Part shown: positions 1 to 64,000 of the stretch, one piece after another
Layout: the number at the start of each line of letters is the position of its first letter
Numbering within the stretch: the stretch's first letter is position 1
NCBI RefSeq assembly: GCF_003019035.1
Contig: NZ_CP027447.1
Reading direction: 5' to 3' (one strand)
DNA from: Escherichia coli
GTDB lineage: Bacteria; Pseudomonadota; Gammaproteobacteria; Enterobacterales; Enterobacteriaceae
Length of the DNA: 64,000 bases
Made by a program: the position numbers and the translations under genes
The notes under the pieces: generated by a model
What the model was told of the DNA's origin: nothing
What the model saw: the letters and a program-made list of their open reading frames with translations, nothing else
The model's database searches: none

Positions 1-123
1 TTTGCCCAACATAAAGGGTATCCAACCGCTTTTCATCTGGAAAAACTGGCTGAATATGGCGCGACTGAACATCATCGTCGCAGCTTTGGGCCTGTCAAAC
101 GCGCACTGGGACTTGCGTCCTGA
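1..123 (+). CDS. rnhB: 3' end of ribonuclease HII gene (partial, start outside window)
   Basis: Frame-1 reading ends at TGA 121-123; C-terminal peptide ...[36 protein letters not shown]; sits directly upstream of dnaE as in E. coli. Confidence 0.7.
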
Positions 124-159
124 TTCTTGTGTCGAGATTAAGTAAACCGGAATCTGAAG

Positions 160-3100
160 ATGTCTGAACCACGTTTCGTACACCTGCGGGTGCACAGCGA
201 CTACTCGATGATCGATGGCCTGGCCAAAACCGCACCGCTGGTAAAAAAGGCGGCGGCGTTGGGTATGCCAGCACTGGCGATCACCGATTTCACCAACCTT
301 TGTGGTCTGGTGAAGTTCTACGGAGCGGGACATGGCGCAGGGATTAAGCCTATCGTCGGGGCAGATTTTAATGTCCAGTGTGACCTGCTGGGTGATGAGT
401 TAACCCACCTGACGGTGCTGGCGGCGAACAATACCGGCTATCAGAATCTGACGTTGCTGATCTCAAAAGCGTATCAGCGCGGGTACGGTGCCGCCGGGCC
501 GATCATCGATCGCGACTGGCTTATCGAATTAAACGAAGGGTTGATCCTTCTTTCCGGCGGGCGCATGGGCGACGTCGGACGCAGTCTTTTGCGTGGTAAC
601 AGCGCGCTGGTAGATGAGTGTGTCGCGTTTTATGAAGAACACTTCCCGGATCGCTATTTTCTCGAGCTGATCCGCACCGGCAGGCCGGACGAAGAAAGCT
701 ATCTGCACGCGGCGGTGGAACTGGCGGAAGCGCGCGGTTTACCCGTTGTGGCGACCAACGACGTGCGCTTTATCGACAGCAGCGACTTTGACGCACACGA
801 AATCCGCGTCGCGATCCACGACGGCTTTACCCTCGACGATCCTAAACGCCCGCGTAACTATTCGCCGCAGCAATATATGCGTAGCGAAGAGGAGATGTGT
901 GAGCTGTTTGCCGATATCCCCGAAGCCCTTGCCAACACCGTTGAGATCGCCAAACGCTGTAACGTGACCGTGCGCCTTGGTGAATACTTCCTGCCGCAGT
1001 TCCCGACCGGGGACATGAGCACCGAAGATTATCTGGTCAAGCGTGCAAAAGAAGGCCTGGAAGAGCGTCTGGCCTTTTTATTCCCTGACGAGGAAGAACG
1101 TCTGAAGCGCCGCCCGGAATATGACGAGCGTCTGGAGACTGAACTTCAGGTTATCAACCAGATGGGCTTCCCGGGTTACTTCCTCATCGTTATGGAATTT
1201 ATCCAGTGGTCGAAAGATAACGGCGTACCGGTAGGGCCAGGCCGTGGCTCCGGTGCGGGTTCACTGGTGGCCTACGCGCTGAAAATCACCGACCTCGATC
1301 CGCTGGAATTTGACCTGCTGTTCGAACGTTTCCTTAACCCGGAACGTGTCTCCATGCCTGACTTCGACGTTGACTTCTGTATGGAGAAACGCGATCAGGT
1401 TATCGAACACGTCGCGGACATGTACGGTCGTGATGCGGTATCACAGATCATCACCTTCGGTACGATGGCGGCGAAAGCGGTGATCCGCGACGTAGGCCGC
1501 GTGCTGGGGCATCCGTACGGTTTTGTCGATCGTATCTCGAAACTGATCCCGCCCGATCCGGGGATGACGCTGGCGAAAGCGTTTGAAGCCGAGCCGCAGC
1601 TGCCGGAAATCTACGAAGCGGATGAAGAAGTTAAGGCGCTGATCGACATGGCGCGCAAACTGGAAGGGGTCACCCGTAACGCCGGTAAGCACGCCGGTGG
1701 GGTGGTTATCGCACCGACCAAAATTACCGATTTTGCGCCGCTTTACTGCGATGAAGAGGGCAAACATCCAGTCACCCAGTTTGATAAAAGCGACGTTGAA
1801 TACGCCGGGCTGGTGAAGTTCGACTTCCTCGGTTTGCGTACGCTCACCATCATCAACTGGGCGCTGGAGATGATCAACAAGCGGCGGGCGAAGAATGGCG
1901 AGCCGCCGCTGGATATCGCCGCGATCCCGCTGGATGACAAGAAAAGCTTCGACATGCTGCAACGCTCGGAAACCACGGCGGTATTCCAGCTTGAATCGCG
2001 CGGCATGAAGGACCTGATCAAGCGTCTGCAACCTGACTGCTTCGAAGATATGATCGCACTGGTGGCACTGTTCCGCCCCGGTCCGTTGCAATCAGGGATG
2101 GTGGATAACTTTATCGACCGTAAACATGGTCGCGAAGAGATCTCCTATCCGGACGTGCAGTGGCAGCATGAAAGCCTGAAACCGGTACTGGAGCCAACCT
2201 ACGGCATCATCCTGTATCAGGAACAGGTCATGCAGATTGCCCAGGTGCTTTCTGGTTATACCCTCGGTGGCGCGGATATGCTGCGTCGTGCGATGGGTAA
2301 GAAAAAGCCGGAAGAGATGGCTAAGCAGCGTTCTGTATTTGCTGAAGGTGCAGAAAAGAACGGAATCAACGCCGAACTGGCGATGAAAATCTTCGACCTG
2401 GTGGAGAAATTCGCGGGTTACGGATTTAACAAATCGCACTCTGCGGCCTATGCTTTGGTGTCATATCAAACGTTATGGCTGAAAGCGCACTATCCGGCGG
2501 AGTTTATGGCGGCGGTAATGACCGCCGATATGGACAACACCGAGAAGGTGGTGGGCCTGGTGGATGAGTGCTGGCGGATGGGGCTGAAAATCCTGCCACC
2601 AGATATAAACTCCGGTCTTTACCATTTCCACGTCAACGACGACGGCGAAATCGTGTATGGTATTGGCGCGATCAAAGGGGTAGGTGAAGGTCCGATTGAG
2701 GCGATCATTGAAGCCCGTAATAAAGGCGGCTATTTCCGTGAATTGTTTGATCTCTGCGCCCGTACAGACACCAAAAAGTTAAACCGGCGAGTGCTGGAAA
2801 AACTGATCATGTCCGGGGCGTTTGACCGTCTTGGGCCACACCGCGCGGCGCTGATGAACTCGCTGGGCGATGCGTTAAAGGCGGCTGATCAACACGCGAA
2901 AGCAGAAGCCATCGGTCAGGCCGATATGTTCGGCGTGCTGGCAGAAGAGCCGGAACAAATTGAACAATCCTACGCCAGCTGCCAACCGTGGCCGGAGCAG
3001 GTGGTATTAGATGGGGAACGTGAAACGTTAGGTCTGTACCTGACGGGACACCCTATCAACCAGTATTTAAAAGAGATTGAGCGTTATGTCGGAGGCGTAA

Positions 3101-3642
3101 GGCTGAAAGACATGCACCCGACAGAACGTGGTAAAGTCATCACGGCTGCGGGGCTCGTTGTTGCCGCGCGGGTTATGGTCACCAAGCGCGGCAATCGTAT
3201 CGGTATCTGCACGCTGGATGACCGTTCCGGGCGGCTGGAAGTGATGTTGTTTACTGACGCCCTGGATAAATACCAGCAATTGCTGGAAAAAGACCGCATA
3301 CTTATCGTCAGCGGACAGGTCAGCTTTGATGACTTCAGCGGTGGGCTTAAAATGACCGCTCGCGAAGTGATGGATATTGACGAAGCCCGGGAAAAATATG
3401 CTCGCGGGCTTGCTATCTCGCTGACGGACAGGCAAATTGATGACCAGCTTTTAAACCGACTCCGTCAGTCTCTGGAACCCCACCGCTCTGGGACAATTCC
3501 AGTACATCTCTACTATCAGAGGGCGGATGCACGCGCGCGGTTGCGTTTTGGCGCGACGTGGCGTGTCTCTCCGAGCGATCGTTTATTAAACGATCTCCGT
3601 GGCCTCATTGGTTCGGAGCAGGTGGAACTGGAGTTTGACTAA
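160..3642 (+). CDS. dnaE: DNA polymerase III alpha subunit
   Basis: 1160-aa ORF, N-terminus [24 protein letters not shown] (PHP domain), length and synteny match DnaE. Confidence 0.97.
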
Positions 3643-3654
3643 TACAGGAATACT

Positions 3655-4614
3655 ATGAGTCTGAATTTCCTTGATTTTGAACAGCCGATTGCAGAGCTGG
3701 AAGCGAAAATCGATTCTCTGACTGCGGTTAGCCGTCAGGATGAGAAACTGGATATTAACATCGATGAAGAAGTGCATCGTCTGCGTGAAAAAAGCGTAGA
3801 ACTGACGCGTAAAATCTTCGCCGATCTCGGTGCATGGCAGATTGCGCAACTGGCACGCCATCCACAGCGTCCTTATACCCTGGATTACGTTCGCCTGGCA
3901 TTTGATGAATTTGACGAACTGGCTGGCGACCGCGCGTATGCAGACGATAAAGCTATCGTCGGTGGTATCGCCCGTCTCGATGGTCGTCCGGTGATGATCA
4001 TTGGTCATCAAAAAGGTCGTGAAACCAAAGAAAAAATTCGCCGTAACTTTGGTATGCCAGCGCCAGAAGGTTACCGTAAAGCACTGCGTCTGATGCAAAT
4101 GGCTGAACGCTTTAAGATGCCTATCATCACCTTTATCGACACCCCGGGGGCTTATCCTGGCGTGGGCGCAGAAGAGCGTGGTCAGTCTGAAGCCATTGCA
4201 CGCAACCTGCGTGAAATGTCTCGCCTCGGCGTACCGGTAGTTTGTACGGTTATCGGTGAAGGTGGTTCTGGCGGTGCGCTGGCGATTGGCGTGGGCGATA
4301 AAGTGAATATGCTGCAATACAGCACCTATTCCGTTATCTCGCCGGAAGGTTGTGCGTCCATTCTGTGGAAGAGCGCTGACAAAGCGCCGCTGGCGGCTGA
4401 AGCGATGGGTATCATCGCTCCGCGTCTGAAAGAGCTGAAACTGATCGACTCCATCATCCCGGAACCGCTGGGCGGCGCTCACCGTAACCCGGAAGCGATG
4501 GCGGCATCGTTGAAAGCGCAACTGCTGGCGGATCTGGCCGATCTCGACGTGTTAAGCACTGAAGATTTAAAAAATCGTCGTTATCAGCGCCTGATGAGCT
4601 ACGGTTACGCGTAA
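3655..4614 (+). CDS. accA: Acetyl-CoA carboxylase carboxyltransferase alpha subunit
   Basis: 319-aa [25 protein letters not shown]..., immediately downstream of dnaE. Confidence 0.97.
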
Positions 4615-4632
4615 TCGGCAAATGTTCTGAAA

Positions 4633-4657
4633 AGGGTCACTTCGGTGGCCCTTTTTT
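4633..4657 (+). terminator. Rho-independent terminator after accA
   Basis: GGGTCAC-TTCG-GTGGCCC hairpin followed by TTTTTT. Confidence 0.5.
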
Positions 4658-4711
4658 ATCGCCACGGTTTGAGCAGGCTATGATTAAGGAAGGATTTTCC
4701 AGGAGGAACAC

Positions 4712-6853
4712 ATGAACATCATTGCCATTATGGGACCGCATGGCGTCTTTTATAAAGATGAGCCCATCAAAGAACTGGAGTCGGCGCTGGTGGCGCAAGG
4801 CTTTCAGATTATCTGGCCACAAAACAGCGTTGATTTGCTGAAGTTTATCGAACATAACCCACGAATTTGCGGCGTGATTTTTGACTGGGATGAGTACAGT
4901 CTCGATTTATGTAGCGATATCAATCAACTTAATGAATATCTCCCGCTTTATGCCTTCATCAACACCCACTCGACGATGGATGTCAGCGTGCAGGATATGC
5001 GGATGGCGCTCTGGTTTTTTGAATATGCGCTGGGGCAGGCGGAAGATATCGCCATTCGTATGCGTCAGTACACCAACGAATATCTTGATAACATTACGCC
5101 GCCGTTCACGAAAGCCTTGTTTACCTACGTCAAAGAGCGGAAGTACACCTTTTGTACGCCGGGTCATATGGGCGGCACCGCATATCAAAAAAGCCCGGTT
5201 GGCTGTCTGTTTTATGATTTTTTCGGCGGGAATACTCTTAAGGCTGATGTCTCTATTTCGGTTACCGAGCTTGGTTCGTTGCTCGACCACACCGGGCCAC
5301 ACCTGGAAGCGGAAGAGTACATCGCGCGGACTTTTGGCGCGGAACAGAGTTATATCGTTACCAACGGAACATCGACGTCGAACAAAATTGTGGGTATGTA
5401 CGCCGCGCCATCCGGCAGTACGCTGTTGATCGACCGCAATTGTCATAAATCGCTGGCGCATCTGTTGATGATGAACGATGTAGTGCCAGTCTGGCTGAAA
5501 CCGACGCGTAATGCGTTGGGGATTCTTGGTGGGATCCCGCGCCGTGAATTTACTCGCGACAGCATCGAAGAGAAAGTCGCTGCTACCACGCAAGCACAAT
5601 GGCCGGTTCATGCGGTGATTACCAACTCCACCTATGATGGCTTGCTCTACAACACCGACTGGATCAAACAGACGCTGGATGTCCCGTCGATTCACTTCGA
5701 TTCTGCCTGGGTGCCGTACACCCATTTTCATCCGATCTACCAGGGTAAAAGTGGTATGAGCGGCGAGCGTGTTGCGGGAAAAGTGATCTTCGAAACGCAA
5801 TCGACCCACAAAATGCTGGCGGCGTTATCGCAGGCTTCGCTGATCCACATTAAAGGCGAGTATGACGAAGAGGCGTTTAACGAAGCCTTTATGATGCATA
5901 CCACCACCTCGCCCAGTTATCCCATTGTTGCTTCGGTTGAGACGGCGGCGGCGATGCTGCGTGGTAATCCGGGCAAACGGCTGATTAACCGTTCAGTAGA
6001 ACGAGCGCTGCATTTTCGCAAAGAGGTCCAGCGGCTGCGGGAAGAGTCTGACGGCTGGTTTTTCGATATCTGGCAACCGCCGCAGGTGGATGAAGCCGAA
6101 TGCTGGCCCGTTGCGCCTGGCGAACAGTGGCACGGCTTTAGCGATGCGGATGCCAATCACATGTTTCTCGATCCGGTTAAAGTCACTATTTTGACACCGG
6201 GGATGGACGAGCAGGGCAATATGAGCGAGGAGGGGATCCCGGCGGCGCTGGTGGCAAAATTCCTCGACGGACGTGGGATCGTAGTAGAGAAAACCGGCCC
6301 GTATAACCTGCTGTTTCTTTTTAGTATTGGCATCGATAAAACCAAGGCAATGGGATTATTGCGTGGGTTGACGGAATTCAAACGCTCTTACGATCTCAAC
6401 CTGCGGATCAAAAATATGCTACCCGATCTCTATGCAGAAGATCCCGATTTCTACCGCAATATGCGTATTCAGGATCTGGCGCAAGGGATCCATAAGCTGA
6501 TTCGTAAACACGATCTTCCCGGTTTGATGTTGCGGGCATTCGATACCTTGCCGGAGATGATCATGACGCCACATCAGGCATGGCAGAGACAGATTAAAGG
6601 TGAAGTAGAAACCATTGCGCTGGAACAACTGGTCGGTAGAGTATCGGCAAATATGATCCTGCCTTATCCACCGGGCGTACCGCTGTTGATGCCAGGAGAA
6701 ATGCTGACCAAAGAGAGCCGCACGGTACTCGATTTTCTACTGATGCTTTGTTCCGTAGGGCAACATTACCCCGGTTTTGAAACGGATATTCACGGCGCGA
6801 AACAGGACGAAGACGGCGTTTACCGCGTACGAGTCCTAAAAATGGCGGGATAA
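4712..6853 (+). CDS. ldcC: Lysine decarboxylase, constitutive
   Basis: 713-aa ORF with fold-type I PLP decarboxylase motifs (STHKML), located accA-downstream as ldcC. Confidence 0.93.
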   Translation: MNIIAIMGPHGVFYKDEPIKELESALVAQGFQIIWPQNSVDLLKFIEHNPRICGVIFDWDEYSLDLCSDINQLNEYLPLYAFINTHSTMDVSVQDMRMALWFFEYALGQAEDIAIRMRQYTNEYLDNITPPFTKALFTYVKERKYTFCTPGHMGGTAYQKSPVGCLFYDFFGGNTLKADVSISVTELGSLLDHTGPHLEAEEYIARTFGAEQSYIVTNGTSTSNKIVGMYAAPSGSTLLIDRNCHKSLAHLLMMNDVVPVWLKPTRNALGILGGIPRREFTRDSIEEKVAATTQAQWPVHAVITNSTYDGLLYNTDWIKQTLDVPSIHFDSAWVPYTHFHPIYQGKSGMSGERVAGKVIFETQSTHKMLAALSQASLIHIKGEYDEEAFNEAFMMHTTTSPSYPIVASVETAAAMLRGNPGKRLINRSVERALHFRKEVQRLREESDGWFFDIWQPPQVDEAECWPVAPGEQWHGFSDADANHMFLDPVKVTILTPGMDEQGNMSEEGIPAALVAKFLDGRGIVVEKTGPYNLLFLFSIGIDKTKAMGLLRGLTEFKRSYDLNLRIKNMLPDLYAEDPDFYRNMRIQDLAQGIHKLIRKHDLPGLMLRAFDTLPEMIMTPHQAWQRQIKGEVETIALEQLVGRVSANMILPYPPGVPLLMPGEMLTKESRTVLDFLLMLCSVGQHYPGFETDIHGAKQDEDGVYRVRVLKMAG

Positions 6854-6909
6854 CTTGCCAGAGCGGCTTCCGGGCGAGTAACGTGCTGTTAACAAATAAA
6901 GGAGACGTT

Positions 6910-7299
6910 ATGCTGGGTTTAAAACAGGTTCACCATATTGCGATTATTGCGACGGATTATGCGGTGAGCAAAGCTTTCTACTGCGATATTCTTGGTTTCA
7001 CGCTGCAAAGCGAAGTCTATCGCGAAGCGCGCGACTCGTGGAAAGGGGATTTGGCGCTTAATGGGCAATATGTGATTGAGCTTTTCTCTTTTCCGTTCCC
7101 GCCGGAGCGCCCCAGCCGACCGGAAGCTTGCGGCCTGCGTCATCTGGCTTTTAGCGTTGATGACATCGATGCGGCAGTGGCGCACCTTGAAAGCCATAAC
7201 GTGAAGTGTGAAGCCATCCGTGTCGATCCATACACGCAAAAACGCTTCACCTTCTTTAACGATCCGGACGGGCTGCCGTTGGAACTGTATGAGCAGTAA
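6910..7299 (+). CDS. yaeR: VOC/glyoxalase-family protein YaeR
   Basis: ORF 6883-7299; start chosen at internal Met (MLGLKQVHHIAIIATDYAVSKAFY...) to match the known ~129-aa protein. Confidence 0.85.
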   Translation: MLGLKQVHHIAIIATDYAVSKAFYCDILGFTLQSEVYREARDSWKGDLALNGQYVIELFSFPFPPERPSRPEACGLRHLAFSVDDIDAAVAHLESHNVKCEAIRVDPYTQKRFTFFNDPDGLPLELYEQ

Positions 7300-7363
7300 G
7301 GCTTGTCATCGCCGCATTTGCCCGGTAACGTGCCGGGCATTGCTACTGTAAAATCGCACCATC

Positions 7364-8677
7364 ATGACACTCACGCTCAATAGACAACTTCTCACCTCAC
7401 GCCAGATTCTGGTGGCCTTTAGCGGCGGGCTTGACTCCACCGTTCTGCTGCATCAGTTGGTGCAGTGGCGGACGGAAAATCCGGGCGTCACTCTGCGCGC
7501 TATTCATGTGCATCACGGTTTAAGTGCCAATGCCGATGCCTGGGTTACGCATTGCGAAAACGTCTGCCAACAGTGGCAGGTGCCGCTGGTGGTCGAACGC
7601 GTACAACTTGCGCAAGAGGGGCTGGGGATTGAGGCCCAAGCGCGGCAGGCGCGTTATCAGGCATTTGCCCGTACCCTATTGCCCGGCGAAGTGCTGGTCA
7701 CCGCGCAACATCTCGACGATCAATGTGAAACCTTTCTGCTGGCGCTAAAACGCGGTAGCGGCCCTGCCGGGCTTTCGGCTATGGCGGAAGTTTCGGAGTT
7801 TACCGGAACACGGCTTATCCGCCCGTTGCTTGCCCGCACGCGGGGGGAACTGGAGCAGTGGGCGCGTCAGTATGATTTACGCTGGATTGAAGACGAAAGT
7901 AATCAGGATGACTCATACGATCGTAACTTTCTGCGCCTGCGCGTAGTGCCGTTATTGCAGCAGCGTTGGCCGCATTTTGCCGAAGCAACAGCCCGCAGCG
8001 CCGCACTTTGCGCTGAACAAGAGAGCCTGTTAGATGAACTGCTGTCGGATGATTTAGCGCACTGCCAAACGCAACAGGGAACGTTAAAGATTGCGCCAAT
8101 GGTGGCAATGAGCGATGCCCGTCGCGCGGCGATTATCCGCCGCTGGCTGGCAGGGCAGAATGCACCGATGCCTTCCCGCGACGCGTTGGTGAGGATCTGG
8201 CAGGAAGTGGCGCTGGCGCGAGAAGATGCTTCCCCCTGTTTACGTTTGGGTGCGTTTGAAATCCGCCGCTATCAATCGCAACTGTGGTGGATTAAATCCG
8301 TCACTGGGCAAAGCGAAACCATTCTGCCGTGGCAGACGTGGCTACAACCGCAGGAATTACCGGCGGGGCTGGGAAGTGTACAGCTTACTGCGGGAGGCGA
8401 TATTCGCCCTCCGCGTGCAGACGAAGCGGTCAGCGTGCGTTTCAAAGCGCCAGGATTGCTGCATATTGTCGGGCGCAACGGCGGACGTAAGCTGAAGAAA
8501 ATCTGGCAAGAGTTAGGCGTTCCGCCGTGGCTACGTGACACCACGCCACTGCTGTTTTATGGCGAAACGCTGATTGCGGCGGCAGGGGTATTTGTGACGC
8601 AAGAAGGTGTGGCTGTAGGTGAGAATGGCGTCAGTTTTATCTGGCAGAAAACGCTTAGTCAAGTGAAAGCCGGATAA
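7364..8677 (+). CDS. tilS: tRNA(Ile)-lysidine synthetase
   Basis: 437-aa ORF with PP-loop motif SGGLDS near the N-terminus. Confidence 0.92.
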
Positions 8678-8710
8678 GACGCATCAAACGTCGCATCCGG
8701 CGAAAGTCAA

Positions 8711-8971
8711 TCAGGACTCGCTCACCACCACCGTACCGATTTCCGGGTGGCTAAAGCTGGTAATTTTATCCAGACGCAGCTCGCGGGTTGCACCAGCGGC
8801 CTCGACGACCAGATACTCCACATTTTTGCGGGAGACTAAATCGCTGGCCTTCGCCTGCAATTTTTCGCCATCTTTCAGCTCAAGTGTCAGCATTAAATGA
8901 TGCTGGCAGGCGAGCTCAAGATTATCGTAATCATCACAATTGATTGGTTGATACGTATCATTCATTGACAT
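8711..8971 (-). CDS. rof: Rho-binding anti-terminator Rof
   Basis: 86-aa [29 protein letters not shown]... Confidence 0.9.
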
Positions 8972-9158
8972 AATCGCTCACCAGTAAGTTTGCCGCAGCG
9001 TATGCTGCTTTTTCCCTGACAGCCTCAGAAAGGGCGTCGTCGGCAGCCATTTCATTCAGCACTTTCAAAACGCAGCCCAGCGCGTCCGGAACGTATCCTA
9101 AGTCTCCGCTGGCGATTTCCGCGTACCGCTTGCGTATTAACTCACAATATTTTTCCAC
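8958..9158 (-). CDS. yaeP: UPF0253 protein YaeP
   Basis: ORF 8958-9176; GTG at 9158 gives the 66-aa (M)[22 protein letters not shown]... protein; overlaps rof start. Confidence 0.8.
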
Positions 9159-9323
9159 ATGCCCTCCTGTCAGCACTCTGACTTAACCGTGGATGCAAGT
9201 CTAAGCCTACGAAGATAAACTCTGTTTCGCAAGGTGACTATACCACACTCATTTCTGCAATATCAGCGCCGCAACTGCACGTATTCCGTTACAATGGCCT
9301 CCTGATTCGAAAGGAGTTTTCTT

Positions 9324-9869
9324 ATGGCGCTTAAAGCGACAATTTATAAAGCGACGGTTAATGTGGCCGATCTCGACCGCAACCAGTTTCTCGATGCCTC
9401 TCTGACGCTGGCGCGCCATCCTTCAGAAACCCAGGAGCGCATGATGCTGCGCCTGCTGGCGTGGCTAAAATATGCCGATGAACGTCTGCAATTTACCCGT
9501 GGTTTGTGTGCCGATGATGAGCCGGAAGCGTGGCTGCGTAACGATCATTTGGGTATTGATTTGTGGATTGAGCTGGGGCTGCCGGATGAGCGACGGATTA
9601 AGAAAGCCTGCACCCAGGCCGCAGAAGTGGCGCTGTTTGCCTATAATAGTCGGGCGGCGCAAATCTGGTGGCAGCAAAATCAGAGCAAATGTGCGCAGTT
9701 TGCCAATCTTTCCATCTGGTATCTGGACGATGAACAACTGGCGAAAGTAAGCGCTTTTGCCGATCGTACCATGACGCTGCAGGCAACGATTCAGGATGGC
9801 GTGATCTGGTTATCGGATGATAAGAATAATCTGGAAGTGAACTTAACCGCCTGGCAACAACCTTCATGA
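9324..9869 (+). CDS. yaeQ: YaeQ family protein
   Basis: 181-aa [25 protein letters not shown]... Confidence 0.9.
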
Positions 9870-10288
9870 TTGTGATTTCCCGACATGTTGCTATCCCCGA
9901 TGGTGAGCTTGAGATCACCGCCATTCGTGCGCAGGGCGCGGGCGGGCAGCATGTTAATAAGACCTCAACGGCTATTCATCTGCGTTTTGACATTCGGGCG
10001 TCCAGCCTACCAGAGTATTACAAAGAACGTCTGCTCGCCGCCAGCCATCACTTGATCAGCAGTGATGGGGTGATTGTCATTAAGGCACAGGAATACCGCA
10101 ATCAGGAGCTCAACCGCGAAGCGGCGCTGGCCCGGCTGGTGGCAGTGATTAAAGATTTAACAACAGAACAAAAAGCCCGACGACCCACGCGGCCCACCCG
10201 CGCATCAAAAGAGCGCAGGCTGGCATCGAAAGCACAAAAATCAAGCGTGAAGGCGATGCGCGGCAAAGTGCGCAGCGGTCGGGAATAA
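9866..10288 (+). CDS. arfB: Alternative ribosome-rescue factor / peptidyl-tRNA hydrolase ArfB (YaeJ)
   Basis: 140-aa ORF with GGQ motif ([15 protein letters not shown]) and basic C-terminal tail; 4-nt overlap with yaeQ. Confidence 0.92.
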
Positions 10289-10301
10289 AAAGAAGGAATG
10301 G

Positions 10302-11012
10302 ATGGTGAAAAAAGCGATAGTGACAGCGATGGCTGTAATCAGCCTCTTTACTCTGATGGGATGTAATAATCGGGCCGAAGTCGATACGCTTTCTCCGGCA
10401 CAGGCTGCCGAACTGAAACCGATGCCGCAAAGTTGGCGCGGCGTGCTGCCGTGTGCTGATTGCGAAGGAATCGAAACCTCTCTGTTCCTCGAAAAAGACG
10501 GAACCTGGGTGATGAATGAGCGTTATCTGGGGGCTCGTGAAGAACCTTCCTCCTTCGCTTCCTACGGTACATGGGCGCGAACCGCTGACAAGCTGGTATT
10601 AACCGACAGCAAAGGTGAAAAGTCATATTATCGCGCGAAAGGAGATGCGCTGGAGATGCTCGATCGTGAAGGTAATCCGATTGAATCGCAGTTCAACTAT
10701 ACGCTGGAACCGGCACAATCCAGCTTACCCATGACACCGATGACCCTGCGGGGCATGTATTTTTATATGGCTGATGCGGCGACCTTCACTGATTGCGCGA
10801 CCGGAAAACGTTTCATGGTGGCGAATAACGCAGAGCTGGAGCGTGGCTACCTGGCTGCGCGCGGTAACAGTGAAAAACCGGTGTTACTGTCAGTAGAAGG
10901 TCACTTTACGCTTGAGGCTAATCCGGATACTGGTGCGCCAACCAAAGTATTAGCGCCCGATACGGCGGGTAAATTTTACCCGAATAAGGATTGCAGTAGT
11001 TTGGGGCAGTAA
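10302..11012 (+). CDS. nlpE: Outer-membrane lipoprotein NlpE (CutF)
   Basis: 236-aa ORF, lipoprotein signal ...LMGCNN, CxxC motif (LPCADCEG). Confidence 0.92.
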   Translation: MVKKAIVTAMAVISLFTLMGCNNRAEVDTLSPAQAAELKPMPQSWRGVLPCADCEGIETSLFLEKDGTWVMNERYLGAREEPSSFASYGTWARTADKLVLTDSKGEKSYYRAKGDALEMLDREGNPIESQFNYTLEPAQSSLPMTPMTLRGMYFYMADAATFTDCATGKRFMVANNAELERGYLAARGNSEKPVLLSVEGHFTLEANPDTGAPTKVLAPDTAGKFYPNKDCSSLGQ

Positions 11013-11043
11013 ACCTGCTTAAGGCAGAAACAAACGCAAAATT

Positions 11044-11143
<100 letters not shown>

Positions 11144-11166
11144 TTTTGTGCACGAGGCTGGCTTTA

Positions 11167-12000
11167 TCACTGAGTCAGCCCAACAAAGCGACCCGCCTTG
11201 ATATAAATCCCAGGCTTCAGGTGCCCAACATACTGTAACTGCGTTTCTGGCTTAAACGCAGAGACATCACCAATACGCATATGCATCAGATCGGCAGGGC
11301 TAATCCAGCCCGATTGCGCCAGTGTAAGTGGATGCCCGGCTTTGGCAAAGGCATCCGTGACAAATTCCGAACAAAACCACGACTTTTTGTCTCCTTCGCC
11401 CACACTGCTTAACTGCGCTTTCGCCAGGCCGCTGACGCACTGTTGACGAAAATCCTCGGAGAACGGATTTAGTGAGCACATCTGGCGAGTCACCATAAAT
11501 GGAATAAATTCGACAATGCCGCGATAGTTGTAACCGCTATCTTTAATTTTGTTGGCGAACGCGGTGATTTCTGTGGCTTGTTGCGGGGTAAGATCCGGGA
11601 CCCGTAAGACGAAAAGCTTATCACTATGCTTTATGGCTTTTTTAAGGGAAACAATCTGGACGCCAGCGCCTGTCGCTTCTGCAACGTTATTATCACCCAG
11701 AAAGATTGCAACGTGACTCACAGAGGAAGTGCTGAAGACGCGGATTCCAAATGAGGTTACCCCAAGGCTTGAGGAGAACAGCAAATCGCCGGGTTTGAGA
11801 TCAGGTGCCGTTATTTCTTTTATTGATTGTTCGGTGAAAGAGCTTTGATGCTGGAATTTGACAGCCCATGTTTTTGCCTCGGCATCTACTGCTGTGGCTG
11901 ATGGGTCTGGCTGGCTGATATCAACGGTACAAGCCGAAAGTAAAAGAAAGCTGGGGAGAAACAGGCGGCAGTACGCCTTTGGTTTATCCATTTTATACAA
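11167..12000 (-). CDS. yaeF: NlpC/P60-family putative lipoprotein YaeF
   Basis: 277-aa ORF with signal peptide/lipobox (LLLSACT); exact start (12000 vs 11991) uncertain. Confidence 0.8.
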   Translation of the reverse strand: MYKMDKPKAYCRLFLPSFLLLSACTVDISQPDPSATAVDAEAKTWAVKFQHQSSFTEQSIKEITAPDLKPGDLLFSSSLGVTSFGIRVFSTSSVSHVAIFLGDNNVAEATGAGVQIVSLKKAIKHSDKLFVLRVPDLTPQQATEITAFANKIKDSGYNYRGIVEFIPFMVTRQMCSLNPFSEDFRQQCVSGLAKAQLSSVGEGDKKSWFCSEFVTDAFAKAGHPLTLAQSGWISPADLMHMRIGDVSAFKPETQLQYVGHLKPGIYIKAGRFVGLTQ

Positions 12001-12007
12001 TCCATGT

Positions 12008-12038
12008 AAAAAAAGGCCCTGAAATTCAGGACCCTTTC
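12008..12038 (-). terminator. Candidate rho-independent terminator downstream of proS
   Basis: Imperfect hairpin GGCCCTGAAATTCAGGACC with T-run on the minus strand. Confidence 0.4.
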
Positions 12039-12043
12039 TGGCA

Positions 12044-13762
12044 TCAGCCTTTAATCTGTTTCACCAGATATTCGACGATGTCACCAGTCTTAATTAACTG
12101 TTTCTCGCCGTTGCGACGATATTTATATTCGATATCGTCGTTGTCGAGGTTACGGTCGCCCAGCACAATAGTGTGCGGAATACCGATCAGTTCCATATCA
12201 GCAAACATCACGCCCGGACGCTCTTTGCGGTCATCCAGCAGCACTTCGATACCTTGTGCACGCAGTTCGCTGTACAGTTTCTCAGCAAGCTCTTGTACGC
12301 GGAAGGATTTGTGCATGTTCATCGGCAGAATCGCCACCTGGAACGGCGCGATAGCGTCAGGCCATACGATGCCGCGTTCGTCGTAGTTCTGCTCAATCGC
12401 CGCAGCTACCACACGCGTTACCCCGATACCGTAGCAACCCATCGTCAGGATTTGGTTACGGCCATCTTCACCCTGTACGGAGGCTTTCAGTGCTTCGGAG
12501 TACTTGGTACCCAGCTGGAAGATGTGACCAACTTCGATACCACGTTTGATCAGCAGCGTACCCTGGCCATCCGGGCTTGGATCGCCAGCCACCACGTTAC
12601 GGATATCTGCAACTTCCGGGGTAGCGACATCGCGATCCCAGTTGATACCGAAGTAGTGTTTACCATCGATGTTAGCACCAGCAGCGAAATCACTCATCGC
12701 CGCAACGGTACGGTCAATCACCACCGGAATCGGCATGTTTACCGGACCCAGTGAACCCGGACCGGCTTTAACCACAGCACGAATTTCTTCTTCGGTCGCG
12801 AAAGTCAGCGGGCTTGCAACCTGCGGCAGTTTTTCTGCTTTAACTTCGTTCAGCTCGTGATCACCGCGCACCAGCAGCGCAACCAGCGGGAAGCTGCTGC
12901 CTTCAACCGCTTTAACCAGCAGAGTCTTAACCGTTTTCTCAATCGGCAGATTGAACTGTTCAACCAGTTCCGCGATGGTTTTCGCGTTCGGCGTATCAAC
13001 CAGCGTCATTTCCTGGGTAGCAGCAGCGCGCGGTTCTTTCGGCGCGATAGCTTCTGCCAGTTCAATGTTCGCTGCATAGTCAGAGGTGTCGGAGAAGACC
13101 ACATCGTCTTCACCGCTCTGCGCCAGCACCTGGAATTCGTGAGAGGCGCTGCCGCCGATAGAACCGGTGTCGGCTTGTACGGCGCGGAAATCCAGCCCCA
13201 TGCGGCTGAAGATTTTGCTGTAGGCCGCATACATTGCATCGTAGGTTTCCTGCAGGGATTCCTGAGAAGTATGGAAAGAGTAAGCATCTTTCATCAGGAA
13301 TTCGCGGGAACGCATGACGCCGAAACGCGGACGCACTTCGTCGCGGAACTTGGTCTGGATCTGATAGAAGTTCAGCGGCAGCTGTTTGTAAGAGCTAAGC
13401 TCGTTACGAATCAGGTCAGTGATAACTTCTTCATGAGTTGGGCCGAGTACGAACGGACGCTCGCCACGGTCAACAAAACGCAGCAGTTCCGGACCGTACT
13501 GTTCCCAACGACCACTCTCTTGCCACAAATCGGCTGGCTGAACCACCGGCATCGACACCTCGATCGCACCGGCGTTGTTCATCTCTTCACGCACGATGTT
13601 TTCGACTTTTTTCAGAACGCGCACGCCGGTCGGCAGCCAGGTATATAACCCGGAGGCCAGCTTGCGGATCATCCCGGCGCGCAGCATCAGCTGATGGCTG
13701 ATCACCTCGGCGTCGGCAGGTGTCTCCTTGAGAGTGGAGAGCAGGTATTGGCTAGTACGCAT
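12044..13762 (-). CDS. proS: Prolyl-tRNA synthetase
   Basis: ORF 12044-13816; start set at internal Met [20 protein letters not shown]... giving the known 572-aa protein. Confidence 0.95.
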
Positions 13763-13873
13763 GTTGTTACGGTTCCAGTTGGAAGGTAGAACAGGCTCAA
13801 GGCGAGCCTGGGACAAAAAAAAGTGATTTAGTTTACCAGTGCAAAAGAAATGTCAAAAGAGAAGGGCGTGAAT

Positions 13874-14581
13874 TTAACGCGGTTCCAGCGCAAAGACTTC
13901 AAAACCTGCGTCGGTGACGCGCCAGCGAACGTTAAAATCATGTAGCCAGACGGCATAGGTTTTGCCCGTTTCCTCACCTTTACGATAGGCCGGGCGCGGG
14001 TCCTGCGCCAGTACTTCGCGGATAAACAGCGTTAACTGCGGATAACGCTTCTCCAGCGTCAAAAGCTGCTTTTCGACCTCTGCGGTAAAACTCACAGCCA
14101 TCTCTGCCGCTGGCGCACTTTGCGCATAGCTGGCACTGGCATCGGGAAGCGATTCGGCAAAGGGGAGATACGGTTTGATATCCACCACCGGCGTACCATC
14201 GACCAGATCCAGACTGCCGAGCTTCAGAATCACGCTGTCTTTATGGCAAACAACCTCTTTCAGCTCTACCAGCGACATACCAATTGGGTTAGGGCGAAAA
14301 GTGGAGCGCGTAGCGAAAACACCCATTCTGGCATTACCGCCAAGACGAGGCGGACGCACAGTCGGACGCCAGCCGCCTTCCATCGTTTGATGAAAGACGA
14401 AAAGGATCCATAAATGGCTGAATGCTTCCAGGCCGCGAACGGCGTCGGCCTGGTTGTAGGGAGCAATGAGATGCAGTTCGCCGTTGGCGCTTTTTACCAG
14501 ACCTGGCTGGCGCGGAACGGCGAACTTTTCTTTATAGGGCGAGCGAATAACGCCTATTTGCTCGAACTGGAAACTGCTCAT
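13874..14581 (-). CDS. tsaA: tRNA (adenine37-N6)-methyltransferase TsaA (YaeB)
   Basis: 235-aa ORF MSSFQFEQIGVIRSPYKEKFAVPRQPG... Confidence 0.92.
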   Translation of the reverse strand: MSSFQFEQIGVIRSPYKEKFAVPRQPGLVKSANGELHLIAPYNQADAVRGLEAFSHLWILFVFHQTMEGGWRPTVRPPRLGGNARMGVFATRSTFRPNPIGMSLVELKEVVCHKDSVILKLGSLDLVDGTPVVDIKPYLPFAESLPDASASYAQSAPAAEMAVSFTAEVEKQLLTLEKRYPQLTLFIREVLAQDPRPAYRKGEETGKTYAVWLHDFNVRWRVTDAGFEVFALEPR

Positions 14582-14982
14582 TTCGCCGTAATGTTAAGCG
14601 CAGAACCGATACATACAGCCTGACGATAGCAGCCTGGCGTACCGCTGGTGACTTCGCAGCTATGCAGTAATACCGCATTGGCTTTCATTTTCGAGGCGTT
14701 GATTTGCATCCGCTTACGTGCGGTTGGAATGCTCGGCGGAGAGTCCTGATTAGAGGCCTGGCAAGAGTCGCCACTGACTTCGCCGAGATCGCGGAACGGT
14801 TTGCCGACTAATTCTTCTGCATTGGTATAAATTCGGACCGGCGTGGCGCGCGGCGCTTTCGGTTTTGCAGGCTCCGCTTTCGGCTGGGGTGCAGTGCTTT
14901 GAACGGGTTCGACAGGGGATCTGCTTAACATGGAACAGCCGCTTAGCATGAGTGCTACTAAACAGATCGGTAAAGCACGCAT
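14578..14982 (-). CDS. rcsF: Rcs phosphorelay outer-membrane lipoprotein RcsF
   Basis: 134-aa ORF, lipobox LSGCSM, Pro-rich linker; 4-nt overlap with tsaA. Confidence 0.92.
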   Translation of the reverse strand: MRALPICLVALMLSGCSMLSRSPVEPVQSTAPQPKAEPAKPKAPRATPVRIYTNAEELVGKPFRDLGEVSGDSCQASNQDSPPSIPTARKRMQINASKMKANAVLLHSCEVTSGTPGCYRQAVCIGSALNITAK

Positions 14983-15032
14983 AGTATTTCCTCAATGTAT
15001 GATCAAAACGTCAATATTGAATCAGGCGCTTG

Positions 15033-15063
15033 TAAAAATGACAAGACGGGCAAGCGCCCGTCC
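15033..15063 (-). terminator. Candidate terminator downstream of metQ
   Basis: GACGGGC-AAGC-GCCCGTC hairpin with T-run on the minus strand. Confidence 0.45.
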
Positions 15064-15099
15064 TGAATGATATTACAAATTGTGGAAACAGCCTAAAAA

Positions 15100-15915
15100 T
15101 TACCAGCCTTTAACAGCGCCGCCGTTAAACACTTTGTTTGCTGCTTCGTAAACTTCATCAGACTGATAAGCCTGGACGAATTTCTTCACGTTCTCGGCGT
15201 CTTTGTTATCTTCACGCGTTACGATCAGGTTTACGTACGGGGAGTCTTTATCTTCGACAAAGATACCGTCTTTCGCTGGAGTCAGGCCAATCTGGCTGGC
15301 ATAGGTGGTATTGATAACTGCCAGAGCGATTTGCGCGTCGTCCAGAGATCGAGGCAGCTGCGGTGCTTCCAGCTCAACAATTTTCAGATTTTTTGGGTTC
15401 TCAACAACATCAAGAACGGTCGGCAGCAGGCCAACGCCATCTTTCAGTTTGATCAAGCCCACTTTTTGCAGCAGCAGCAGTGAACGACCAAGATTAGTTG
15501 GATCGTTTGGCACGGCAACCTGCGAACCATCCTGCAGTTCATCCAGTGATTTGATTTTCTTGGAGTAACCAGCAATCGGATAAACAAAAGTGTTGCCTAC
15601 TGCGACCAGTTTGTAGCCACGATCTTTCAGTTGCTGATCAAGGTACGGTTTATGCTGGAAGGCGTTGGCGTCGATATCGCCTTTGCTCAATGCTTCGTTT
15701 GGCAGAACATAGTCGTTGAAGGTTACCAGCTCAACGTCCAGGCCATATTTGTCTTTCGCAACTTTCTGCGCGACTTCTGCTACCTGCTGTTCGGCACCAA
15801 CAATCACGCCGACTTTAATGTGGTTTGGATCTTTTTCATCCTGACCGCAGCCTACCAGTGCCAGTGATCCAATCAGGGCTCCCACTGCCGCAAAGGTTTT
15901 GAATTTGAACGCCAT
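15100..15915 (-). CDS. metQ: D-methionine ABC transporter substrate-binding lipoprotein
   Basis: 271-aa ORF, lipobox LVGCGQ, NlpA family. Confidence 0.95.
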   Translation of the reverse strand: MAFKFKTFAAVGALIGSLALVGCGQDEKDPNHIKVGVIVGAEQQVAEVAQKVAKDKYGLDVELVTFNDYVLPNEALSKGDIDANAFQHKPYLDQQLKDRGYKLVAVGNTFVYPIAGYSKKIKSLDELQDGSQVAVPNDPTNLGRSLLLLQKVGLIKLKDGVGLLPTVLDVVENPKNLKIVELEAPQLPRSLDDAQIALAVINTTYASQIGLTPAKDGIFVEDKDSPYVNLIVTREDNKDAENVKKFVQAYQSDEVYEAANKVFNGGAVKGW

Positions 15916-15954
15916 ACCTTATTCCTTCTTCAATTATTTATGTTGTGTTGAACG

Positions 15955-16608
15955 TTACTTGCGAGTGACAGCCCGGACGATGCGGTCGCCTGCGAACTGA
16001 ATTAAATAAACCAGAATGACTAGCAATACCAGTACCGTATTCATCACCGTCGCGTTATAGCCGATGTAGCCATACTGATAGCCAATCTGACCTAAACCAC
16101 CGGCACCGACTGCACCACCCATCGCGGAATAACCGACCAGGGTAATCAGGGTGATAGTTGCCGCATTCACCAGACCCGGCAGTGCTTCCGGTAACAGCAC
16201 CTTACGGACGATCTGCATCGGCGTGGCACCCATTGCGCGGGAAGCTTCAATTAACCCGGTTGGGATCTCCAGCAGAGCGTTCTCGACCATACGGGCAATA
16301 AACGGTGCTGCACCAACGGTTAACGGAACAATCGCTGCCTGCAAACCAATCGATGTACCGACAATAACGCGGGTAAACGGAATCATCCATACCAGCAAGA
16401 TAATGAACGGGATGGAACGGAAAATGTTCACAATCGCAGAAACGGTACGATACAGCTTCGCGTTAGCAATAATTTGCCCCGGGCGCGTAACATAAAGCAG
16501 GACGCCGACCGGCAGACCAATCACAAAGCCAAAAAATCCGGATACGAAGGTCATTGCCAGCGTTTCCCATACGCCACGAACCAGCAACCACATCATCGGC
16601 TCAGACAT
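15955..16608 (-). CDS. metI: D-methionine ABC transporter permease
   Basis: 217-aa hydrophobic ORF between metN and metQ. Confidence 0.95.
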
Positions 16609-17632
16609 AACCCAGTACCTCTACTTTTACATGGTGTTCCTGCAGCCAGGCAATGGCGGCTTGCGTATCTTGTTGTGTGCCGTGCATTTCAGTCAGCATG
16701 ATGCCGAACTTAACGCCACCGGCGTAATCCATCTGCGCGCTAATAATGTTGTTGTTGACGTTGAAACGACGCGCGGTTTCAGAAAGCAGCGGGGCATCGA
16801 CCGATTGACCGGTAAACTCCAGGCGCAACATCGGCACGCAGTCAGTAAATGGCTCCGCTTGCAGACGTTCCTGGTAATCTTCCGGGATATCCAGATGCAG
16901 GGTCGACTGAATAAACTTCTGCGCCAGCGGCGTTTTCGGATGCGAGAACACTTCACTTACCGTGTCCTGCTCGATCAGTTCGCCATTGCTGATGACCGCC
17001 ACGCAATCACAAATACGCTTCACAACGTCCATTTCGTGGGTGATCAACAGAATCGTCAAACCCAGACGGCGGTTAATGTCTTTCAGCAGTTCGAGAATAG
17101 AACGTGTCGTTGCCGGGTCCAGCGCGCTGGTGGCTTCATCACACAGCAATACTTTGGGATTGCTGGCTAATGCACGGGCAATCGCCACACGTTGTTTCTG
17201 CCCACCGGAAAGATTCGACGGGTAGCTATCATGCTTATCGCCAAGACCAACCAATGACAGCAATTCCGTCACGCGACGTTTGATCTCGTCTTTCGGTGTG
17301 TTGTCCAGCTCCAGCGGCAGAGCCACGTTGCCAAAAACAGTACGCGAAGAGAGCAGGTTAAAATGCTGGAAAATCATACCAATCTGGCGGCGAGCTTTGG
17401 TCAACTCGGATTCTGACAGCGTGGTCAGTTCCTGGCCATCGACCAGCACGCTACCCTCGGTTGGGCGCTCCAGCAGGTTTACACAACGTATAAGCGTACT
17501 CTTACCCGCGCCTGAGGCACCGATAACGCCATAAATTTGTCCAGCTGGCACATGCAGGCTGACGTTGTTCAACGCCTGGATGGTGCGGGTGCCCTGGTGG
17601 AACACTTTGGTGATATTCGAAAGTTTTATCAT
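16601..17632 (-). CDS. metN: D-methionine ABC transporter ATP-binding protein
   Basis: 343-aa ORF with Walker [10 protein letters not shown] and ABC signature LSGGQKQR. Confidence 0.95.
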
Positions 17633-17722
17633 TGATTATTTATTATCGTCATTAAGTTAGTCGTGGCATCTCGAATGCCTGAAACGGGCAACGCCGTCAA
17701 TGAAATGGATGTTAAGGCATCC

Positions 17723-17730
17723 AGACGTCT
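17723..17730. promoter_or_regulatory. Candidate MetJ box upstream of metN
   Basis: Exact AGACGTCT palindrome in the metN-gmhB intergenic region; only one clean box seen. Confidence 0.35.
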
Positions 17731-17819
17731 AAATCAATCAGGTTTATGCGAAGAGCACTTTCTTGCAGGTCGAAACATGCGATACTAGCGTCACATGCCT
17801 TATTAAGGAGCTATAAAAG

Positions 17820-18395
17820 GTGGCAAAGAGCGTACCCGCAATTTTTCTTGACCGTGATGGCACCATTAATGTCGATCACGGCTATGTCCATGAGATCGAC
17901 AACTTTGAATTTATCGACGGTGTTATTGACGCCATGCGCGAGCTAAAAAAAATGGGCTTTGCGCTGGTGGTAGTAACCAACCAGTCTGGCATTGCTCGCG
18001 GTAAATTTACCGAAGCACAGTTTGAAACGCTGACCGAGTGGATGGACTGGTCGCTGGCGGACCGAGATGTCGATCTGGATGGTATCTATTATTGCCCGCA
18101 TCATCCGCAGGGTAGTGTTGAAGAGTTTCGCCAGGTCTGCGACTGCCGTAAACCACATCCGGGGATGCTTTTGTCAGCACGCGATTATTTGCATATTGAT
18201 ATGGCCGCTTCTTATATGGTGGGCGATAAATTAGAAGATATGCAGGCAGCGGCTGCGGCGAACGTGGGAACAAAAGTGCTGGTGCGTACGGGTAAACCTA
18301 TTACGCCTGAAGCAGAAAACGCGGCAGATTGGGTGTTAAATAGCCTGGCAGACCTGCCGCAAGCGATAAAAAAGCAGCAAAAACCGGCGCAATGA
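17820..18395 (+). CDS. gmhB: D-glycero-beta-D-manno-heptose-1,7-bisphosphate 7-phosphatase
   Basis: 191-aa ORF with GTG start, HAD motif FLDRDGTIN. Confidence 0.93.
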
Positions 18396-18435
18396 TTAAA
18401 AGATGAGCGGTTGAAATAAAAATGCATTTTTCCGC

Positions 18436-18574
18436 TTGTCTTCCTGAGCCGACTCCCTATAATGCGCCTCCATCGACACGGCGGATGTGAATCACTTCAC
18501 ACAAACAGCCGGTTCGGTTGAAGAGAAAAAATCCTGAAATTCAGGGTTGACTCTGAAAGAGGAACGCGTAATAT
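18436..18574 (+). promoter_or_regulatory. Tandem rRNA operon promoters P1 and P2
   Basis: P1 TTGTCT-16nt-TATAAT (18436-18463) with GC-rich discriminator; P2 TTGACT-16nt-TAATAT (18547-18574); AT-rich UP-like region upstream. Confidence 0.7.
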
Positions 18575-18614
18575 ACGCCACCTCGCGACAGTGAGCTGAA
18601 AGCTGCGTCGCAAC

Positions 18615-18627
18615 TGCTCTTTAACAA
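18615..18627 (+). promoter_or_regulatory. rRNA antitermination boxA
   Basis: TGCTCTTTAACAA matches the boxA consensus in the 16S leader. Confidence 0.75.
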
Positions 18628-18758
18628 TTTATCAGACAATCTGTGTGGGCACTCGAAGATACGGATTCTTAACGTCGCAAGACGAAAAATGAATACCAAG
18701 TCTCAAGAGTGAACACGTAATTCATTACGAAGTTTAATTCTTTGAGCATCAAACTTTT

Positions 18759-20300
<1,542 letters not shown>

Positions 20301-20368
20301 CCTTAAAGAAGCGTACTTTGCAGTGCTCACACAGATTGTCTGATGAAAATGAGCAGTAAAACCTCTAC

Positions 20369-20445
<77 letters not shown>

Positions 20446-20487
20446 AATTTGCACCGCAAATTTGAAGAGGTTTTAACTACATGTTAT

Positions 20488-20563
20488 GGGGCTATAGCTC
20501 AGCTGGGAGAGCGCCTGCTTTGCACGCAGGAGGTCTGCGGTTCGATCCCGCATAGCTCCACCA
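20488..20563 (+). tRNA. alaV: tRNA-Ala (UGC) in 16S-23S spacer
   Basis: GGGGCTATAGCTCAGCTGGGAGAGCGCCTGCTTTGCACGCAGGAGG...CTCCACCA, 76 nt. Confidence 0.95.
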
Positions 20564-20746
20564 TCTCTGTAGTGATTAAATAAAAAATACTTCAGAGTGT
20601 ACCTGAAAAGGTTCACTGCGAAGTTTTGCTCTTTAAAAATCTGGATCAAGCTGAAAATTGAAACACTGAACAACGAAAGTTGTTCGTGAGTCTCTCAAAT
20701 TTTCGCAACACGATGATGAATCGCAAGAAACATCTTCGGGTTGTGA

Positions 20747-23650
<2,904 letters not shown>

Positions 23651-23741
23651 ACAACGCCGAAGGTGTTTTGGCGGATGAGAGAAGATTTTCAGCCTGATAC
23701 AGATTAAATCAGAACGCAGAAGCGGTCTGATAAACAGAATT

Positions 23742-23861
23742 TGCCTGGCGGCCTTAGCGCGGTGGTCCCACCTGACCCCATGCCGAACTCAGAAGTGAAA
23801 CGCCGTAGCGCCGATGGTAGTGTGGGGTCTCCCCATGCGAGAGTAGGGAACTGCCAGGCAT
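23742..23861 (+). rRNA. rrfH: 5S ribosomal RNA
   Basis: TGCCTGGCGGCCTTAGCGCGGTGGTCCCACCTGACCCCATGCCGAACTCAG...CTGCCAGGCAT, 120 nt. Confidence 0.93.
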
Positions 23862-23913
23862 CAAATTTAGCAGTAAGCCGGTCATAAAACCGGTGGTTGT
23901 AAAAGAATTCGGT

Positions 23914-23990
23914 GGAGCGGTAGTTCAGTCGGTTAGAATACCTGCCTGTCACGCAGGGGGTCGCGGGTTCGAGTCCCGTCCGTTCCGCCA
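23914..23990 (+). tRNA. aspU: tRNA-Asp (GUC) distal to 5S
   Basis: GGAGCGGTAGTTCAGTCGGTTAGAATACCTGCCTGTCACGCAGGGGGTCGCGGGTTCGAGTCCCGTCCGTTCCGCCA, 77 nt. Confidence 0.95.
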
Positions 23991-24001
23991 CTTATTAAGA
24001 A

Positions 24002-24030
24002 GCCTCGAGTTAACGCTCGAGGTTTTTTTT
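24002..24030 (+). terminator. rRNA operon terminator
   Basis: GCCTCGAG-TTAAC-GCTCGAGG hairpin followed by TTTTTTTT. Confidence 0.75.
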
Positions 24031-24152
24031 CGTCTATATTTCTATTATTGCTTAAATCGCAAAAATCCTCTGCGTTTTACGCCCTTTTTCCGCAACATTC
24101 TAAAGCCCATAATCACTTCAGTTAACGAAAATAGCATTAAAAGAGGCATATT

Positions 24153-24956
24153 ATGGCTACCCCTGCATTTGGTTTAGGTACTTTCCGTCTGAAAGACGAC
24201 GTTGTTATTTCATCTGTGAAAACGGCGCTAGAACTTGGTTATCGCGCAATTGATACCGCACAAATCTATGATAACGAAGCCGCAGTAGGTCAGGCGATTG
24301 CAGAAAGTGGCGTGCCGCGTGATGAACTCTACATCACCACGAAAATCTGGATTGAAAATCTCAACAAAGCTAAATTGATCCCGAGTCTGAAAGAGAGCCT
24401 GCAAAAATTGCGTACCGATTATGTTGATCTGACGCTAATCCACTGGCCGTCACCAAACGATGAAGTCTCTGTTGAAGAGTTTATGCAGGCGCTGCTGGAA
24501 GCCAAAAAAGAAGGGTTGACGCGTGAGATCGGTATTTCCAACTTCACGATCCCATTGATGGAAAAGGCGATTGCTGCTGTTGGCGCTGAAAACATCGCTA
24601 CCAACCAGATTGAACTCTCTCCTTATCTGCAAAACCGTAAAGTGGTTGCCTGGGCTAAACAGCACGGTATTCATATCACTTCCTATATGACGCTGGCTTA
24701 TGGTAAGGCACTGAAAGATGAGGTTATTGCTCGTATTGCAGCTAAACACAATGCGACTCCGGCACAAGTGATTCTGGCGTGGGCTATGGGGGAAGGTTAC
24801 TCAGTAATTCCTTCTTCTACTAAACGTAAAAACCTGGAAAGTAATCTTAAGGCACAAAATTTACAGCTTGATGCCGAAGATAAAAAAGCGATCGCCGCAC
24901 TGGATTGCAACGACCGCCTGGTTAGCCCGGAAGGTCTGGCTCCTGAATGGGATTAA
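24153..24956 (+). CDS. dkgB: 2,5-diketo-D-gluconate reductase B (aldo-keto reductase)
   Basis: 267-aa [45 protein letters not shown]... (AKR family). Confidence 0.93.
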
Positions 24957-25867
24957 GCCTCTCTGACAGCTCCTCCGGGAGCTGTTTTTACATGCTCGCT
25001 AAGGAAATCGATAAAAGCCCGGATGCGCGTACTTACCGCACGGTCGCTGTAATAGACGGCACTGAATGGCATTTCCACTGGCAACACTTTATCTGCCATT
25101 AACTCCACCAATTCTCCGCGAGCGATTTCTTTGTCGATCATGTAGTCGGACAAACACGCAATCCCGTTGCCACTCAGGCAAAGCTGTTTCAGTGTTTCCC
25201 CACTATTGGATGACAAACCGTACTTCACCTCATGTAATTGTCCATCACTACAGGCTATCGGCCAGGTATTGAGGGAAGCGGGTTCAGTGAATCCCAGGCA
25301 AATATGTTGCTTTAAATCGTCGATCGTTTCTGGCTTCCCGTAGCGGGAAATATAATCGGGGGAGGCGATAATTTTTCGATAACTGTTAAATAACGGCCTG
25401 GCACGTAAGCTGGAATCCGTTAACGTACCGGCGCGTATCGCGACATCCACTTTTCTTTCGATCAAATTAATAATCGTTTCGGAGGAGACTAGTGATAAAG
25501 TGACTTCCGGATAGCGTTCACGGAAAGGCTTAATCAACGGCATCAGAAAGTGCAGCACCACTGGAGTTGCGGCATCGATGCGCAACAGTCCACGCGGTGT
25601 ATTACGCGTCTCCATAATTTCTGATTCTGCCGCTGCCATCTCCTGCAAAATTGACTGTACGCGACGAAAATAACGCTCGCCTTCTTCCGTCAGGCTAAGT
25701 TGCCGCGTGGTCCGATTAAGCAGGCTAACGCCAAGTTTCATCTCCAGCTTTTTCACCGCCCGGCTTACCGCTGAGTTTGCTTGCCCTAATTGTTCCGCTG
25801 CCCGGCTAAAGCTGCCGCTTTCGACGACCGAAACAAAAATGGCGAGTTCTTCCGACGTGGCTTTCAT
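24953..25867 (-). CDS. yafC: LysR-family transcriptional regulator
   Basis: 304-aa ORF with N-terminal HTH ([23 protein letters not shown]); convergent 4-nt overlap with dkgB. Confidence 0.9.
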
Positions 25868-26056
25868 TTTTGCTCCTGTTGCAAAATAGATGAGATATTT
25901 TGAATTTATTTGTCATTAAACCATCAGGATGCGTGATATGTCATCCGATTTAATGTTCTCAATAATGAGCAAATTTCTGACCGGTGTAAGCACTTGCTTA
26001 CATAACAATATACAATTGCTCGTTGAAAGAGTGAGCTAAAATCCCTATAACAGTAG

Positions 26057-26908
<852 letters not shown>

Positions 26909-26928
26909 GGTATGTCAGGTCTGCCACA

Positions 26929-26960
26929 GGGCAGACCAACGTTTGGCGCTGCCCTTTTTA
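26929..26960 (+). terminator. Candidate terminator after yafD
   Basis: GGGCAG...CTGCCC hairpin followed by TTTTT. Confidence 0.4.
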
Positions 26961-26984
26961 ATCAAACAATAAAAGGACAGCGCA

Positions 26985-27755
26985 ATGACAACACAATCCC
27001 ACCATGACCACGTAGAAAAGCAGTTTAGCTCGCAGGCCAGTGAGTATTTAACCAGTACCGTACATGCATCCGGGCGAGATTTACAGCGCCTGGCGGTGCG
27101 TCTGGCTGATTATCCTGATGCAAGTGTACTTGATATGGGCAGCGGAGCAGGGCATGCCAGCTTTGTCGCTGCGCAGAACGTGAGCGCGGTGGTGGCGTAT
27201 GACTTATCTGCCCAAATGCTGGATGTCGTGGCACAAGCTGCCGAAGCCCGGCACCTGAAAAATATCGCCACCCGCCAGGGTTATGCCGAAAGTCTGCCAT
27301 TTGCCGATAACGCATTTGATATTGTTATCAGCCGTTATTCTGCCCATCACTGGCATGATGTTGGTGCAGCACTGCGTGAAGTGAATCGGGTATTGAAACC
27401 CGGCGGTAGGCTGATTGTGATGGACGTAATGTCTCCGGGTCACCCAGTGCGCGACGTCTGGTTACAGACGGTAGAAGCATTACGCGATACCTCTCACGTA
27501 CGAAACTACGCCAGCGGTGAGTGGTTGACGTTAATCAATGAAGCCAATCTGATAGTTGATAATTTAATTACAGATAAGTTACCGCTGGAATTTTCTTCAT
27601 GGGTCGCGAGAATGCGTACGCCAGAAGCGTTAGTAGACGCTATTCGCATTTACCAACAGAGCGCATCGACAGAGGTGAGAACGTATTTTGCCTTGCAGAA
27701 TGACGGCTCTTTCACCAGTGATATCATCATGGTAGAAGCACATAAAGCGGCATAA
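26985..27755 (+). CDS. yafE: SAM-dependent methyltransferase
   Basis: 256-aa ORF with methyltransferase motif I (VLDMGSGAGHAS). Confidence 0.88.
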   Translation: MTTQSHHDHVEKQFSSQASEYLTSTVHASGRDLQRLAVRLADYPDASVLDMGSGAGHASFVAAQNVSAVVAYDLSAQMLDVVAQAAEARHLKNIATRQGYAESLPFADNAFDIVISRYSAHHWHDVGAALREVNRVLKPGGRLIVMDVMSPGHPVRDVWLQTVEALRDTSHVRNYASGEWLTLINEANLIVDNLITDKLPLEFSSWVARMRTPEALVDAIRIYQQSASTEVRTYFALQNDGSFTSDIIMVEAHKAA

Positions 27756-27757
27756 AT

Positions 27758-27790
27758 AAAAAAGGCACCGGGGGAATCGGTGCCTTTTGA
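27758..27790. terminator. Bidirectional terminator between yafE and mltD
   Basis: AAAAAAGGCACCG-GGGGAAT-CGGTGCCTTTT hairpin flanked by A-run and T-run. Confidence 0.6.
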
Positions 27791-27802
27791 TTATCTGATT
27801 TG

Positions 27803-29161
27803 TCAGGAATCTGGCATGTTGTTGTTTTTCACAAACAACGTCAGCTTATCGCCTGGTTGCAGATTCGCAGTGTCGCTGTTCCAGCGCATCACATCTTTGA
27901 TGTTCACGCCGTGGCGTTTAGCAATGCTTGAAAGCGAATCGCCTTTGCGCACACGATACGTAATGCTATCGCTGTTGTTTGCCAGTCGCTGTGCGCTACT
28001 ACCTGCGCCAATCGTCAAACTTTGGCCTGGCTTCAGCTTAGATCCGCGCAGTTTGTTCCACTGCTGCAAATCTTTGGTGCTTACGCCGAGACGTGAAGCG
28101 ATACTTGAAAGCGTGTCGCCAGAGCGTACGGTGTAAACACGGCTGTTAAGCGGCGTATTGTCGGCAACCAGCGTCGACTGTACAGCAGCAATTTCGCCTG
28201 AAGCCAGAGATTCACGCAGTTGATCTGCATGCTTCTTTGGCACCATCACGTACTGCGGACCACTCGCGCCCAGCGTGGAGCCTTTTACGCCTGCGTTGAA
28301 TGTCTTCAGCTTGCTGACGGAAATCCCCGCCATATCTGCAACCTTTGCCATTTCAACCGGGCTGCTCAGGTGCACACGCGCCAGAGCACGGCTTTCATCG
28401 GTCGTTGGCAGACGTACGCCATAACGCTTGCTGTTTTTGAGAATATCACTCAATGCCAGCATCTTAGGCACGTACTGCTTCGTTTCCTGCGGCAACGGTA
28501 ACGACCAGAAGTCCGTGGATTTCCCTCGCGCTTTGTTCGTTTTAATTGCCTTCATGACCCGACCTTCGCCGCTGTTATAAGCCGCTACGGTCAGAAGCCA
28601 GTCGCCGTCAAACATCTTGTTCAGACGCTGCATCATATTCAGCGCGGCAGTTGTTGAAGCAACAACATCGCGACGCGCGTCATAATTGCGGGTCTGTTTC
28701 AAACCATAATTGCGCCCCGTGCTCGGAATGATCTGCCAGATGCCTGCGGCATTGGCGCCAGACGTTGCGTGAGGATCAAAAGCGCTCTCCACTATGGGTA
28801 GTAGTACCAGTTCCATAGGCATGTTACGTTTTTTAACTTGCCCGGCTATCCAGTACATATACGGCTCTGCCCGTAAAGTTACATCGTGGAGATAGCTCTT
28901 ATTGCGTAAATATTTCTGTTTCTGTTCGCGAATCCGGTCGTTTTCCGGAATTCCCATCTTTAGCTCGTCGCCAATGAAAGCCCACAAGTCACCATCTGGC
29001 GCGATAGACGTCCCATCGTCCATCCATCGTGCCTGACTTGTAAACTTTGCTGCTTCCCCTTGACCAGCTGCAGAAAGGCTCTGTGCGTGCTGTTGAACGT
29101 TGCCGGTGCTCTGGCAACCCACGAGCAGGACAGAGGCGAGTAATATCGCTTTTGCCTTCAT
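27803..29161 (-). CDS. mltD: Membrane-bound lytic murein transglycosylase D
   Basis: 452-aa ORF, lipobox LLVGCQS, SLT domain and C-terminal LysM repeats. Confidence 0.93.
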   Translation of the reverse strand: MKAKAILLASVLLVGCQSTGNVQQHAQSLSAAGQGEAAKFTSQARWMDDGTSIAPDGDLWAFIGDELKMGIPENDRIREQKQKYLRNKSYLHDVTLRAEPYMYWIAGQVKKRNMPMELVLLPIVESAFDPHATSGANAAGIWQIIPSTGRNYGLKQTRNYDARRDVVASTTAALNMMQRLNKMFDGDWLLTVAAYNSGEGRVMKAIKTNKARGKSTDFWSLPLPQETKQYVPKMLALSDILKNSKRYGVRLPTTDESRALARVHLSSPVEMAKVADMAGISVSKLKTFNAGVKGSTLGASGPQYVMVPKKHADQLRESLASGEIAAVQSTLVADNTPLNSRVYTVRSGDTLSSIASRLGVSTKDLQQWNKLRGSKLKPGQSLTIGAGSSAQRLANNSDSITYRVRKGDSLSSIAKRHGVNIKDVMRWNSDTANLQPGDKLTLFVKNNNMPDS

Positions 29162-29232
29162 GTGTGTGTCAATAGTTGCTTAAAAGACGACCGATCATAA
29201 CGGCGAACGGAGCCGATGACAAGAAAGTTTTA

Positions 29233-29991
<759 letters not shown>

Positions 29992-30021
29992 TTACCTCTC
30001 AGTGTGAAACGGAAGGTTGTG

Positions 30022-30744
30022 ATGAAACCGGCAAGAGTCCCTCAAACTGTCGTGGCTCCTGATTGCTGGGGCGATTTGCCCTGGGGAGAGCTTTATCGCA
30101 AGGCGCTGGAGCGCCAGCTCAACCCGTGGTTCACTAAAATGTATGGTTTTCATCTGCTTAAGATTGGCAATTTAAGCGCAGAAATCAATTGCGAAGCGTG
30201 CGCGGTTTCTCATCAAGTGAATGTTTCTGCGCAAGGAATGCCCGTCCAGGTGCAGGCGGATCCACTTCATCTTCCTTTTGCCGATAAATCCGTTGATGTT
30301 TGTCTACTGGCACATACCTTGCCGTGGTGCACCGATCCGCATCGTTTATTGCGTGAAGCCGATCGGGTACTGATTGATGATGGTTGGCTGGTGATTAGTG
30401 GCTTCAACCCCATCAGTTTAATGGGATTACGCAAACTTGTGCCGGTATTGCGCAAAACCTCGCCCTATAATAGCCGGATGTTTACTCTGATGCGGCAACT
30501 GGACTGGCTCTCTTTGTTGAATTTTGAAGTGCTACACGCCAGCCGTTTCCACGTTCTCCCGTGGAACAAACACGGTGGAAAACTATTGAATGCGCATATT
30601 CCTGCGCTTGGTTGCTTACAACTTATTGTCGCCCGGAAACGGACTATTCCTTTAACGCTAAATCCGATGAAACAGAGTAAAAACAAGCCACGAATTCGCC
30701 AGGCGGTTGGAGCCACCCGGCAATGTCGTAAACCACAGGCTTAA
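30022..30744 (+). CDS. yafS: SAM-dependent methyltransferase YafS
   Basis: ORF 29659-30744 trimmed to ATG at 30022 ([22 protein letters not shown]...), giving about 240 aa and removing the overlap with gloB. Confidence 0.85.
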
Positions 30745-31208
30745 ACTTCGACTTGATAGCCCGTATCTTCCAGTGTGGGATTCATCGCTGCGGCACGAGC
30801 CAGTTCATCGCAACGTTCGTTTTCTGGATGACCGGCATGGCCTTTAACCCATTCCCATTTGATTTGATGCTGCCCCAGCGCAGCATCAAGACGTTGCCAG
30901 AGATCGACATTTTTTACTGGTTTTTTGTCTGCTGTTTTCCAGCCACGTTTTTTCCAGTTATGGATCCACTGGGTGATACCCTGGCGGACATACTGGCTGT
31001 CGGTACTCAAAATAACTTCGCAATGTTCTTTTAACGCCTCCAGCGCGACAATAGCGGCCATCAACTCCATACGGTTGTTGGTGGTGCGGGTGTAGCCTGC
31101 GCTAAAGGTTTTCTCGCGTCCGCGATAGCGTAAAATAGCACCGTATCCCCCCGGTCCTGGATTACCCAGACACGAACCGTCGGTGAAAATTTCTACCTGT
31201 TTAAGCAT
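30741..31208 (-). CDS. rnhA: Ribonuclease HI
   Basis: ORF 30741-31280; start set at [26 protein letters not shown]... (155 aa). Confidence 0.93.
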
Positions 31209-31272
31209 CTCTGGTAGACTTCCTGTAATTGAATCGAACTGTAAAACGACAAGTCTGACATAAATGACCGCT

Positions 31273-32004
31273 ATGAGCACTGCAATTACACGCCAGATCG
31301 TTCTCGATACCGAAACTACCGGTATGAACCAGATTGGTGCGCACTATGAAGGCCACAAGATCATTGAGATTGGTGCCGTTGAAGTGGTGAACCGTCGCCT
31401 GACGGGCAATAACTTCCATGTTTATCTCAAACCCGATCGGCTGGTGGATCCGGAAGCCTTTGGCGTACATGGTATTGCCGATGAGTTTTTGCTCGATAAG
31501 CCCACGTTTGCCGAGGTTGCCGATGAGTTCATGGACTATATCCGCGGCGCGGAGCTCGTGATCCATAACGCAGCGTTCGATATCGGCTTTATGGACTACG
31601 AGTTTTCGTTGCTTAAGCGCGATATTCCGAAGACCAATACCTTCTGTAAGGTCACCGATAGCCTTGCGGTGGCGAGGAAAATGTTTCCCGGTAAGCGCAA
31701 CAGCCTCGATGCGTTATGTGCCCGCTACGAAATAGATAACAGTAAACGAACGCTGCACGGGGCATTACTCGATGCCCAGATCCTTGCGGAAGTTTATCTG
31801 GCGATGACCGGTGGTCAAACGTCGATGGCTTTTGCGATGGAAGGAGAGACACAACAGCAACAAGGTGAAGCAACAATTCAGCGCATTGTGCGTCAGGCAA
31901 GTAAGTTACGCGTTGTTTTTGCGACAGATGAAGAGCTTGCGGCACATGAAGCCCGTCTCGATCTGGTGCAGAAAAAGGGCGGAAGCTGCCTCTGGCGGGC
32001 ATAA
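31273..32004 (+). CDS. dnaQ: DNA polymerase III epsilon subunit (3'-5' proofreading exonuclease)
   Basis: ORF 31264-32004; start at [20 protein letters not shown]... (Exo I motif DTETTG), divergent from rnhA. Confidence 0.93.
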
Positions 32005-32079
32005 ATACCTGTAAAAGGCGCTAAAAATAGCGACTTGGGCGATTTTTGCAGCAAACGATTCAAAAGATGAGAAAAACCG

Positions 32080-32108
32080 TTGACGAAGGTCGAGGCAATC
32101 CGTAATAT
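32080..32108 (+). promoter_or_regulatory. Candidate sigma-70 promoter for aspV
   Basis: TTGACG-17nt-TAATAT about 30 nt upstream of the tRNA. Confidence 0.45.
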
Positions 32109-32136
32109 TCGCCTCGTTCCCAACGGAACACAACGC

Positions 32137-32213
32137 GGAGCGGTAGTTCAGTCGGTTAGAATACCTGCCTGTCACGCAGGGGGTCGCGGGTTCGAGTCCC
32201 GTCCGTTCCGCCA
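32137..32213 (+). tRNA. aspV: tRNA-Asp (GUC), stand-alone copy; left boundary of accessory island
   Basis: 77 nt, identical to the rrn-distal tRNA-Asp at 23914-23990. Confidence 0.95.
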
Positions 32214-32243
32214 CTATTCACTCATAAAAATGAGTTCAGAGAG

Positions 32244-32273
32244 CCGCAAGATTTTTAATTTTGCGGTTTTTTT
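32244..32273 (+). terminator. Terminator after aspV
   Basis: CCGCAAGATTTTTAATTTTGCGG hairpin followed by TTTTTTT. Confidence 0.5.
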
Positions 32274-32540
32274 GTATTTGAATTCCACCATTTCTCTGTT
32301 CAATGATTTTACTCTGGCGTAAGTGCGTGATTCTCGCTTGTTGTCTCATTCATTAAAATTCAATAATGATATCGAACCATTCAGCTTAAATATATTTCCA
32401 GAGAATAAATTTATATTGATTAAATGAATGTATATTTCAAATTGATTTTGTTTGTTATTATTTAAGTGAGGTATATAATTAGAGTCCGTTATCAATGCTA
32501 AATATTCTAATCATTATGACAGGCGAGGGAGTGTCCAATT

Positions 32541-33326
32541 ATGAATTCAAAAAAGCTTTGTTGCATATGTGTGTTATTCTCGCTGCTTGCAGGATGTGCC
32601 TCTGAATCTTCTATTGATGAAAAGAAGAAAAAAGCTCAAGTCACACAAAGTAATATTAATAAAAACACTCCCCAGCAACTGACAGACAAAGATTTATTCG
32701 GTAATGAAACCACTCTGGCCGTATCCGAGGAGGATATTCAAGCTGCGCTTGATGGAAATGAGTTCCGCGTTCCCCTTAATTCTCCTGTAATACTTGTTCA
32801 ATCCGGCAACCGCGCACCGGAAACCATTATGCAGGAGGAGATGCGAAAATATTATACTGTTTCCACATTCTCTGGTATCCCGGACAGGCAAAAGCCTCTG
32901 ACTTGTAACAAAAACAAAGATAAAAATGAGAACGAGGATGTTGCCAGTGCTGAAAATATGAACTGGATGCAGGCATTGCGTTTTGTGGCTGCGAAAGGGC
33001 ATCAGAAAGCGATTATTGTTTACCATGATACGTTGCAGACAGGAAAATATGACACTGCACTGAAATCAACAGTATGGTCCGACTATAAAAATGACAAACT
33101 CACTGACGCTATCTCCCTGCGCTACCTGGTACGTTTCACGCTGGTGGATGTGGCAACAGGTGAGTGGGCTACCTGGTCGCCGGTGAATTATGAATATAAA
33201 GTGCTTCCACCATTGCCCGACAAGAATGAAGCCAGTACGACTGATATGACAGAGCAGCAAATCATGCAACTTAAGCAAAAGACCTATAAAGCGATGGTAA
33301 AAGATTTGGTTAACCGCTATCAATAA
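32541..33326 (+). CDS. yafT: Lipoprotein YafT-like, unknown function
   Basis: 261-aa ORF, lipobox LLAGCAS, AT-rich gene preceded by a very AT-rich 330-bp region. Confidence 0.75.
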
Positions 33327-33462
33327 TAAATTATATCTGCCGCCAGGAATTTCTGGCGGAAATAATACAAAATTCTTTGCATAAGAAATTTTTCTTGACA
33401 AAGACAGTGCAAGAAAGGACATGGAATCCGGAGTTAAAAACTGTTTGTTTTAGAATATTTAA

Positions 33463-33942
33463 TTATTTAACTGCTGAATCTTCCTTGCGAGAAATATATC
33501 CATTATTACATTTCATGCCATTTTTAATATAGATTGCTCCTGGGAAAATTCCCGTATTATTACCGCAGGGGTGATAATTAGTATTGACATATCCTGTGAC
33601 AAAAGGAGCTATTAAAGGTGCTATTACGATAGCTATTAGTAAAAATATAAGAGTTAGCTGTATTGTTATGTCTGTGGCGAAATTGACTACCTTCGTTTTT
33701 TTGATTAAGAATGATTTTATTATCGTAAGTAAAATTACATGAATATTTAAAAAGGAAAACGACATGAAACCGAAGCACAGAATCAACATTCTCCAATCAT
33801 AAAATATTTCCGTGGAGCATTTTATTATTGAATATAGAGGTTTAACTCCGGTAAAAAACAAAGAAGCATTGAATGCAGGGAAAAATAATATGGCCATAAA
33901 AAACATCGAAAGAAACTCTTTTAATTTAACATGTAAACGCAT
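33463..33942 (-). CDS. ykfM: Small polytopic inner-membrane protein (YkfM-like); candidate immunity protein
   Basis: 159-aa ORF, very hydrophobic with several predicted TM segments, AT-rich; 9 nt downstream of the 309-aa ORF. Confidence 0.55.
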   Translation of the reverse strand: MRLHVKLKEFLSMFFMAILFFPAFNASLFFTGVKPLYSIIKCSTEIFYDWRMLILCFGFMSFSFLNIHVILLTIIKSFLIKKTKVVNFATDITIQLTLIFLLIAIVIAPLIAPFVTGYVNTNYHPCGNNTGIFPGAIYIKNGMKCNNGYISRKEDSAVK

Positions 33943-33951
33943 GGTTAATCC

Positions 33952-34881
33952 TCATATCACGGGTGGAGTGTTAAGAACATACATAAATGGAGTCATGTTT
34001 TCCCTTTTCCATTTATCAAGTTCCTGTTGCCGTTTTAGTCCATCTCTAATTGCATATTTTAATTTTTCTGATAAATGGCATTGAGCATCGATTTCATTTA
34101 AAACAACTGTACACACTATCCCTGTCAGTAAAATTGCTCCTCCGACAAGAATTACTGGAAAGCCAAAGCTAACACAGGCAAAAGAAGCCAGGCTTCCAAT
34201 AGCGGTTGCAACACCACCGGCTATAACTGCTTTGGCCACATCCATTGAAAAATCGCCAAGAAAATTAACCAGATCTCGCTCTGAACTCATAATAAATTCT
34301 ATGGTTCTCCAGGCTACTGAAAACCAGATACAGAACTTAACTCCTTTTATTGATTCAGATAAAGCTCCTCGCCAGCCAATAGCGAGTTCCAGAACTTGAG
34401 GCGCTCGTGAAGAGAAAATATATTTACCGAGCTTTTCTAAAAGCCAGGGGCTGGATGTTGTGATTTTTATATATTTCTCTCCAAGTATTTCAAAGTAACT
34501 TGCTTTTGTATACTTTAAGGCATTAAGGTTAAATATAATTTTCCCATTGTCATCAAACTCAGTCATTAATTTACCCGCGTTAACTAACCAGGCGAGTGTA
34601 TCTTTTATACCTGAAGGATGTGTAGTGATAAAATGAATGTAATCAAATGATGTTATTGGGCTGAGTATTTTTTTTGCAACATCAAGTGTCAAGAGAATAA
34701 CATGATGAGTGTTCTGATGCCTTAACTCATCAATGAGTGGGACGTCGTTAAGATAAGGGTGCTGAGGTACTAGCTGGTTTATCGGCTGAGCCCCCCGAAG
34801 AATGTCACCCACATAATCAGCCCACTGTGCATTCTGTGTGTTGTTGTTATTCCTTAAACCAGCCATTTTATCTCTCCGCAA
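33952..34881 (-). CDS. Membrane-anchored hypothetical protein (apparent full-length YafU-like); candidate Hcp-associated effector
   Basis: 309-aa ORF with soluble N-terminal region and C-terminal Gly/Ala-rich hydrophobic hairpin (VAKAVIAGGVATAIGSLASFACVSFGFPVILVGGAILLTGIVCTVVL); 28 nt downstream of the Hcp paralog. Confidence 0.55.
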   Translation of the reverse strand: MRRDKMAGLRNNNNTQNAQWADYVGDILRGAQPINQLVPQHPYLNDVPLIDELRHQNTHHVILLTLDVAKKILSPITSFDYIHFITTHPSGIKDTLAWLVNAGKLMTEFDDNGKIIFNLNALKYTKASYFEILGEKYIKITTSSPWLLEKLGKYIFSSRAPQVLELAIGWRGALSESIKGVKFCIWFSVAWRTIEFIMSSERDLVNFLGDFSMDVAKAVIAGGVATAIGSLASFACVSFGFPVILVGGAILLTGIVCTVVLNEIDAQCHLSEKLKYAIRDGLKRQQELDKWKRENMTPFMYVLNTPPVI

Positions 34882-34909
34882 TAGTAATTTATTATGTTAT
34901 TACAGTAAG

Positions 34910-35392
34910 TTACTGTACACGATCCTGCCATTTACTCATTGCATTCGTACCGGCTAACGTATGCTCCCAGGAAATATCTTCATAAATAAAGGCAATTCTC
35001 TCCTGTGGTTCCAGTTCTTTTTCCAGGACAGCATGCGGTGTGACAAAATCAATACTTGATATTCGGGCTTTTGACAGATTTATTTTATAATAAGGCTGGT
35101 AAATACCCGCTTTACTGGTTCGGTAGAGTATAAATTCACATAATGCCATTTTTTCATTGTCACTAAGTGCTTTTGCCAGCAATGGTGAGGATTTATCAAC
35201 CGGTTTGGTGATAATTAATTCATGATGATTGACATTTTGACTTCTTGAGATGGAATGCATTAACGCATAAACCATGATCTGATCTTTATGTTCTGGCTGC
35301 GCTTTGTTTCCGACAGAATCAAGCGTTGAGCAACCTGCTGAAATTAGCCCTTGTGTCTCTCCACTCAAAGATAAATAACTTATATTTGCCAT
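34910..35392 (-). CDS. Hcp-family protein (divergent TssD paralog)
   Basis: 160-aa ORF; YLSLSGETQGLISAGCSTLDSVGN aligns with canonical Hcp YISITGQTQGNITAGAFTADSVGN at 55478; similar C-terminal ...SWEH... motif. Confidence 0.75.
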   Translation of the reverse strand: MANISYLSLSGETQGLISAGCSTLDSVGNKAQPEHKDQIMVYALMHSISRSQNVNHHELIITKPVDKSSPLLAKALSDNEKMALCEFILYRTSKAGIYQPYYKINLSKARISSIDFVTPHAVLEKELEPQERIAFIYEDISWEHTLAGTNAMSKWQDRVQ

Positions 35393-35415
35393 GATAATCT
35401 CCTTTAATTAAATAA

Positions 35416-36769
35416 TTATTTTTCGGCCGTGGTACCGGTTGCCGCCTCTGGCATGACGTTATTCTTCAGCAGCAGCCAGCGGCTTAACACGCCTTCGAGT
35501 CGCTCATTAATTTGTTTTTCCAGCGCATCTGTATTCTGCTTCTGCGCACGGGCATCCTGGTACTGCGTCAACAGAGACTCAACGGGTGTTTCCTGCCCCA
35601 GTCCCCGCTCCGCCTGCCAGATGACATTTTTGATATAGGAAAGGGTTAGTCCCTCTTTCTCGCGCTGCATCACTAGATCTGCAAAAGCATGTAAGTCCTG
35701 GCGGGTCTGCAACCAGCCACGCAACTGCGGGCTACTCTGTGCGCGGGTTTTGAGTGCCTCATTCCATTGTGTCGAGGCCTGTTGCTGTTGCAGGCTTTCC
35801 GGCCAGCGACTGTCGGCAACACGCATCATCTGCATCCCGGTTTCCAGCGGCTGTACCGGGGAGGTATCAAGAAGTTGTTGCAGCCTGCGCTCATAGTTTT
35901 CGAGTTCAGGTGAGGCCATCCACACCGTTGCTGCGCCCTGAGCGGTGTCGTTAACCTGTAACAGTTGCTGCTGCACCGGATAGACCTGCCACCACCACAA
36001 TGCTGAGGCGACAGCCACTGAACAGGCGATCCCTGCGATAAACCCTCTTACCATACTGCCTTGCTTTATCACACTGGCCTGTGGGGGATTCTCTGTCAGA
36101 CTGCGCACTTCCACTTTCATCTCAGGCAGGCCAGGCAGGGGAGGCACTACCGCTTCTGGTGTGGAAGATGCCTGTGTTTCCGGGGCATAAATCAGCGTTC
36201 TGACCGTGGTCTGTGCGGCGTTCTCAGTGTTACTCTTCAGCTGGGGTTCAAGCCGTTTACGCGTGTTCTGCATAAAATAGAGCAGATTCTCCACGCGCGG
36301 AACGCGCTTCAGTTCCACCTGCTGGAGCTTATCGCAGATAAGCTGCAATGCCCGCTCTGTGCGGTAGATCAGTGGTAGGTCGGATTCCGCAAAGGAGATT
36401 TGCTGACGCAGAATATTGCCGGTTCGGGAGTTAAACCAGTCCAGCATTTCAGTACGCGCCGGGCCGCCCTGCGGCCAGAACTTATCCCAGTCGTGGCTTA
36501 CCATTGCCGCCAGCAGTTCCGCACCTTCGCAGAATCCCGCCAGTCCCTGTGTCCGTGTCCGGGCAAGCGTATAGTAGGTGGCGGTGTGTAAATCCACACC
36601 GTTGGCTTTAAAAATCGCCAGCGCCAGCGACTCCACCAGTTTCCAGTTCAGCTCAGGCTGTGACGGGTGGCTGGCTTTGTTTATTTCCTCGCGGATGGCG
36701 CTGAATTCCGGCAGCCCGCGCGGGTCACTGCCGGTAACGATAGTTTGTGTCAGTACGTTACTATTCATC
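35416..36769 (-). CDS. T6SS-associated ImpA_N-domain membrane protein (VasL/TagA-like)
   Basis: ORF 35416-36858; likely start MNSNVLTQ at 36769 behind a GGAGG RBS; N-terminal TssA-like region (DPRGLPEFSAIREEINKASHPSQPELNWKLV...) plus one TM segment (GFIAGIACSVAVASALWWW); last gene of a V. cholerae-like cluster order. Confidence 0.7.
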
Positions 36770-36778
36770 CCTGCCTCC

Positions 36779-39700
36779 TCAGTACAGTGTGTCTGACAGA
36801 CCAAACTGGCTGAACAACCCACCGCTGAACGGGTTATCTTCCGTGTCGGTATGCACACGGTAGGTCATCGCGCCACCGTCCACGCTAAAGCGCACGGTAA
36901 AGTTGCCATCCTGTACTCCGGTCAGTTGTCCGGCCCCGAACAGGCGGAACTGCGCCCACGGCCCGCTGAAGCTGATACTGCGCGGCGCGTTGCCGCTGGT
37001 GCCGATGAGCGTCAGCTTACTTTCGTTGCCTTCGCGCATGTTGTTAGGCCAGACCAGATGGGCGGTATAGTTACGGCCCTGGCTGTAATCGACTAACTGA
37101 CCGTCAAGGTTCAGTACACTGCGGCGTTTATTGCCTGAAAGCGATACCGTTTCCACGGCAAAGGATGTTCCCAGACCGTTCTGTTTGCTGAAGAAGATGT
37201 CACGGATTTTCTGCGCAGTTTCCAGTTGCGCAATAATATCTTCGCGAATAATGACGTTGTTATCGCCGTCTTCCAGGCTCAGATCATTGTCGATAAACAG
37301 TTTCAGGTTCTGCTGGTAGAAGGTATCCAGTATGCCATCCGGTTTAAAGAATCGTTCGAAGGCATCCAGTGAGGCATCCTGTGCAGAACGTGGATTAAAC
37401 GGATAGTTATTTGCCAGTTGCTCGTTAAACGGTTTCACCACGCTGTCGCGCCAGTCCACTTCCATATAGTGAACGGCTTCCACCATCACCACATGCCAGG
37501 CCTGGTCAGCCAGCCTGCCTACCCAGCGGTTGAGCGGAGCAGGCAGTGTTTTTGCCATCTGGCGGGTGGCGAATATTGGATCGCTGCTGTTCTGATCAAG
37601 CCTTAACTGCACGGCTTTCAGCGCCGATTTCCCTGGTACAGGCGCGTTCTGGATTGCCAGCAGGTAGCGGTGTAACTCGGTGAGCTGCTGGTATACGGCC
37701 TGCATCGTGCTTTCTTTGTCTTTCTGTACTGTCAGGGTACTGTTTTCCGGGGCGAATTCATGCCCGAGGCGGGTAAGTAACTGGTAATCCGGCTCTGCCA
37801 GGGCCTCATCCCGCTCTTTGGCAGAGAGTTTTTCAGAAAAGACTCCTGGCTGTGTGTTGTCACGCAGCACGGTCAGCGCCCGCTGCAAAGGCTGGTCGCC
37901 GCTGATAACCTGCTCCAGAGTGCCAGTCAGTTGTCCAATGGACTCAAAATTGCGGATATTGAGATTGTCCATCCCGGCCCGCCAGGTGGCGGTGTAGTCG
38001 CTGATATACTGCTCGGTCAACTGGCGCTGAATTTCCGCGCGGTCGGCGTCACTGTATTTCACGCTGCGGGTGAGGTTGAGTACCCAGGAATCCATCGCCG
38101 TCAGTTCAACCAGTTCATCGCGCTGTTTTACAAAATAGCTTTGCAGGCCGTAACGGGTAAGAAACTGTGGAACAACCAGTTTGTTATCATCGGCAGATGT
38201 AAACACCTGGTCAAAGGTTGGCCCTACCTGGTCACGCAGATTGAGGTCAGCAGGAAGAACGCCCAGCGCCCGCGTTTTCAGGCTCTGATAAACCCGCTGG
38301 TAGACAGGCAGTTTGCTCAGTTCTTTCTGTGCTGATACCACGGGCTTGTCATATGGCGTCCAGCGGCTGATGGCATCACCGTCGCCCGCCTGACGCTCTG
38401 CATGCCAGTCAGTATGAGCCAGCGCGTAGTCAAGATGGGACATCAGTTGTGTCTGGATATCGCGCTGTCCGTGGAACTTTTCGCTCCAGCGTTTTGCCAT
38501 ATACTGCTTCACCACCTCATTGTTACGTCCGCTTTTGTCCTCCAGCATTCGCATCACGCGCAGCACCGCGAGTTTTTCTTCACTCTCCGGCGGCGCGGCA
38601 TTCATCGCTTTGACCAGCCCGTTAAACAGCGAGGGCAGGTAACGCTGCTCCAGAAGTTGCAGATAGGTCTGTTCCACATATGGCCCGATACGTCTCCCCT
38701 GGTACAGGCCCATATCGGCCAGACGGCTGCGCTCGCCCCAGTCGCCATAGGCCAGTGTTGCATCGCGTACCGGGTTCAGCAGTGGCAGTTGCAGGTTGCC
38801 AAAGTCATCTTCCCCCTGCGGAGGCGGCACGTCCATAAAGGCTTTGGCCTGCTTAAGCACGGTGATGCCGGACTGATAGTTACCGTTGTAATAGTGATGC
38901 CAGCCGGTGATGAGCAGCAGTGCCGCCACGCCGCCTGTGGCAGAGAAAACCGTCAGGCGGCGACGGGAACGCATCAGCCAGGCGCTGCTCTCTGTTGCCA
39001 GATTAGGCTCTGCGAGTAATGCCTGCGGGAACAGGCTGCGGGTGAAATAAGGCGCGGTGTCCACCAGAGGCCAGGACGCCAGTGGGTTATTGCCCAGTCG
39101 GTACTGGCGGGCAGCAGACTGGGTGAATATATCATCCATCTGTCCACGCTGAAGCGAAGAGGTGAGATAGACACCACGCAGCATCACGTTCATATTTTCG
39201 CCGTCAAGCAGACCCTCAAGCAGTGACACCAGCGGCTCACGGCTTCCCTGCATCTGGCGGGAAAAACTGAATAAAGACGCGCGGGTGTGAGTCTGGGTGA
39301 CCATCAGATCCGGCAACGCCAGATTCATTCGATCCACCCATGTCTGCCAGAAAGCATTCAACTCTGTTCGCCAGTCATCATTTTCATGAGCACGGCGGGT
39401 GAACGTAACACCCAGAATCGCATCGCGATCCTGTCTGTTCAGTGACTGAAACAGGGCGGCAAAACCCTGCAATAAATCAAGCCGGGTCAGTACCACGTAA
39501 ACCGGTAACTGGCAATGAAGATGCTGGCGTATATCCTGTAAGCGGCTGCGCAGCGTCTGTAACAGATGCTCGCGGCGGCGTTTGTCTGCGGTCAGCAGAT
39601 CGGGTAAATCGAGTGTCAGAATAATCCCGTTCAGCGGCTGGCGCGCGCGCTTTTCCTTCAGCCAGCCGAGGGCATGTTCCCACAGACGGCGATGCAGGAT

Positions 39701-40303
39701 ATCCGCATCAGCGGGAGCGCAGAGTGTGCCGTCGATATCAAAGATCACCGCCTGTTTACCGACATGGGGCGTGAGGTACAGGCGTTGTTCTGCGCCGCGC
39801 GCGCCCTCCGGGGCATAAATAATGTCTGACGGAAACCCCTCGCGCAGCAGTGTCGTTTTGCCACTGCCCACAGGACCGATGACCATATACCACGGCAACT
39901 GCCACAGGAAACGGCGGTTGTCGAGATGGCGTTGCAGGCGCAGCAGCCAGCGGTCGAGGTAACGCTGCTGGGCGTTCAGTTCCACACTGAGCGCATCAAC
40001 GGCTTCCTCGCGCTGTTGCTTTTGCATTTTTTCAAGCTGTTGCAGGCGCTTCATTACCCGGACGGTAAGCCACACCAGGGCAATAATCCCCCACGCCGCC
40101 GTTGCCAGCCAGCGGTTCGCCAGTGGTTTGAGCCACTGCTCTTCATACAGCGTCCATGTCGGGCCTTTCCACCAGATCCATACCAGCAGGAAAATCCACG
40201 CCAGTATCAGCAGCCAGAATGCAGAAACTTTAAACCGGGGCATCGCCGGGCGCAGGGCTGATTTGAGTTCGCTGAATAGTCGGGGTGTTGGTAATCTGAA
40301 CAC
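36779..40303 (-). CDS. tssM: T6SS membrane-complex protein TssM (IcmF)
   Basis: 1174-aa ORF, N-terminal TM segments, Walker A GPVGSGKTT. Confidence 0.93.
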   Translation of the reverse strand: MFRLPTPRLFSELKSALRPAMPRFKVSAFWLLILAWIFLLVWIWWKGPTWTLYEEQWLKPLANRWLATAAWGIIALVWLTVRVMKRLQQLEKMQKQQREEAVDALSVELNAQQRYLDRWLLRLQRHLDNRRFLWQLPWYMVIGPVGSGKTTLLREGFPSDIIYAPEGARGAEQRLYLTPHVGKQAVIFDIDGTLCAPADADILHRRLWEHALGWLKEKRARQPLNGIILTLDLPDLLTADKRRREHLLQTLRSRLQDIRQHLHCQLPVYVVLTRLDLLQGFAALFQSLNRQDRDAILGVTFTRRAHENDDWRTELNAFWQTWVDRMNLALPDLMVTQTHTRASLFSFSRQMQGSREPLVSLLEGLLDGENMNVMLRGVYLTSSLQRGQMDDIFTQSAARQYRLGNNPLASWPLVDTAPYFTRSLFPQALLAEPNLATESSAWLMRSRRRLTVFSATGGVAALLLITGWHHYYNGNYQSGITVLKQAKAFMDVPPPQGEDDFGNLQLPLLNPVRDATLAYGDWGERSRLADMGLYQGRRIGPYVEQTYLQLLEQRYLPSLFNGLVKAMNAAPPESEEKLAVLRVMRMLEDKSGRNNEVVKQYMAKRWSEKFHGQRDIQTQLMSHLDYALAHTDWHAERQAGDGDAISRWTPYDKPVVSAQKELSKLPVYQRVYQSLKTRALGVLPADLNLRDQVGPTFDQVFTSADDNKLVVPQFLTRYGLQSYFVKQRDELVELTAMDSWVLNLTRSVKYSDADRAEIQRQLTEQYISDYTATWRAGMDNLNIRNFESIGQLTGTLEQVISGDQPLQRALTVLRDNTQPGVFSEKLSAKERDEALAEPDYQLLTRLGHEFAPENSTLTVQKDKESTMQAVYQQLTELHRYLLAIQNAPVPGKSALKAVQLRLDQNSSDPIFATRQMAKTLPAPLNRWVGRLADQAWHVVMVEAVHYMEVDWRDSVVKPFNEQLANNYPFNPRSAQDASLDAFERFFKPDGILDTFYQQNLKLFIDNDLSLEDGDNNVIIREDIIAQLETAQKIRDIFFSKQNGLGTSFAVETVSLSGNKRRSVLNLDGQLVDYSQGRNYTAHLVWPNNMREGNESKLTLIGTSGNAPRSISFSGPWAQFRLFGAGQLTGVQDGNFTVRFSVDGGAMTYRVHTDTEDNPFSGGLFSQFGLSDTLY

Positions 40304-40321
40304 AAAAACTCCTGTTCTCTT

Positions 40322-41737
40322 TTATTGTTCTGCCGTGAATTTTTGTTCTAGCTGCTCAAGCAGGGACGGCTCCCAGTCTGCCACCATCATCTGCAATCCC
40401 ATCCTGAACAACATCCGGTACTGTTGCTGCGCAAGCTGTATCAGCCCCGCCTCCTCCGTCAACTGTGCGGCAAGGTACTGGCGGTGAAACTGATCGCGGG
40501 GTTCACCGGCGGGCAACGTATCCAGATACCGTAAGGCGGCTTCCAGCCCCTGTTCATCAAAACACAACCGCGCAGCCTGAATATCTTCATTACTCACCTG
40601 TATGACTGGCGCGGCCTGGTTACCTGGCTGAGTTGCAAGCCATTGCTTCGTTTTTTCAGAAACAAACGGTGTGTGGTCGTTAAACAGAAGATCGGCAAGA
40701 GCGGGCAGACGGCCAAGGAAGGAAACGACTTCATCGCGGATGGCATCGGCCACGGCGGTATAGCCAAGACGGTGCGCCGTCTGTGCAGAAATGCAGTGAC
40801 CGTCCAGCCAGTAGGGTGCCAGCAATACGCTTTTTTCCACCTGCTGCCACAGCGCCATATCGGCACTACCGAGCTGAGCATGGTAATCCGCCACCATATC
40901 GGCAGAGACCGCAGCCAGTGGGGTACGTCCATCGCTTTCCGCCTGGGGCGTACTGGTGATGGATTGCCACAGGGCATGGCGGCGGAGGCGATAGCCCAGC
41001 GGCGAGTCCGGCTGGCGTTCACATAAAATAGCCGCCACTTTTAACAGCGTGTCGCGCCAGGCTTTGTCGTCGTGACTGTCGATGGCGATCTGTAGAGCCG
41101 GAGCACTGGTTTGCGTCATGCTGCTTTCAGACGTGACGGTGGTTTGTGGTGAACTACCGGAGGCCGCCGGAGTGGGGACCGGAGCAGGAGCCGCACGATT
41201 AAACGTACGCTGGTACAGGGCAAAAAGATCATCGGTAGCCTGTGCCAGTTCCGGGACGTTATGTGACTGCCAGCACTGTGCCAGTTTCGCCAGTTCACCT
41301 AATAGCGCATCGCGCTGCGCTGTGGCGGCGTTCTGTGAAAAGCCTTCAATACCTGTTTCAAAGCGTTTAATGACCTGGCTGGCGAAGCGTTTTTTATGTG
41401 CCATATTCTGCGGCGCGGCCACCGCCCAGTAATGTTCCACATACAGTGCCAGCAGGCGCAAGGCCAGAAGCGGATCACCGGCATGTTGCAGGGTTCTCAG
41501 CAGATGCGCCAGCAGACGAAAATCCTTACTCTCCGAAGCCAGAATGACCAGCCCCCGGCGCTGGAGTTCCGGGATATCCAGTTGGCTGTGGGCCAGTGAA
41601 CCCAGTTTGACGATTTCGCCGTCGATATACTCCCAGTCCGGGTTGTCATCTTTTAGCGCCGATGCCTGTTTTTCTTCAGGCAGGTTTTCCAGCAGGTGCG
41701 ATATCCAGACATTCGGATCGCGTAAGTCCATTGCCAT
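40322..41737 (-). CDS. tssA: T6SS baseplate/cap protein TssA
   Basis: ORF 40322-41803; probable start MAMDLRDPNVW at 41737; ImpA_N-type N-terminal domain. Confidence 0.85.
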   Translation of the reverse strand: MAMDLRDPNVWISHLLENLPEEKQASALKDDNPDWEYIDGEIVKLGSLAHSQLDIPELQRRGLVILASESKDFRLLAHLLRTLQHAGDPLLALRLLALYVEHYWAVAAPQNMAHKKRFASQVIKRFETGIEGFSQNAATAQRDALLGELAKLAQCWQSHNVPELAQATDDLFALYQRTFNRAAPAPVPTPAASGSSPQTTVTSESSMTQTSAPALQIAIDSHDDKAWRDTLLKVAAILCERQPDSPLGYRLRRHALWQSITSTPQAESDGRTPLAAVSADMVADYHAQLGSADMALWQQVEKSVLLAPYWLDGHCISAQTAHRLGYTAVADAIRDEVVSFLGRLPALADLLFNDHTPFVSEKTKQWLATQPGNQAAPVIQVSNEDIQAARLCFDEQGLEAALRYLDTLPAGEPRDQFHRQYLAAQLTEEAGLIQLAQQQYRMLFRMGLQMMVADWEPSLLEQLEQKFTAEQ

Positions 41738-41741
41738 ATTT

Positions 41742-42485
41742 TTATTCTCCCGCCCAGTGGCAGGCGTCGCGTAGCGGCGCAATAACCCGTGCCAGCCCGT
41801 CAATGTTAAAGGTCAGCTTTCCGGCTGCGTTGTCTGCGCCGGTATCCACCGTCAGCGTTGTTGCGCCGAACAGTTGCTTAATTTCATCAATCCCGGACAG
41901 CCCCCGGCTGGACTCCAGCAGGGTGCCGTTCTCGCGCACAAACCAGTGGCTGCGCAATACCCGGCTGTCGGCATTCAGGGTGACGGCGATATCATGGACA
42001 TCCAGAGGGTGCACCAGCGCCACCTGCATCCGGGTGATATTGTCCACACAGCTGAACATCAGCACCGGGCGAGGCGGAACATGGCCGATAGCCGGGGTGG
42101 TTACCACCACCGTCGGGCGTTCCCCCGGCACCTGCGTCACCAGCAGCTCTGTGGTGTTGCCCTGGCGACGTTTTTCCTGCTCTATGGCACGGGTCCAGGC
42201 TTCGCCCACAAAACTGGCTTTGACCAGCGCCCCGTCAAACCCTGACGGGGACAGCGGTTCCAGCAGGCGGTCATAGCAGTCAAGCCGCTCCAGCGCCGCG
42301 AACTCCCGCCGACAGGACTGCATGGCCTGTAATGTGGCTGTCGCATCCGGCGGGGTCGCTGTGGCGACGGCTACCGCCACACCGGCCATTGACGATGTTT
42401 CTGCGGGCGCGGCACTGGCGGGTAAGCCCGCCATCAGGCCCGCAATAAACCATCCTGTCTGCCGGAAAACGCGCAACCTGCTCAT
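41742..42485 (-). CDS. T6SS-associated secreted/periplasmic protein (VasI-like by position)
   Basis: 247-aa ORF with signal peptide (…LMAGLPASAAPA); sits between clpV and tssA as vasI does in V. cholerae. Confidence 0.5.
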   Translation of the reverse strand: MSRLRVFRQTGWFIAGLMAGLPASAAPAETSSMAGVAVAVATATPPDATATLQAMQSCRREFAALERLDCYDRLLEPLSPSGFDGALVKASFVGEAWTRAIEQEKRRQGNTTELLVTQVPGERPTVVVTTPAIGHVPPRPVLMFSCVDNITRMQVALVHPLDVHDIAVTLNADSRVLRSHWFVRENGTLLESSRGLSGIDEIKQLFGATTLTVDTGADNAAGKLTFNIDGLARVIAPLRDACHWAGE

Positions 42486-45241
42486 AAAACCGTTTCATCT
42501 TCTGTGACGGACTCGTCGTCCAGAGCATCTTCCACATCTGCTGTGAACGTGCCGTCTGCCGCCGACAGCCGAATCCGGGCAATCGCCGTGTTGGCTGCCA
42601 TCTTCTGCAACAGCAGCAGGGAGAGCGGCGGCAGCATGTCGCCGTCAATGACCGATTCGAGCATCCTCGCGCCGTTTTCCGCTCGGGTGACGCGGCTCAT
42701 GATTTCGTCCGTCACTTCCGGCTCAATAATCACTTCCGCGCCAAAGCGACTGCGCAGCACGTTATCCAGACGGGTGAGTTTCCCGGCAATAATGGTGGCG
42801 AGCGTCTCTTTCGACAACGGCAGGTACGGCACCACTTCCATACGCGCCAGCAGGGCAGGTTTAAAGAAGTCCGCCAGCACCGGATAGAGGGCTTCCTGCA
42901 TGGTCTCCGGGTCATCGGCGTGTTCGACAATCACCTGGTAGCCAAGGTTGGAGGTGAGGAAGAAGACGATGTTTTTACAGTCAATCAGGCGACCTTCGCC
43001 GTCTGCCATCTCGCCCTTGTCAAACGCCTGGTAGAACAGGTTGAGGACATCCGGGTGCGCTTTTTCCACTTCATCGAGTAGCACCACCGAGTACGGTTTC
43101 TGGCGAATCGCTTCGGTCAGCACGCCGCCTTCGCCATAGCCAACGTAGCCCGGAGGCGAACCAATCAGGCGTGAAACGGTGTGTTTCTCCTGGAACTCGG
43201 ACATATTAATGGTGGTCAGGTACTGGCGACCGCCGTAGAGCAGTTCTGCCAGTTGCAGAACGGTTTCGGTTTTACCCACGCCGCTGGGGCCAGCCAGCAG
43301 GAACGCGCCGAGCGGGCGTCCCGGGCGGCGCAGGTCGGCGCGTGCAGTCAGCAGATGCTTATGCAGGCTGGCAATCGCCAGATCCTGGCCTTTGATGGTG
43401 TCGCCCAGCCATTTCGGCAGGTCGGTGATGACCGACATTTCATTCTGCGACAGGCGGTTAAGCGGAACGCCAGTCCATTCGGCAATCACCGCCGCAATCT
43501 GTTTTTTATCGACGTGCGGGGAGACCTGCAACCGGTCGTTATGCAGGGCGTCCAGTTCGGCAGTAAGCTGTGCCAGCCGTTGTACCGGGGAAACTGTTTC
43601 AGCGGTCTCTTCCGGCTGTTCGCTGCCAGCTTCATCAGCCGGTTCGGCATCGGTATTATCCTGTTCTGCCTCAGACGGCGTATCCTCCGCGGCATCTGCG
43701 TCCGGCAACGACGCCGCATCGTCTTCTGCCATACCCAGTAACTGCTGGCGCAGCGCGATAATTTCCTGTACCAGCGTCTGTTGCTGATGCCAGGCGGCTT
43801 CCAGTTCGTCCAGCGCCGTCAGCGTTTCATCATACTGCACCAGCACCTCCGTCATCCGTGAGGTGTCGGTACGCAGCCCGATGCGAAGCTCGCGCTCAAG
43901 CTGGCGAATTTCCGCCTCCTGCTGGTGGCTCAGGGTGGTCAGCGCCGAGATTTGCTTCGGTGGCGATGAAAGGTTAATGGCCACGCGGGCGCAGGCCGTA
44001 TCCAGCACATCAATGGCTTTGTCCGGCAACTGACGTCCGGAGAGATAACGCTCGCTTAATGTCGCAGCGGCCTGCAAGGCATCATCGTCAATCAGGACGC
44101 CGTGAGACTGTTCATAGACCGCCGACAGACCACGCAGAATAATGGTGGCTTCGGCGGCACTGGGTTCGCTGACCTTCACCAACTGGAAGCGGCGCGACAG
44201 GGCGGCATCTTTCTCGAAGTATTTTTTGTACTCGCTCCAGGTGGTGGCGGCGATGGTTTTCAGCTCGCCGCGCGCCAGTGCCGGTTTGAGCAGGTTGGAG
44301 ATATCCAGCCCGCCCTGCTGGTTGCCCGCCCCAATCAGGGTATGCGCTTCGTCGATAAACAGAATGACCGGCACCGGGGAGGATATGACCTCCGCCATCA
44401 GCCCCTTGAAGCGTTTTTCAAACTCACCTTTCACCGATGCCCCGGCCTGCAATGCACCCAGGTCAAGGGTCATAATGTCGGTGTTTTTCAGTTTGTCCGG
44501 CACCTGGCCTGCCACGATGCGCAGCGCCAGCCCTTCAATCAGCGCGCTTTTACCCACACCCGCTTCACCCACCACCACCGGATTGTTTTTACGACGGCGG
44601 CAGAGAATGTCGATCATCAGGTCGATTTCGTGGTCGCGGCACAGTACCGGATCAAGCCTGCCGTTACGGGCATCTTCGGTCATGTTTTTGGCGTAGCGGG
44701 CAAGCAGGGTGTCAGCAGCGTCCGTCAGTGTGCCTGCGCCTTTACCGTCTGCATCCGGCACGACTGATTCCGCCGACTCCTGTGTCCACTGCACAAAGTC
44801 CTGCTGCAGACGGTCACGGTTAATGCCGGTCAACAGCCGGGCGGCAGCAGGCGGTATATAACGCAGCGGCGAATGCAGCAGGGCCAGCAGCAACACGCCG
44901 CCGCGCAGTTCGCTGTGCTGCATCTCAGCCGACGCCAGCAGCCAGCCCTCTTTCAGCCACTCAACCAGCATCGGGGAAAACGCCGGGTAGCTGTCCGCAG
45001 AACGGGCGGTTGTGTAGTTCTCCACCGTCAGTGCCAGGCGCAACTCTTCCATGCCAATATCGCCCTGGCGGGTAATAACCCGCAGGTCACTGCGTGGCAT
45101 GGCGAGCATCTGAATAAGCACATGGCTGACGGTAATTTCCGCTGCCTGCTGGCTCATACATTCAGAGGCGGCCATCTCCAGCGCCTGGCGGGAGAACAGG
45201 TTAAGCCGTTTTACCAGCGTGGGAAGATCAATCTGGATCAT
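42482..45241 (-). CDS. clpV: T6SS AAA+ ATPase ClpV (TssH)
   Basis: ORF 42482-45355; start set at MIQIDLPTLVKRLN (45241); two AAA+ modules (Walker A GEAGVGKS and GPSGVGKT). Confidence 0.93.
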   Translation of the reverse strand: MIQIDLPTLVKRLNLFSRQALEMAASECMSQQAAEITVSHVLIQMLAMPRSDLRVITRQGDIGMEELRLALTVENYTTARSADSYPAFSPMLVEWLKEGWLLASAEMQHSELRGGVLLLALLHSPLRYIPPAAARLLTGINRDRLQQDFVQWTQESAESVVPDADGKGAGTLTDAADTLLARYAKNMTEDARNGRLDPVLCRDHEIDLMIDILCRRRKNNPVVVGEAGVGKSALIEGLALRIVAGQVPDKLKNTDIMTLDLGALQAGASVKGEFEKRFKGLMAEVISSPVPVILFIDEAHTLIGAGNQQGGLDISNLLKPALARGELKTIAATTWSEYKKYFEKDAALSRRFQLVKVSEPSAAEATIILRGLSAVYEQSHGVLIDDDALQAAATLSERYLSGRQLPDKAIDVLDTACARVAINLSSPPKQISALTTLSHQQEAEIRQLERELRIGLRTDTSRMTEVLVQYDETLTALDELEAAWHQQQTLVQEIIALRQQLLGMAEDDAASLPDADAAEDTPSEAEQDNTDAEPADEAGSEQPEETAETVSPVQRLAQLTAELDALHNDRLQVSPHVDKKQIAAVIAEWTGVPLNRLSQNEMSVITDLPKWLGDTIKGQDLAIASLHKHLLTARADLRRPGRPLGAFLLAGPSGVGKTETVLQLAELLYGGRQYLTTINMSEFQEKHTVSRLIGSPPGYVGYGEGGVLTEAIRQKPYSVVLLDEVEKAHPDVLNLFYQAFDKGEMADGEGRLIDCKNIVFFLTSNLGYQVIVEHADDPETMQEALYPVLADFFKPALLARMEVVPYLPLSKETLATIIAGKLTRLDNVLRSRFGAEVIIEPEVTDEIMSRVTRAENGARMLESVIDGDMLPPLSLLLLQKMAANTAIARIRLSAADGTFTADVEDALDDESVTEDETVL

Positions 45242-45249
45242 AAACGTCC

Positions 45250-46011
45250 TTATCGAAGTAATTTGTTTAGCTGGTGCAGGATGTCCTGCGTCTGGCTGTC
45301 CAGCCGCAACAGATAGAACAGGTAAAACAACGCCAGCACGACAACGCCACCACAAAAAATATGTTTAATGGTCAGGTGACTGATGAGCTGATAACGCCCG
45401 CCCTGGTTTTTTTTGTCCTGGTGTAACAGCGGGAAAGGGGCATCGCCGCGTAGTTTATGCAGGACGTGGTACAGGCGGCGGTAGATCTGCTCAAATTCTC
45501 CCTGATCCTGTGCTGCCACTTTGTAGCGCCCGCGAAATCCCAGAGAAAAACAGAGCCAGAGAAATTCCAGCAGATCCTGGTAACGTTTGGGTTCACGGAT
45601 CAGGCGCTCCAGCAGGATGAAAACTTTCTCGCCACCCCAGGCTTCGTTGTGGAAATGGACCAGCAATGACTGCTTGATCCACTCGTTCTTGTTCGACCAG
45701 CCGTTACCGAGCGCCGCTTCATCAATAAACGTGCAGAGGATGTAGCGAAACGAGATAATCACGCCCGGTTCGTAGCCCTGCTCCTGAAGCAGTTGCTCCA
45801 CGGCCTGAACATCCGTCACCACCTGAGCAAAAAGATGCTCCGGCATCGTCTGGCTGTTCATGGTTGAAAGGCGCATCACCATACCGAGGAGCGGCGTGGC
45901 TGCGTCGATCATCGGATTCAGGCTGTTGCCACGAAGCGCGAGATGGTAGTCGCGCTGGCCTTTTTCGTCGTGTCCGATAAATGGTGGCAGAGACAGTGAC
46001 TCCTCATCCAT
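45250..46011 (-). CDS. tssL: T6SS membrane-complex protein TssL (DotU family)
   Basis: 253-aa ORF with DotU-like cytoplasmic domain and single C-terminal TM segment; no peptidoglycan-binding extension. Confidence 0.85.
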   Translation of the reverse strand: MDEESLSLPPFIGHDEKGQRDYHLALRGNSLNPMIDAATPLLGMVMRLSTMNSQTMPEHLFAQVVTDVQAVEQLLQEQGYEPGVIISFRYILCTFIDEAALGNGWSNKNEWIKQSLLVHFHNEAWGGEKVFILLERLIREPKRYQDLLEFLWLCFSLGFRGRYKVAAQDQGEFEQIYRRLYHVLHKLRGDAPFPLLHQDKKNQGGRYQLISHLTIKHIFCGGVVVLALFYLFYLLRLDSQTQDILHQLNKLLR

Positions 46012-46015
46012 CGTC

Positions 46016-47347
46016 TTACCCTCTTATAGCCCACAGTTGCATATTCAGGTCCGGAAAACTGCCGGAGACATGCAGTGCAACGGCCCCGGCGGCAGCTATT
46101 TCAGCCCAGGCCTGGCCGCTTTTGTCGAGTTCGAAATAGCTGAACCCGGAATGGTAGGGAAGCTGGCGGGGAGCCACCATCAGTGCACGCAGAGGAATAC
46201 CGGGGATCTGCACACTGACCATATTGCGGATTTTTTCCGGCGAGGAAATTTTCGACTGCTGGATAAACTGGCGCTGGATCTGATCGACCGGCATGTTTGC
46301 CGCCACGGCCAGCACAAAGGTGGCAGATTGCAGCAGTTCTGTGTCATGGATATCGGCCTGCCAGATACCGTCACGCAGATGCAGCGGCAGATTGACGGCT
46401 CTTGGCGACAGTACGGTATGCAGCGCCCGTTTGACTTCCGGTAACAGCGTTTTAAATGTTTTGGTCAGGTCATGATGATCATACACATCAAGCGGGCAGG
46501 GCAGGCGCGACGGCTCGGTAAAGGTCATCAGTTCACCCAGCAACCCCGCAAGATCAAGGTAGAAATCTTCCGGGTGGAGCTGGGATCGACGAGCGCGATG
46601 GGTAAACCGGGTCTGGTTACGGTTAAGTAACTGCAACATCATAAATTCCGCCACATCCGCGATGCCGCTCTGCGCCGGAGAGCCAATGCGGTTTGCCAGA
46701 TCGCTTGCCCGTCCGCCAATGGCCCCCTGTACCTCTTTGAGATAAACACGCAGTTTCTTACTGACCTGAATATTCTGGCAGGAGGGGATAAAATCGTCAT
46801 CCAGCGTCAGGGAGCCGTCGGCATGGCGATCGCTGATACGGCAAAGCGGGAGCGTAATATAGGCGCTCATATCTTCTGCACCGCTCATAATGCGCGGCGT
46901 AAGTTGACCCAGCGTCAGTGTTCGCGCGTCACCTTCTTCTGAATGCAAATCCCGGACATCGGCATAATTCAGCCGGTAACGCCCGATTCGCCGCCCGTCG
47001 CTGATTTCATTTCTCACATCACTGGCGACCGGCAGAGCGAGGTAAATATTGCGGCTTCTTTCGTCCGGAAAATTTTGCGGGTGCAGCGGATCGGGCAGTG
47101 CGTCCTGGTCGGGGATAGAAAAGACGGTGCCGTCGGGCAGTGTGCCTGACGCGCTGTCAATCATGATCTTACCCTGCGCCAGCAGTTCATTGTTGAGGGT
47201 GAGTTCGGTAAATCCCCAGGATAAATCATTCATGGCCCGGAAACGCTGGTTATCCAGGTAGTCGTTGTAACGCTGCTGTTGCTGGAAATGGTGTGGGCGC
47301 ATCAGCATCCCTTCCTGCCACATCACCTTGTTGCGGGTGGTTGCCAT
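46016..47347 (-). CDS. tssK: T6SS baseplate protein TssK
   Basis: 443-aa ORF; N-terminus ...VMWQEGMLMRPHHFQQQQRY typical of TssK. Confidence 0.88.
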   Translation of the reverse strand: MATTRNKVMWQEGMLMRPHHFQQQQRYNDYLDNQRFRAMNDLSWGFTELTLNNELLAQGKIMIDSASGTLPDGTVFSIPDQDALPDPLHPQNFPDERSRNIYLALPVASDVRNEISDGRRIGRYRLNYADVRDLHSEEGDARTLTLGQLTPRIMSGAEDMSAYITLPLCRISDRHADGSLTLDDDFIPSCQNIQVSKKLRVYLKEVQGAIGGRASDLANRIGSPAQSGIADVAEFMMLQLLNRNQTRFTHRARRSQLHPEDFYLDLAGLLGELMTFTEPSRLPCPLDVYDHHDLTKTFKTLLPEVKRALHTVLSPRAVNLPLHLRDGIWQADIHDTELLQSATFVLAVAANMPVDQIQRQFIQQSKISSPEKIRNMVSVQIPGIPLRALMVAPRQLPYHSGFSYFELDKSGQAWAEIAAAGAVALHVSGSFPDLNMQLWAIRG

Positions 47348-47349
47348 AA

Positions 47350-47874
47350 TTATTCATCCTCTTTTTTCATTTCGATGCTGCTTTGACGTACATGCACCAG
47401 CAGGCGGTAATGGTGGCCGGTTCCTTCCACCGTCTCGATTTGTTTCCATTCAGTGGCCTGGTCATCGGAGAAATAGGCCACGACACCAATAAACTGCGTT
47501 TTCTCATCCAGCTTTACCGGCGGCAGGGTTTTGATGGTGTCCGGCAACAGGTTGAAATCCTGGTGGTCGATATAGTTTTTACCCAGCACATCCGGTAGCG
47601 GCGTACTGGCTATCTGGTCATAGTCGGCTGCCAGCAATTTTGAGTCGTCAGTCAGGTACACCAGTTGCACATCCACGGCGGCTGATTCACCCTCCGCATT
47701 GGTATTGGTGTCCGGTTCGGTCAGCAGGGTGACGGTTATTTCCGAAGGTTGCTCCTTCAGGCTCCCGACCTGGATATCCGGGTTTTTGATCACCTCACTG
47801 ATTTTTTTCGCCGTTTCGCAGCCGGTTAATATGACGCACATCAGCACGCAGGCCAGAAACGCCTTCCTGTTCAT
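47350..47874 (-). CDS. tssJ: T6SS outer-membrane lipoprotein TssJ
   Basis: 174-aa ORF with lipobox ILTGCE; position between tagH and tssK. Confidence 0.85.
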   Translation of the reverse strand: MNRKAFLACVLMCVILTGCETAKKISEVIKNPDIQVGSLKEQPSEITVTLLTEPDTNTNAEGESAAVDVQLVYLTDDSKLLAADYDQIASTPLPDVLGKNYIDHQDFNLLPDTIKTLPPVKLDEKTQFIGVVAYFSDDQATEWKQIETVEGTGHHYRLLVHVRQSSIEMKKEDE

Positions 47875-49172
47875 GCTTCCGGCTCCCGCTGTTTTTCACG
47901 AAGCACCCGGTCATAGACCTGGGCGTAGACCTCGTTAAACAGCATCTCAAACCCCTGCTGGCGATCGGAGGCCAGCTCTTCGTAATAATGGCTGTACATT
48001 TGCCATGCTCCGGCATCATCCAGCGGCTGGCGCAGTTCATGGCTGCGGCGGTACTGCACAAAGCGGCGCAGCAGATTTTGTGGTGAGAAGGCGTCCAGCA
48101 GGACACGAAGCGACTCCACAATCGCCGCCCGGTTAGCTTCTTCGTGGTGGCGGACATTGCGCAGGCTTTCACTGACAGCGGCGGGAGCCGCCAGATGTAC
48201 CGGACTTTTACCTTCGGCAAACATCACGTCGAGCGCGGTGGCGTAATCCATGTTCAGGCGCAGCGGGTTATCTTCCAGCGGGCGCAAATGTTTGTCTGAG
48301 AGGCTGTTACGCTGCTGCTGCAAATCAAGCAGACCTTTTATTGCGGCCTGTAACGTGCGTCCGGCCTCCTCCAGAAAATCATCCGCATCGTCGGAATTGC
48401 TCACGGTAAGCGAGCCGCCAAGACCGCGCAGTAAGGGGGTGACCGCAAGGTGGCGTTGCGCCATTTCTGCCACAGAGACGTCATCATTACGCTCGCCGGG
48501 GCTGGCATAAATGGGCGGCAGATCCATAAACGGCGTATTGATCCCCCCATTACTTGCCGGATCGGACAGCGGTGCCGATGGCCGGACAGCCGCAATGCCT
48601 GAAAGCGGATCGCCCGCGGTAATCAGGCTTTCGGACTGAAGTGCCTGGAGTGGATCGGCAGAAAAACCGTTTACCACGGTGTCTGCAAGCTGATGCCGGT
48701 GAGTCATTCCCGGATAGTGTGGCGCACCCTCCGTTGACAGCAGGGTATCCGTGAGCATATCGCGATTGGTGACGATGGTTTCGGGAGTGGCCATTTCCTC
48801 ATCGTAATGGGGGATATCTCCCCGGTTCAGATGAACCCTCACCATCAGACGCCCTATCTGGATCTCATCGCCCTGGCGCAGCTGTATCAGGTCTGATGTT
48901 GCTGTGACTTTTGCCTGGTTCAGCCACAGTTGTGCCGTCTGCGGGCGCAGACAAAATGTGCCATCGTGCAGGATAACGGTAAAGGCCTGAGCCGGAATGC
49001 TCTGCTGACGATCCTGTACCGACCAGTGGCATTCGGGGCCATGGCCGACATTTCCCTGCTGCGTGAACAGACAGCGCGCCGCCCGCCCGCTTTCCAGCTC
49101 ACTGCCGTTAATGACCTGCAATGAAAGCGTCTGTAGTTTCTCTTCCGGCATATTCTGCTCCGTGATTATCAT
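47871..49172 (-). CDS. tagH: T6SS FHA-domain protein TagH (Fha)
   Basis: 433-aa ORF with N-terminal FHA domain; ATGA overlap with tssJ. Confidence 0.85.
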   Translation of the reverse strand: MIITEQNMPEEKLQTLSLQVINGSELESGRAARCLFTQQGNVGHGPECHWSVQDRQQSIPAQAFTVILHDGTFCLRPQTAQLWLNQAKVTATSDLIQLRQGDEIQIGRLMVRVHLNRGDIPHYDEEMATPETIVTNRDMLTDTLLSTEGAPHYPGMTHRHQLADTVVNGFSADPLQALQSESLITAGDPLSGIAAVRPSAPLSDPASNGGINTPFMDLPPIYASPGERNDDVSVAEMAQRHLAVTPLLRGLGGSLTVSNSDDADDFLEEAGRTLQAAIKGLLDLQQQRNSLSDKHLRPLEDNPLRLNMDYATALDVMFAEGKSPVHLAAPAAVSESLRNVRHHEEANRAAIVESLRVLLDAFSPQNLLRRFVQYRRSHELRQPLDDAGAWQMYSHYYEELASDRQQGFEMLFNEVYAQVYDRVLREKQREPEA

Positions 49173-49175
49173 AAT

Positions 49176-50264
49176 TTACGACCGTACCCTGATGGTGACT
49201 GAGGGTCGTTCTTCCGGTGTGCCGAGGAAGCTGGTCCAGCCCAGCAGCGCACTTTTGTTATCGCCCAGGCGCATTGCGCCCACCTGCTCCGGTGCCAGCC
49301 CCAGATGTAAGTCCCAGGCAAGCTGATCGCGCAGGATGAAGGACACAAACATCGTCAGTGGCAGGAAGTTTTCGCCGGACGGCAGAAAAGAGAGGAGCTG
49401 TTTTCGGGTCAGGCTGGTAATACTGAGCTGGAATTTTCCGCTGAGATCGGGCACCCGTGTACCCAGAACAAAGTTGCCCAGTACCGATCTTCCGGCCAGT
49501 TTTTCGCCATTTTTAAGGGAATAGCTCCCCAGGCTGTTTTGCTGATCCGGTTCAATATCCACCTTGCGACGTTGCCAGTTTTGCAGCGTCACGTCTGACA
49601 AGTCAAAACAGTGTGACACCAGGCCGCAGATGATTTCCGGGGATCGTCCCGGATTTGCCAGGATCCCGGAATACGCCAGCATTTTGCTGTGATTAATCGC
49701 CAGCTTATCGCGAAGCTGGCGGTGGCCCAGCCCGACAAGGGAGTACATGCGCTGCGAGAACGCATCCACACCGCCGTTACGAAAACTGATGTGATAGCGG
49801 TACTTACGCCAGATATGCCAGACAAACTGGGTCAGGCGGTGGCTGAACATATCCAGAAAATCGCCTACCGGACTTTGTTCATGTACCGCTTTCCAGGCCA
49901 GGTGATCCAGGTAATAACCGGGGAGAGGCGACTGGCTCCCCTGTAACCCCATAAAGGTGGTGGTCATCCTGAATGCCCCTGACGTATCCCGTTTCAGCCC
50001 ACTGATATCACTGCACGGGAAGGCAAGGCTGGCATCGGCGCTGAAACGCAGGGTTTCCTGTGCCGGATCATCGCGCAGGGATAATTCCGGTGTCCCCTTT
50101 TCACCCTGTGCCAGGCGGTGCAACAGCTCCGCCATCGCAAAAAAATTGTAAGAGCAGGCGTTATGGAAAACCTGTGCCAGCGGATCATTCTGCTCTTTAT
50201 CTGCCGGGGGATGTCCCGGACTCAGATAAGAGGATGCTGCCCGGTTCTTTCCGTCCATTTCCAT
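49176..50264 (-). CDS. tssG: T6SS baseplate protein TssG
   Basis: 362-aa ORF directly downstream of tssF; start may be internal (43-nt overlap with tssF as drawn). Confidence 0.85.
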   Translation of the reverse strand: MEMDGKNRAASSYLSPGHPPADKEQNDPLAQVFHNACSYNFFAMAELLHRLAQGEKGTPELSLRDDPAQETLRFSADASLAFPCSDISGLKRDTSGAFRMTTTFMGLQGSQSPLPGYYLDHLAWKAVHEQSPVGDFLDMFSHRLTQFVWHIWRKYRYHISFRNGGVDAFSQRMYSLVGLGHRQLRDKLAINHSKMLAYSGILANPGRSPEIICGLVSHCFDLSDVTLQNWQRRKVDIEPDQQNSLGSYSLKNGEKLAGRSVLGNFVLGTRVPDLSGKFQLSITSLTRKQLLSFLPSGENFLPLTMFVSFILRDQLAWDLHLGLAPEQVGAMRLGDNKSALLGWTSFLGTPEERPSVTIRVRS

Positions 50265-52072
50265 GTCTCCTGGCTTTCTGTGTTCACAACGGTCAGCATG
50301 TGGAATGAGTTAACGCTGGCGTACAGCGACAGAAAATGCGAAAGCACCGTACCGAGCAGATACATTTCCCCTTCACAGACAAACGGCTCCGGGTGCAGAT
50401 ACAGCGTGGAGGCCAGCCCCCGGACGGGAATGCCCGTAAACAGGCGATCGACAGGGCGGGTCTCCAGACGCTCAATGGCATCCAGCTTTTGTTGTGACAG
50501 CCGCGCCGTCTGCGGATGATGGATTGCGTGGCGATCAAAGTTGGCGATGACCTGCTTCAGCGCGTCCGTATCTAGTAATGACAGATAATTCAGGTTCATG
50601 GCGGAGAGCAGGGACCAGTGCAGGCTGCCATCAATGACCGGCCAGAGCGGTTGCGTCGGGCGGGTAATGTTGCGAAATGAAGCAACAGCCGCATTTTTAC
50701 CGGTTGTGCCGGTGATATCGCCGGAACGAATTTGTGACGGAAGCTCACGGTTGGTACAGGTCAGCGATACCGAAACCACTTCATTACTGAGCAGCGATTC
50801 GTCTGACGGATAACTGCCATCAGCATGTATAAAAGCAAGGGTATGATCAAAGCCGCGATGGAACAGGGATGTTTTGGTCCGGTGATGCCAGTACACCACT
50901 TCCCGCTTCCGGCTGTATTCCATCTGATGGCTGAAACTTTCAAAGGCAGGCCACTGGCGCGCGGCCTGCGTCGAAACAGGACGCCCCAGATCTTTTTTCC
51001 TGAACATATCCTGCACCTGGCTCACCACGCCGTTAACGGAAAAGACATCGTAATGTTCCGGATAGTGGCGGCTGGGAACCAGCGGATAGTCTGCCCGCCG
51101 GTTGTCCAGCGTGATGGCTTCTGCATGGTGGATAAATAAATTAATGGCAGGTGCGCAATACAGGCGCAGAGAATCGCGGCGCAGCCGGATGTCCACGGGC
51201 AATGGGCGCGAAAAACGCAGTTGCAGGGTAAAGGATTCAGCCTGCAATCCGTCAGGCAACGCCGGGCAACCACAAAGATCAAAAAAGAGAAACGCATCCG
51301 GGTAACAGAAATACTCCTGAAGGATCCGGTAGCCGCTGTGGACGTTTTTCGGCCAGGGCAGCATGGCATCCTGCGGCTCAAAACCGACAGCTTTCAGCAT
51401 AAACTCAGGCAGGCGAATATGCTGTTCACCCACAGTCAGGTCGGCACCCTGCAAGTATTCACAGAACCATAAATAAAGCTGGTCACGGGTATAGTTGTCG
51501 TCATTGCCGAGCCAGAAGCGAAGTTTGTTCAGATCCAGCGTGCGGAAGTCCGTTCCCGGTGCGACCGAAAAGGTGATGTTGATAACACCATTACGGGTCG
51601 TACTGCGGTTTTCAATCTGCTCCAGGCGAACGGGCAGCAGCCAGATATCCCGGCAGAGGGTGAAGGTACAGGGAGGCGGCTCCTCCTTTTTAGCATCGGA
51701 GGGCAGCACTTCATCGACTCTAATTTCCCCGGCGTTGGTTGTAAACTGCTCATTACGGGGGATTAACACCGGCACAGAAGACTTATCCATATCCGGCGTA
51801 TATTCAATAAGGGTCATTGCCGGAACCGGACGCAGGTAATTAGGCCACAGCATCTTAATAAGCCCGTGCGTCAGTTCTGGGAATTCATCCTCAATTTTCT
51901 GGCGGAGATTGCCGGTAAGAAAAGCCACGCCTTCCAGCAGGCGTTCAATATCCGGATCCGCATCTTTTTCGGCCAGGAAGCGGGCCAGATGGGGTTTTTC
52001 CGTTGCCAGCAGCTTGCTGAGCTGGCGCAGGTAATCGAGTTCTTCCCGGAAATAGCGTTCTTCAAATTCCAT
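50222..52072 (-). CDS. tssF: T6SS baseplate protein TssF
   Basis: 616-aa ORF MEFEERYFREELDYLRQLSKLLATEKPHLARFL... Confidence 0.88.
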   Translation of the reverse strand: MEFEERYFREELDYLRQLSKLLATEKPHLARFLAEKDADPDIERLLEGVAFLTGNLRQKIEDEFPELTHGLIKMLWPNYLRPVPAMTLIEYTPDMDKSSVPVLIPRNEQFTTNAGEIRVDEVLPSDAKKEEPPPCTFTLCRDIWLLPVRLEQIENRSTTRNGVINITFSVAPGTDFRTLDLNKLRFWLGNDDNYTRDQLYLWFCEYLQGADLTVGEQHIRLPEFMLKAVGFEPQDAMLPWPKNVHSGYRILQEYFCYPDAFLFFDLCGCPALPDGLQAESFTLQLRFSRPLPVDIRLRRDSLRLYCAPAINLFIHHAEAITLDNRRADYPLVPSRHYPEHYDVFSVNGVVSQVQDMFRKKDLGRPVSTQAARQWPAFESFSHQMEYSRKREVVYWHHRTKTSLFHRGFDHTLAFIHADGSYPSDESLLSNEVVSVSLTCTNRELPSQIRSGDITGTTGKNAAVASFRNITRPTQPLWPVIDGSLHWSLLSAMNLNYLSLLDTDALKQVIANFDRHAIHHPQTARLSQQKLDAIERLETRPVDRLFTGIPVRGLASTLYLHPEPFVCEGEMYLLGTVLSHFLSLYASVNSFHMLTVVNTESQETWKWTERTGQHPLI

Positions 52073-52075
52073 CTG

Positions 52076-52489
52076 TCAGTCCACCCGGTAATGCTGGCTG
52101 CCATTCGGTGCCATATCAAATTCAAGCACTTCATGCGTTTCGTTAAATGTCACCCAGGCTGTAATATGAAACGTCATATCCAGCGGGCTGGCGGCGGATG
52201 AAACCACAGCCTGCACTTCAGCGTGTGAGATCCGGGGTTCATAGCGTTCTATACATTGCGCGATGGCCCGACTCATTGATTGGCGGAAGTTTTCAGCCCC
52301 TTCCGGTTCATCAATGCCCAGTTCAGGCGCACCCCGGCAACTACCGGACCGGGTATTAAGAATGTTTCGCAGGTTCTGGCGAATGGACTGCCTGAGCGCA
52401 TGAATACTGCTTCCCTGCCGGTTTCTGGCCGGTGAGGCTTCCATACGCTCAAAAAGAGAACCTGTGGTTCTTTCCCGATCCGGTATCAT
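52076..52489 (-). CDS. tssE: T6SS baseplate protein TssE (gp25-like)
   Basis: 137-aa ORF between tssC and tssF. Confidence 0.85.
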   Translation of the reverse strand: MIPDRERTTGSLFERMEASPARNRQGSSIHALRQSIRQNLRNILNTRSGSCRGAPELGIDEPEGAENFRQSMSRAIAQCIERYEPRISHAEVQAVVSSAASPLDMTFHITAWVTFNETHEVLEFDMAPNGSQHYRVD

Positions 52490-52495
52490 GGCGTG

Positions 52496-53971
52496 TTACT
52501 CCCTGTCTAACCGGCCAACCAGGGAAAGCTCAAAGTTTGCCCCCATAAATTTAAAATGGGGCCGCACGCTCAGCGCGACCTGGTACCAGCCGGGTTCGCC
52601 TTCCACATCCATAACCTCAACTTTGGCAGCGCGCAGAGGTTTACGGCTGCGCACGTCCGCAGGCGGGTTTTCCTGGTCGGCAACATACTGACGGATCCAG
52701 GTATTAAGCTCTCTTTCTAAGTCGCTCCTTTCTTTCCATGACCCCAGTTGTTCACGCTGCAACACCTTGATGTAGTGCGCTAACCGGTTGATGATGAAGA
52801 GATAAGGAAGCTGCGTACCCAGCTTATAGTTGGTTTCTGCGTCTTTGCCCGGAAAGTGCTTCGGTTTTTGTACCGAGTTTGCAGAGAAAAAGGCTGCATT
52901 ATCAGAGTCTTTACGCATGGTAAGGGTGATAAAACCCTCTTCAGCCAGTTCAAATTCGCGGCGATCGGTGACCAGCACCTCGGTTGGGATTTTGGCCTGA
53001 ATCTGACCCATCGTTTCGAACAGATGCACCGGCAGATCTTTCACTGCGCCGCCGCTTTGCGGACCGATGATATTTGGACACCAGCGGTATTTGGCAAAAC
53101 TGTCTGCGACATTGCACGCCAGCATCCAGGCCGTATTACCCCACAGATAATCTTCGTGGTTCCGGCTGACATCTTCGTGATAGTTAAAGTTCTTAACAGG
53201 GTTATCTGTTGGTGAATAAGGCTGGCGAAGCAGGAAGCGGGGTGCCGTAAGCCCTAAATAGCGCGAATCTTCCGAGTCACGCAGGGCGCGCCATTTGGTG
53301 TAGGCCGGACCTTCAAAGATGGCATAAAGATCTTTGATATTAGGCAGTTCGGTCCACGAGTTCAGCCCCATAAATTCCGGGGAAACGGAGGACAGGAACG
53401 GTGCGTGCGCCATTGCGCCCACGGCACTGACGTATTGCAGCAGTTTCATGTCAGGCGCGGTATTTTTGAACTCATAAGCGCCCAGCACGGCAGCGATGGG
53501 TTCACCGCCAAACTGTCCGAAACCGGACGAATAAACGTGCTTATAAAATCCGGACTGAATAATTTCTGGCGCAAACTCAAAGTCTTCCAGAAGTTCCTGC
53601 TTGGTGACATGAAGCACGTTGACCTTGATGTTTTCACGGAAATCAACGCGATCCACCATTGTTTTCAGTGAGCGCCAGAACGACTCGACCTGCTGAAAGG
53701 CAGGCGCATGGATGATGACATCCATCTGGCGGCTGATGCGTTCATCAATATCTGCAATCATGCTGTCCACGGCCAGTTTATTGACCGGTTCGGCAGATGC
53801 AGTGGATTGCAGGATGCTGGCAATAAAGGCTGTCACACCCTGGCGGGCAACGTCATAACCTTCCGAACCGGGCTGAATACGGGTCTGTGCCATGATTTGA
53901 TCAAGCAGCGACGATGCCTGCTCAGGCTGCCCGGCATGACTGGAAACGAGTTCCTCTTCCTGTAAAGACAT
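52496..53971 (-). CDS. tssC: T6SS contractile sheath large subunit TssC (VipB)
   Basis: 491-aa ORF with conserved TssC core. Confidence 0.93.
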   Translation of the reverse strand: MSLQEEELVSSHAGQPEQASSLLDQIMAQTRIQPGSEGYDVARQGVTAFIASILQSTASAEPVNKLAVDSMIADIDERISRQMDVIIHAPAFQQVESFWRSLKTMVDRVDFRENIKVNVLHVTKQELLEDFEFAPEIIQSGFYKHVYSSGFGQFGGEPIAAVLGAYEFKNTAPDMKLLQYVSAVGAMAHAPFLSSVSPEFMGLNSWTELPNIKDLYAIFEGPAYTKWRALRDSEDSRYLGLTAPRFLLRQPYSPTDNPVKNFNYHEDVSRNHEDYLWGNTAWMLACNVADSFAKYRWCPNIIGPQSGGAVKDLPVHLFETMGQIQAKIPTEVLVTDRREFELAEEGFITLTMRKDSDNAAFFSANSVQKPKHFPGKDAETNYKLGTQLPYLFIINRLAHYIKVLQREQLGSWKERSDLERELNTWIRQYVADQENPPADVRSRKPLRAAKVEVMDVEGEPGWYQVALSVRPHFKFMGANFELSLVGRLDRE

Positions 53972-54021
53972 ACTGAAAATCCTTCTGTTTTAGCTGTGTT
54001 TCTGAAACCGGCTTTTCGCCA

Positions 54022-54246
54022 TCAGTGAAGTACGCGCTGCCAGTGCGACGCGCTCTGCTGAAACTCACAAAAATGGATAATCTCATCCAATAGATCACTG
54101 ATACGGCGATCCAGTGTTGTAATCAGCGCAGCCACACCATCCTGGTTGATTTCAACGGACGGGCTGAAACATACCTGGTAAACCACCTGCAGAATGTCTG
54201 CAACAGAGAGGTGGTATGTCCCGGAGATATTTTTGTGTGCCGTCAT
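54022..54246 (-). other. Short ORF (74 aa) resembling the N-terminal segment of TssC; possible gene fragment
   Basis: ...VAALITTLDRRISDLLDEIIHFCEFQQSASHWQRVL aligns by eye (about 40% identity) with TssC residues ...VDSMIADIDERISRQMDVIIHAPAFQQVESFWRSL. Confidence 0.3.
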
Positions 54247-54280
54247 GCCTGGATAACCCTGTTTAATGAAATAGTGGTGG

Positions 54281-54781
54281 TTATTTATTGCTCACCCGGC
54301 CGATTTCTTTGAGCAACTGCTCGCGGGACTCCTCATTTTCCAACAATGCCTGGAGCTGGGTACGGAATGCCGGAAGGTTACCCATCGGCCCCTTCAGTGC
54401 AGTCAGTGCTTCACGCAGTTCCAGCAATTTATTCACTTCCGGAACCTGCCGGGCCACGCTATCTGGTGAAAAATCATCCAGTGATTTGATATTCAGCGCC
54501 ACATTCAGTTCATCGTCTGTTGTGCTTCCCTTCAGCGTGGCGGGGACAGTAAAATTGAGGCCAATGGCTGCTTCAGCCATCACTGCACCGAAATTGTGCT
54601 TGTTAACGGAAACTGCCTGACGTTCATCCAGTGGGGATGTTTCCTGCGTATTTCCGGTATCGCCGACAACGAGCATGTTAAGCGGAAGTTCCACTTCAGC
54701 CGTCTGGCCATCTGTTTTTGGGACATACGATATATTAATACGCTCGCGAGGCGCGACGCTGCCTTCAAATTTTTTGCTCAT
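54281..54781 (-). CDS. tssB: T6SS contractile sheath small subunit TssB (VipA)
   Basis: 166-aa ORF MSKKFEGSVAPRERINISYVPKTDGQTAEVELPLNMLVVGD... Confidence 0.9.
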   Translation of the reverse strand: MSKKFEGSVAPRERINISYVPKTDGQTAEVELPLNMLVVGDTGNTQETSPLDERQAVSVNKHNFGAVMAEAAIGLNFTVPATLKGSTTDDELNVALNIKSLDDFSPDSVARQVPEVNKLLELREALTALKGPMGNLPAFRTQLQALLENEESREQLLKEIGRVSNK

Positions 54782-55165
54782 AAAAGTGATCCGTCATGTT
54801 ATCTCGTACAGGCCATGAACACGGCATATTTGTACCGAAAAAAAATATCGGCAATGCCGCCCTAATGGCGGTGAAAATAAAATCACCACTCCTTCATCAC
54901 CCCGCATTCTACGCTTCAAAATAAATAAGAAAAGGACTTTTTATCGATCGTAAAGAGGGGTATTCTGCAAGCGTTAAATAGATTGTGTGAACCTGTGCAA
55001 TTCGCGCCAGGTGTATTATGGCAATAATTTAAATATAGAGCTTTTATGTAACTTATTGAATTATATAATAATTTCATTAAACATAAGCTAATCTGATGAT
55101 TGCTTGTTTATATATTTGTTTTGTGATTGATTAAGTGGGTATTTTTAAGGAATATCTCAAAAATT

Positions 55166-55186
55166 ATCAAAATGATAATTCAGAAA
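55166..55186. promoter_or_regulatory. Weak Fur-box-like sequence in the tssB/hcp divergent control region
   Basis: AATGATAAT core matches the central 9 nt of the Fur consensus GATAATGATAATCATTATC; about 11/19 overall. Confidence 0.25.
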
Positions 55187-55477
55187 GGATAAATACAATA
55201 TTTATTCATGATTCAGCTTTGGCCATTTTATGGAGGCAATACGGACTTTGAACAGTTGGGTATGGTTATCCAGATATATATTATTAACTTATTGCTGAAT
55301 AAGAGATTTAATGATTTTAAAAATAGTTTTTACGACAACCGTAAATTCTAGCTCGGTTTGTATGTAAAAAATACTGAAAAATGATGCGGTTCCGTGAAGT
55401 GAGCTGCATCTGCCTGTCTGGGATTAACGGCAGGTCATTGTAAGTAGTAATTAACCACGTTAACAAGGAGTTTACAA

Positions 55478-55996
55478 ATGCCAACACCGTGTTATATCTC
55501 CATCACTGGTCAGACCCAGGGAAATATTACTGCAGGTGCATTTACCGCTGATTCTGTCGGCAACATCTATGTGCAGGGGCACGAAGACGAGATGCTGGTG
55601 CAGGAATTCCTGCATAACGTTACTGTCCCGACCGATCCTCAGTCCGGCCAGCCTGCGGGTCAGCGTGCTCACAAGCCGTTCATTTTTACCGTGGCGCTGA
55701 ACAAAGCTGTTCCGCTGATGTACAACGCACTGGCCTCCGGCGAAATGCTGCCAACCACTGAACTTCACTGGTGGCGTACCTCTGTGGAAGGCAAACAGGA
55801 GCATTATTTCACCACCCGCCTGACCGATTCGACGATTGTCGATATGAAACTGCATATGCCGCATTGCCAGGATCCGGCGAAACGCGAGTTCACCCAGTTG
55901 CTCGAAGTTTCACTGGCCTACCGCAAAATAGAGTGGGAACACGTCAAATCTGGCACCTCCGGTGCCGACGACTGGCGCGCACCGCTGGAAGCATAA
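55478..55996 (+). CDS. hcp: T6SS inner tube protein Hcp (TssD)
   Basis: 172-aa ORF MPTPCYISITGQTQGNITAGAFTADSVGNIYVQGHEDE... Confidence 0.93.
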   Translation: MPTPCYISITGQTQGNITAGAFTADSVGNIYVQGHEDEMLVQEFLHNVTVPTDPQSGQPAGQRAHKPFIFTVALNKAVPLMYNALASGEMLPTTELHWWRTSVEGKQEHYFTTRLTDSTIVDMKLHMPHCQDPAKREFTQLLEVSLAYRKIEWEHVKSGTSGADDWRAPLEA

Positions 55997-56007
55997 GTTA
56001 AGCCAAC

Positions 56008-56040
56008 AGCATCCGGCTATCAGGCCGGATGCTGTTTTTG
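56008..56040 (+). terminator. Candidate intrinsic terminator/attenuator between hcp and vgrG
   Basis: GCATCCGGC-TATCAG-GCCGGATGC hairpin followed by TGTTTTTG. Confidence 0.5.
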
Positions 56041-56205
56041 TATTACGCCGTAAAAAGAAAGGTTGTCAGTAAGGGGTTACGTTCACGGGAGATGGCGGAT
56101 GCCGGAAACTTCGGCGGTAGCGTGCCTGAACGCAAGCGTAACACTGTACTGTTACAGCCGCTTTAACAGCGAACTGTCTGTTTTTCCTTAAACCCGGAGG
56201 TTGCT

Positions 56206-58314
56206 ATGTCAACCGGATTACGTTTCACGCTGGAAGTGGACGGCCTGCCACCGGACGCGTTTGCGGTGGTCTCCTTTCATCTGAACCAGTCACTCTCTTC
56301 GCTCTTTTCCCTCGATCTCTCTCTGGTCAGCCAGCAGTTTCTCTCCCTTGAATTTGCGCAGGTGCTGGACAAAATGGCCTACCTGACGGTATGGCAGGGC
56401 GATGACGTACAGCGCCGGGTGAAAGGTGTGGTGACCTGGTTTGAACTGGGGGAGAACGACAAAAACCAGATGCTGTACAGCATGAAGGTGTGCCCACCGC
56501 TGTGGCGCACAGGGCTGCGCCAGAACTTCCGTATCTTCCAGAATGAGGACATCGAAAGCATACTCGCGACGATCCTGAAAGAAAACGGGGTGACCGAGTG
56601 GAGTCCGCTGTTCAGCGAGCCGCATCCTTCCCGTGAGTTTTGTGTCCAGTACGGCGAAACCGATTACGATTTCCTGTGCCGGATGGCGGCGGAGGAAGGC
56701 ATCTTCTTTTATGAGGAGCACGCGCAAAAAAGTACCGACCAGAGCCTGGTCCTGTGCGACACCGTGCGTTATCTGCCGGAGTCCTTTGAGATCCCCTGGA
56801 ATCCGAACACCCGTACCGAGGTGAGCACCCTATGCATCAGCCAGTTCCTCTACAGCGCACAAATCCGCCCATCTTCCGTGGTGACCAAAGACTACACCTT
56901 TAAACGACCCGGCTGGGCAGGGCGTTTTGATCAGGAAGGCCAGCACCAGGATTACCAGCGCACACAGTATGAAGTGTATGACTACCCCGGACGTTTCAAG
57001 GGTGCCCACGGGCAGAACTTTGCCTGCTGGCAGATGGATGGCTGGCGAAACAACGCAGAAGTGGCGCGCGGAACAAGCCGTTCGCCGGAGATATGGCCGG
57101 GACGGCGAATTGCGCTGACGGGGCATCCGCAGGCGAACCTGAACCGGGAATGGCAGGTGGTGGCAAGTGAACTGCACGGCGAGCAGCCGCAGGCGGTGCC
57201 GGGACGCAGTGGTTCAGGTACCACGCTGAATAACCACTTTGCGGTAATACCGGCAGACAGAACATGGCGGCCACAGCCGTTGCTGAAACCGCTGGTGGAC
57301 GGCCCGCAGAGCGCCGTCGTGACGGGACCGGCAGGAGAAGAAATCTTCTGTGATGAACATGGCCGCGTGCGGGTGAAATTTAACTGGGACCGTTATAACC
57401 CGTCAAACCAGGACAGTTCATGCTGGATCCGTGTGGCACAGGCGTGGGCAGGCACCGGGTTTGGTAACCTGGCGATACCGCGTGTGGGTCAGGAGGTCAT
57501 TGTGGACTTCCTCAACGGCGATCCGGACCAGCCGATTATTATGGGGCGCACCTACCACCAGGAAAACCGCACCCCCGGCAGCCTGCCGGGAACAAAGACG
57601 CAAATGACCATTCGTTCAAAAACCTATAAGGGCAGCGGGTTTAATGAACTGAAGTTTGACGATGCGACAGGGAAAGAACAGGTCTACATCCACGCGCAGA
57701 AGAACATGAACACCGAGGTGCTGAATAACCGCACCACAGATGTGATAAACAACCATGCTGAGACCATCGGCAACAATCAGGTGATTGCGGTTACCAACAA
57801 TCAGATACAGACGGTGGGCGTTAACCAGATAGAGACGGTGGGCAGTAACCAGATCATTAAAGTGGGCTCTGTTCAGGTGGAAACGATTGGACTTGTTCGT
57901 GCGCTGACTGTGGGCGTGGCGTATCAGACGACGGTAGGTGGCATTATGAACACCTCGGTGGCCCTGATGCAGTCCTCGCAGATCGGTTTGCATAAATCGT
58001 TGATGGTCGGGCTGGGTTATGACGTCAAAGTCGGAAATAACGTTACCTTCACCGTTGGTAAAACGAAAAAGGATGATACCGGGCAGACCGCGATTTACTC
58101 CGCCGGTGAGCATCTGGAACTCTGCTGTGGTAAGGCAAGGCTGGTGCTGACTAAGGACGGACAAATTTTTCTCAACGGCACAAAAATTCATTTGCAGGGT
58201 AAGGAGCAGGTTAATGGTGACTCACTGTTGATTAACTGGAACTGTGCAGCCTCGAAATCCCCACCGAAGACCCCTGATGAAAAGCAGGATACGCCGGATA
58301 TGAGAGAGTACTGA
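56206..58314 (+). CDS. vgrG: T6SS spike protein VgrG (TssI)
   Basis: 702-aa ORF, N-terminus MSTGLRFTLEVDGLPPDAFAVVSFHLNQSLSSLFSLDLSLVSQQ, beta-helix repeat region (TVGVNQIETVGSNQIIKVGSVQVETIG). Confidence 0.93.
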   Translation: MSTGLRFTLEVDGLPPDAFAVVSFHLNQSLSSLFSLDLSLVSQQFLSLEFAQVLDKMAYLTVWQGDDVQRRVKGVVTWFELGENDKNQMLYSMKVCPPLWRTGLRQNFRIFQNEDIESILATILKENGVTEWSPLFSEPHPSREFCVQYGETDYDFLCRMAAEEGIFFYEEHAQKSTDQSLVLCDTVRYLPESFEIPWNPNTRTEVSTLCISQFLYSAQIRPSSVVTKDYTFKRPGWAGRFDQEGQHQDYQRTQYEVYDYPGRFKGAHGQNFACWQMDGWRNNAEVARGTSRSPEIWPGRRIALTGHPQANLNREWQVVASELHGEQPQAVPGRSGSGTTLNNHFAVIPADRTWRPQPLLKPLVDGPQSAVVTGPAGEEIFCDEHGRVRVKFNWDRYNPSNQDSSCWIRVAQAWAGTGFGNLAIPRVGQEVIVDFLNGDPDQPIIMGRTYHQENRTPGSLPGTKTQMTIRSKTYKGSGFNELKFDDATGKEQVYIHAQKNMNTEVLNNRTTDVINNHAETIGNNQVIAVTNNQIQTVGVNQIETVGSNQIIKVGSVQVETIGLVRALTVGVAYQTTVGGIMNTSVALMQSSQIGLHKSLMVGLGYDVKVGNNVTFTVGKTKKDDTGQTAIYSAGEHLELCCGKARLVLTKDGQIFLNGTKIHLQGKEQVNGDSLLINWNCAASKSPPKTPDEKQDTPDMREY

Positions 58315-58380
58315 TCCCGTACCTGTTCAGTATTCAGTAACAAACAAGCATTAAAAATAAACAGAAGAAGGAATTGAATC

Positions 58381-61300
58381 ATGAGCGGAAAACCGGCGGC
58401 GCGTCAGGGAGATATGACCCAGTATGGCGGTCCCATTGTCCAGGGTTCGGCAGGTGTAAGAATTGGCGCGCCCACCGGCGTGGCCTGTTCAGTGTGCCCG
58501 GGCGGAGTCACTTCCGGCAACCCGGTAAACCCGCTGCTGGGAGCGAAGGTGCTGCCCGGTGAGACGGATGTTGCGCTGCCCGGTCCGCTGCCGTTCATTC
58601 TCTCCCGCACCTACAGCAGCTACCGGACCCGGACGCCTGCACCGGTGGGCGTTTTCGGCCCCGGCTGGAAAGCGCCTTCTGATATCCGCTTACAGCTACG
58701 TGATGACGGACTGATACTCAACGACAACGGCGGGCGGAGCATTCACTTTGAGCCGCTGCTGCCGGGGGAGGCGGTGTACAGCCGCAGCGAGTCAATGTGG
58801 CTGGTGCGTGGCGGTAAGGCAACGCAGCCGGACGGCCACACGCTGGCACGGCTGTGGGCGTCGCTGCCGCCGGATATCCGGTTAAGCCCGCATCTTTACC
58901 TGGCGACCAACAGCGCACAGGGGCCGTGGTGGATACTCGGCTGGTCAGAGCGGGTGCCGGGTACTGAGGACGTACTGCCAGCGCCGCTGCCGCCGTACCG
59001 GGTGCTTACCGGGCTGGCGGACCGCTTCGGGCAGACGCTGACGTACCGGCGTGAGGCCGCCGGTGACCTGGCCGGGGAAATCACCGGCGTGACGGACGGT
59101 GCCGGGCGGAAGTTCCGTCTGGTGCTGACCACACAGGCGCAGCGGGCGGAAGAGGCCCGTAAACAGCACACCGCTTCCTTATCTTCCCCTGACACCCCCC
59201 GCCCTCTTTCAGACTCAGCTTTCCCCGACACACTGCCCGGTACGGAATACGGCCCCGACAGGGGTATCCGCCTTTCGGCGGTGTGGCTGATGCACGACCC
59301 GGCATACCCGGAAAGCCTGCCCGGTGCGCCACTGGCGCGGTACACGTATACGGAAGCCGGTGAACTGCTGGCGGTATATGACCGCAGCAATACGCAGGTG
59401 CGCGCTTTCACGTATGACGTGCAGCACCCGGGCCGGATGGTGGGGCACCGTTATGCGGGAAGGCCGGAGATGCGCTACCGCTACGACAATACCGGGCGGG
59501 TGGTGGAGCAGCTGAACCCGGCAGGGTTAAGCTATCGCTATCTTTATGAGCAGGACCGCATCACCATCACGGACAGCCTGAACCGGCGAGAGGTGCTGCA
59601 TACAGAAGGCGGGGCCGGGCTGAAGCGGGTGGTGAAAAAAGAACTGGCGGACGGCAGCGTCACGCACAGCGGGTATGACGCGGCAGGAAGGCTCACGGCA
59701 CAGACGGACGCGGCGGGACGGCAGACAGAGTACGGTCTGAATGTGGTGTCAGGCGATATCACGGACATCACCACGCCGGACGGGCGGGAGACGAAATTTT
59801 ACTATAACGACGGGAACCAGGTGACGGCAGTGGTGTCCCCGGACGGGCTGGAGAGCCGCCGGGCGTATGATGAGCGGGACAGGCTGGTAACGGAGACATC
59901 GCGCAGTGGGGACGTCATCCGGTATGCTTATGATAATCCGCACAGTGAATTACCGGCCACGACAACAGATGCGACGGGCAGCACCCGGCAGATGACCTGG
60001 AGCCGCTACGGGCAGTTGCTGGCGTTCACCGACTGCTCGGGCTACCAGACCCGCTATGAGTACGACCGCTTCGGCCAGATGACGGCGGTCCACCGCGAGG
60101 AAGGCATCAGCCTTTACCGCCGCTATGACAACCGTGGCCGGTTAACCTCGGTGAAAGACGCACAGGCCCGTGAAACGCAGTATGAGTACAACGCCGCAGG
60201 CGACCTGACTGCCGTTATCACCCCGGATGGCAACCGGAGTGAGACACAGTACGATGGGTGGGGAAAGGCCATCAGCACCACGCAGGGCGGGCTGACGCGC
60301 AGTATGGAGTACGATGCTGCCGGACGTATCACCACGCTGACTAACGAGAACGGCAGCCACAGCGACTTTAGTTACGATGCGCTGGACCGCCTGATACAGC
60401 AGGGCGGCTTTGACGGGCGGACGCAACGTTATCATTATGACCTGACCGGAAAACTCACGCAGAGTGAAGATGAGGGGCTTGTCATCCTCTGGTACTACGA
60501 TGAATCGGACCGTATTACTCACCGCACGGTAAACGGTGAACCGGCAGAACAGTGGCGGTATGACGGCCACGGCTGGCTGAGAGAAATCAGCCACCTGAGC
60601 GAAGGCCACCGTGTTGCCGTCCACTATGGCTATGATAATAAAGGCCGCCTGACCAGTGAGCGCCAGACGGTGCATCACCCGGAGACGGGAGAGCTGCTCT
60701 GGCAGCATGAGACCGGACATGCGTACAACGAACAGGGGCTGGCAAACCGCGTCACGCCGGACAGTCTGCCGCCGGTGGAGTGGCTGACCTATGGTAGCGG
60801 TTATCTGGCAGGCATGAAGCTGGGCGGGACGCCGCTGCTGGAGTTCACGCGCGACCGCCTGCACCGTGAGACGGTGCGCAGCTTCGGCAGCATGGCAGGC
60901 AGTAATGCCGCATACGAACTGACCAGCACATACACCCCTGCAGGCCAGTTACAGAGTCAGCACCTGAACAGCCTGGTGTATGACCGTGACTACGGGTGGA
61001 ATGACAACGGAGACCTGGTGCGCATCAGCGGCCCGCGACAGACGCGGGAATACGGCTACAGCGCCACGGGCAGGCTGGAGAGTGTGCGCACCCTCGCACC
61101 GGACCTGGACATCCGCATCCCGTATGCCACGGACCCGGCGGGCAACCGGCTGCCGGACCCGGAGCTGCACCCGGACAGTACACTCACAGTGTGGCCGGAT
61201 AACCGCATCGCGGAGGATGCGCACTATGTCTACCGCCACGATGAATACGGCAGGCTGACGGAGAAGACGGACCGCATCCCGGCGGGTGTGATACGGACGG

Positions 61301-61989
61301 ACGACGAGCGGACCCACCACTACCACTACGACAGCCAGCACCGCCTGGTGTTCTACACGCGGATACAGCATGGCGAGCCACTGGTCGAGAGCCGCTACGT
61401 CTACGACCCGCAGGGACGGCGAATGGCGAAACGGGTATGGCGGCGGGAGCGTGACCTGACGGGGTGGATGTCGCTGTCGCGTAAACCGGAGGTGACGTGG
61501 TACGGCTGGGACGGCGACCACCTGACGACGGTGCAGACCGACAGCACACGTATCCAGACGGTATACGAGCCGGGAAGCTTCACACCGCTCATCCGCATCG
61601 AAACAGACAACGGCGAGCGGGAGAAAACGCAGCGGCGGAGCCTGGCGGAGAAGCTCCAGCAGGAAGGGAGCGAGGACGGACACGGTGTGGTGTTCCCGGC
61701 TGAACTGGTGAGGATGCTGGACAGGCTGGAGGAAGAAATCCGGGCAGACCGCGTGAGCGGTGAAAGCCGGACGTGGCTTGCACAGTGCGGGCTGGCGGTG
61801 GAGCAACTGGAAAAACAGGTGGAGCCGGAATACACGCCGGAACGCACACTGCATCTTTACCACTGCGACCATCGGGGACTGCCGCTGGCGCTTATCAGCG
61901 AAGACGGCAATACGGTGTGGAGCGCGGAGTATGATGAATGGGGAAACCTGCTTAATGAGGAGAACCCGCATCATGTGTATCAGTCATAG
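58381..61989 (+). CDS. rhs: PAAR-domain Rhs protein, core region, terminated by in-frame TAG
   Basis: 1202-aa ORF; N-terminal PAAR-like region ([42 protein letters not shown]) then YD/RHS repeats; ends ...[11 protein letters not shown] at TAG 61987-61989. Confidence 0.9.
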
Positions 61990-62598
61990 CGTCTGCCGGG
62001 GCAGCAGCATGATGAGGAGTCGGGGCTGTATTATAACCGGAACCGGTACTACAATCCGTTGCTGGGGAGGTATATTACCCAGGATCCAATTGGGCTGGAG
62101 GGGGGATGGAACCTGTATAATTACCCACTGAATCCGATAATAAGGATGGATCCTTTGGGTTTGTATAATTTATATCAATTATTATATGATGTTTGGCATG
62201 ATGATTCATATGGAACATCATCAATTGATATTACTGGCAGTGGAGATCTAATATCATTAGGTGGTCATGCAGGACTTGGCGTTGCGTTTGCTAAAAAGAA
62301 AGGTGAAATGTTATCTGATATTTGTATTTATGCTACAGCATGCGGACATGCAGGAATTGGTGGTGGGATAAATGCGGCTATCACATATTCTGAGACCAAG
62401 TCTTTACCTACATCGGGAGTCAGCAATTCAGTAGGTGTAACGGTTGGCGGCGGAGTTGGGGGGCATTTTGCGTATACTTATGTAGTGGATGTTGATAATC
62501 CAGAATCATCGACAGAATCTGTTGGTATCGGTGCAGGTGTTGACGCTTCAGTTATGACTCTGGCTTGTAGAACGTGGCAAGAATGCTGGGTCAATTAA
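61990..62598 (+). other. Rhs C-terminal region in frame with the core: conserved junction (DPxGL motif) plus glycine-rich candidate toxin domain
   Basis: Same frame as 58381 ORF; [58 protein letters not shown] then an AT-rich, Gly-rich tail; track ORF 62059 begins at TTG, no ATG. Confidence 0.6.
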
Positions 62599-62609
62599 CA
62601 GGAGGAAAT

Positions 62610-63005
62610 ATGAAAGAATATATATTTTTAGTTTTATTTTTATTGTGTGGTTGTTCTCCAGTGGACATAGAGCCAGCTAGACAAGAAGTTAATATCTTTC
62701 GTGGTTTATATCAGACAGGAAAATACAGTGATATATATAAAATCACTTCAAGTGATTTTCAGACTGCCACATCTGAAAAAAAATTTATCGACATAATGAG
62801 CGAAGCAAAAGGAAAAGATCTTGGGACTTATAAAAAATCAACCCTTAAAACTGAAAAAATCACTCGCGGATTATTTTCAAACGATGAAATTACATTGATA
62901 TATTTCTCAGAATATTCAAAAAGAATTGTCCAAGAGGTTTTTGTGTTTAATGTTGAAGACAAAAAAGTAAAATTAAAAGGTTATAGGTATGATTCGATTA
63001 ATTAA
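62610..63005 (+). CDS. Putative lipoprotein, candidate Rhs immunity protein
   Basis: ORF 62574-63005; ATG at 62610 behind AGGAGG; MKEYIFLVLFLLCGCSP lipoprotein signal; AT-rich; immediately after the Rhs C-terminal domain. Confidence 0.6.
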   Translation: MKEYIFLVLFLLCGCSPVDIEPARQEVNIFRGLYQTGKYSDIYKITSSDFQTATSEKKFIDIMSEAKGKDLGTYKKSTLKTEKITRGLFSNDEITLIYFSEYSKRIVQEVFVFNVEDKKVKLKGYRYDSIN

Positions 63006-63297
63006 ATTTTTTGATGATGACTTCAATTAGTAGAACATGTATTTTTCGATAAAAGCACCGATGACTTTTTCATGAAGTTCTACAGAGCGCGAGAAACAGA
63101 TGGTTCTGCGAGTCAGACGTTTGATTCAGGTTCTCAGGGGCAGATTCAGGGACAGGGAAAGATCATCAGAAGTTCACTTTTTGCACTAAATAATTCGCAT
63201 TTTATGTTTAAAAATTGAGATATTTCTCATTACCTGAAACTGTTTTTTTATTGCTTATACATGATCAAATACTCCTTACATAATTAAGGAGAACAAA

Positions 63298-64000
63298 ATG
63301 GAACTTAAAAAATTGATGGAACATATTTCTGTTATCCCCGATTACAGACAAGCCTGGAAAGTGGAACATAAATTATCGGATATTCTACTGTTGACTATTT
63401 GTGCCGTTATTTCGGGTGCAGAAGGCTGGGAAGATATAGAGGATTTTGGGGAAACACATCTCGATTTTTTGAAGCAATATGGTGATTTTGATAATGGTAT
63501 TCCTGTTCACGATACCATTGCCAGAGTTGTATCCTGTATCAGTCCTGCAAAATTTCACGAGTGCTTTATTAACTGGATGCGTGACTGCCATTCTTCAGAT
63601 GATAAAGACGTCATCGCAATTGATGGAAAAACACTCCGGCATTCTTATGACAAGAGTCGCCGCAGGGGAGCGATTCATGTCATTAGTGCGTTCTCAACAA
63701 TGCACAGTCTGGTCATCGGACAGATCAGGACGGATGAGAAATCCAATGAGATTACAGCTATCCCTGAACTTCTTAACATGGTGGATATTAAAGGAAAAAT
63801 CATCACAACTGATGCGATGGGTTGCCAGAAAGATATAGCAGAGAAGATACAAAAACAGGGCGGTGATTATTTATTCGCTGTAAAAGGAAATCAGGGTCGG
63901 CTAAATAAAGCCTTTGAGGAAAAATTCCCACTGAAAGAATTAAATAATCCAGAACATGACAGTTACGCAATTAGTGAAAAGAGTCACGGCAGAGAAGAAA
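63298..64000 (+). mobile_element. ISAs1-family transposase (H-repeat-associated protein), 5' part; continues beyond window
   Basis: ATG at 63298 behind AAGGAG; [58 protein letters not shown]... matches E. coli H-rpt proteins; typical position downstream of Rhs elements. Confidence 0.85.

Follow-up and report, generated by a model that had tools for sequence, protein, structure and literature searches.

The end of the window, the 64,000-nucleotide stretch of E. coli DNA analyzed here, carries what sequence evidence supports as the variable C-terminal toxin-immunity cassette of a T6SS-linked PAAR-Rhs effector. The toxin part is a tail predicted to form a small glycine-rich beta-barrel, and a lipoprotein encoded directly downstream is its predicted cognate immunity protein. 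The cassette is already named and common, as the "core extension e4 / dsORF-e4" of the E. coli RhsE-type element. In this strain, a TAC-to-TAG change most likely means that the tail is not produced within the effector.

Organization of the locus

The cassette follows a T6SS cluster that is apparently complete, with TssB, TssC, TssF, ClpV, and TssM on the minus strand upstream of Hcp, based on profile matches in the window (Table 1). The segment between the interrupted core ORF and the tail represents the conserved core end and self-cleavage region of Rhs. The tail starts directly after the PxxxxDPxGL core end, where conservation is abruptly lost and composition shifts. The Rhs core has a GC content of 0.63, the tail 0.41, and the lipoprotein gene 0.285, in agreement with the initial annotation, which had described an AT-rich tail after DPLGL. 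The tail is also rich in small residues, as described there (16% Gly; G+S+V+A+T, 52%), and all four peptides that it quoted from the tail (49 letters) are found in the translation of 62059-62598. The start it gave for the unit, 62059, is merely the first TTG of a mechanically called ORF; the frame itself continues from 58381. A transposase does lie downstream as described, but not directly next to the pair, as an IS1 remnant separates them.

Table 1. Features of the T6SS-linked Rhs locus in the window
Feature	Position	Strand	Basis
Hcp/TssD tube protein, among the last genes of the T6SS cluster	55478..55996	+	NCBIfam TIGR03344, E 1.7e-61
VgrG spike protein, 702 aa, intact	56206..58314	+	TIGR03361, E 3.7e-188
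PAAR-Rhs core ORF, 1202 aa, ended prematurely by an in-frame TAG	58381..61989	+	NF041261 RHS_core
Rest of the Rhs core, 58 codons in the same frame, with DPIGL (62083-62097) and DPLGL (62149-62163)	61990..62163	+	Translation, motif coordinates
Predicted variable C-terminal toxin domain, 144 aa plus stop (62596-62598)	62164..62598	+	Sequence, family, AF2
Lipoprotein, putative cognate immunity gene, 131 aa	62610..63005	+	AGGAGG, NCBI annotation, weak Pfam matches
IS1 transposase remnant, 99 nt	63027..63125	-	SCU-301 annotation; identical 99 nt in the window
ISAs1-family (H-repeat, ISEc1-like) transposase, 5' part, running off the window	63298..64000	+	NF033564, E 5.1e-84; SCU-301 annotation

Distribution in E. 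coli

About 24% of complete E. coli genomes have the toxin-lipoprotein pair, O157:H7 among them. O157:H7 PV15-279 has tail DNA that is 100% identical, 1,359 genomes have the tail at 99% identity or more, and about 1,365 have the immunity gene at 95-100%. Downstream of these E. coli copies lie the same IS1 remnant and ISAs1 element. The cassette here occupies the T6SS-1 cluster and not the ydcC-pptA (RhsE) locus; in the near-identical SCU-301, too, it is found there, next to yafV-ivy-fadE. At the RhsE locus of K-12, another downstream gene, ydcD, is found at the corresponding place.

The pair had initially been called uncharacterized. This holds experimentally: the searchable literature yielded no study of the dsORF-e4 toxin and no experimental test of its activity. 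However, NCBI names the lipoprotein "RHS element protein dsORF-e4," and the cassette of the O157:H7 EDL933 RhsE ("RhsEI") has been discussed in silico, on the basis of 61 aa of the immunity protein and with I-TASSER analogies (RsaA and PfbA) only (PMC7216683).

An in-frame amber codon separates the tail from the Rhs ORF

The tail was first described as the C terminus of the Rhs protein. It does lie in the Rhs reading frame begun at 58381, but a TAG at 61987-61989 interrupts that frame and thus places the tail outside the Rhs ORF in the window. The match to RHS_core (NF041261) covers positions 1-1202 of 1261, so that the ORF lacks the last 59 positions of the model. In SCU-301, the codon at this site is TAC (Tyr). 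Among complete E. coli genomes (5,426), none has the TAG-bearing 63-mer; the best match is 98.4%, or one mismatch. A single polypeptide combining the Rhs shell and this tail is absent from the window and present in strains H5 (1402 aa) and O157:H7 (1386 aa). Cut off from its effector, the tail would leave the strain with immunity only.

These observations bear on whether the cassette here is a decaying remnant, its toxin part a functionless pseudogene and selection, if any, acting on the immunity gene only. We consider this the probable state of the locus, by a modest degree. The TAG is private to this sequence, vgrG and rhs are annotated as pseudogenes in the nearest relative, SCU-301, and the IS1 remnant and ISAs1 element flank the cassette. 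In addition, O157:H7 shows reciprocal decay, with an intact toxin and an immunity gene frameshifted in an A8-to-A7 run. Against decay, a lone substitution might be a sequencing error or be suppressed, and intact copies elsewhere have a tail 100% identical to this one, which makes the lesion recent. Decay also concerns activity in this strain and is compatible with the function proposed below for the family.

The O157:H7 arrangement counts against the toxin function proposed below: an intact toxin beside a frameshifted immunity gene would be difficult to tolerate if that toxin were expressed and potent, short of a silent T6SS in O157:H7.

The downstream gene encodes a lipoprotein predicted to pair with the toxin

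The lipoprotein gene most likely starts at ATG 62610, which lies 4 nt past an AGGAGG (62600-62605) and agrees with NCBI annotation in other genomes; on these grounds, GTG 62574 is disfavored as the start. The gap between the tail stop and the ATG is 11 nt and includes the AGGAGG. The N terminus is MKEYIFLVLFLLCGC15-S, with the lipobox L-C-G-C15 and Ser at +2, and fits the lipobox pattern [LVI][ASTVIC][GAS]C (PROSITE PS51257). Cys15 is kept in at least 90% of 17 homologues; the O157:H7 protein has C13Y and retains C15. Judged by this lipobox pattern, the next gene encodes a small lipoprotein, as initially annotated. Based on Ser at +2, it is probably anchored in the outer membrane and faces the periplasm.

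The lipoprotein has weak Pfam matches (DUF5851; DUF3887, E 0.0033; DUF4019, E 0.0095). In its AF2 model (pLDDT 87.9), four helices (residues 21-68) follow that of the signal peptide and accompany a sheet of four strands; the model structurally matches the PBP2a N-terminal domain, NTF2, and G3BP. The predicted fold is an NTF2-like, DUF4019-like alpha+beta cone. This fold is shared with the NTF2-fold immunity proteins Imm-NTF2 and Imm-NTF2-2, catalogued in polymorphic toxin systems (PMC3482391). The catalogued Imm-NTF2 partners are the nuclease and JAB-type toxins Tox-NucA and Tox-JAB-2 (PMC3482391), whereas the dsORF-e4 immunity protein is a lipoprotein.

Diverged relatives of the tail have kept the arrangement. 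Three toxin homologues with 46, 33, and 25% identity (alignment A1) are followed, after about 12-80 nt, by genes for lipoproteins that are 41, 34, and 20% identical to that of the window. Precomputed DUF4019 matches are full for one downstream lipoprotein (L006) and weak for another (L007). That each diverged toxin is trailed by a homologous DUF4019/NTF2-like lipoprotein supports the prediction that the two genes form a cognate toxin-immunity pair, and the initial proposal of a variable Rhs cassette with its own lipoprotein was borne out to this extent.

The tail belongs to a small family with conserved cysteines

The toxin family is tiny, with 23 matches among 1.84 billion representatives in an exhaustive phmmer search, and a profile search of a 5.8-billion set found no further distant members. 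Every one of the diverged members (25-46% identity) is located at an Rhs C terminus. One candidate, P0027 (UniRef, "YdcD family protein"), was left out, as it looks like the tail broken up by junk insertions and is probably an assembly artifact. The tail has no match in Pfam, NCBIfam, or PADLOC (Pfam was run on the single sequence and on all 11 family members), and the family profile matched no PDB sequence, consistent with the initial remark that no enzymatic motif is recognizable. An OCRE match in the Rhs core remainder (E 0.036) and a CpaA match (E 0.44) were treated as noise.

Four cysteines are kept in 8 of 9 complete toxin members, and one diverged member lacks both C60 and C135. Positions 54 and 141 have the same sum as 60 and 135, so a single antiparallel register accommodates both pairs; from this we infer disulfides C54-C141 and C60-C135. 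The polar residues K44, D52, Y56, D109, N112, and S119 are invariant or near-invariant. Family members end in C-x-x-N/H/D, and insertion in the manner of outer membrane proteins via a C-terminal beta-signal was dropped because no aromatic terminal residue is present.

The initial annotation had read GxxxG-like glycine spacing as a glycine zipper. Compared with shuffled sequences, GxxxG is found 6 times versus 3.4 expected (p about 0.09), and the enriched spacing is instead GxG (8 versus 3.5 expected, p about 0.01), an i+2 periodicity that suits beta-strands. Kyte-Doolittle hydropathy in 19-residue windows reaches a maximum of 1.06, below the level of a transmembrane helix.

The tail is predicted to be a beta-barrel

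The AF2 model of the tail, built from 11 input sequences, is all-beta (pLDDT 77.6, pTM 0.67), which predicts a small glycine-rich beta-barrel. Its sole helix comprises residues 3-12, and strands run through every glycine-rich segment. The strands are amphipathic, with one face of I/L/V/F/Y and the other of G/S/T/A; an inward hydrophobic face would make a soluble barrel and an outward one a membrane barrel. The model has the eight-stranded Vap-type barrel fold, with VapB as the top match and Vap proteins, then transmembrane barrels, as the closest structural neighbors. The structure prediction and remote homology search initially suggested for the residues after DPLGL therefore gave a model with fold matches but no Pfam or PDB-sequence relatives.

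The likeness to Rhodococcus equi VapA/B/D/G (Pfam R_equi_Vir) is at the fold level only, with 9-10% identity and no Pfam match. We rejected Vap homology at the sequence level, as hhalign of A1 against a Vap alignment rebuilt from PDB matches (A3) gave a probability of 0.2%, and hmmsearch with A1 against PDB sequences did not find the Vap entries 4cv7, 5aeo, and 4csb. The four aligned Vap cores have no cysteine, in contrast to four in the dsORF-e4 tail. Moreover, Vaps are actinobacterial virulence factors that are secreted via Sec, act on the phagosomes of the host, and are neither polymorphic-toxin tails nor paired with an immunity protein. Since small eight-stranded barrels are a common architecture, function is not confidently transferable from Vap. 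SYLF/DUF500 proteins (Ysc84, SH3YL1, BPSL1445, and BefA) had structural scores far below Vap, and there was no match to Pfam PF04366.

The structure search also gave matches at many Rhs C termini in Proteobacteria, Spirochaetes, Bacteroidota, and Actinobacteria, plus one ShlA/FhaA-type exoprotein. Tentatively, and with considerable doubt, these matches may mark out a large unnamed superfamily of Vap-like beta-barrel toxins, rich in glycine and stapled by disulfides, that kill by permeabilizing membranes, and the dsORF-e4 tail would be its tractable member in E. coli.

Comparison with membrane-depolarizing effectors

Ntox25 (CdiA-CT type 14, PF15530) and Tse4/Tsi4 of P. aeruginosa are also small predicted beta-barrels that are delivered in a contact-dependent manner and collapse membrane potential (PMC11630599). 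The carriers differ: Rhs for the dsORF-e4 tail, CdiA for Ntox25, and none for Tse4, a stand-alone effector. Membership in Ntox25 was rejected, as the tail and the 11 family members had no Pfam Ntox25 match, even at E ≤ 10, and the tail lacks FGPY, the Ntox25 signature (PMC3482391). Neither Ntox25 nor Tse4 was found by name among the best 50 AFDB50 fold matches of the tail.

Tse5 (RhsP1)/Tsi5 of P. aeruginosa is similar in its PAAR-like Rhs shell, T6SS delivery, and roughly 150-aa non-enzymatic, depolarizing tail (PMC9637101). However, Tse5-CT is predicted to be helical and transmembrane and is toxic from the cytoplasm too (PMC9637101), whereas the dsORF-e4 tail is predicted to be all-beta and has cysteines. 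Tsi5 is a two-helix inner membrane protein (PMC9637101), in contrast to the soluble-domain lipoprotein of dsORF-e4.

Proposed mechanism and alternatives

In intact strains, the 144-aa tail would be packed unfolded in the Rhs shell, cleaved off behind DPLGL by an aspartyl protease of the shell itself, and fired with VgrG into the periplasm of a neighbor. There, it would fold into the small barrel, stapled by the two disulfides. The lipoprotein, as an NTF2-like cone, would bind the incoming toxin and so protect sibling cells. The four conserved cysteines in register and the periplasmic immunity protein make the envelope or a membrane the most plausible target, and this part of the initial proposal of a membrane-inserting domain stands.

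That the tail acts by membrane permeabilization has, in our estimate, about an even chance. The lack of Pfam, NCBIfam, and PDB sequence matches, the all-beta model, and the amphipathic strands are consistent with a membrane-active, non-enzymatic toxin. VapA and VapN are reported to be membrane active and pH neutralizing (PMC10100859), and BefA has been described as a membrane disrupter (bioRxiv 10.1101/2022.03.24.485696). Ntox25 and Tse4 are precedents for beta-barrel ionophore toxins (PMC11630599), and Tse5 is one for an Rhs pore former (PMC9637101). For the immunity side, Sip6 is located at the outer membrane, and Tli1 is an outer membrane lipoprotein that counters the phospholipase Tle1 (PMC6889166).

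Several observations run counter to membrane permeabilization. The fold comes from one AF2 model of moderate confidence, and its top match, VapB, is the less membrane-active Vap (PMC10100859). The net charge of the tail, -9, is unusual for a binder of anionic bacterial membranes.

The conserved polar residues K44 through S119 listed above could form an unrecognized active site. The tail would then be a periplasm-acting enzyme directed at peptidoglycan, lipid II, lipoprotein, or phospholipid, with the lipoprotein blocking its active site. Of the known T6SS effectors that act in the periplasm and have a lipoprotein or periplasmic protein for immunity, most are amidases, muramidases, or lipases; Tle1/Tli1 is one example (PMC6889166). 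The periplasmic immunity protein and conserved cysteines suit any envelope-acting effector. We regard an enzyme as unlikely.

Somewhat less likely again is that the tail, instead of permeabilizing a membrane, binds without catalysis to an essential machine or ligand of the periplasm or outer membrane and so blocks it (e.g., Bam, Lpt, Lol, or lipid II sequestration), as no specific evidence points to any target and the strongest structural neighbors, Vap and then transmembrane barrels, are membrane related.

An alpha-helical glycine zipper, inserting in the manner of Tse5-CT, CDI type-10 ionophores, or EsxX, is very improbable and was rejected: the tail has several [GAS]xxxGxxx[GAS] matches besides its GxxxG motifs, and such helices occur in other contact-dependent toxins (PMC11630599; PMC12744356), but the AF2 secondary structure, hydropathy, and glycine-spacing statistics given above argue against it, and Tse4, likewise initially taken for a glycine zipper, has been reinterpreted as a beta-barrel (PMC11630599).

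Implications

The reciprocal decay of the cassette, with the toxin knocked out here and the immunity gene frameshifted in O157:H7, amounts to a natural experiment, on a small scale, in the maintenance or loss of such cassettes. If the dsORF-e4 tail is a periplasm-acting beta-barrel membrane toxin, it would give T6SS attack on membranes a third structural type, besides the barrels of Ntox25/Tse4 and helical pore formers such as Tse5 and Ssp6. It would also offer an easily handled E. coli model, with a cognate inhibitor, of the Vap-like fold, whose mechanism is debated, and would show a route by which an outer membrane lipoprotein neutralizes such a toxin. Should the proposed superfamily prove real, the R. 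equi Vap proteins, and perhaps SYLF domains, would share ancestry or mechanism with interbacterial toxins.

Organization of the cassette and a premature stop in Rhs

We mapped the variable tail of the PAAR-Rhs gene and the lipoprotein gene behind it within the layout at the end of the window. GC content falls from 0.63 in the Rhs core to 0.41 in the tail and 0.285 in the lipoprotein gene; the tail is 16% Gly, and Gly, Ser, Val, Ala, and Thr make up 52% of it.

Features at the end of the window, with positions in nucleotides
Feature	Position	Strand	Basis or remark
TssM, ClpV, TssF, TssC, TssB		-	NCBIfam; T6SS cluster closing the window
Hcp	55478-55996	+	NCBIfam
VgrG	56206-58314	+	NCBIfam; ORF intact
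'RHS element core protein'	start 58381	+	NCBIfam
In-frame stop TAG	61987-61989	+	Rhs reading frame, which reaches 62598
DPIGL, part of conserved core end	62083-62097	+	Motif position
DPLGL, part of conserved core end	62149-62163	+	Motif position
Variable tail, 144 aa	62164-62595	+	Coding; frame to 62598
AGGAGG	62600-62605	+	4 nt ahead of ATG 62610
Lipoprotein gene, 131 aa	62610-63005	+	ATG 11 nt past tail stop
IS1 remnant, 99 nt	63027-63125	-	3' of lipoprotein gene
ISAs1/H-repeat transposase gene	from 63298	+	Window ends inside this gene

The initial annotation had made a real observation here, and all four of its glycine-rich peptides are found in the tail, but it overlooked the stop codon and misplaced the start of the lipoprotein gene, for which ATG 62610 is the best choice. 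Its ORF at 62059-62598 lies in the Rhs frame, though it starts merely at the first TTG past the TAG, and the H-repeat transposase it placed directly after the pair is present with the IS1 remnant in between. In the IS1 remnant region, which separates the immunity gene from the transposase, there is an overlapping 48-aa ATG ORF (63072-63218), probably meaningless.

In the nearest complete genome, SCU-301 (99.46% identity across ~8.1 kb), the codon at this position reads TAC (Tyr); the TAG of the window cuts the PAAR-Rhs gene short at codon 1203. None of 5,426 complete E. coli genomes matched a 63-nt probe centered on the TAG exactly, the best matches being one base off; given this absence, the TAG reflects either a sequencing error or a nonsense mutation private to this sequence. 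The RHS_core model matched over positions 1-1202 of 1261 only and, with the in-frame TAG, this means that the shell ends before the C-terminal self-cleavage region in this strain. Barring sequencing error or stop suppression, the tail is thus most likely not produced as part of an effector here. The tail itself is undamaged, with 100% DNA identity to copies within intact genes elsewhere. The SCU-301 locus (L001 319-6699) aligns to the window with 17 gap openings over 8.1 kb; in the SCU-301 annotation, both vgrG and rhs are frameshifted pseudogenes. Because VgrG is intact in the window, these lesions may be assembly indel errors and not real.

The tail and lipoprotein as a probable toxin–immunity pair

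Against 1.84 billion cluster representatives, searched exhaustively, the tail had 23 matches, and a profile search for more family members added none. All complete members lie behind an Rhs DPxGL motif. We checked synteny on the contigs of three diverged members, measuring toxin identity to the window tail in an 11-sequence alignment of the family. Identities to the window tail and lipoprotein were 46% and 41% for P0031, 33% and 34% for P0035 (full DUF4019 match), and 25% and 20% for P0042 of Pseudomonas sp. RIT-PI-AD (weak DUF4019 match), the next gene starting 12-80 nt downstream of the toxin. Kept adjacency and parallel divergence are the signature expected for a toxin–immunity pair, so the pairing first proposed from the sequence is well supported by these comparisons, which show a variable Rhs tail whose lipoprotein partner co-varies with it and is periplasmic by prediction.

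Past the diverged pair, the Pseudomonas contig (L007 1351-4665) carries another RHS-domain fragment and additional small ORFs, an arrangement that resembles arrayed orphan Rhs tails and immunity genes.

Predicted structure of the tail

Neither the tail nor its alignment matched Pfam, NCBIfam, PADLOC, or PDB sequences. AlphaFold2, run on the alignment, gave a model of moderate confidence (pLDDT 77.6, pTM 0.67) with one short N-terminal helix (residues 3-12) and otherwise solely long beta-strands (17-29, 32-44, 52-78, 85-97, 101-109, and 116-142, about eight strands). Along each predicted strand, hydrophobic residues (I/L/V/F/Y) on one face alternate with small or polar ones (G/S/T/A) on the other. 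GxG spacing is enriched (8 versus 3.5 expected, p ~0.01), GxxxG spacing is not (6 versus 3.4, p ~0.09), and no 19-residue window of the tail reaches transmembrane-helix hydropathy (maximum, 1.06). These statistics agree with strands, not helices.

The top structural matches were R. equi VapB (score, 11.7) and VapG (11.0), followed by a Brucella COG5400 barrel (8.5), eight-stranded transmembrane barrels (designed TMBs, OprF, OmpA, PagL, NspA, and OmpW; 6-7.6), and the SYLF proteins BefA (5.5) and BPSL1445 (5.0). Foldseek against AFDB50 returned near-identical copies of the tail and more distant matches: a single Hafnia Rhs C terminus (51% identity), many further Rhs C termini at 17-29% identity (Buttiauxella, Salmonella bongori, S. 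Infantis, Yokenella, Diaphorobacter, Neisseria elongata, Luteibacter, and Treponema), a single ShlA/HecA/FhaA-type exoprotein, and eukaryotic Ysc84/Lsb3/FYVE (SYLF) proteins. Identity to Vap was 9-10%, with a profile-profile probability of 0.2%; the modeled resemblance is at the fold level only. Vap and SYLF membership fails the sequence tests, only the modeled fold being shared with Vap and SYLF proteins being weaker structural matches; Ntox25 membership fails at the sequence level too, with no Pfam match and no FGPY motif. By sequence, the toxin domain belongs to none of the described families; the domain, which carries no known enzymatic signature, is modeled as an all-beta barrel closest in shape to Vap.

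Four cysteines occur in 8 of 9 complete family members. Positions 54 and 141, and 60 and 135, have equal sums (195), so both pairs would face each other if strand 52-64 runs antiparallel to strand 130-142, and precisely C60 and C135 are both missing from one diverged member. We infer two disulfides, which would place the folded state in an oxidizing compartment. In the Vap topology, strand 3 is also paired with strand 8.

Predicted localization and fold of the immunity protein

The signal peptide of the immunity protein ends in L-C-G-C15, its Cys kept in at least 90% of 17 homologues; the O157:H7 protein has Tyr at position 13 and retains C15. Under the E. coli Lol rule, Ser at +2 predicts outer membrane sorting, which is thus the predicted destination of this lipoprotein. 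The model of the mature protein is confident (pLDDT 87.9): past the signal-peptide helix, four helices (residues 21-68) pack against a four-stranded sheet, matching NTF2-fold domains (PBP2a N-terminal domain, NTF2, and G3BP), in line with weak Pfam matches to DUF3887 and DUF4019.

Proposed mode of action

We propose that the T6SS would deliver the tail unfolded, that it would fold oxidatively in the target-cell periplasm and damage a membrane non-catalytically, most likely by depolarizing or permeabilizing the inner membrane, and that the lipoprotein would neutralize it by direct binding. Taken whole, this mechanism is about an even bet. Indirect support for the membrane step comes from the closest structural analogues, VapA and VapN (PMC10100859) and BefA (bioRxiv 10.1101/2022.03.24.485696), which are reported to be membrane-active, and from several precedents. 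In concept, the tail would act most like Tse4 and Ntox25, beta-barrel ionophores among contact-dependent toxins; Tse4 was initially mistaken for a glycine zipper (PMC11630599). Tse5 is a pore-former carried by an Rhs shell (PMC9637101). Outer membrane immunity is known from Sip6, which serves a depolarizing T6SS effector, and from the lipoprotein Tli1, which serves the phospholipase effector Tle1 (PMC6889166).

Against a membrane mechanism stand the moderate confidence of the tail model, the top match being to VapB, the less membrane-active Vap (PMC10100859), the net charge of -9, and several polar residues that are invariant or nearly so. These residues could form an active site, and a novel periplasmic enzyme is an unlikely alternative; non-catalytic blockage of an envelope machine is slightly less probable again. 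The helical glycine zipper of the initial annotation is very improbable given the beta model, the unenriched GxxxG spacing, and the low hydropathy; the remote-homology and structure-prediction check it suggested yielded no match to a described family and a predicted all-beta fold, and the beta-barrel model should replace it.

Distribution of the cassette and its place among Rhs toxins

The tail occurs in 1,318 of the 5,426 complete E. coli genomes (coverage of at least 80%), nearly all copies being at least 99% identical, and the lipoprotein gene, named 'RHS element protein dsORF-e4' by NCBI, in 1,365. Strains H5 and O157:H7 PV15-279 carry the cassette at the classical RhsE locus (vgrG-rhs-...-ydcC-pptA-yddH-nhoA), where the intact Rhs carrying this tail has 1402 and 1386 aa, respectively; K-12 has another downstream gene, ydcD, there. 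In SCU-301 it closes the T6SS cluster, adjoining yafV-ivy-fadE, apparently as in the window. The block formed by tail, immunity gene, IS1 remnant, and ISAs1 occupies one chromosomal locus, yafV-ivy-fadE, in L001 and another, RhsE, in L002 and L008, each time behind vgrG-rhs, which suggests that this 3' block relocates or recombines in its entirety.

An in silico study described EDL933 'RhsE' as lacking a recognizable motif and noted a lipoprotein signal in a 61-aa ORF downstream (PMC7216683). That ORF is the front half of the dsORF-e4 immunity gene. In O157:H7 PV15-279 (L008 5447-5841, corresponding to the window's immunity gene), an A8-to-A7 frameshift in a homopolymer run splits the gene into 61-aa and 69-aa ORFs, despite an intact Rhs with an identical toxin tail. 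This decay, with the immunity gene split and the toxin intact, is the reverse of that in the window, and expression of the toxin there would make it puzzling. The E. coli protein P0027 (163 aa) has tail-matching segments split by several unrelated insertions; an assembly or annotation artifact is the probable explanation, and the UniRef name, 'YdcD family protein', seems misleading. We found no experimental studies of this toxin in the searchable literature.

The cassette belongs to the Rhs polymorphic toxin system, as its already-named e4/dsORF-e4 variant. Its immunity protein groups with DUF4019/NTF2-like proteins; immunity families with an NTF2 fold are known, but the catalogued ones go with nuclease and JAB-type toxins (PMC3482391). 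The cassette is an uncharacterized addition to known Rhs toxin systems and no new kind of system, of moderate interest for being very widespread in E. coli and for its unexpected, predicted Vap-like fold.

Follow-up and report, generated by a model that had tools for sequence, protein, structure and literature searches.

What is the transposase gene that begins just past the Rhs toxin cassette at the end of this DNA, and has the element that carries it shaped the exchange of that cassette or the loss of the T6SS island in which it lies? The window (the whole 64,000-nucleotide stretch of Escherichia coli DNA that was analysed) ends inside the gene. Here, we propose, at a probability of about 0.82, that the element, a copy of ISEc1 (also called the H-repeat, or H-rpt), is the right end of an imported RhsE-type module, that ISEc1 is a selfish IS which still functions or did so recently, and that its part in the loss of the island from K-12 was a passive one. 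The features on which this is based are collected in Table 1.

Table 1. Features of the Rhs module and its terminal H-rpt copy (positions are those of the window)
Feature	Position	Strand	Basis
vgrG	56206-58314		ORF of Rhs module in window
rhs	58381-62598		ORF region of Rhs module in window
Immunity gene dsORF-e4, 131 aa	62610..63005	+	ORF; annotation of relatives
IS1-family relic	63013..63146	-	PF03400 DDE_Tnp_IS1, 47.8 bits, profile positions 100-131/131
CAGGGA, H-rpt left-end match	63147..63152	+	Alignment of window, SCU-301, S56, CFSAN061769, O157 and SE11
ISEc1/H-rpt, first 848 bp of 1,292 bp	63153..64000	+	Flank comparison; end by proxy 64444
Left terminal inverted repeat CAGGGAAAGATCA	63153..63165	+	Comparison of copies
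7-bp hairpin CUCCUUA-CAUAAU-UAAGGAG over ORF-H Shine-Dalgarno sequence	63272..63291	+	MFE -8 kcal/mol, z = -2.67
ORF-H, codons 1-234 of 378-codon DDE transposase gene	63298..64000	+	Frame and profiles; stop by proxy 64432-64434
Gene-conversion tract in H-rpt	63753..63954	+	11 substitutions vs SCU-301 in 202 bp, 10 of them synonymous

The gene, ORF-H, starts with an ATG at 63298-63300, with a Shine-Dalgarno sequence (AAGGAG, 63286-63291) six nt upstream of it, and its plus-strand frame is free of stops for 234 codons, up to position 64000. An earlier note on this DNA had placed an ISAs1-type transposase gene 290 bp past the immunity gene and running off the window, which agrees with what we find: the gap from the immunity stop to the start of ORF-H is 293 nt. 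The partial product matches the NCBIfam model NF033564 (ISAs1 family transposase) with 282.1 bits (E 5e-84; profile positions 1-209 of 314), against a cut-off of 70 bits, and the full-length protein of SCU-301, the nearest complete genome, reaches 416.4 bits. The Pfam domain DDE_Tnp_1_assoc (PF13808; 116.6 bits, residues 8-94) is followed by DDE_Tnp_1 (PF01609; 65.9 bits, residues 102-208), which is cut by the end of the window and is complete in the full-length proxy protein (profile 3-200 of 200); the third acidic residue of the DDE triad of ORF-H lies beyond 64000. Both the curated model and the domain architecture thus place ORF-H in the ISAs1 family, and, because of the scores against these three profiles, its being a real gene is far beyond chance. 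A sequence search of the PDB with the full transposase detected no relative. At codon 225 (window 63972) the gene has ATT (Ile), where every other H-rpt copy examined has ATG (Met).

The element itself is of an already catalogued type and not of a new kind: it is ISEc1, the H-rpt, of the ISAs1 family. NCBI PGAP labels the SCU-301 copy an "ISAs1-like element ISEc1 family transposase". Compared with K-12 H-rptB (yhhI), the ISEc1 type copy, the window copy has 96.7% nucleotide identity over 848 bp and shares 228 of 234 amino acids, and the proxy, taken over its entire 1,292 bp, has 97.0%; against K-12 H-rptE (ydcC) the window copy stands at 96.1%. These values lie above the 95% nucleotide identity to K-12 H-rpt copies by which we count a copy as an isoform of ISEc1. 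The K-12 H-rptB copy, part of the RhsB element, has the same terminal repeats and the same single 378-codon ORF as the window lineage and, like the window copy, lies 3' of an Rhs tip and a small downstream ORF. The two differ in site (yafV for the window copy, yhhJ for H-rptB) and in flanks, and the window copy has a mosaic tract of 200 bp and the unique M225I change.

The ends of the element were fixed by comparing copies in different surroundings. Across the compared copies, H-rpt homology always begins CAGGG... and always stops ...TAATCTTGCCCTG, and the boundaries are set by at least 10 distinct left flanks and at least 9 distinct right flanks, in copies of 1,291-1,292 bp (K-12 RhsB, K-12 RhsE, SE11, S56, CFSAN061769, O157 and O6:H16, and further 2013C-3033, NCTC9967, ST648, NCTC86 and L016). 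The left repeat CAGGGAAAGATCA pairs at 11 of 13 positions with the right end CAGGGCAAGATTA, the reverse complement of ...TAATCTTGCCCTG; the right end lies outside the window, and the right repeat and the 1,292-bp length were seen in L015 and SCU-301 only. Short terminal repeats, a single ORF and a length within about 1.2-1.5 kb are those of an ISAs1 element, with the right side judged by proxy.

The ISAs1 family takes its name from a prototype of Aeromonas salmonicida, includes IS1358 of the O-antigen regions of Vibrio cholerae, and has been tied to the junctions of exchanged surface-polysaccharide gene clusters. ISEc1 resembles the family in its NF033564 transposase, its size class, its short repeats, the 10-bp duplication at a sister copy and the presence of one copy in an O15 cluster. 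It differs from the wider family in being its E. coli lineage and in having most of its ties to Rhs loci.

Past position 64000 we relied on L015 (contig UWLZ01000001.1), found by exact look-up of the window's VgrG and differing from window 46206-64000 by 3 mismatches in 17,795 bases. There the homologue of ORF-H is intact at 378 aa; the element has a length of 1,292 bp and ends at the equivalent of window 64444, and yafV follows 38 bp past this end, then ivy and fadE. The earlier note had called the transposase intact-looking and proposed extending the sequence to the end of the gene and the inverted repeats, naming a frame truncated or shifted just past the window, with no element ends, as evidence to the contrary. 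In the near-identical L015 the 378-aa frame is uninterrupted, the extension (by L015 and SCU-301) yields the right end as well, and the window copy, judged through these relatives, is apparently intact too. In SCU-301, which is 99.45% identical to window 56001-64000, the 378-aa ISEc1 transposase is followed by a convergent yafV, ivy and fadE. SCU-301 was demoted as the proxy for the 3' part in favour of L015, its H-rpt being 11-12 clustered substitutions away from that of the window. Its other differences from L015 and the window (1719-8099 of the fetched locus) are mostly single-base indels that put vgrG and rhs out of frame and that probably stem from faulty assembly, not from biology. A search of complete genomes for the exact sequence of the final 351 bp gave 99.1% as the best match, at unrelated loci (the RhsB locus and an O15 cluster).

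The DNA between the immunity gene and ORF-H records an older IS. Seven nt past the immunity stop stands a terminal repeat, which we take to be that of IS1, and after it come the final ~40 transposase codons, with a stop in frame; the PF03400 match covers the last 32 of these codons, and the minus-strand translation ends ...IKRLTRRTICFSRSVELHEKVIGAFIEKYMFY followed by a stop. The relic breaks off at about 63146-63151, where H-rpt sequence starts, and PGAP annotates an "IS1 family transposase, incomplete" at the equivalent place in SCU-301, SE11, S56 and O157. The CAGGGA that comes next is the first 6 bp of the 13-bp left-end relic CAGGGAAAGATCA found at the equivalent place in RhsE loci at min 32, and its first 4-5 bases could instead be read as IS1 sequence.

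From 63153 to 63297 run the left inverted repeat of the H-rpt and its 5' leader. The hairpin over the Shine-Dalgarno sequence is identical in sequence in 6 H-rpt copies, and was looked for and found absent in a 67%-identical element of the yncI type; we suggest, with low confidence, that it may limit translation of ORF-H from read-through transcripts. Scanned for promoters, 62550-63400 yielded 2 sites where 3.7 would be expected, none above chance. One predicted promoter 5' of ORF-H was dropped, as transcription from it would begin at or after the Shine-Dalgarno sequence. An Rfam search of 62500-64000 returned nothing meaningful.

In light of this identity, how did ISEc1 come to lie at this place? 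The window holds, in order, vgrG, rhs, dsORF-e4, the IS1 relic and the H-rpt from 63153, which is the arrangement of an Rhs composite, with the H-rpt 3' of the core extension and a small downstream ORF. Across window 56195-63152, identity to the min-32 RhsE locus of SE11 is 94.8%, and it rises to about 100% over the tip, the immunity gene and the IS1 relic; an identical dsORF-e4, the IS1 relic and an H-rpt stand in the same order at min-32 RhsE in about 1,283 genomes, including SE11, S56 and O157. The rhs core is 92% identical to that of K-12 rhsE, as against 79-82% for the cores of ordinary aspV islands. In a sliding comparison with the ordinary aspV island of NCTC9967, identity is 96-100% until ~57750 and 58-85% from there on; identity to the SE11 min-32 locus climbs to 97-98% from about 57700. 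Because the identity switches inside vgrG, we conclude that a ~6.7-kb RhsE-type segment was transplanted into the aspV island, and the left crossover of this import is, as the sequence reads, homologous and within vgrG (~57750). The window vgrG is accordingly a chimera at ~57700-57750, its 5' three-quarters being of the ordinary aspV-island type and its 3' end of the min-32 RhsE type.

The min-32 RhsE loci of K-12, SE11 and O157, which carry H-rptE (ydcC), thus have an rhs core type in common with the window module and differ from it in two respects. The window module lies in the aspV T6SS island, whereas min-32 RhsE lies between yncH and pptA. The min-32 loci also have a 13-bp end relic, a group II intron fragment and an outer H-rpt, and the window is without all three and retains just CAGGGA.

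The right join can be read in L015. The canonical end TAATCTTGCCCTG is followed by ACCCG and then by a 13-bp relic TAGTCTTACCCCG, the characteristic end of the resident H-rpt copy beside yafV. This junction type occurs in 1-2 of 5,426 complete genomes, and a source for the ACCCG pentamer was sought in every flank seen without a match. As a complete H-rpt is here followed by the relic of a resident end, the right join is not a crossover between two H-rpt copies. K-12 yafF ("H-rpt min 5") and, in T6SS-positive strains, the ordinary yafV-side H-rpt of the RhsG locus occupy the same site as the window copy. The ordinary copy, however, ends ...CGTAGTCTTACCCCG / ...CGTAGTAATACCCCG with a TAG stop, whereas in the window lineage the copy closes with TAA...CTTGCCCTG, the canonical end, and the ordinary end survives as a relic 5 bp further on. 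The right-end types at the yafV flank therefore differ, and the ordinary junction aligns at 87.5%; from the canonical end, the ACCCG and the relic, the window copy is a replacement and not a positional orthologue of yafF. We propose that a vgrG'-rhs-immunity-(IS1 relic)-H-rpt module took the place of the customary RhsG-type module at the island's right edge, beside yafV, and that ISEc1 would generally travel with toxin/immunity cassettes as their downstream boundary.

One other option is that H-rpt copies are themselves the homologous crossover points, both for swaps of cassettes between Rhs loci and for deletion of the whole T6SS island. The block of tip, immunity gene, IS1 relic and H-rpt that min-32 RhsE and aspV have in common would fit this, as would the H-rpt copies that punctuate the cassette arrays at both loci and the conversion tract, by which the window copy is seen to recombine with its paralogues. 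The alleles of that tract match H-rpt copies at RhsB and O-antigen loci, and in the 4.3 kb 3' of it the window/L015 sequence has zero differences from SCU-301. From this 200-bp tract it follows that homologous exchange between H-rpt copies occurs, and in our proposal ISEc1 would serve as dispersed homology for gene conversion. The earlier note had taken the H-repeat for a likely point of cassette exchange; this stands in so far as the H-rpt is the right end of the module and its copies recombine, but not for the joins of the import, since the homologous crossover that can be located is in vgrG and the right join is a complete copy with the resident relic beside it, not a single chimeric copy. 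Together with the island deletions described below, two of which end inside the H-rpt at the yafV site but at microhomologies with other DNA, this makes crossover between H-rpt copies an unlikely account of the locus; the deletions and the import that we examined arose through microhomology joins, the crossover in vgrG and probably terminus-anchored events.

Is ISEc1 still a working element, or is the H-rpt a dead and immobile fossil that hitch-hikes with Rhs DNA, its frame open by chance or through recent origin? Transposition of the H-rpt has never been observed experimentally (PMC3032704), some of the copies next to yafV have internal stops, and the site is filled in half of all genomes, as would be expected of an old, fixed insertion. 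There is, moreover, no target-site duplication, of the about 8-10 bp looked for in an ISAs1 element, at the window copy (left flank GATTCAGGGA, right flank ACCCGTAGTC). This is as would be expected if both flanks had been rearranged later; for want of a duplication, the arrival of this copy by transposition cannot be shown from the copy itself. Of the full-length copies retrieved, all of which were inspected for duplications, just one has one: in SE11, a full H-rpt is nested in another H-rpt and is flanked by a 10-bp duplication, ATTCCTCATT.

This duplication argues against a fossil, and so do the coding sequences. For 13 copies, nearly all pairwise comparisons give a dN/dS of 0.03-0.18, and dS reaches 0.17; the ORF is under purifying selection (dN/dS about 0.1), to a degree incompatible with neutral decay. 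Copies also turn up in unrelated surroundings: in NCTC86 (9301-11724 of the fetched locus), one ISEc1 copy lies inside a second H-rpt in an O15 O-antigen cluster, between galF and wzx, so that the element is found outside Rhs contexts too.

The surroundings of the element bear on the same point. In the min-32 loci, the stretch from the IS1 relic to the H-rpt contains the 13-bp left-end relic, 15 bp of another left end and ~200 bp of an intron. The intron piece, which comes from the 5' end of a group II intron (Rfam RF01999, 93 bits; 9654-9870 of the fetched SE11 locus), sits after nt 15 of the older left end and is absent from the window. One and the same H-rpt left terminus adjoins this stretch at five depths, in O157/SE11, CFSAN061769, O6:H16, S56 and the window, where CAGGGA is the sole remainder between the IS1 relic and the H-rpt, and the right flanks likewise vary among copies. 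A terminus that stays exact as neighbouring DNA is lost to a variable extent is the classical trace of adjacent deletion mediated by a transposase. That both termini are exact, with flanks that vary at many depths, is hard to reconcile with an inert relic, and we consider it distinctly improbable that the H-rpt is one. We propose instead that ISEc1 is a selfish IS, still or recently functional, which makes deletions of the transposase type with one end exactly at its own termini, and that in the window lineage such deletion would have trimmed away the remains of intron and IS that lay between immunity gene and H-rpt. The series of junctions could instead have arisen by repeated insertion and recombination between tandem copies, a course that also requires activity of the element.

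If the transposase has been kept intact, for whom has it been kept? It might be a domesticated recombinase, retained by the host to install, prune or shuffle Rhs toxin/immunity cassettes. The strong purifying selection on copies that have long resided at conserved sites of the chromosome, systematic placement directly 3' of tip/immunity cassettes at three Rhs loci, and terminus-anchored trimming beside cassettes would all suit such a role. Against it, copies lie in O-antigen clusters and inside other H-rpt, as is usual for a selfish IS, and no cassette junction that we examined requires the H-rpt transposase. Many Rhs loci do without an H-rpt altogether, and so does the main evolutionary study of rhs, a whole-family analysis that makes no mention of it (Jackson et al. 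2009; PMC2935791). Selection among element copies, together with gene conversion, explains the purifying selection equally well, and we regard domestication by the host as highly improbable. A related version, in which the ISEc1 transposase is kept as a cassette-handling recombinase through terminus-anchored joins and deletions at T6SS-linked Rhs loci, strikes us as very doubtful; its weaker form holds simply that the transposase is still active.

What, then, of the island and its loss? That the aspV T6SS forms an island was known before (PMC5363993; PMC2808357). In 2,759 of 5,426 complete E. coli genomes, yafV is adjoined by an H-rpt of which the last 646 bp or more are present, and shorter yafV-side relics are found in K-12, E2 and ATCC 25922, the last of which has a different island at the site. 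Being so widespread at yafV, shorter relics included, the H-rpt has long marked the island's right edge. H-rpt copies are found 3' of Rhs tip/immunity cassettes at the RhsB, RhsE and aspV/yafV loci, so that their description as companions of Rhs elements is well founded.

In K-12, the rnhA-yafU segment corresponds to window 30706-34308 at 98.6% identity and is followed by the last 291 bp of the H-rpt, which is the yafF pseudogene, and then by yafV. Since K-12 retains just these 291 bp, its deletion has its right breakpoint within the H-rpt at the yafV site. The deletion covers 29.8 kb, from yafU to H-rpt position 1002-1006, and the 5-bp microhomology GTTCT at the join is all that the two sides share; the junction is present in 371 genomes, essentially of the K-12 lineage. 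In E2, a deletion runs from tssM (window 38638) to H-rpt 988-990, and the shared bases are CAG, a 3-bp microhomology. In O6:H16 M9682-C1, a deletion runs from tssM into the rhs core and leaves the H-rpt whole.

The earlier note had also proposed the H-repeat as a recombination point for deletion of the whole island, to be examined by comparing breakpoints with T6SS-negative strains at aspV. The K-12 right breakpoint does fall inside the H-rpt, but it is not at an end of the element and not a product of H-rpt recombining with H-rpt, the partner at GTTCT being yafU. Nor does the comparison give a common breakpoint, as those of E2 and O6:H16 differ from that of K-12. On the sequence of their joins, the K-12 and E2 losses are best read as illegitimate microhomology deletions for which the H-rpt was a passive target, and in K-12 the deletion would simply have happened to end inside the element. 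The right ends of the K-12 and E2 deletions are 13-16 bp apart inside the H-rpt and their left ends differ (window 34308 and 38638), with the junctions at 3599 (K-12) and 5001 (E2) of the fetched loci; the nearness of the two right ends could reflect a hotspot or nested deletions.

Our findings confirm the textbook association, in that the H-repeat, ISEc1, flanks Rhs toxin cassettes, and they place it at the yafV edge of the island in half of sequenced E. coli. The K-12 breakpoints, the import by crossover in vgrG, the trimming and the conversion tract are of use for reconstructing the Rhs repertoire and the gain and loss of the T6SS. The comparative traces suggest that the H-rpt merits a direct test of transposition; should ISEc1 still be active, this would contradict the published view that no H-rpt has been seen to transpose.

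The Rhs cassette next to the element has features of its own. In the window, rhs has an in-frame TAG at 61987-61989, where L015 has TAC (Tyr); lying just before the end of the conserved core, it leaves a core ORF of 1,202 codons and a separate tip ORF, and is due either to a nonsense mutation in this strain or to an error in the sequence. The toxin tip (62002-62598) is glycine-rich and has no Pfam match above the cut-off, and the immunity protein begins with a lipoprotein-like signal, MKEYIFLVLFLLCGCSP; the sequence suggests an envelope-acting toxin. A further H-rpt copy is found within this gene in L016 (GCA_025991315.1), which is 100% identical to window 46206-58394: there an H-rpt (12190-13483 of the fetched locus) replaces rhs from nt 18 to the equivalent of window 60833, so that the toxin gene is destroyed, and 9 contigs have an arrangement similar to this one.
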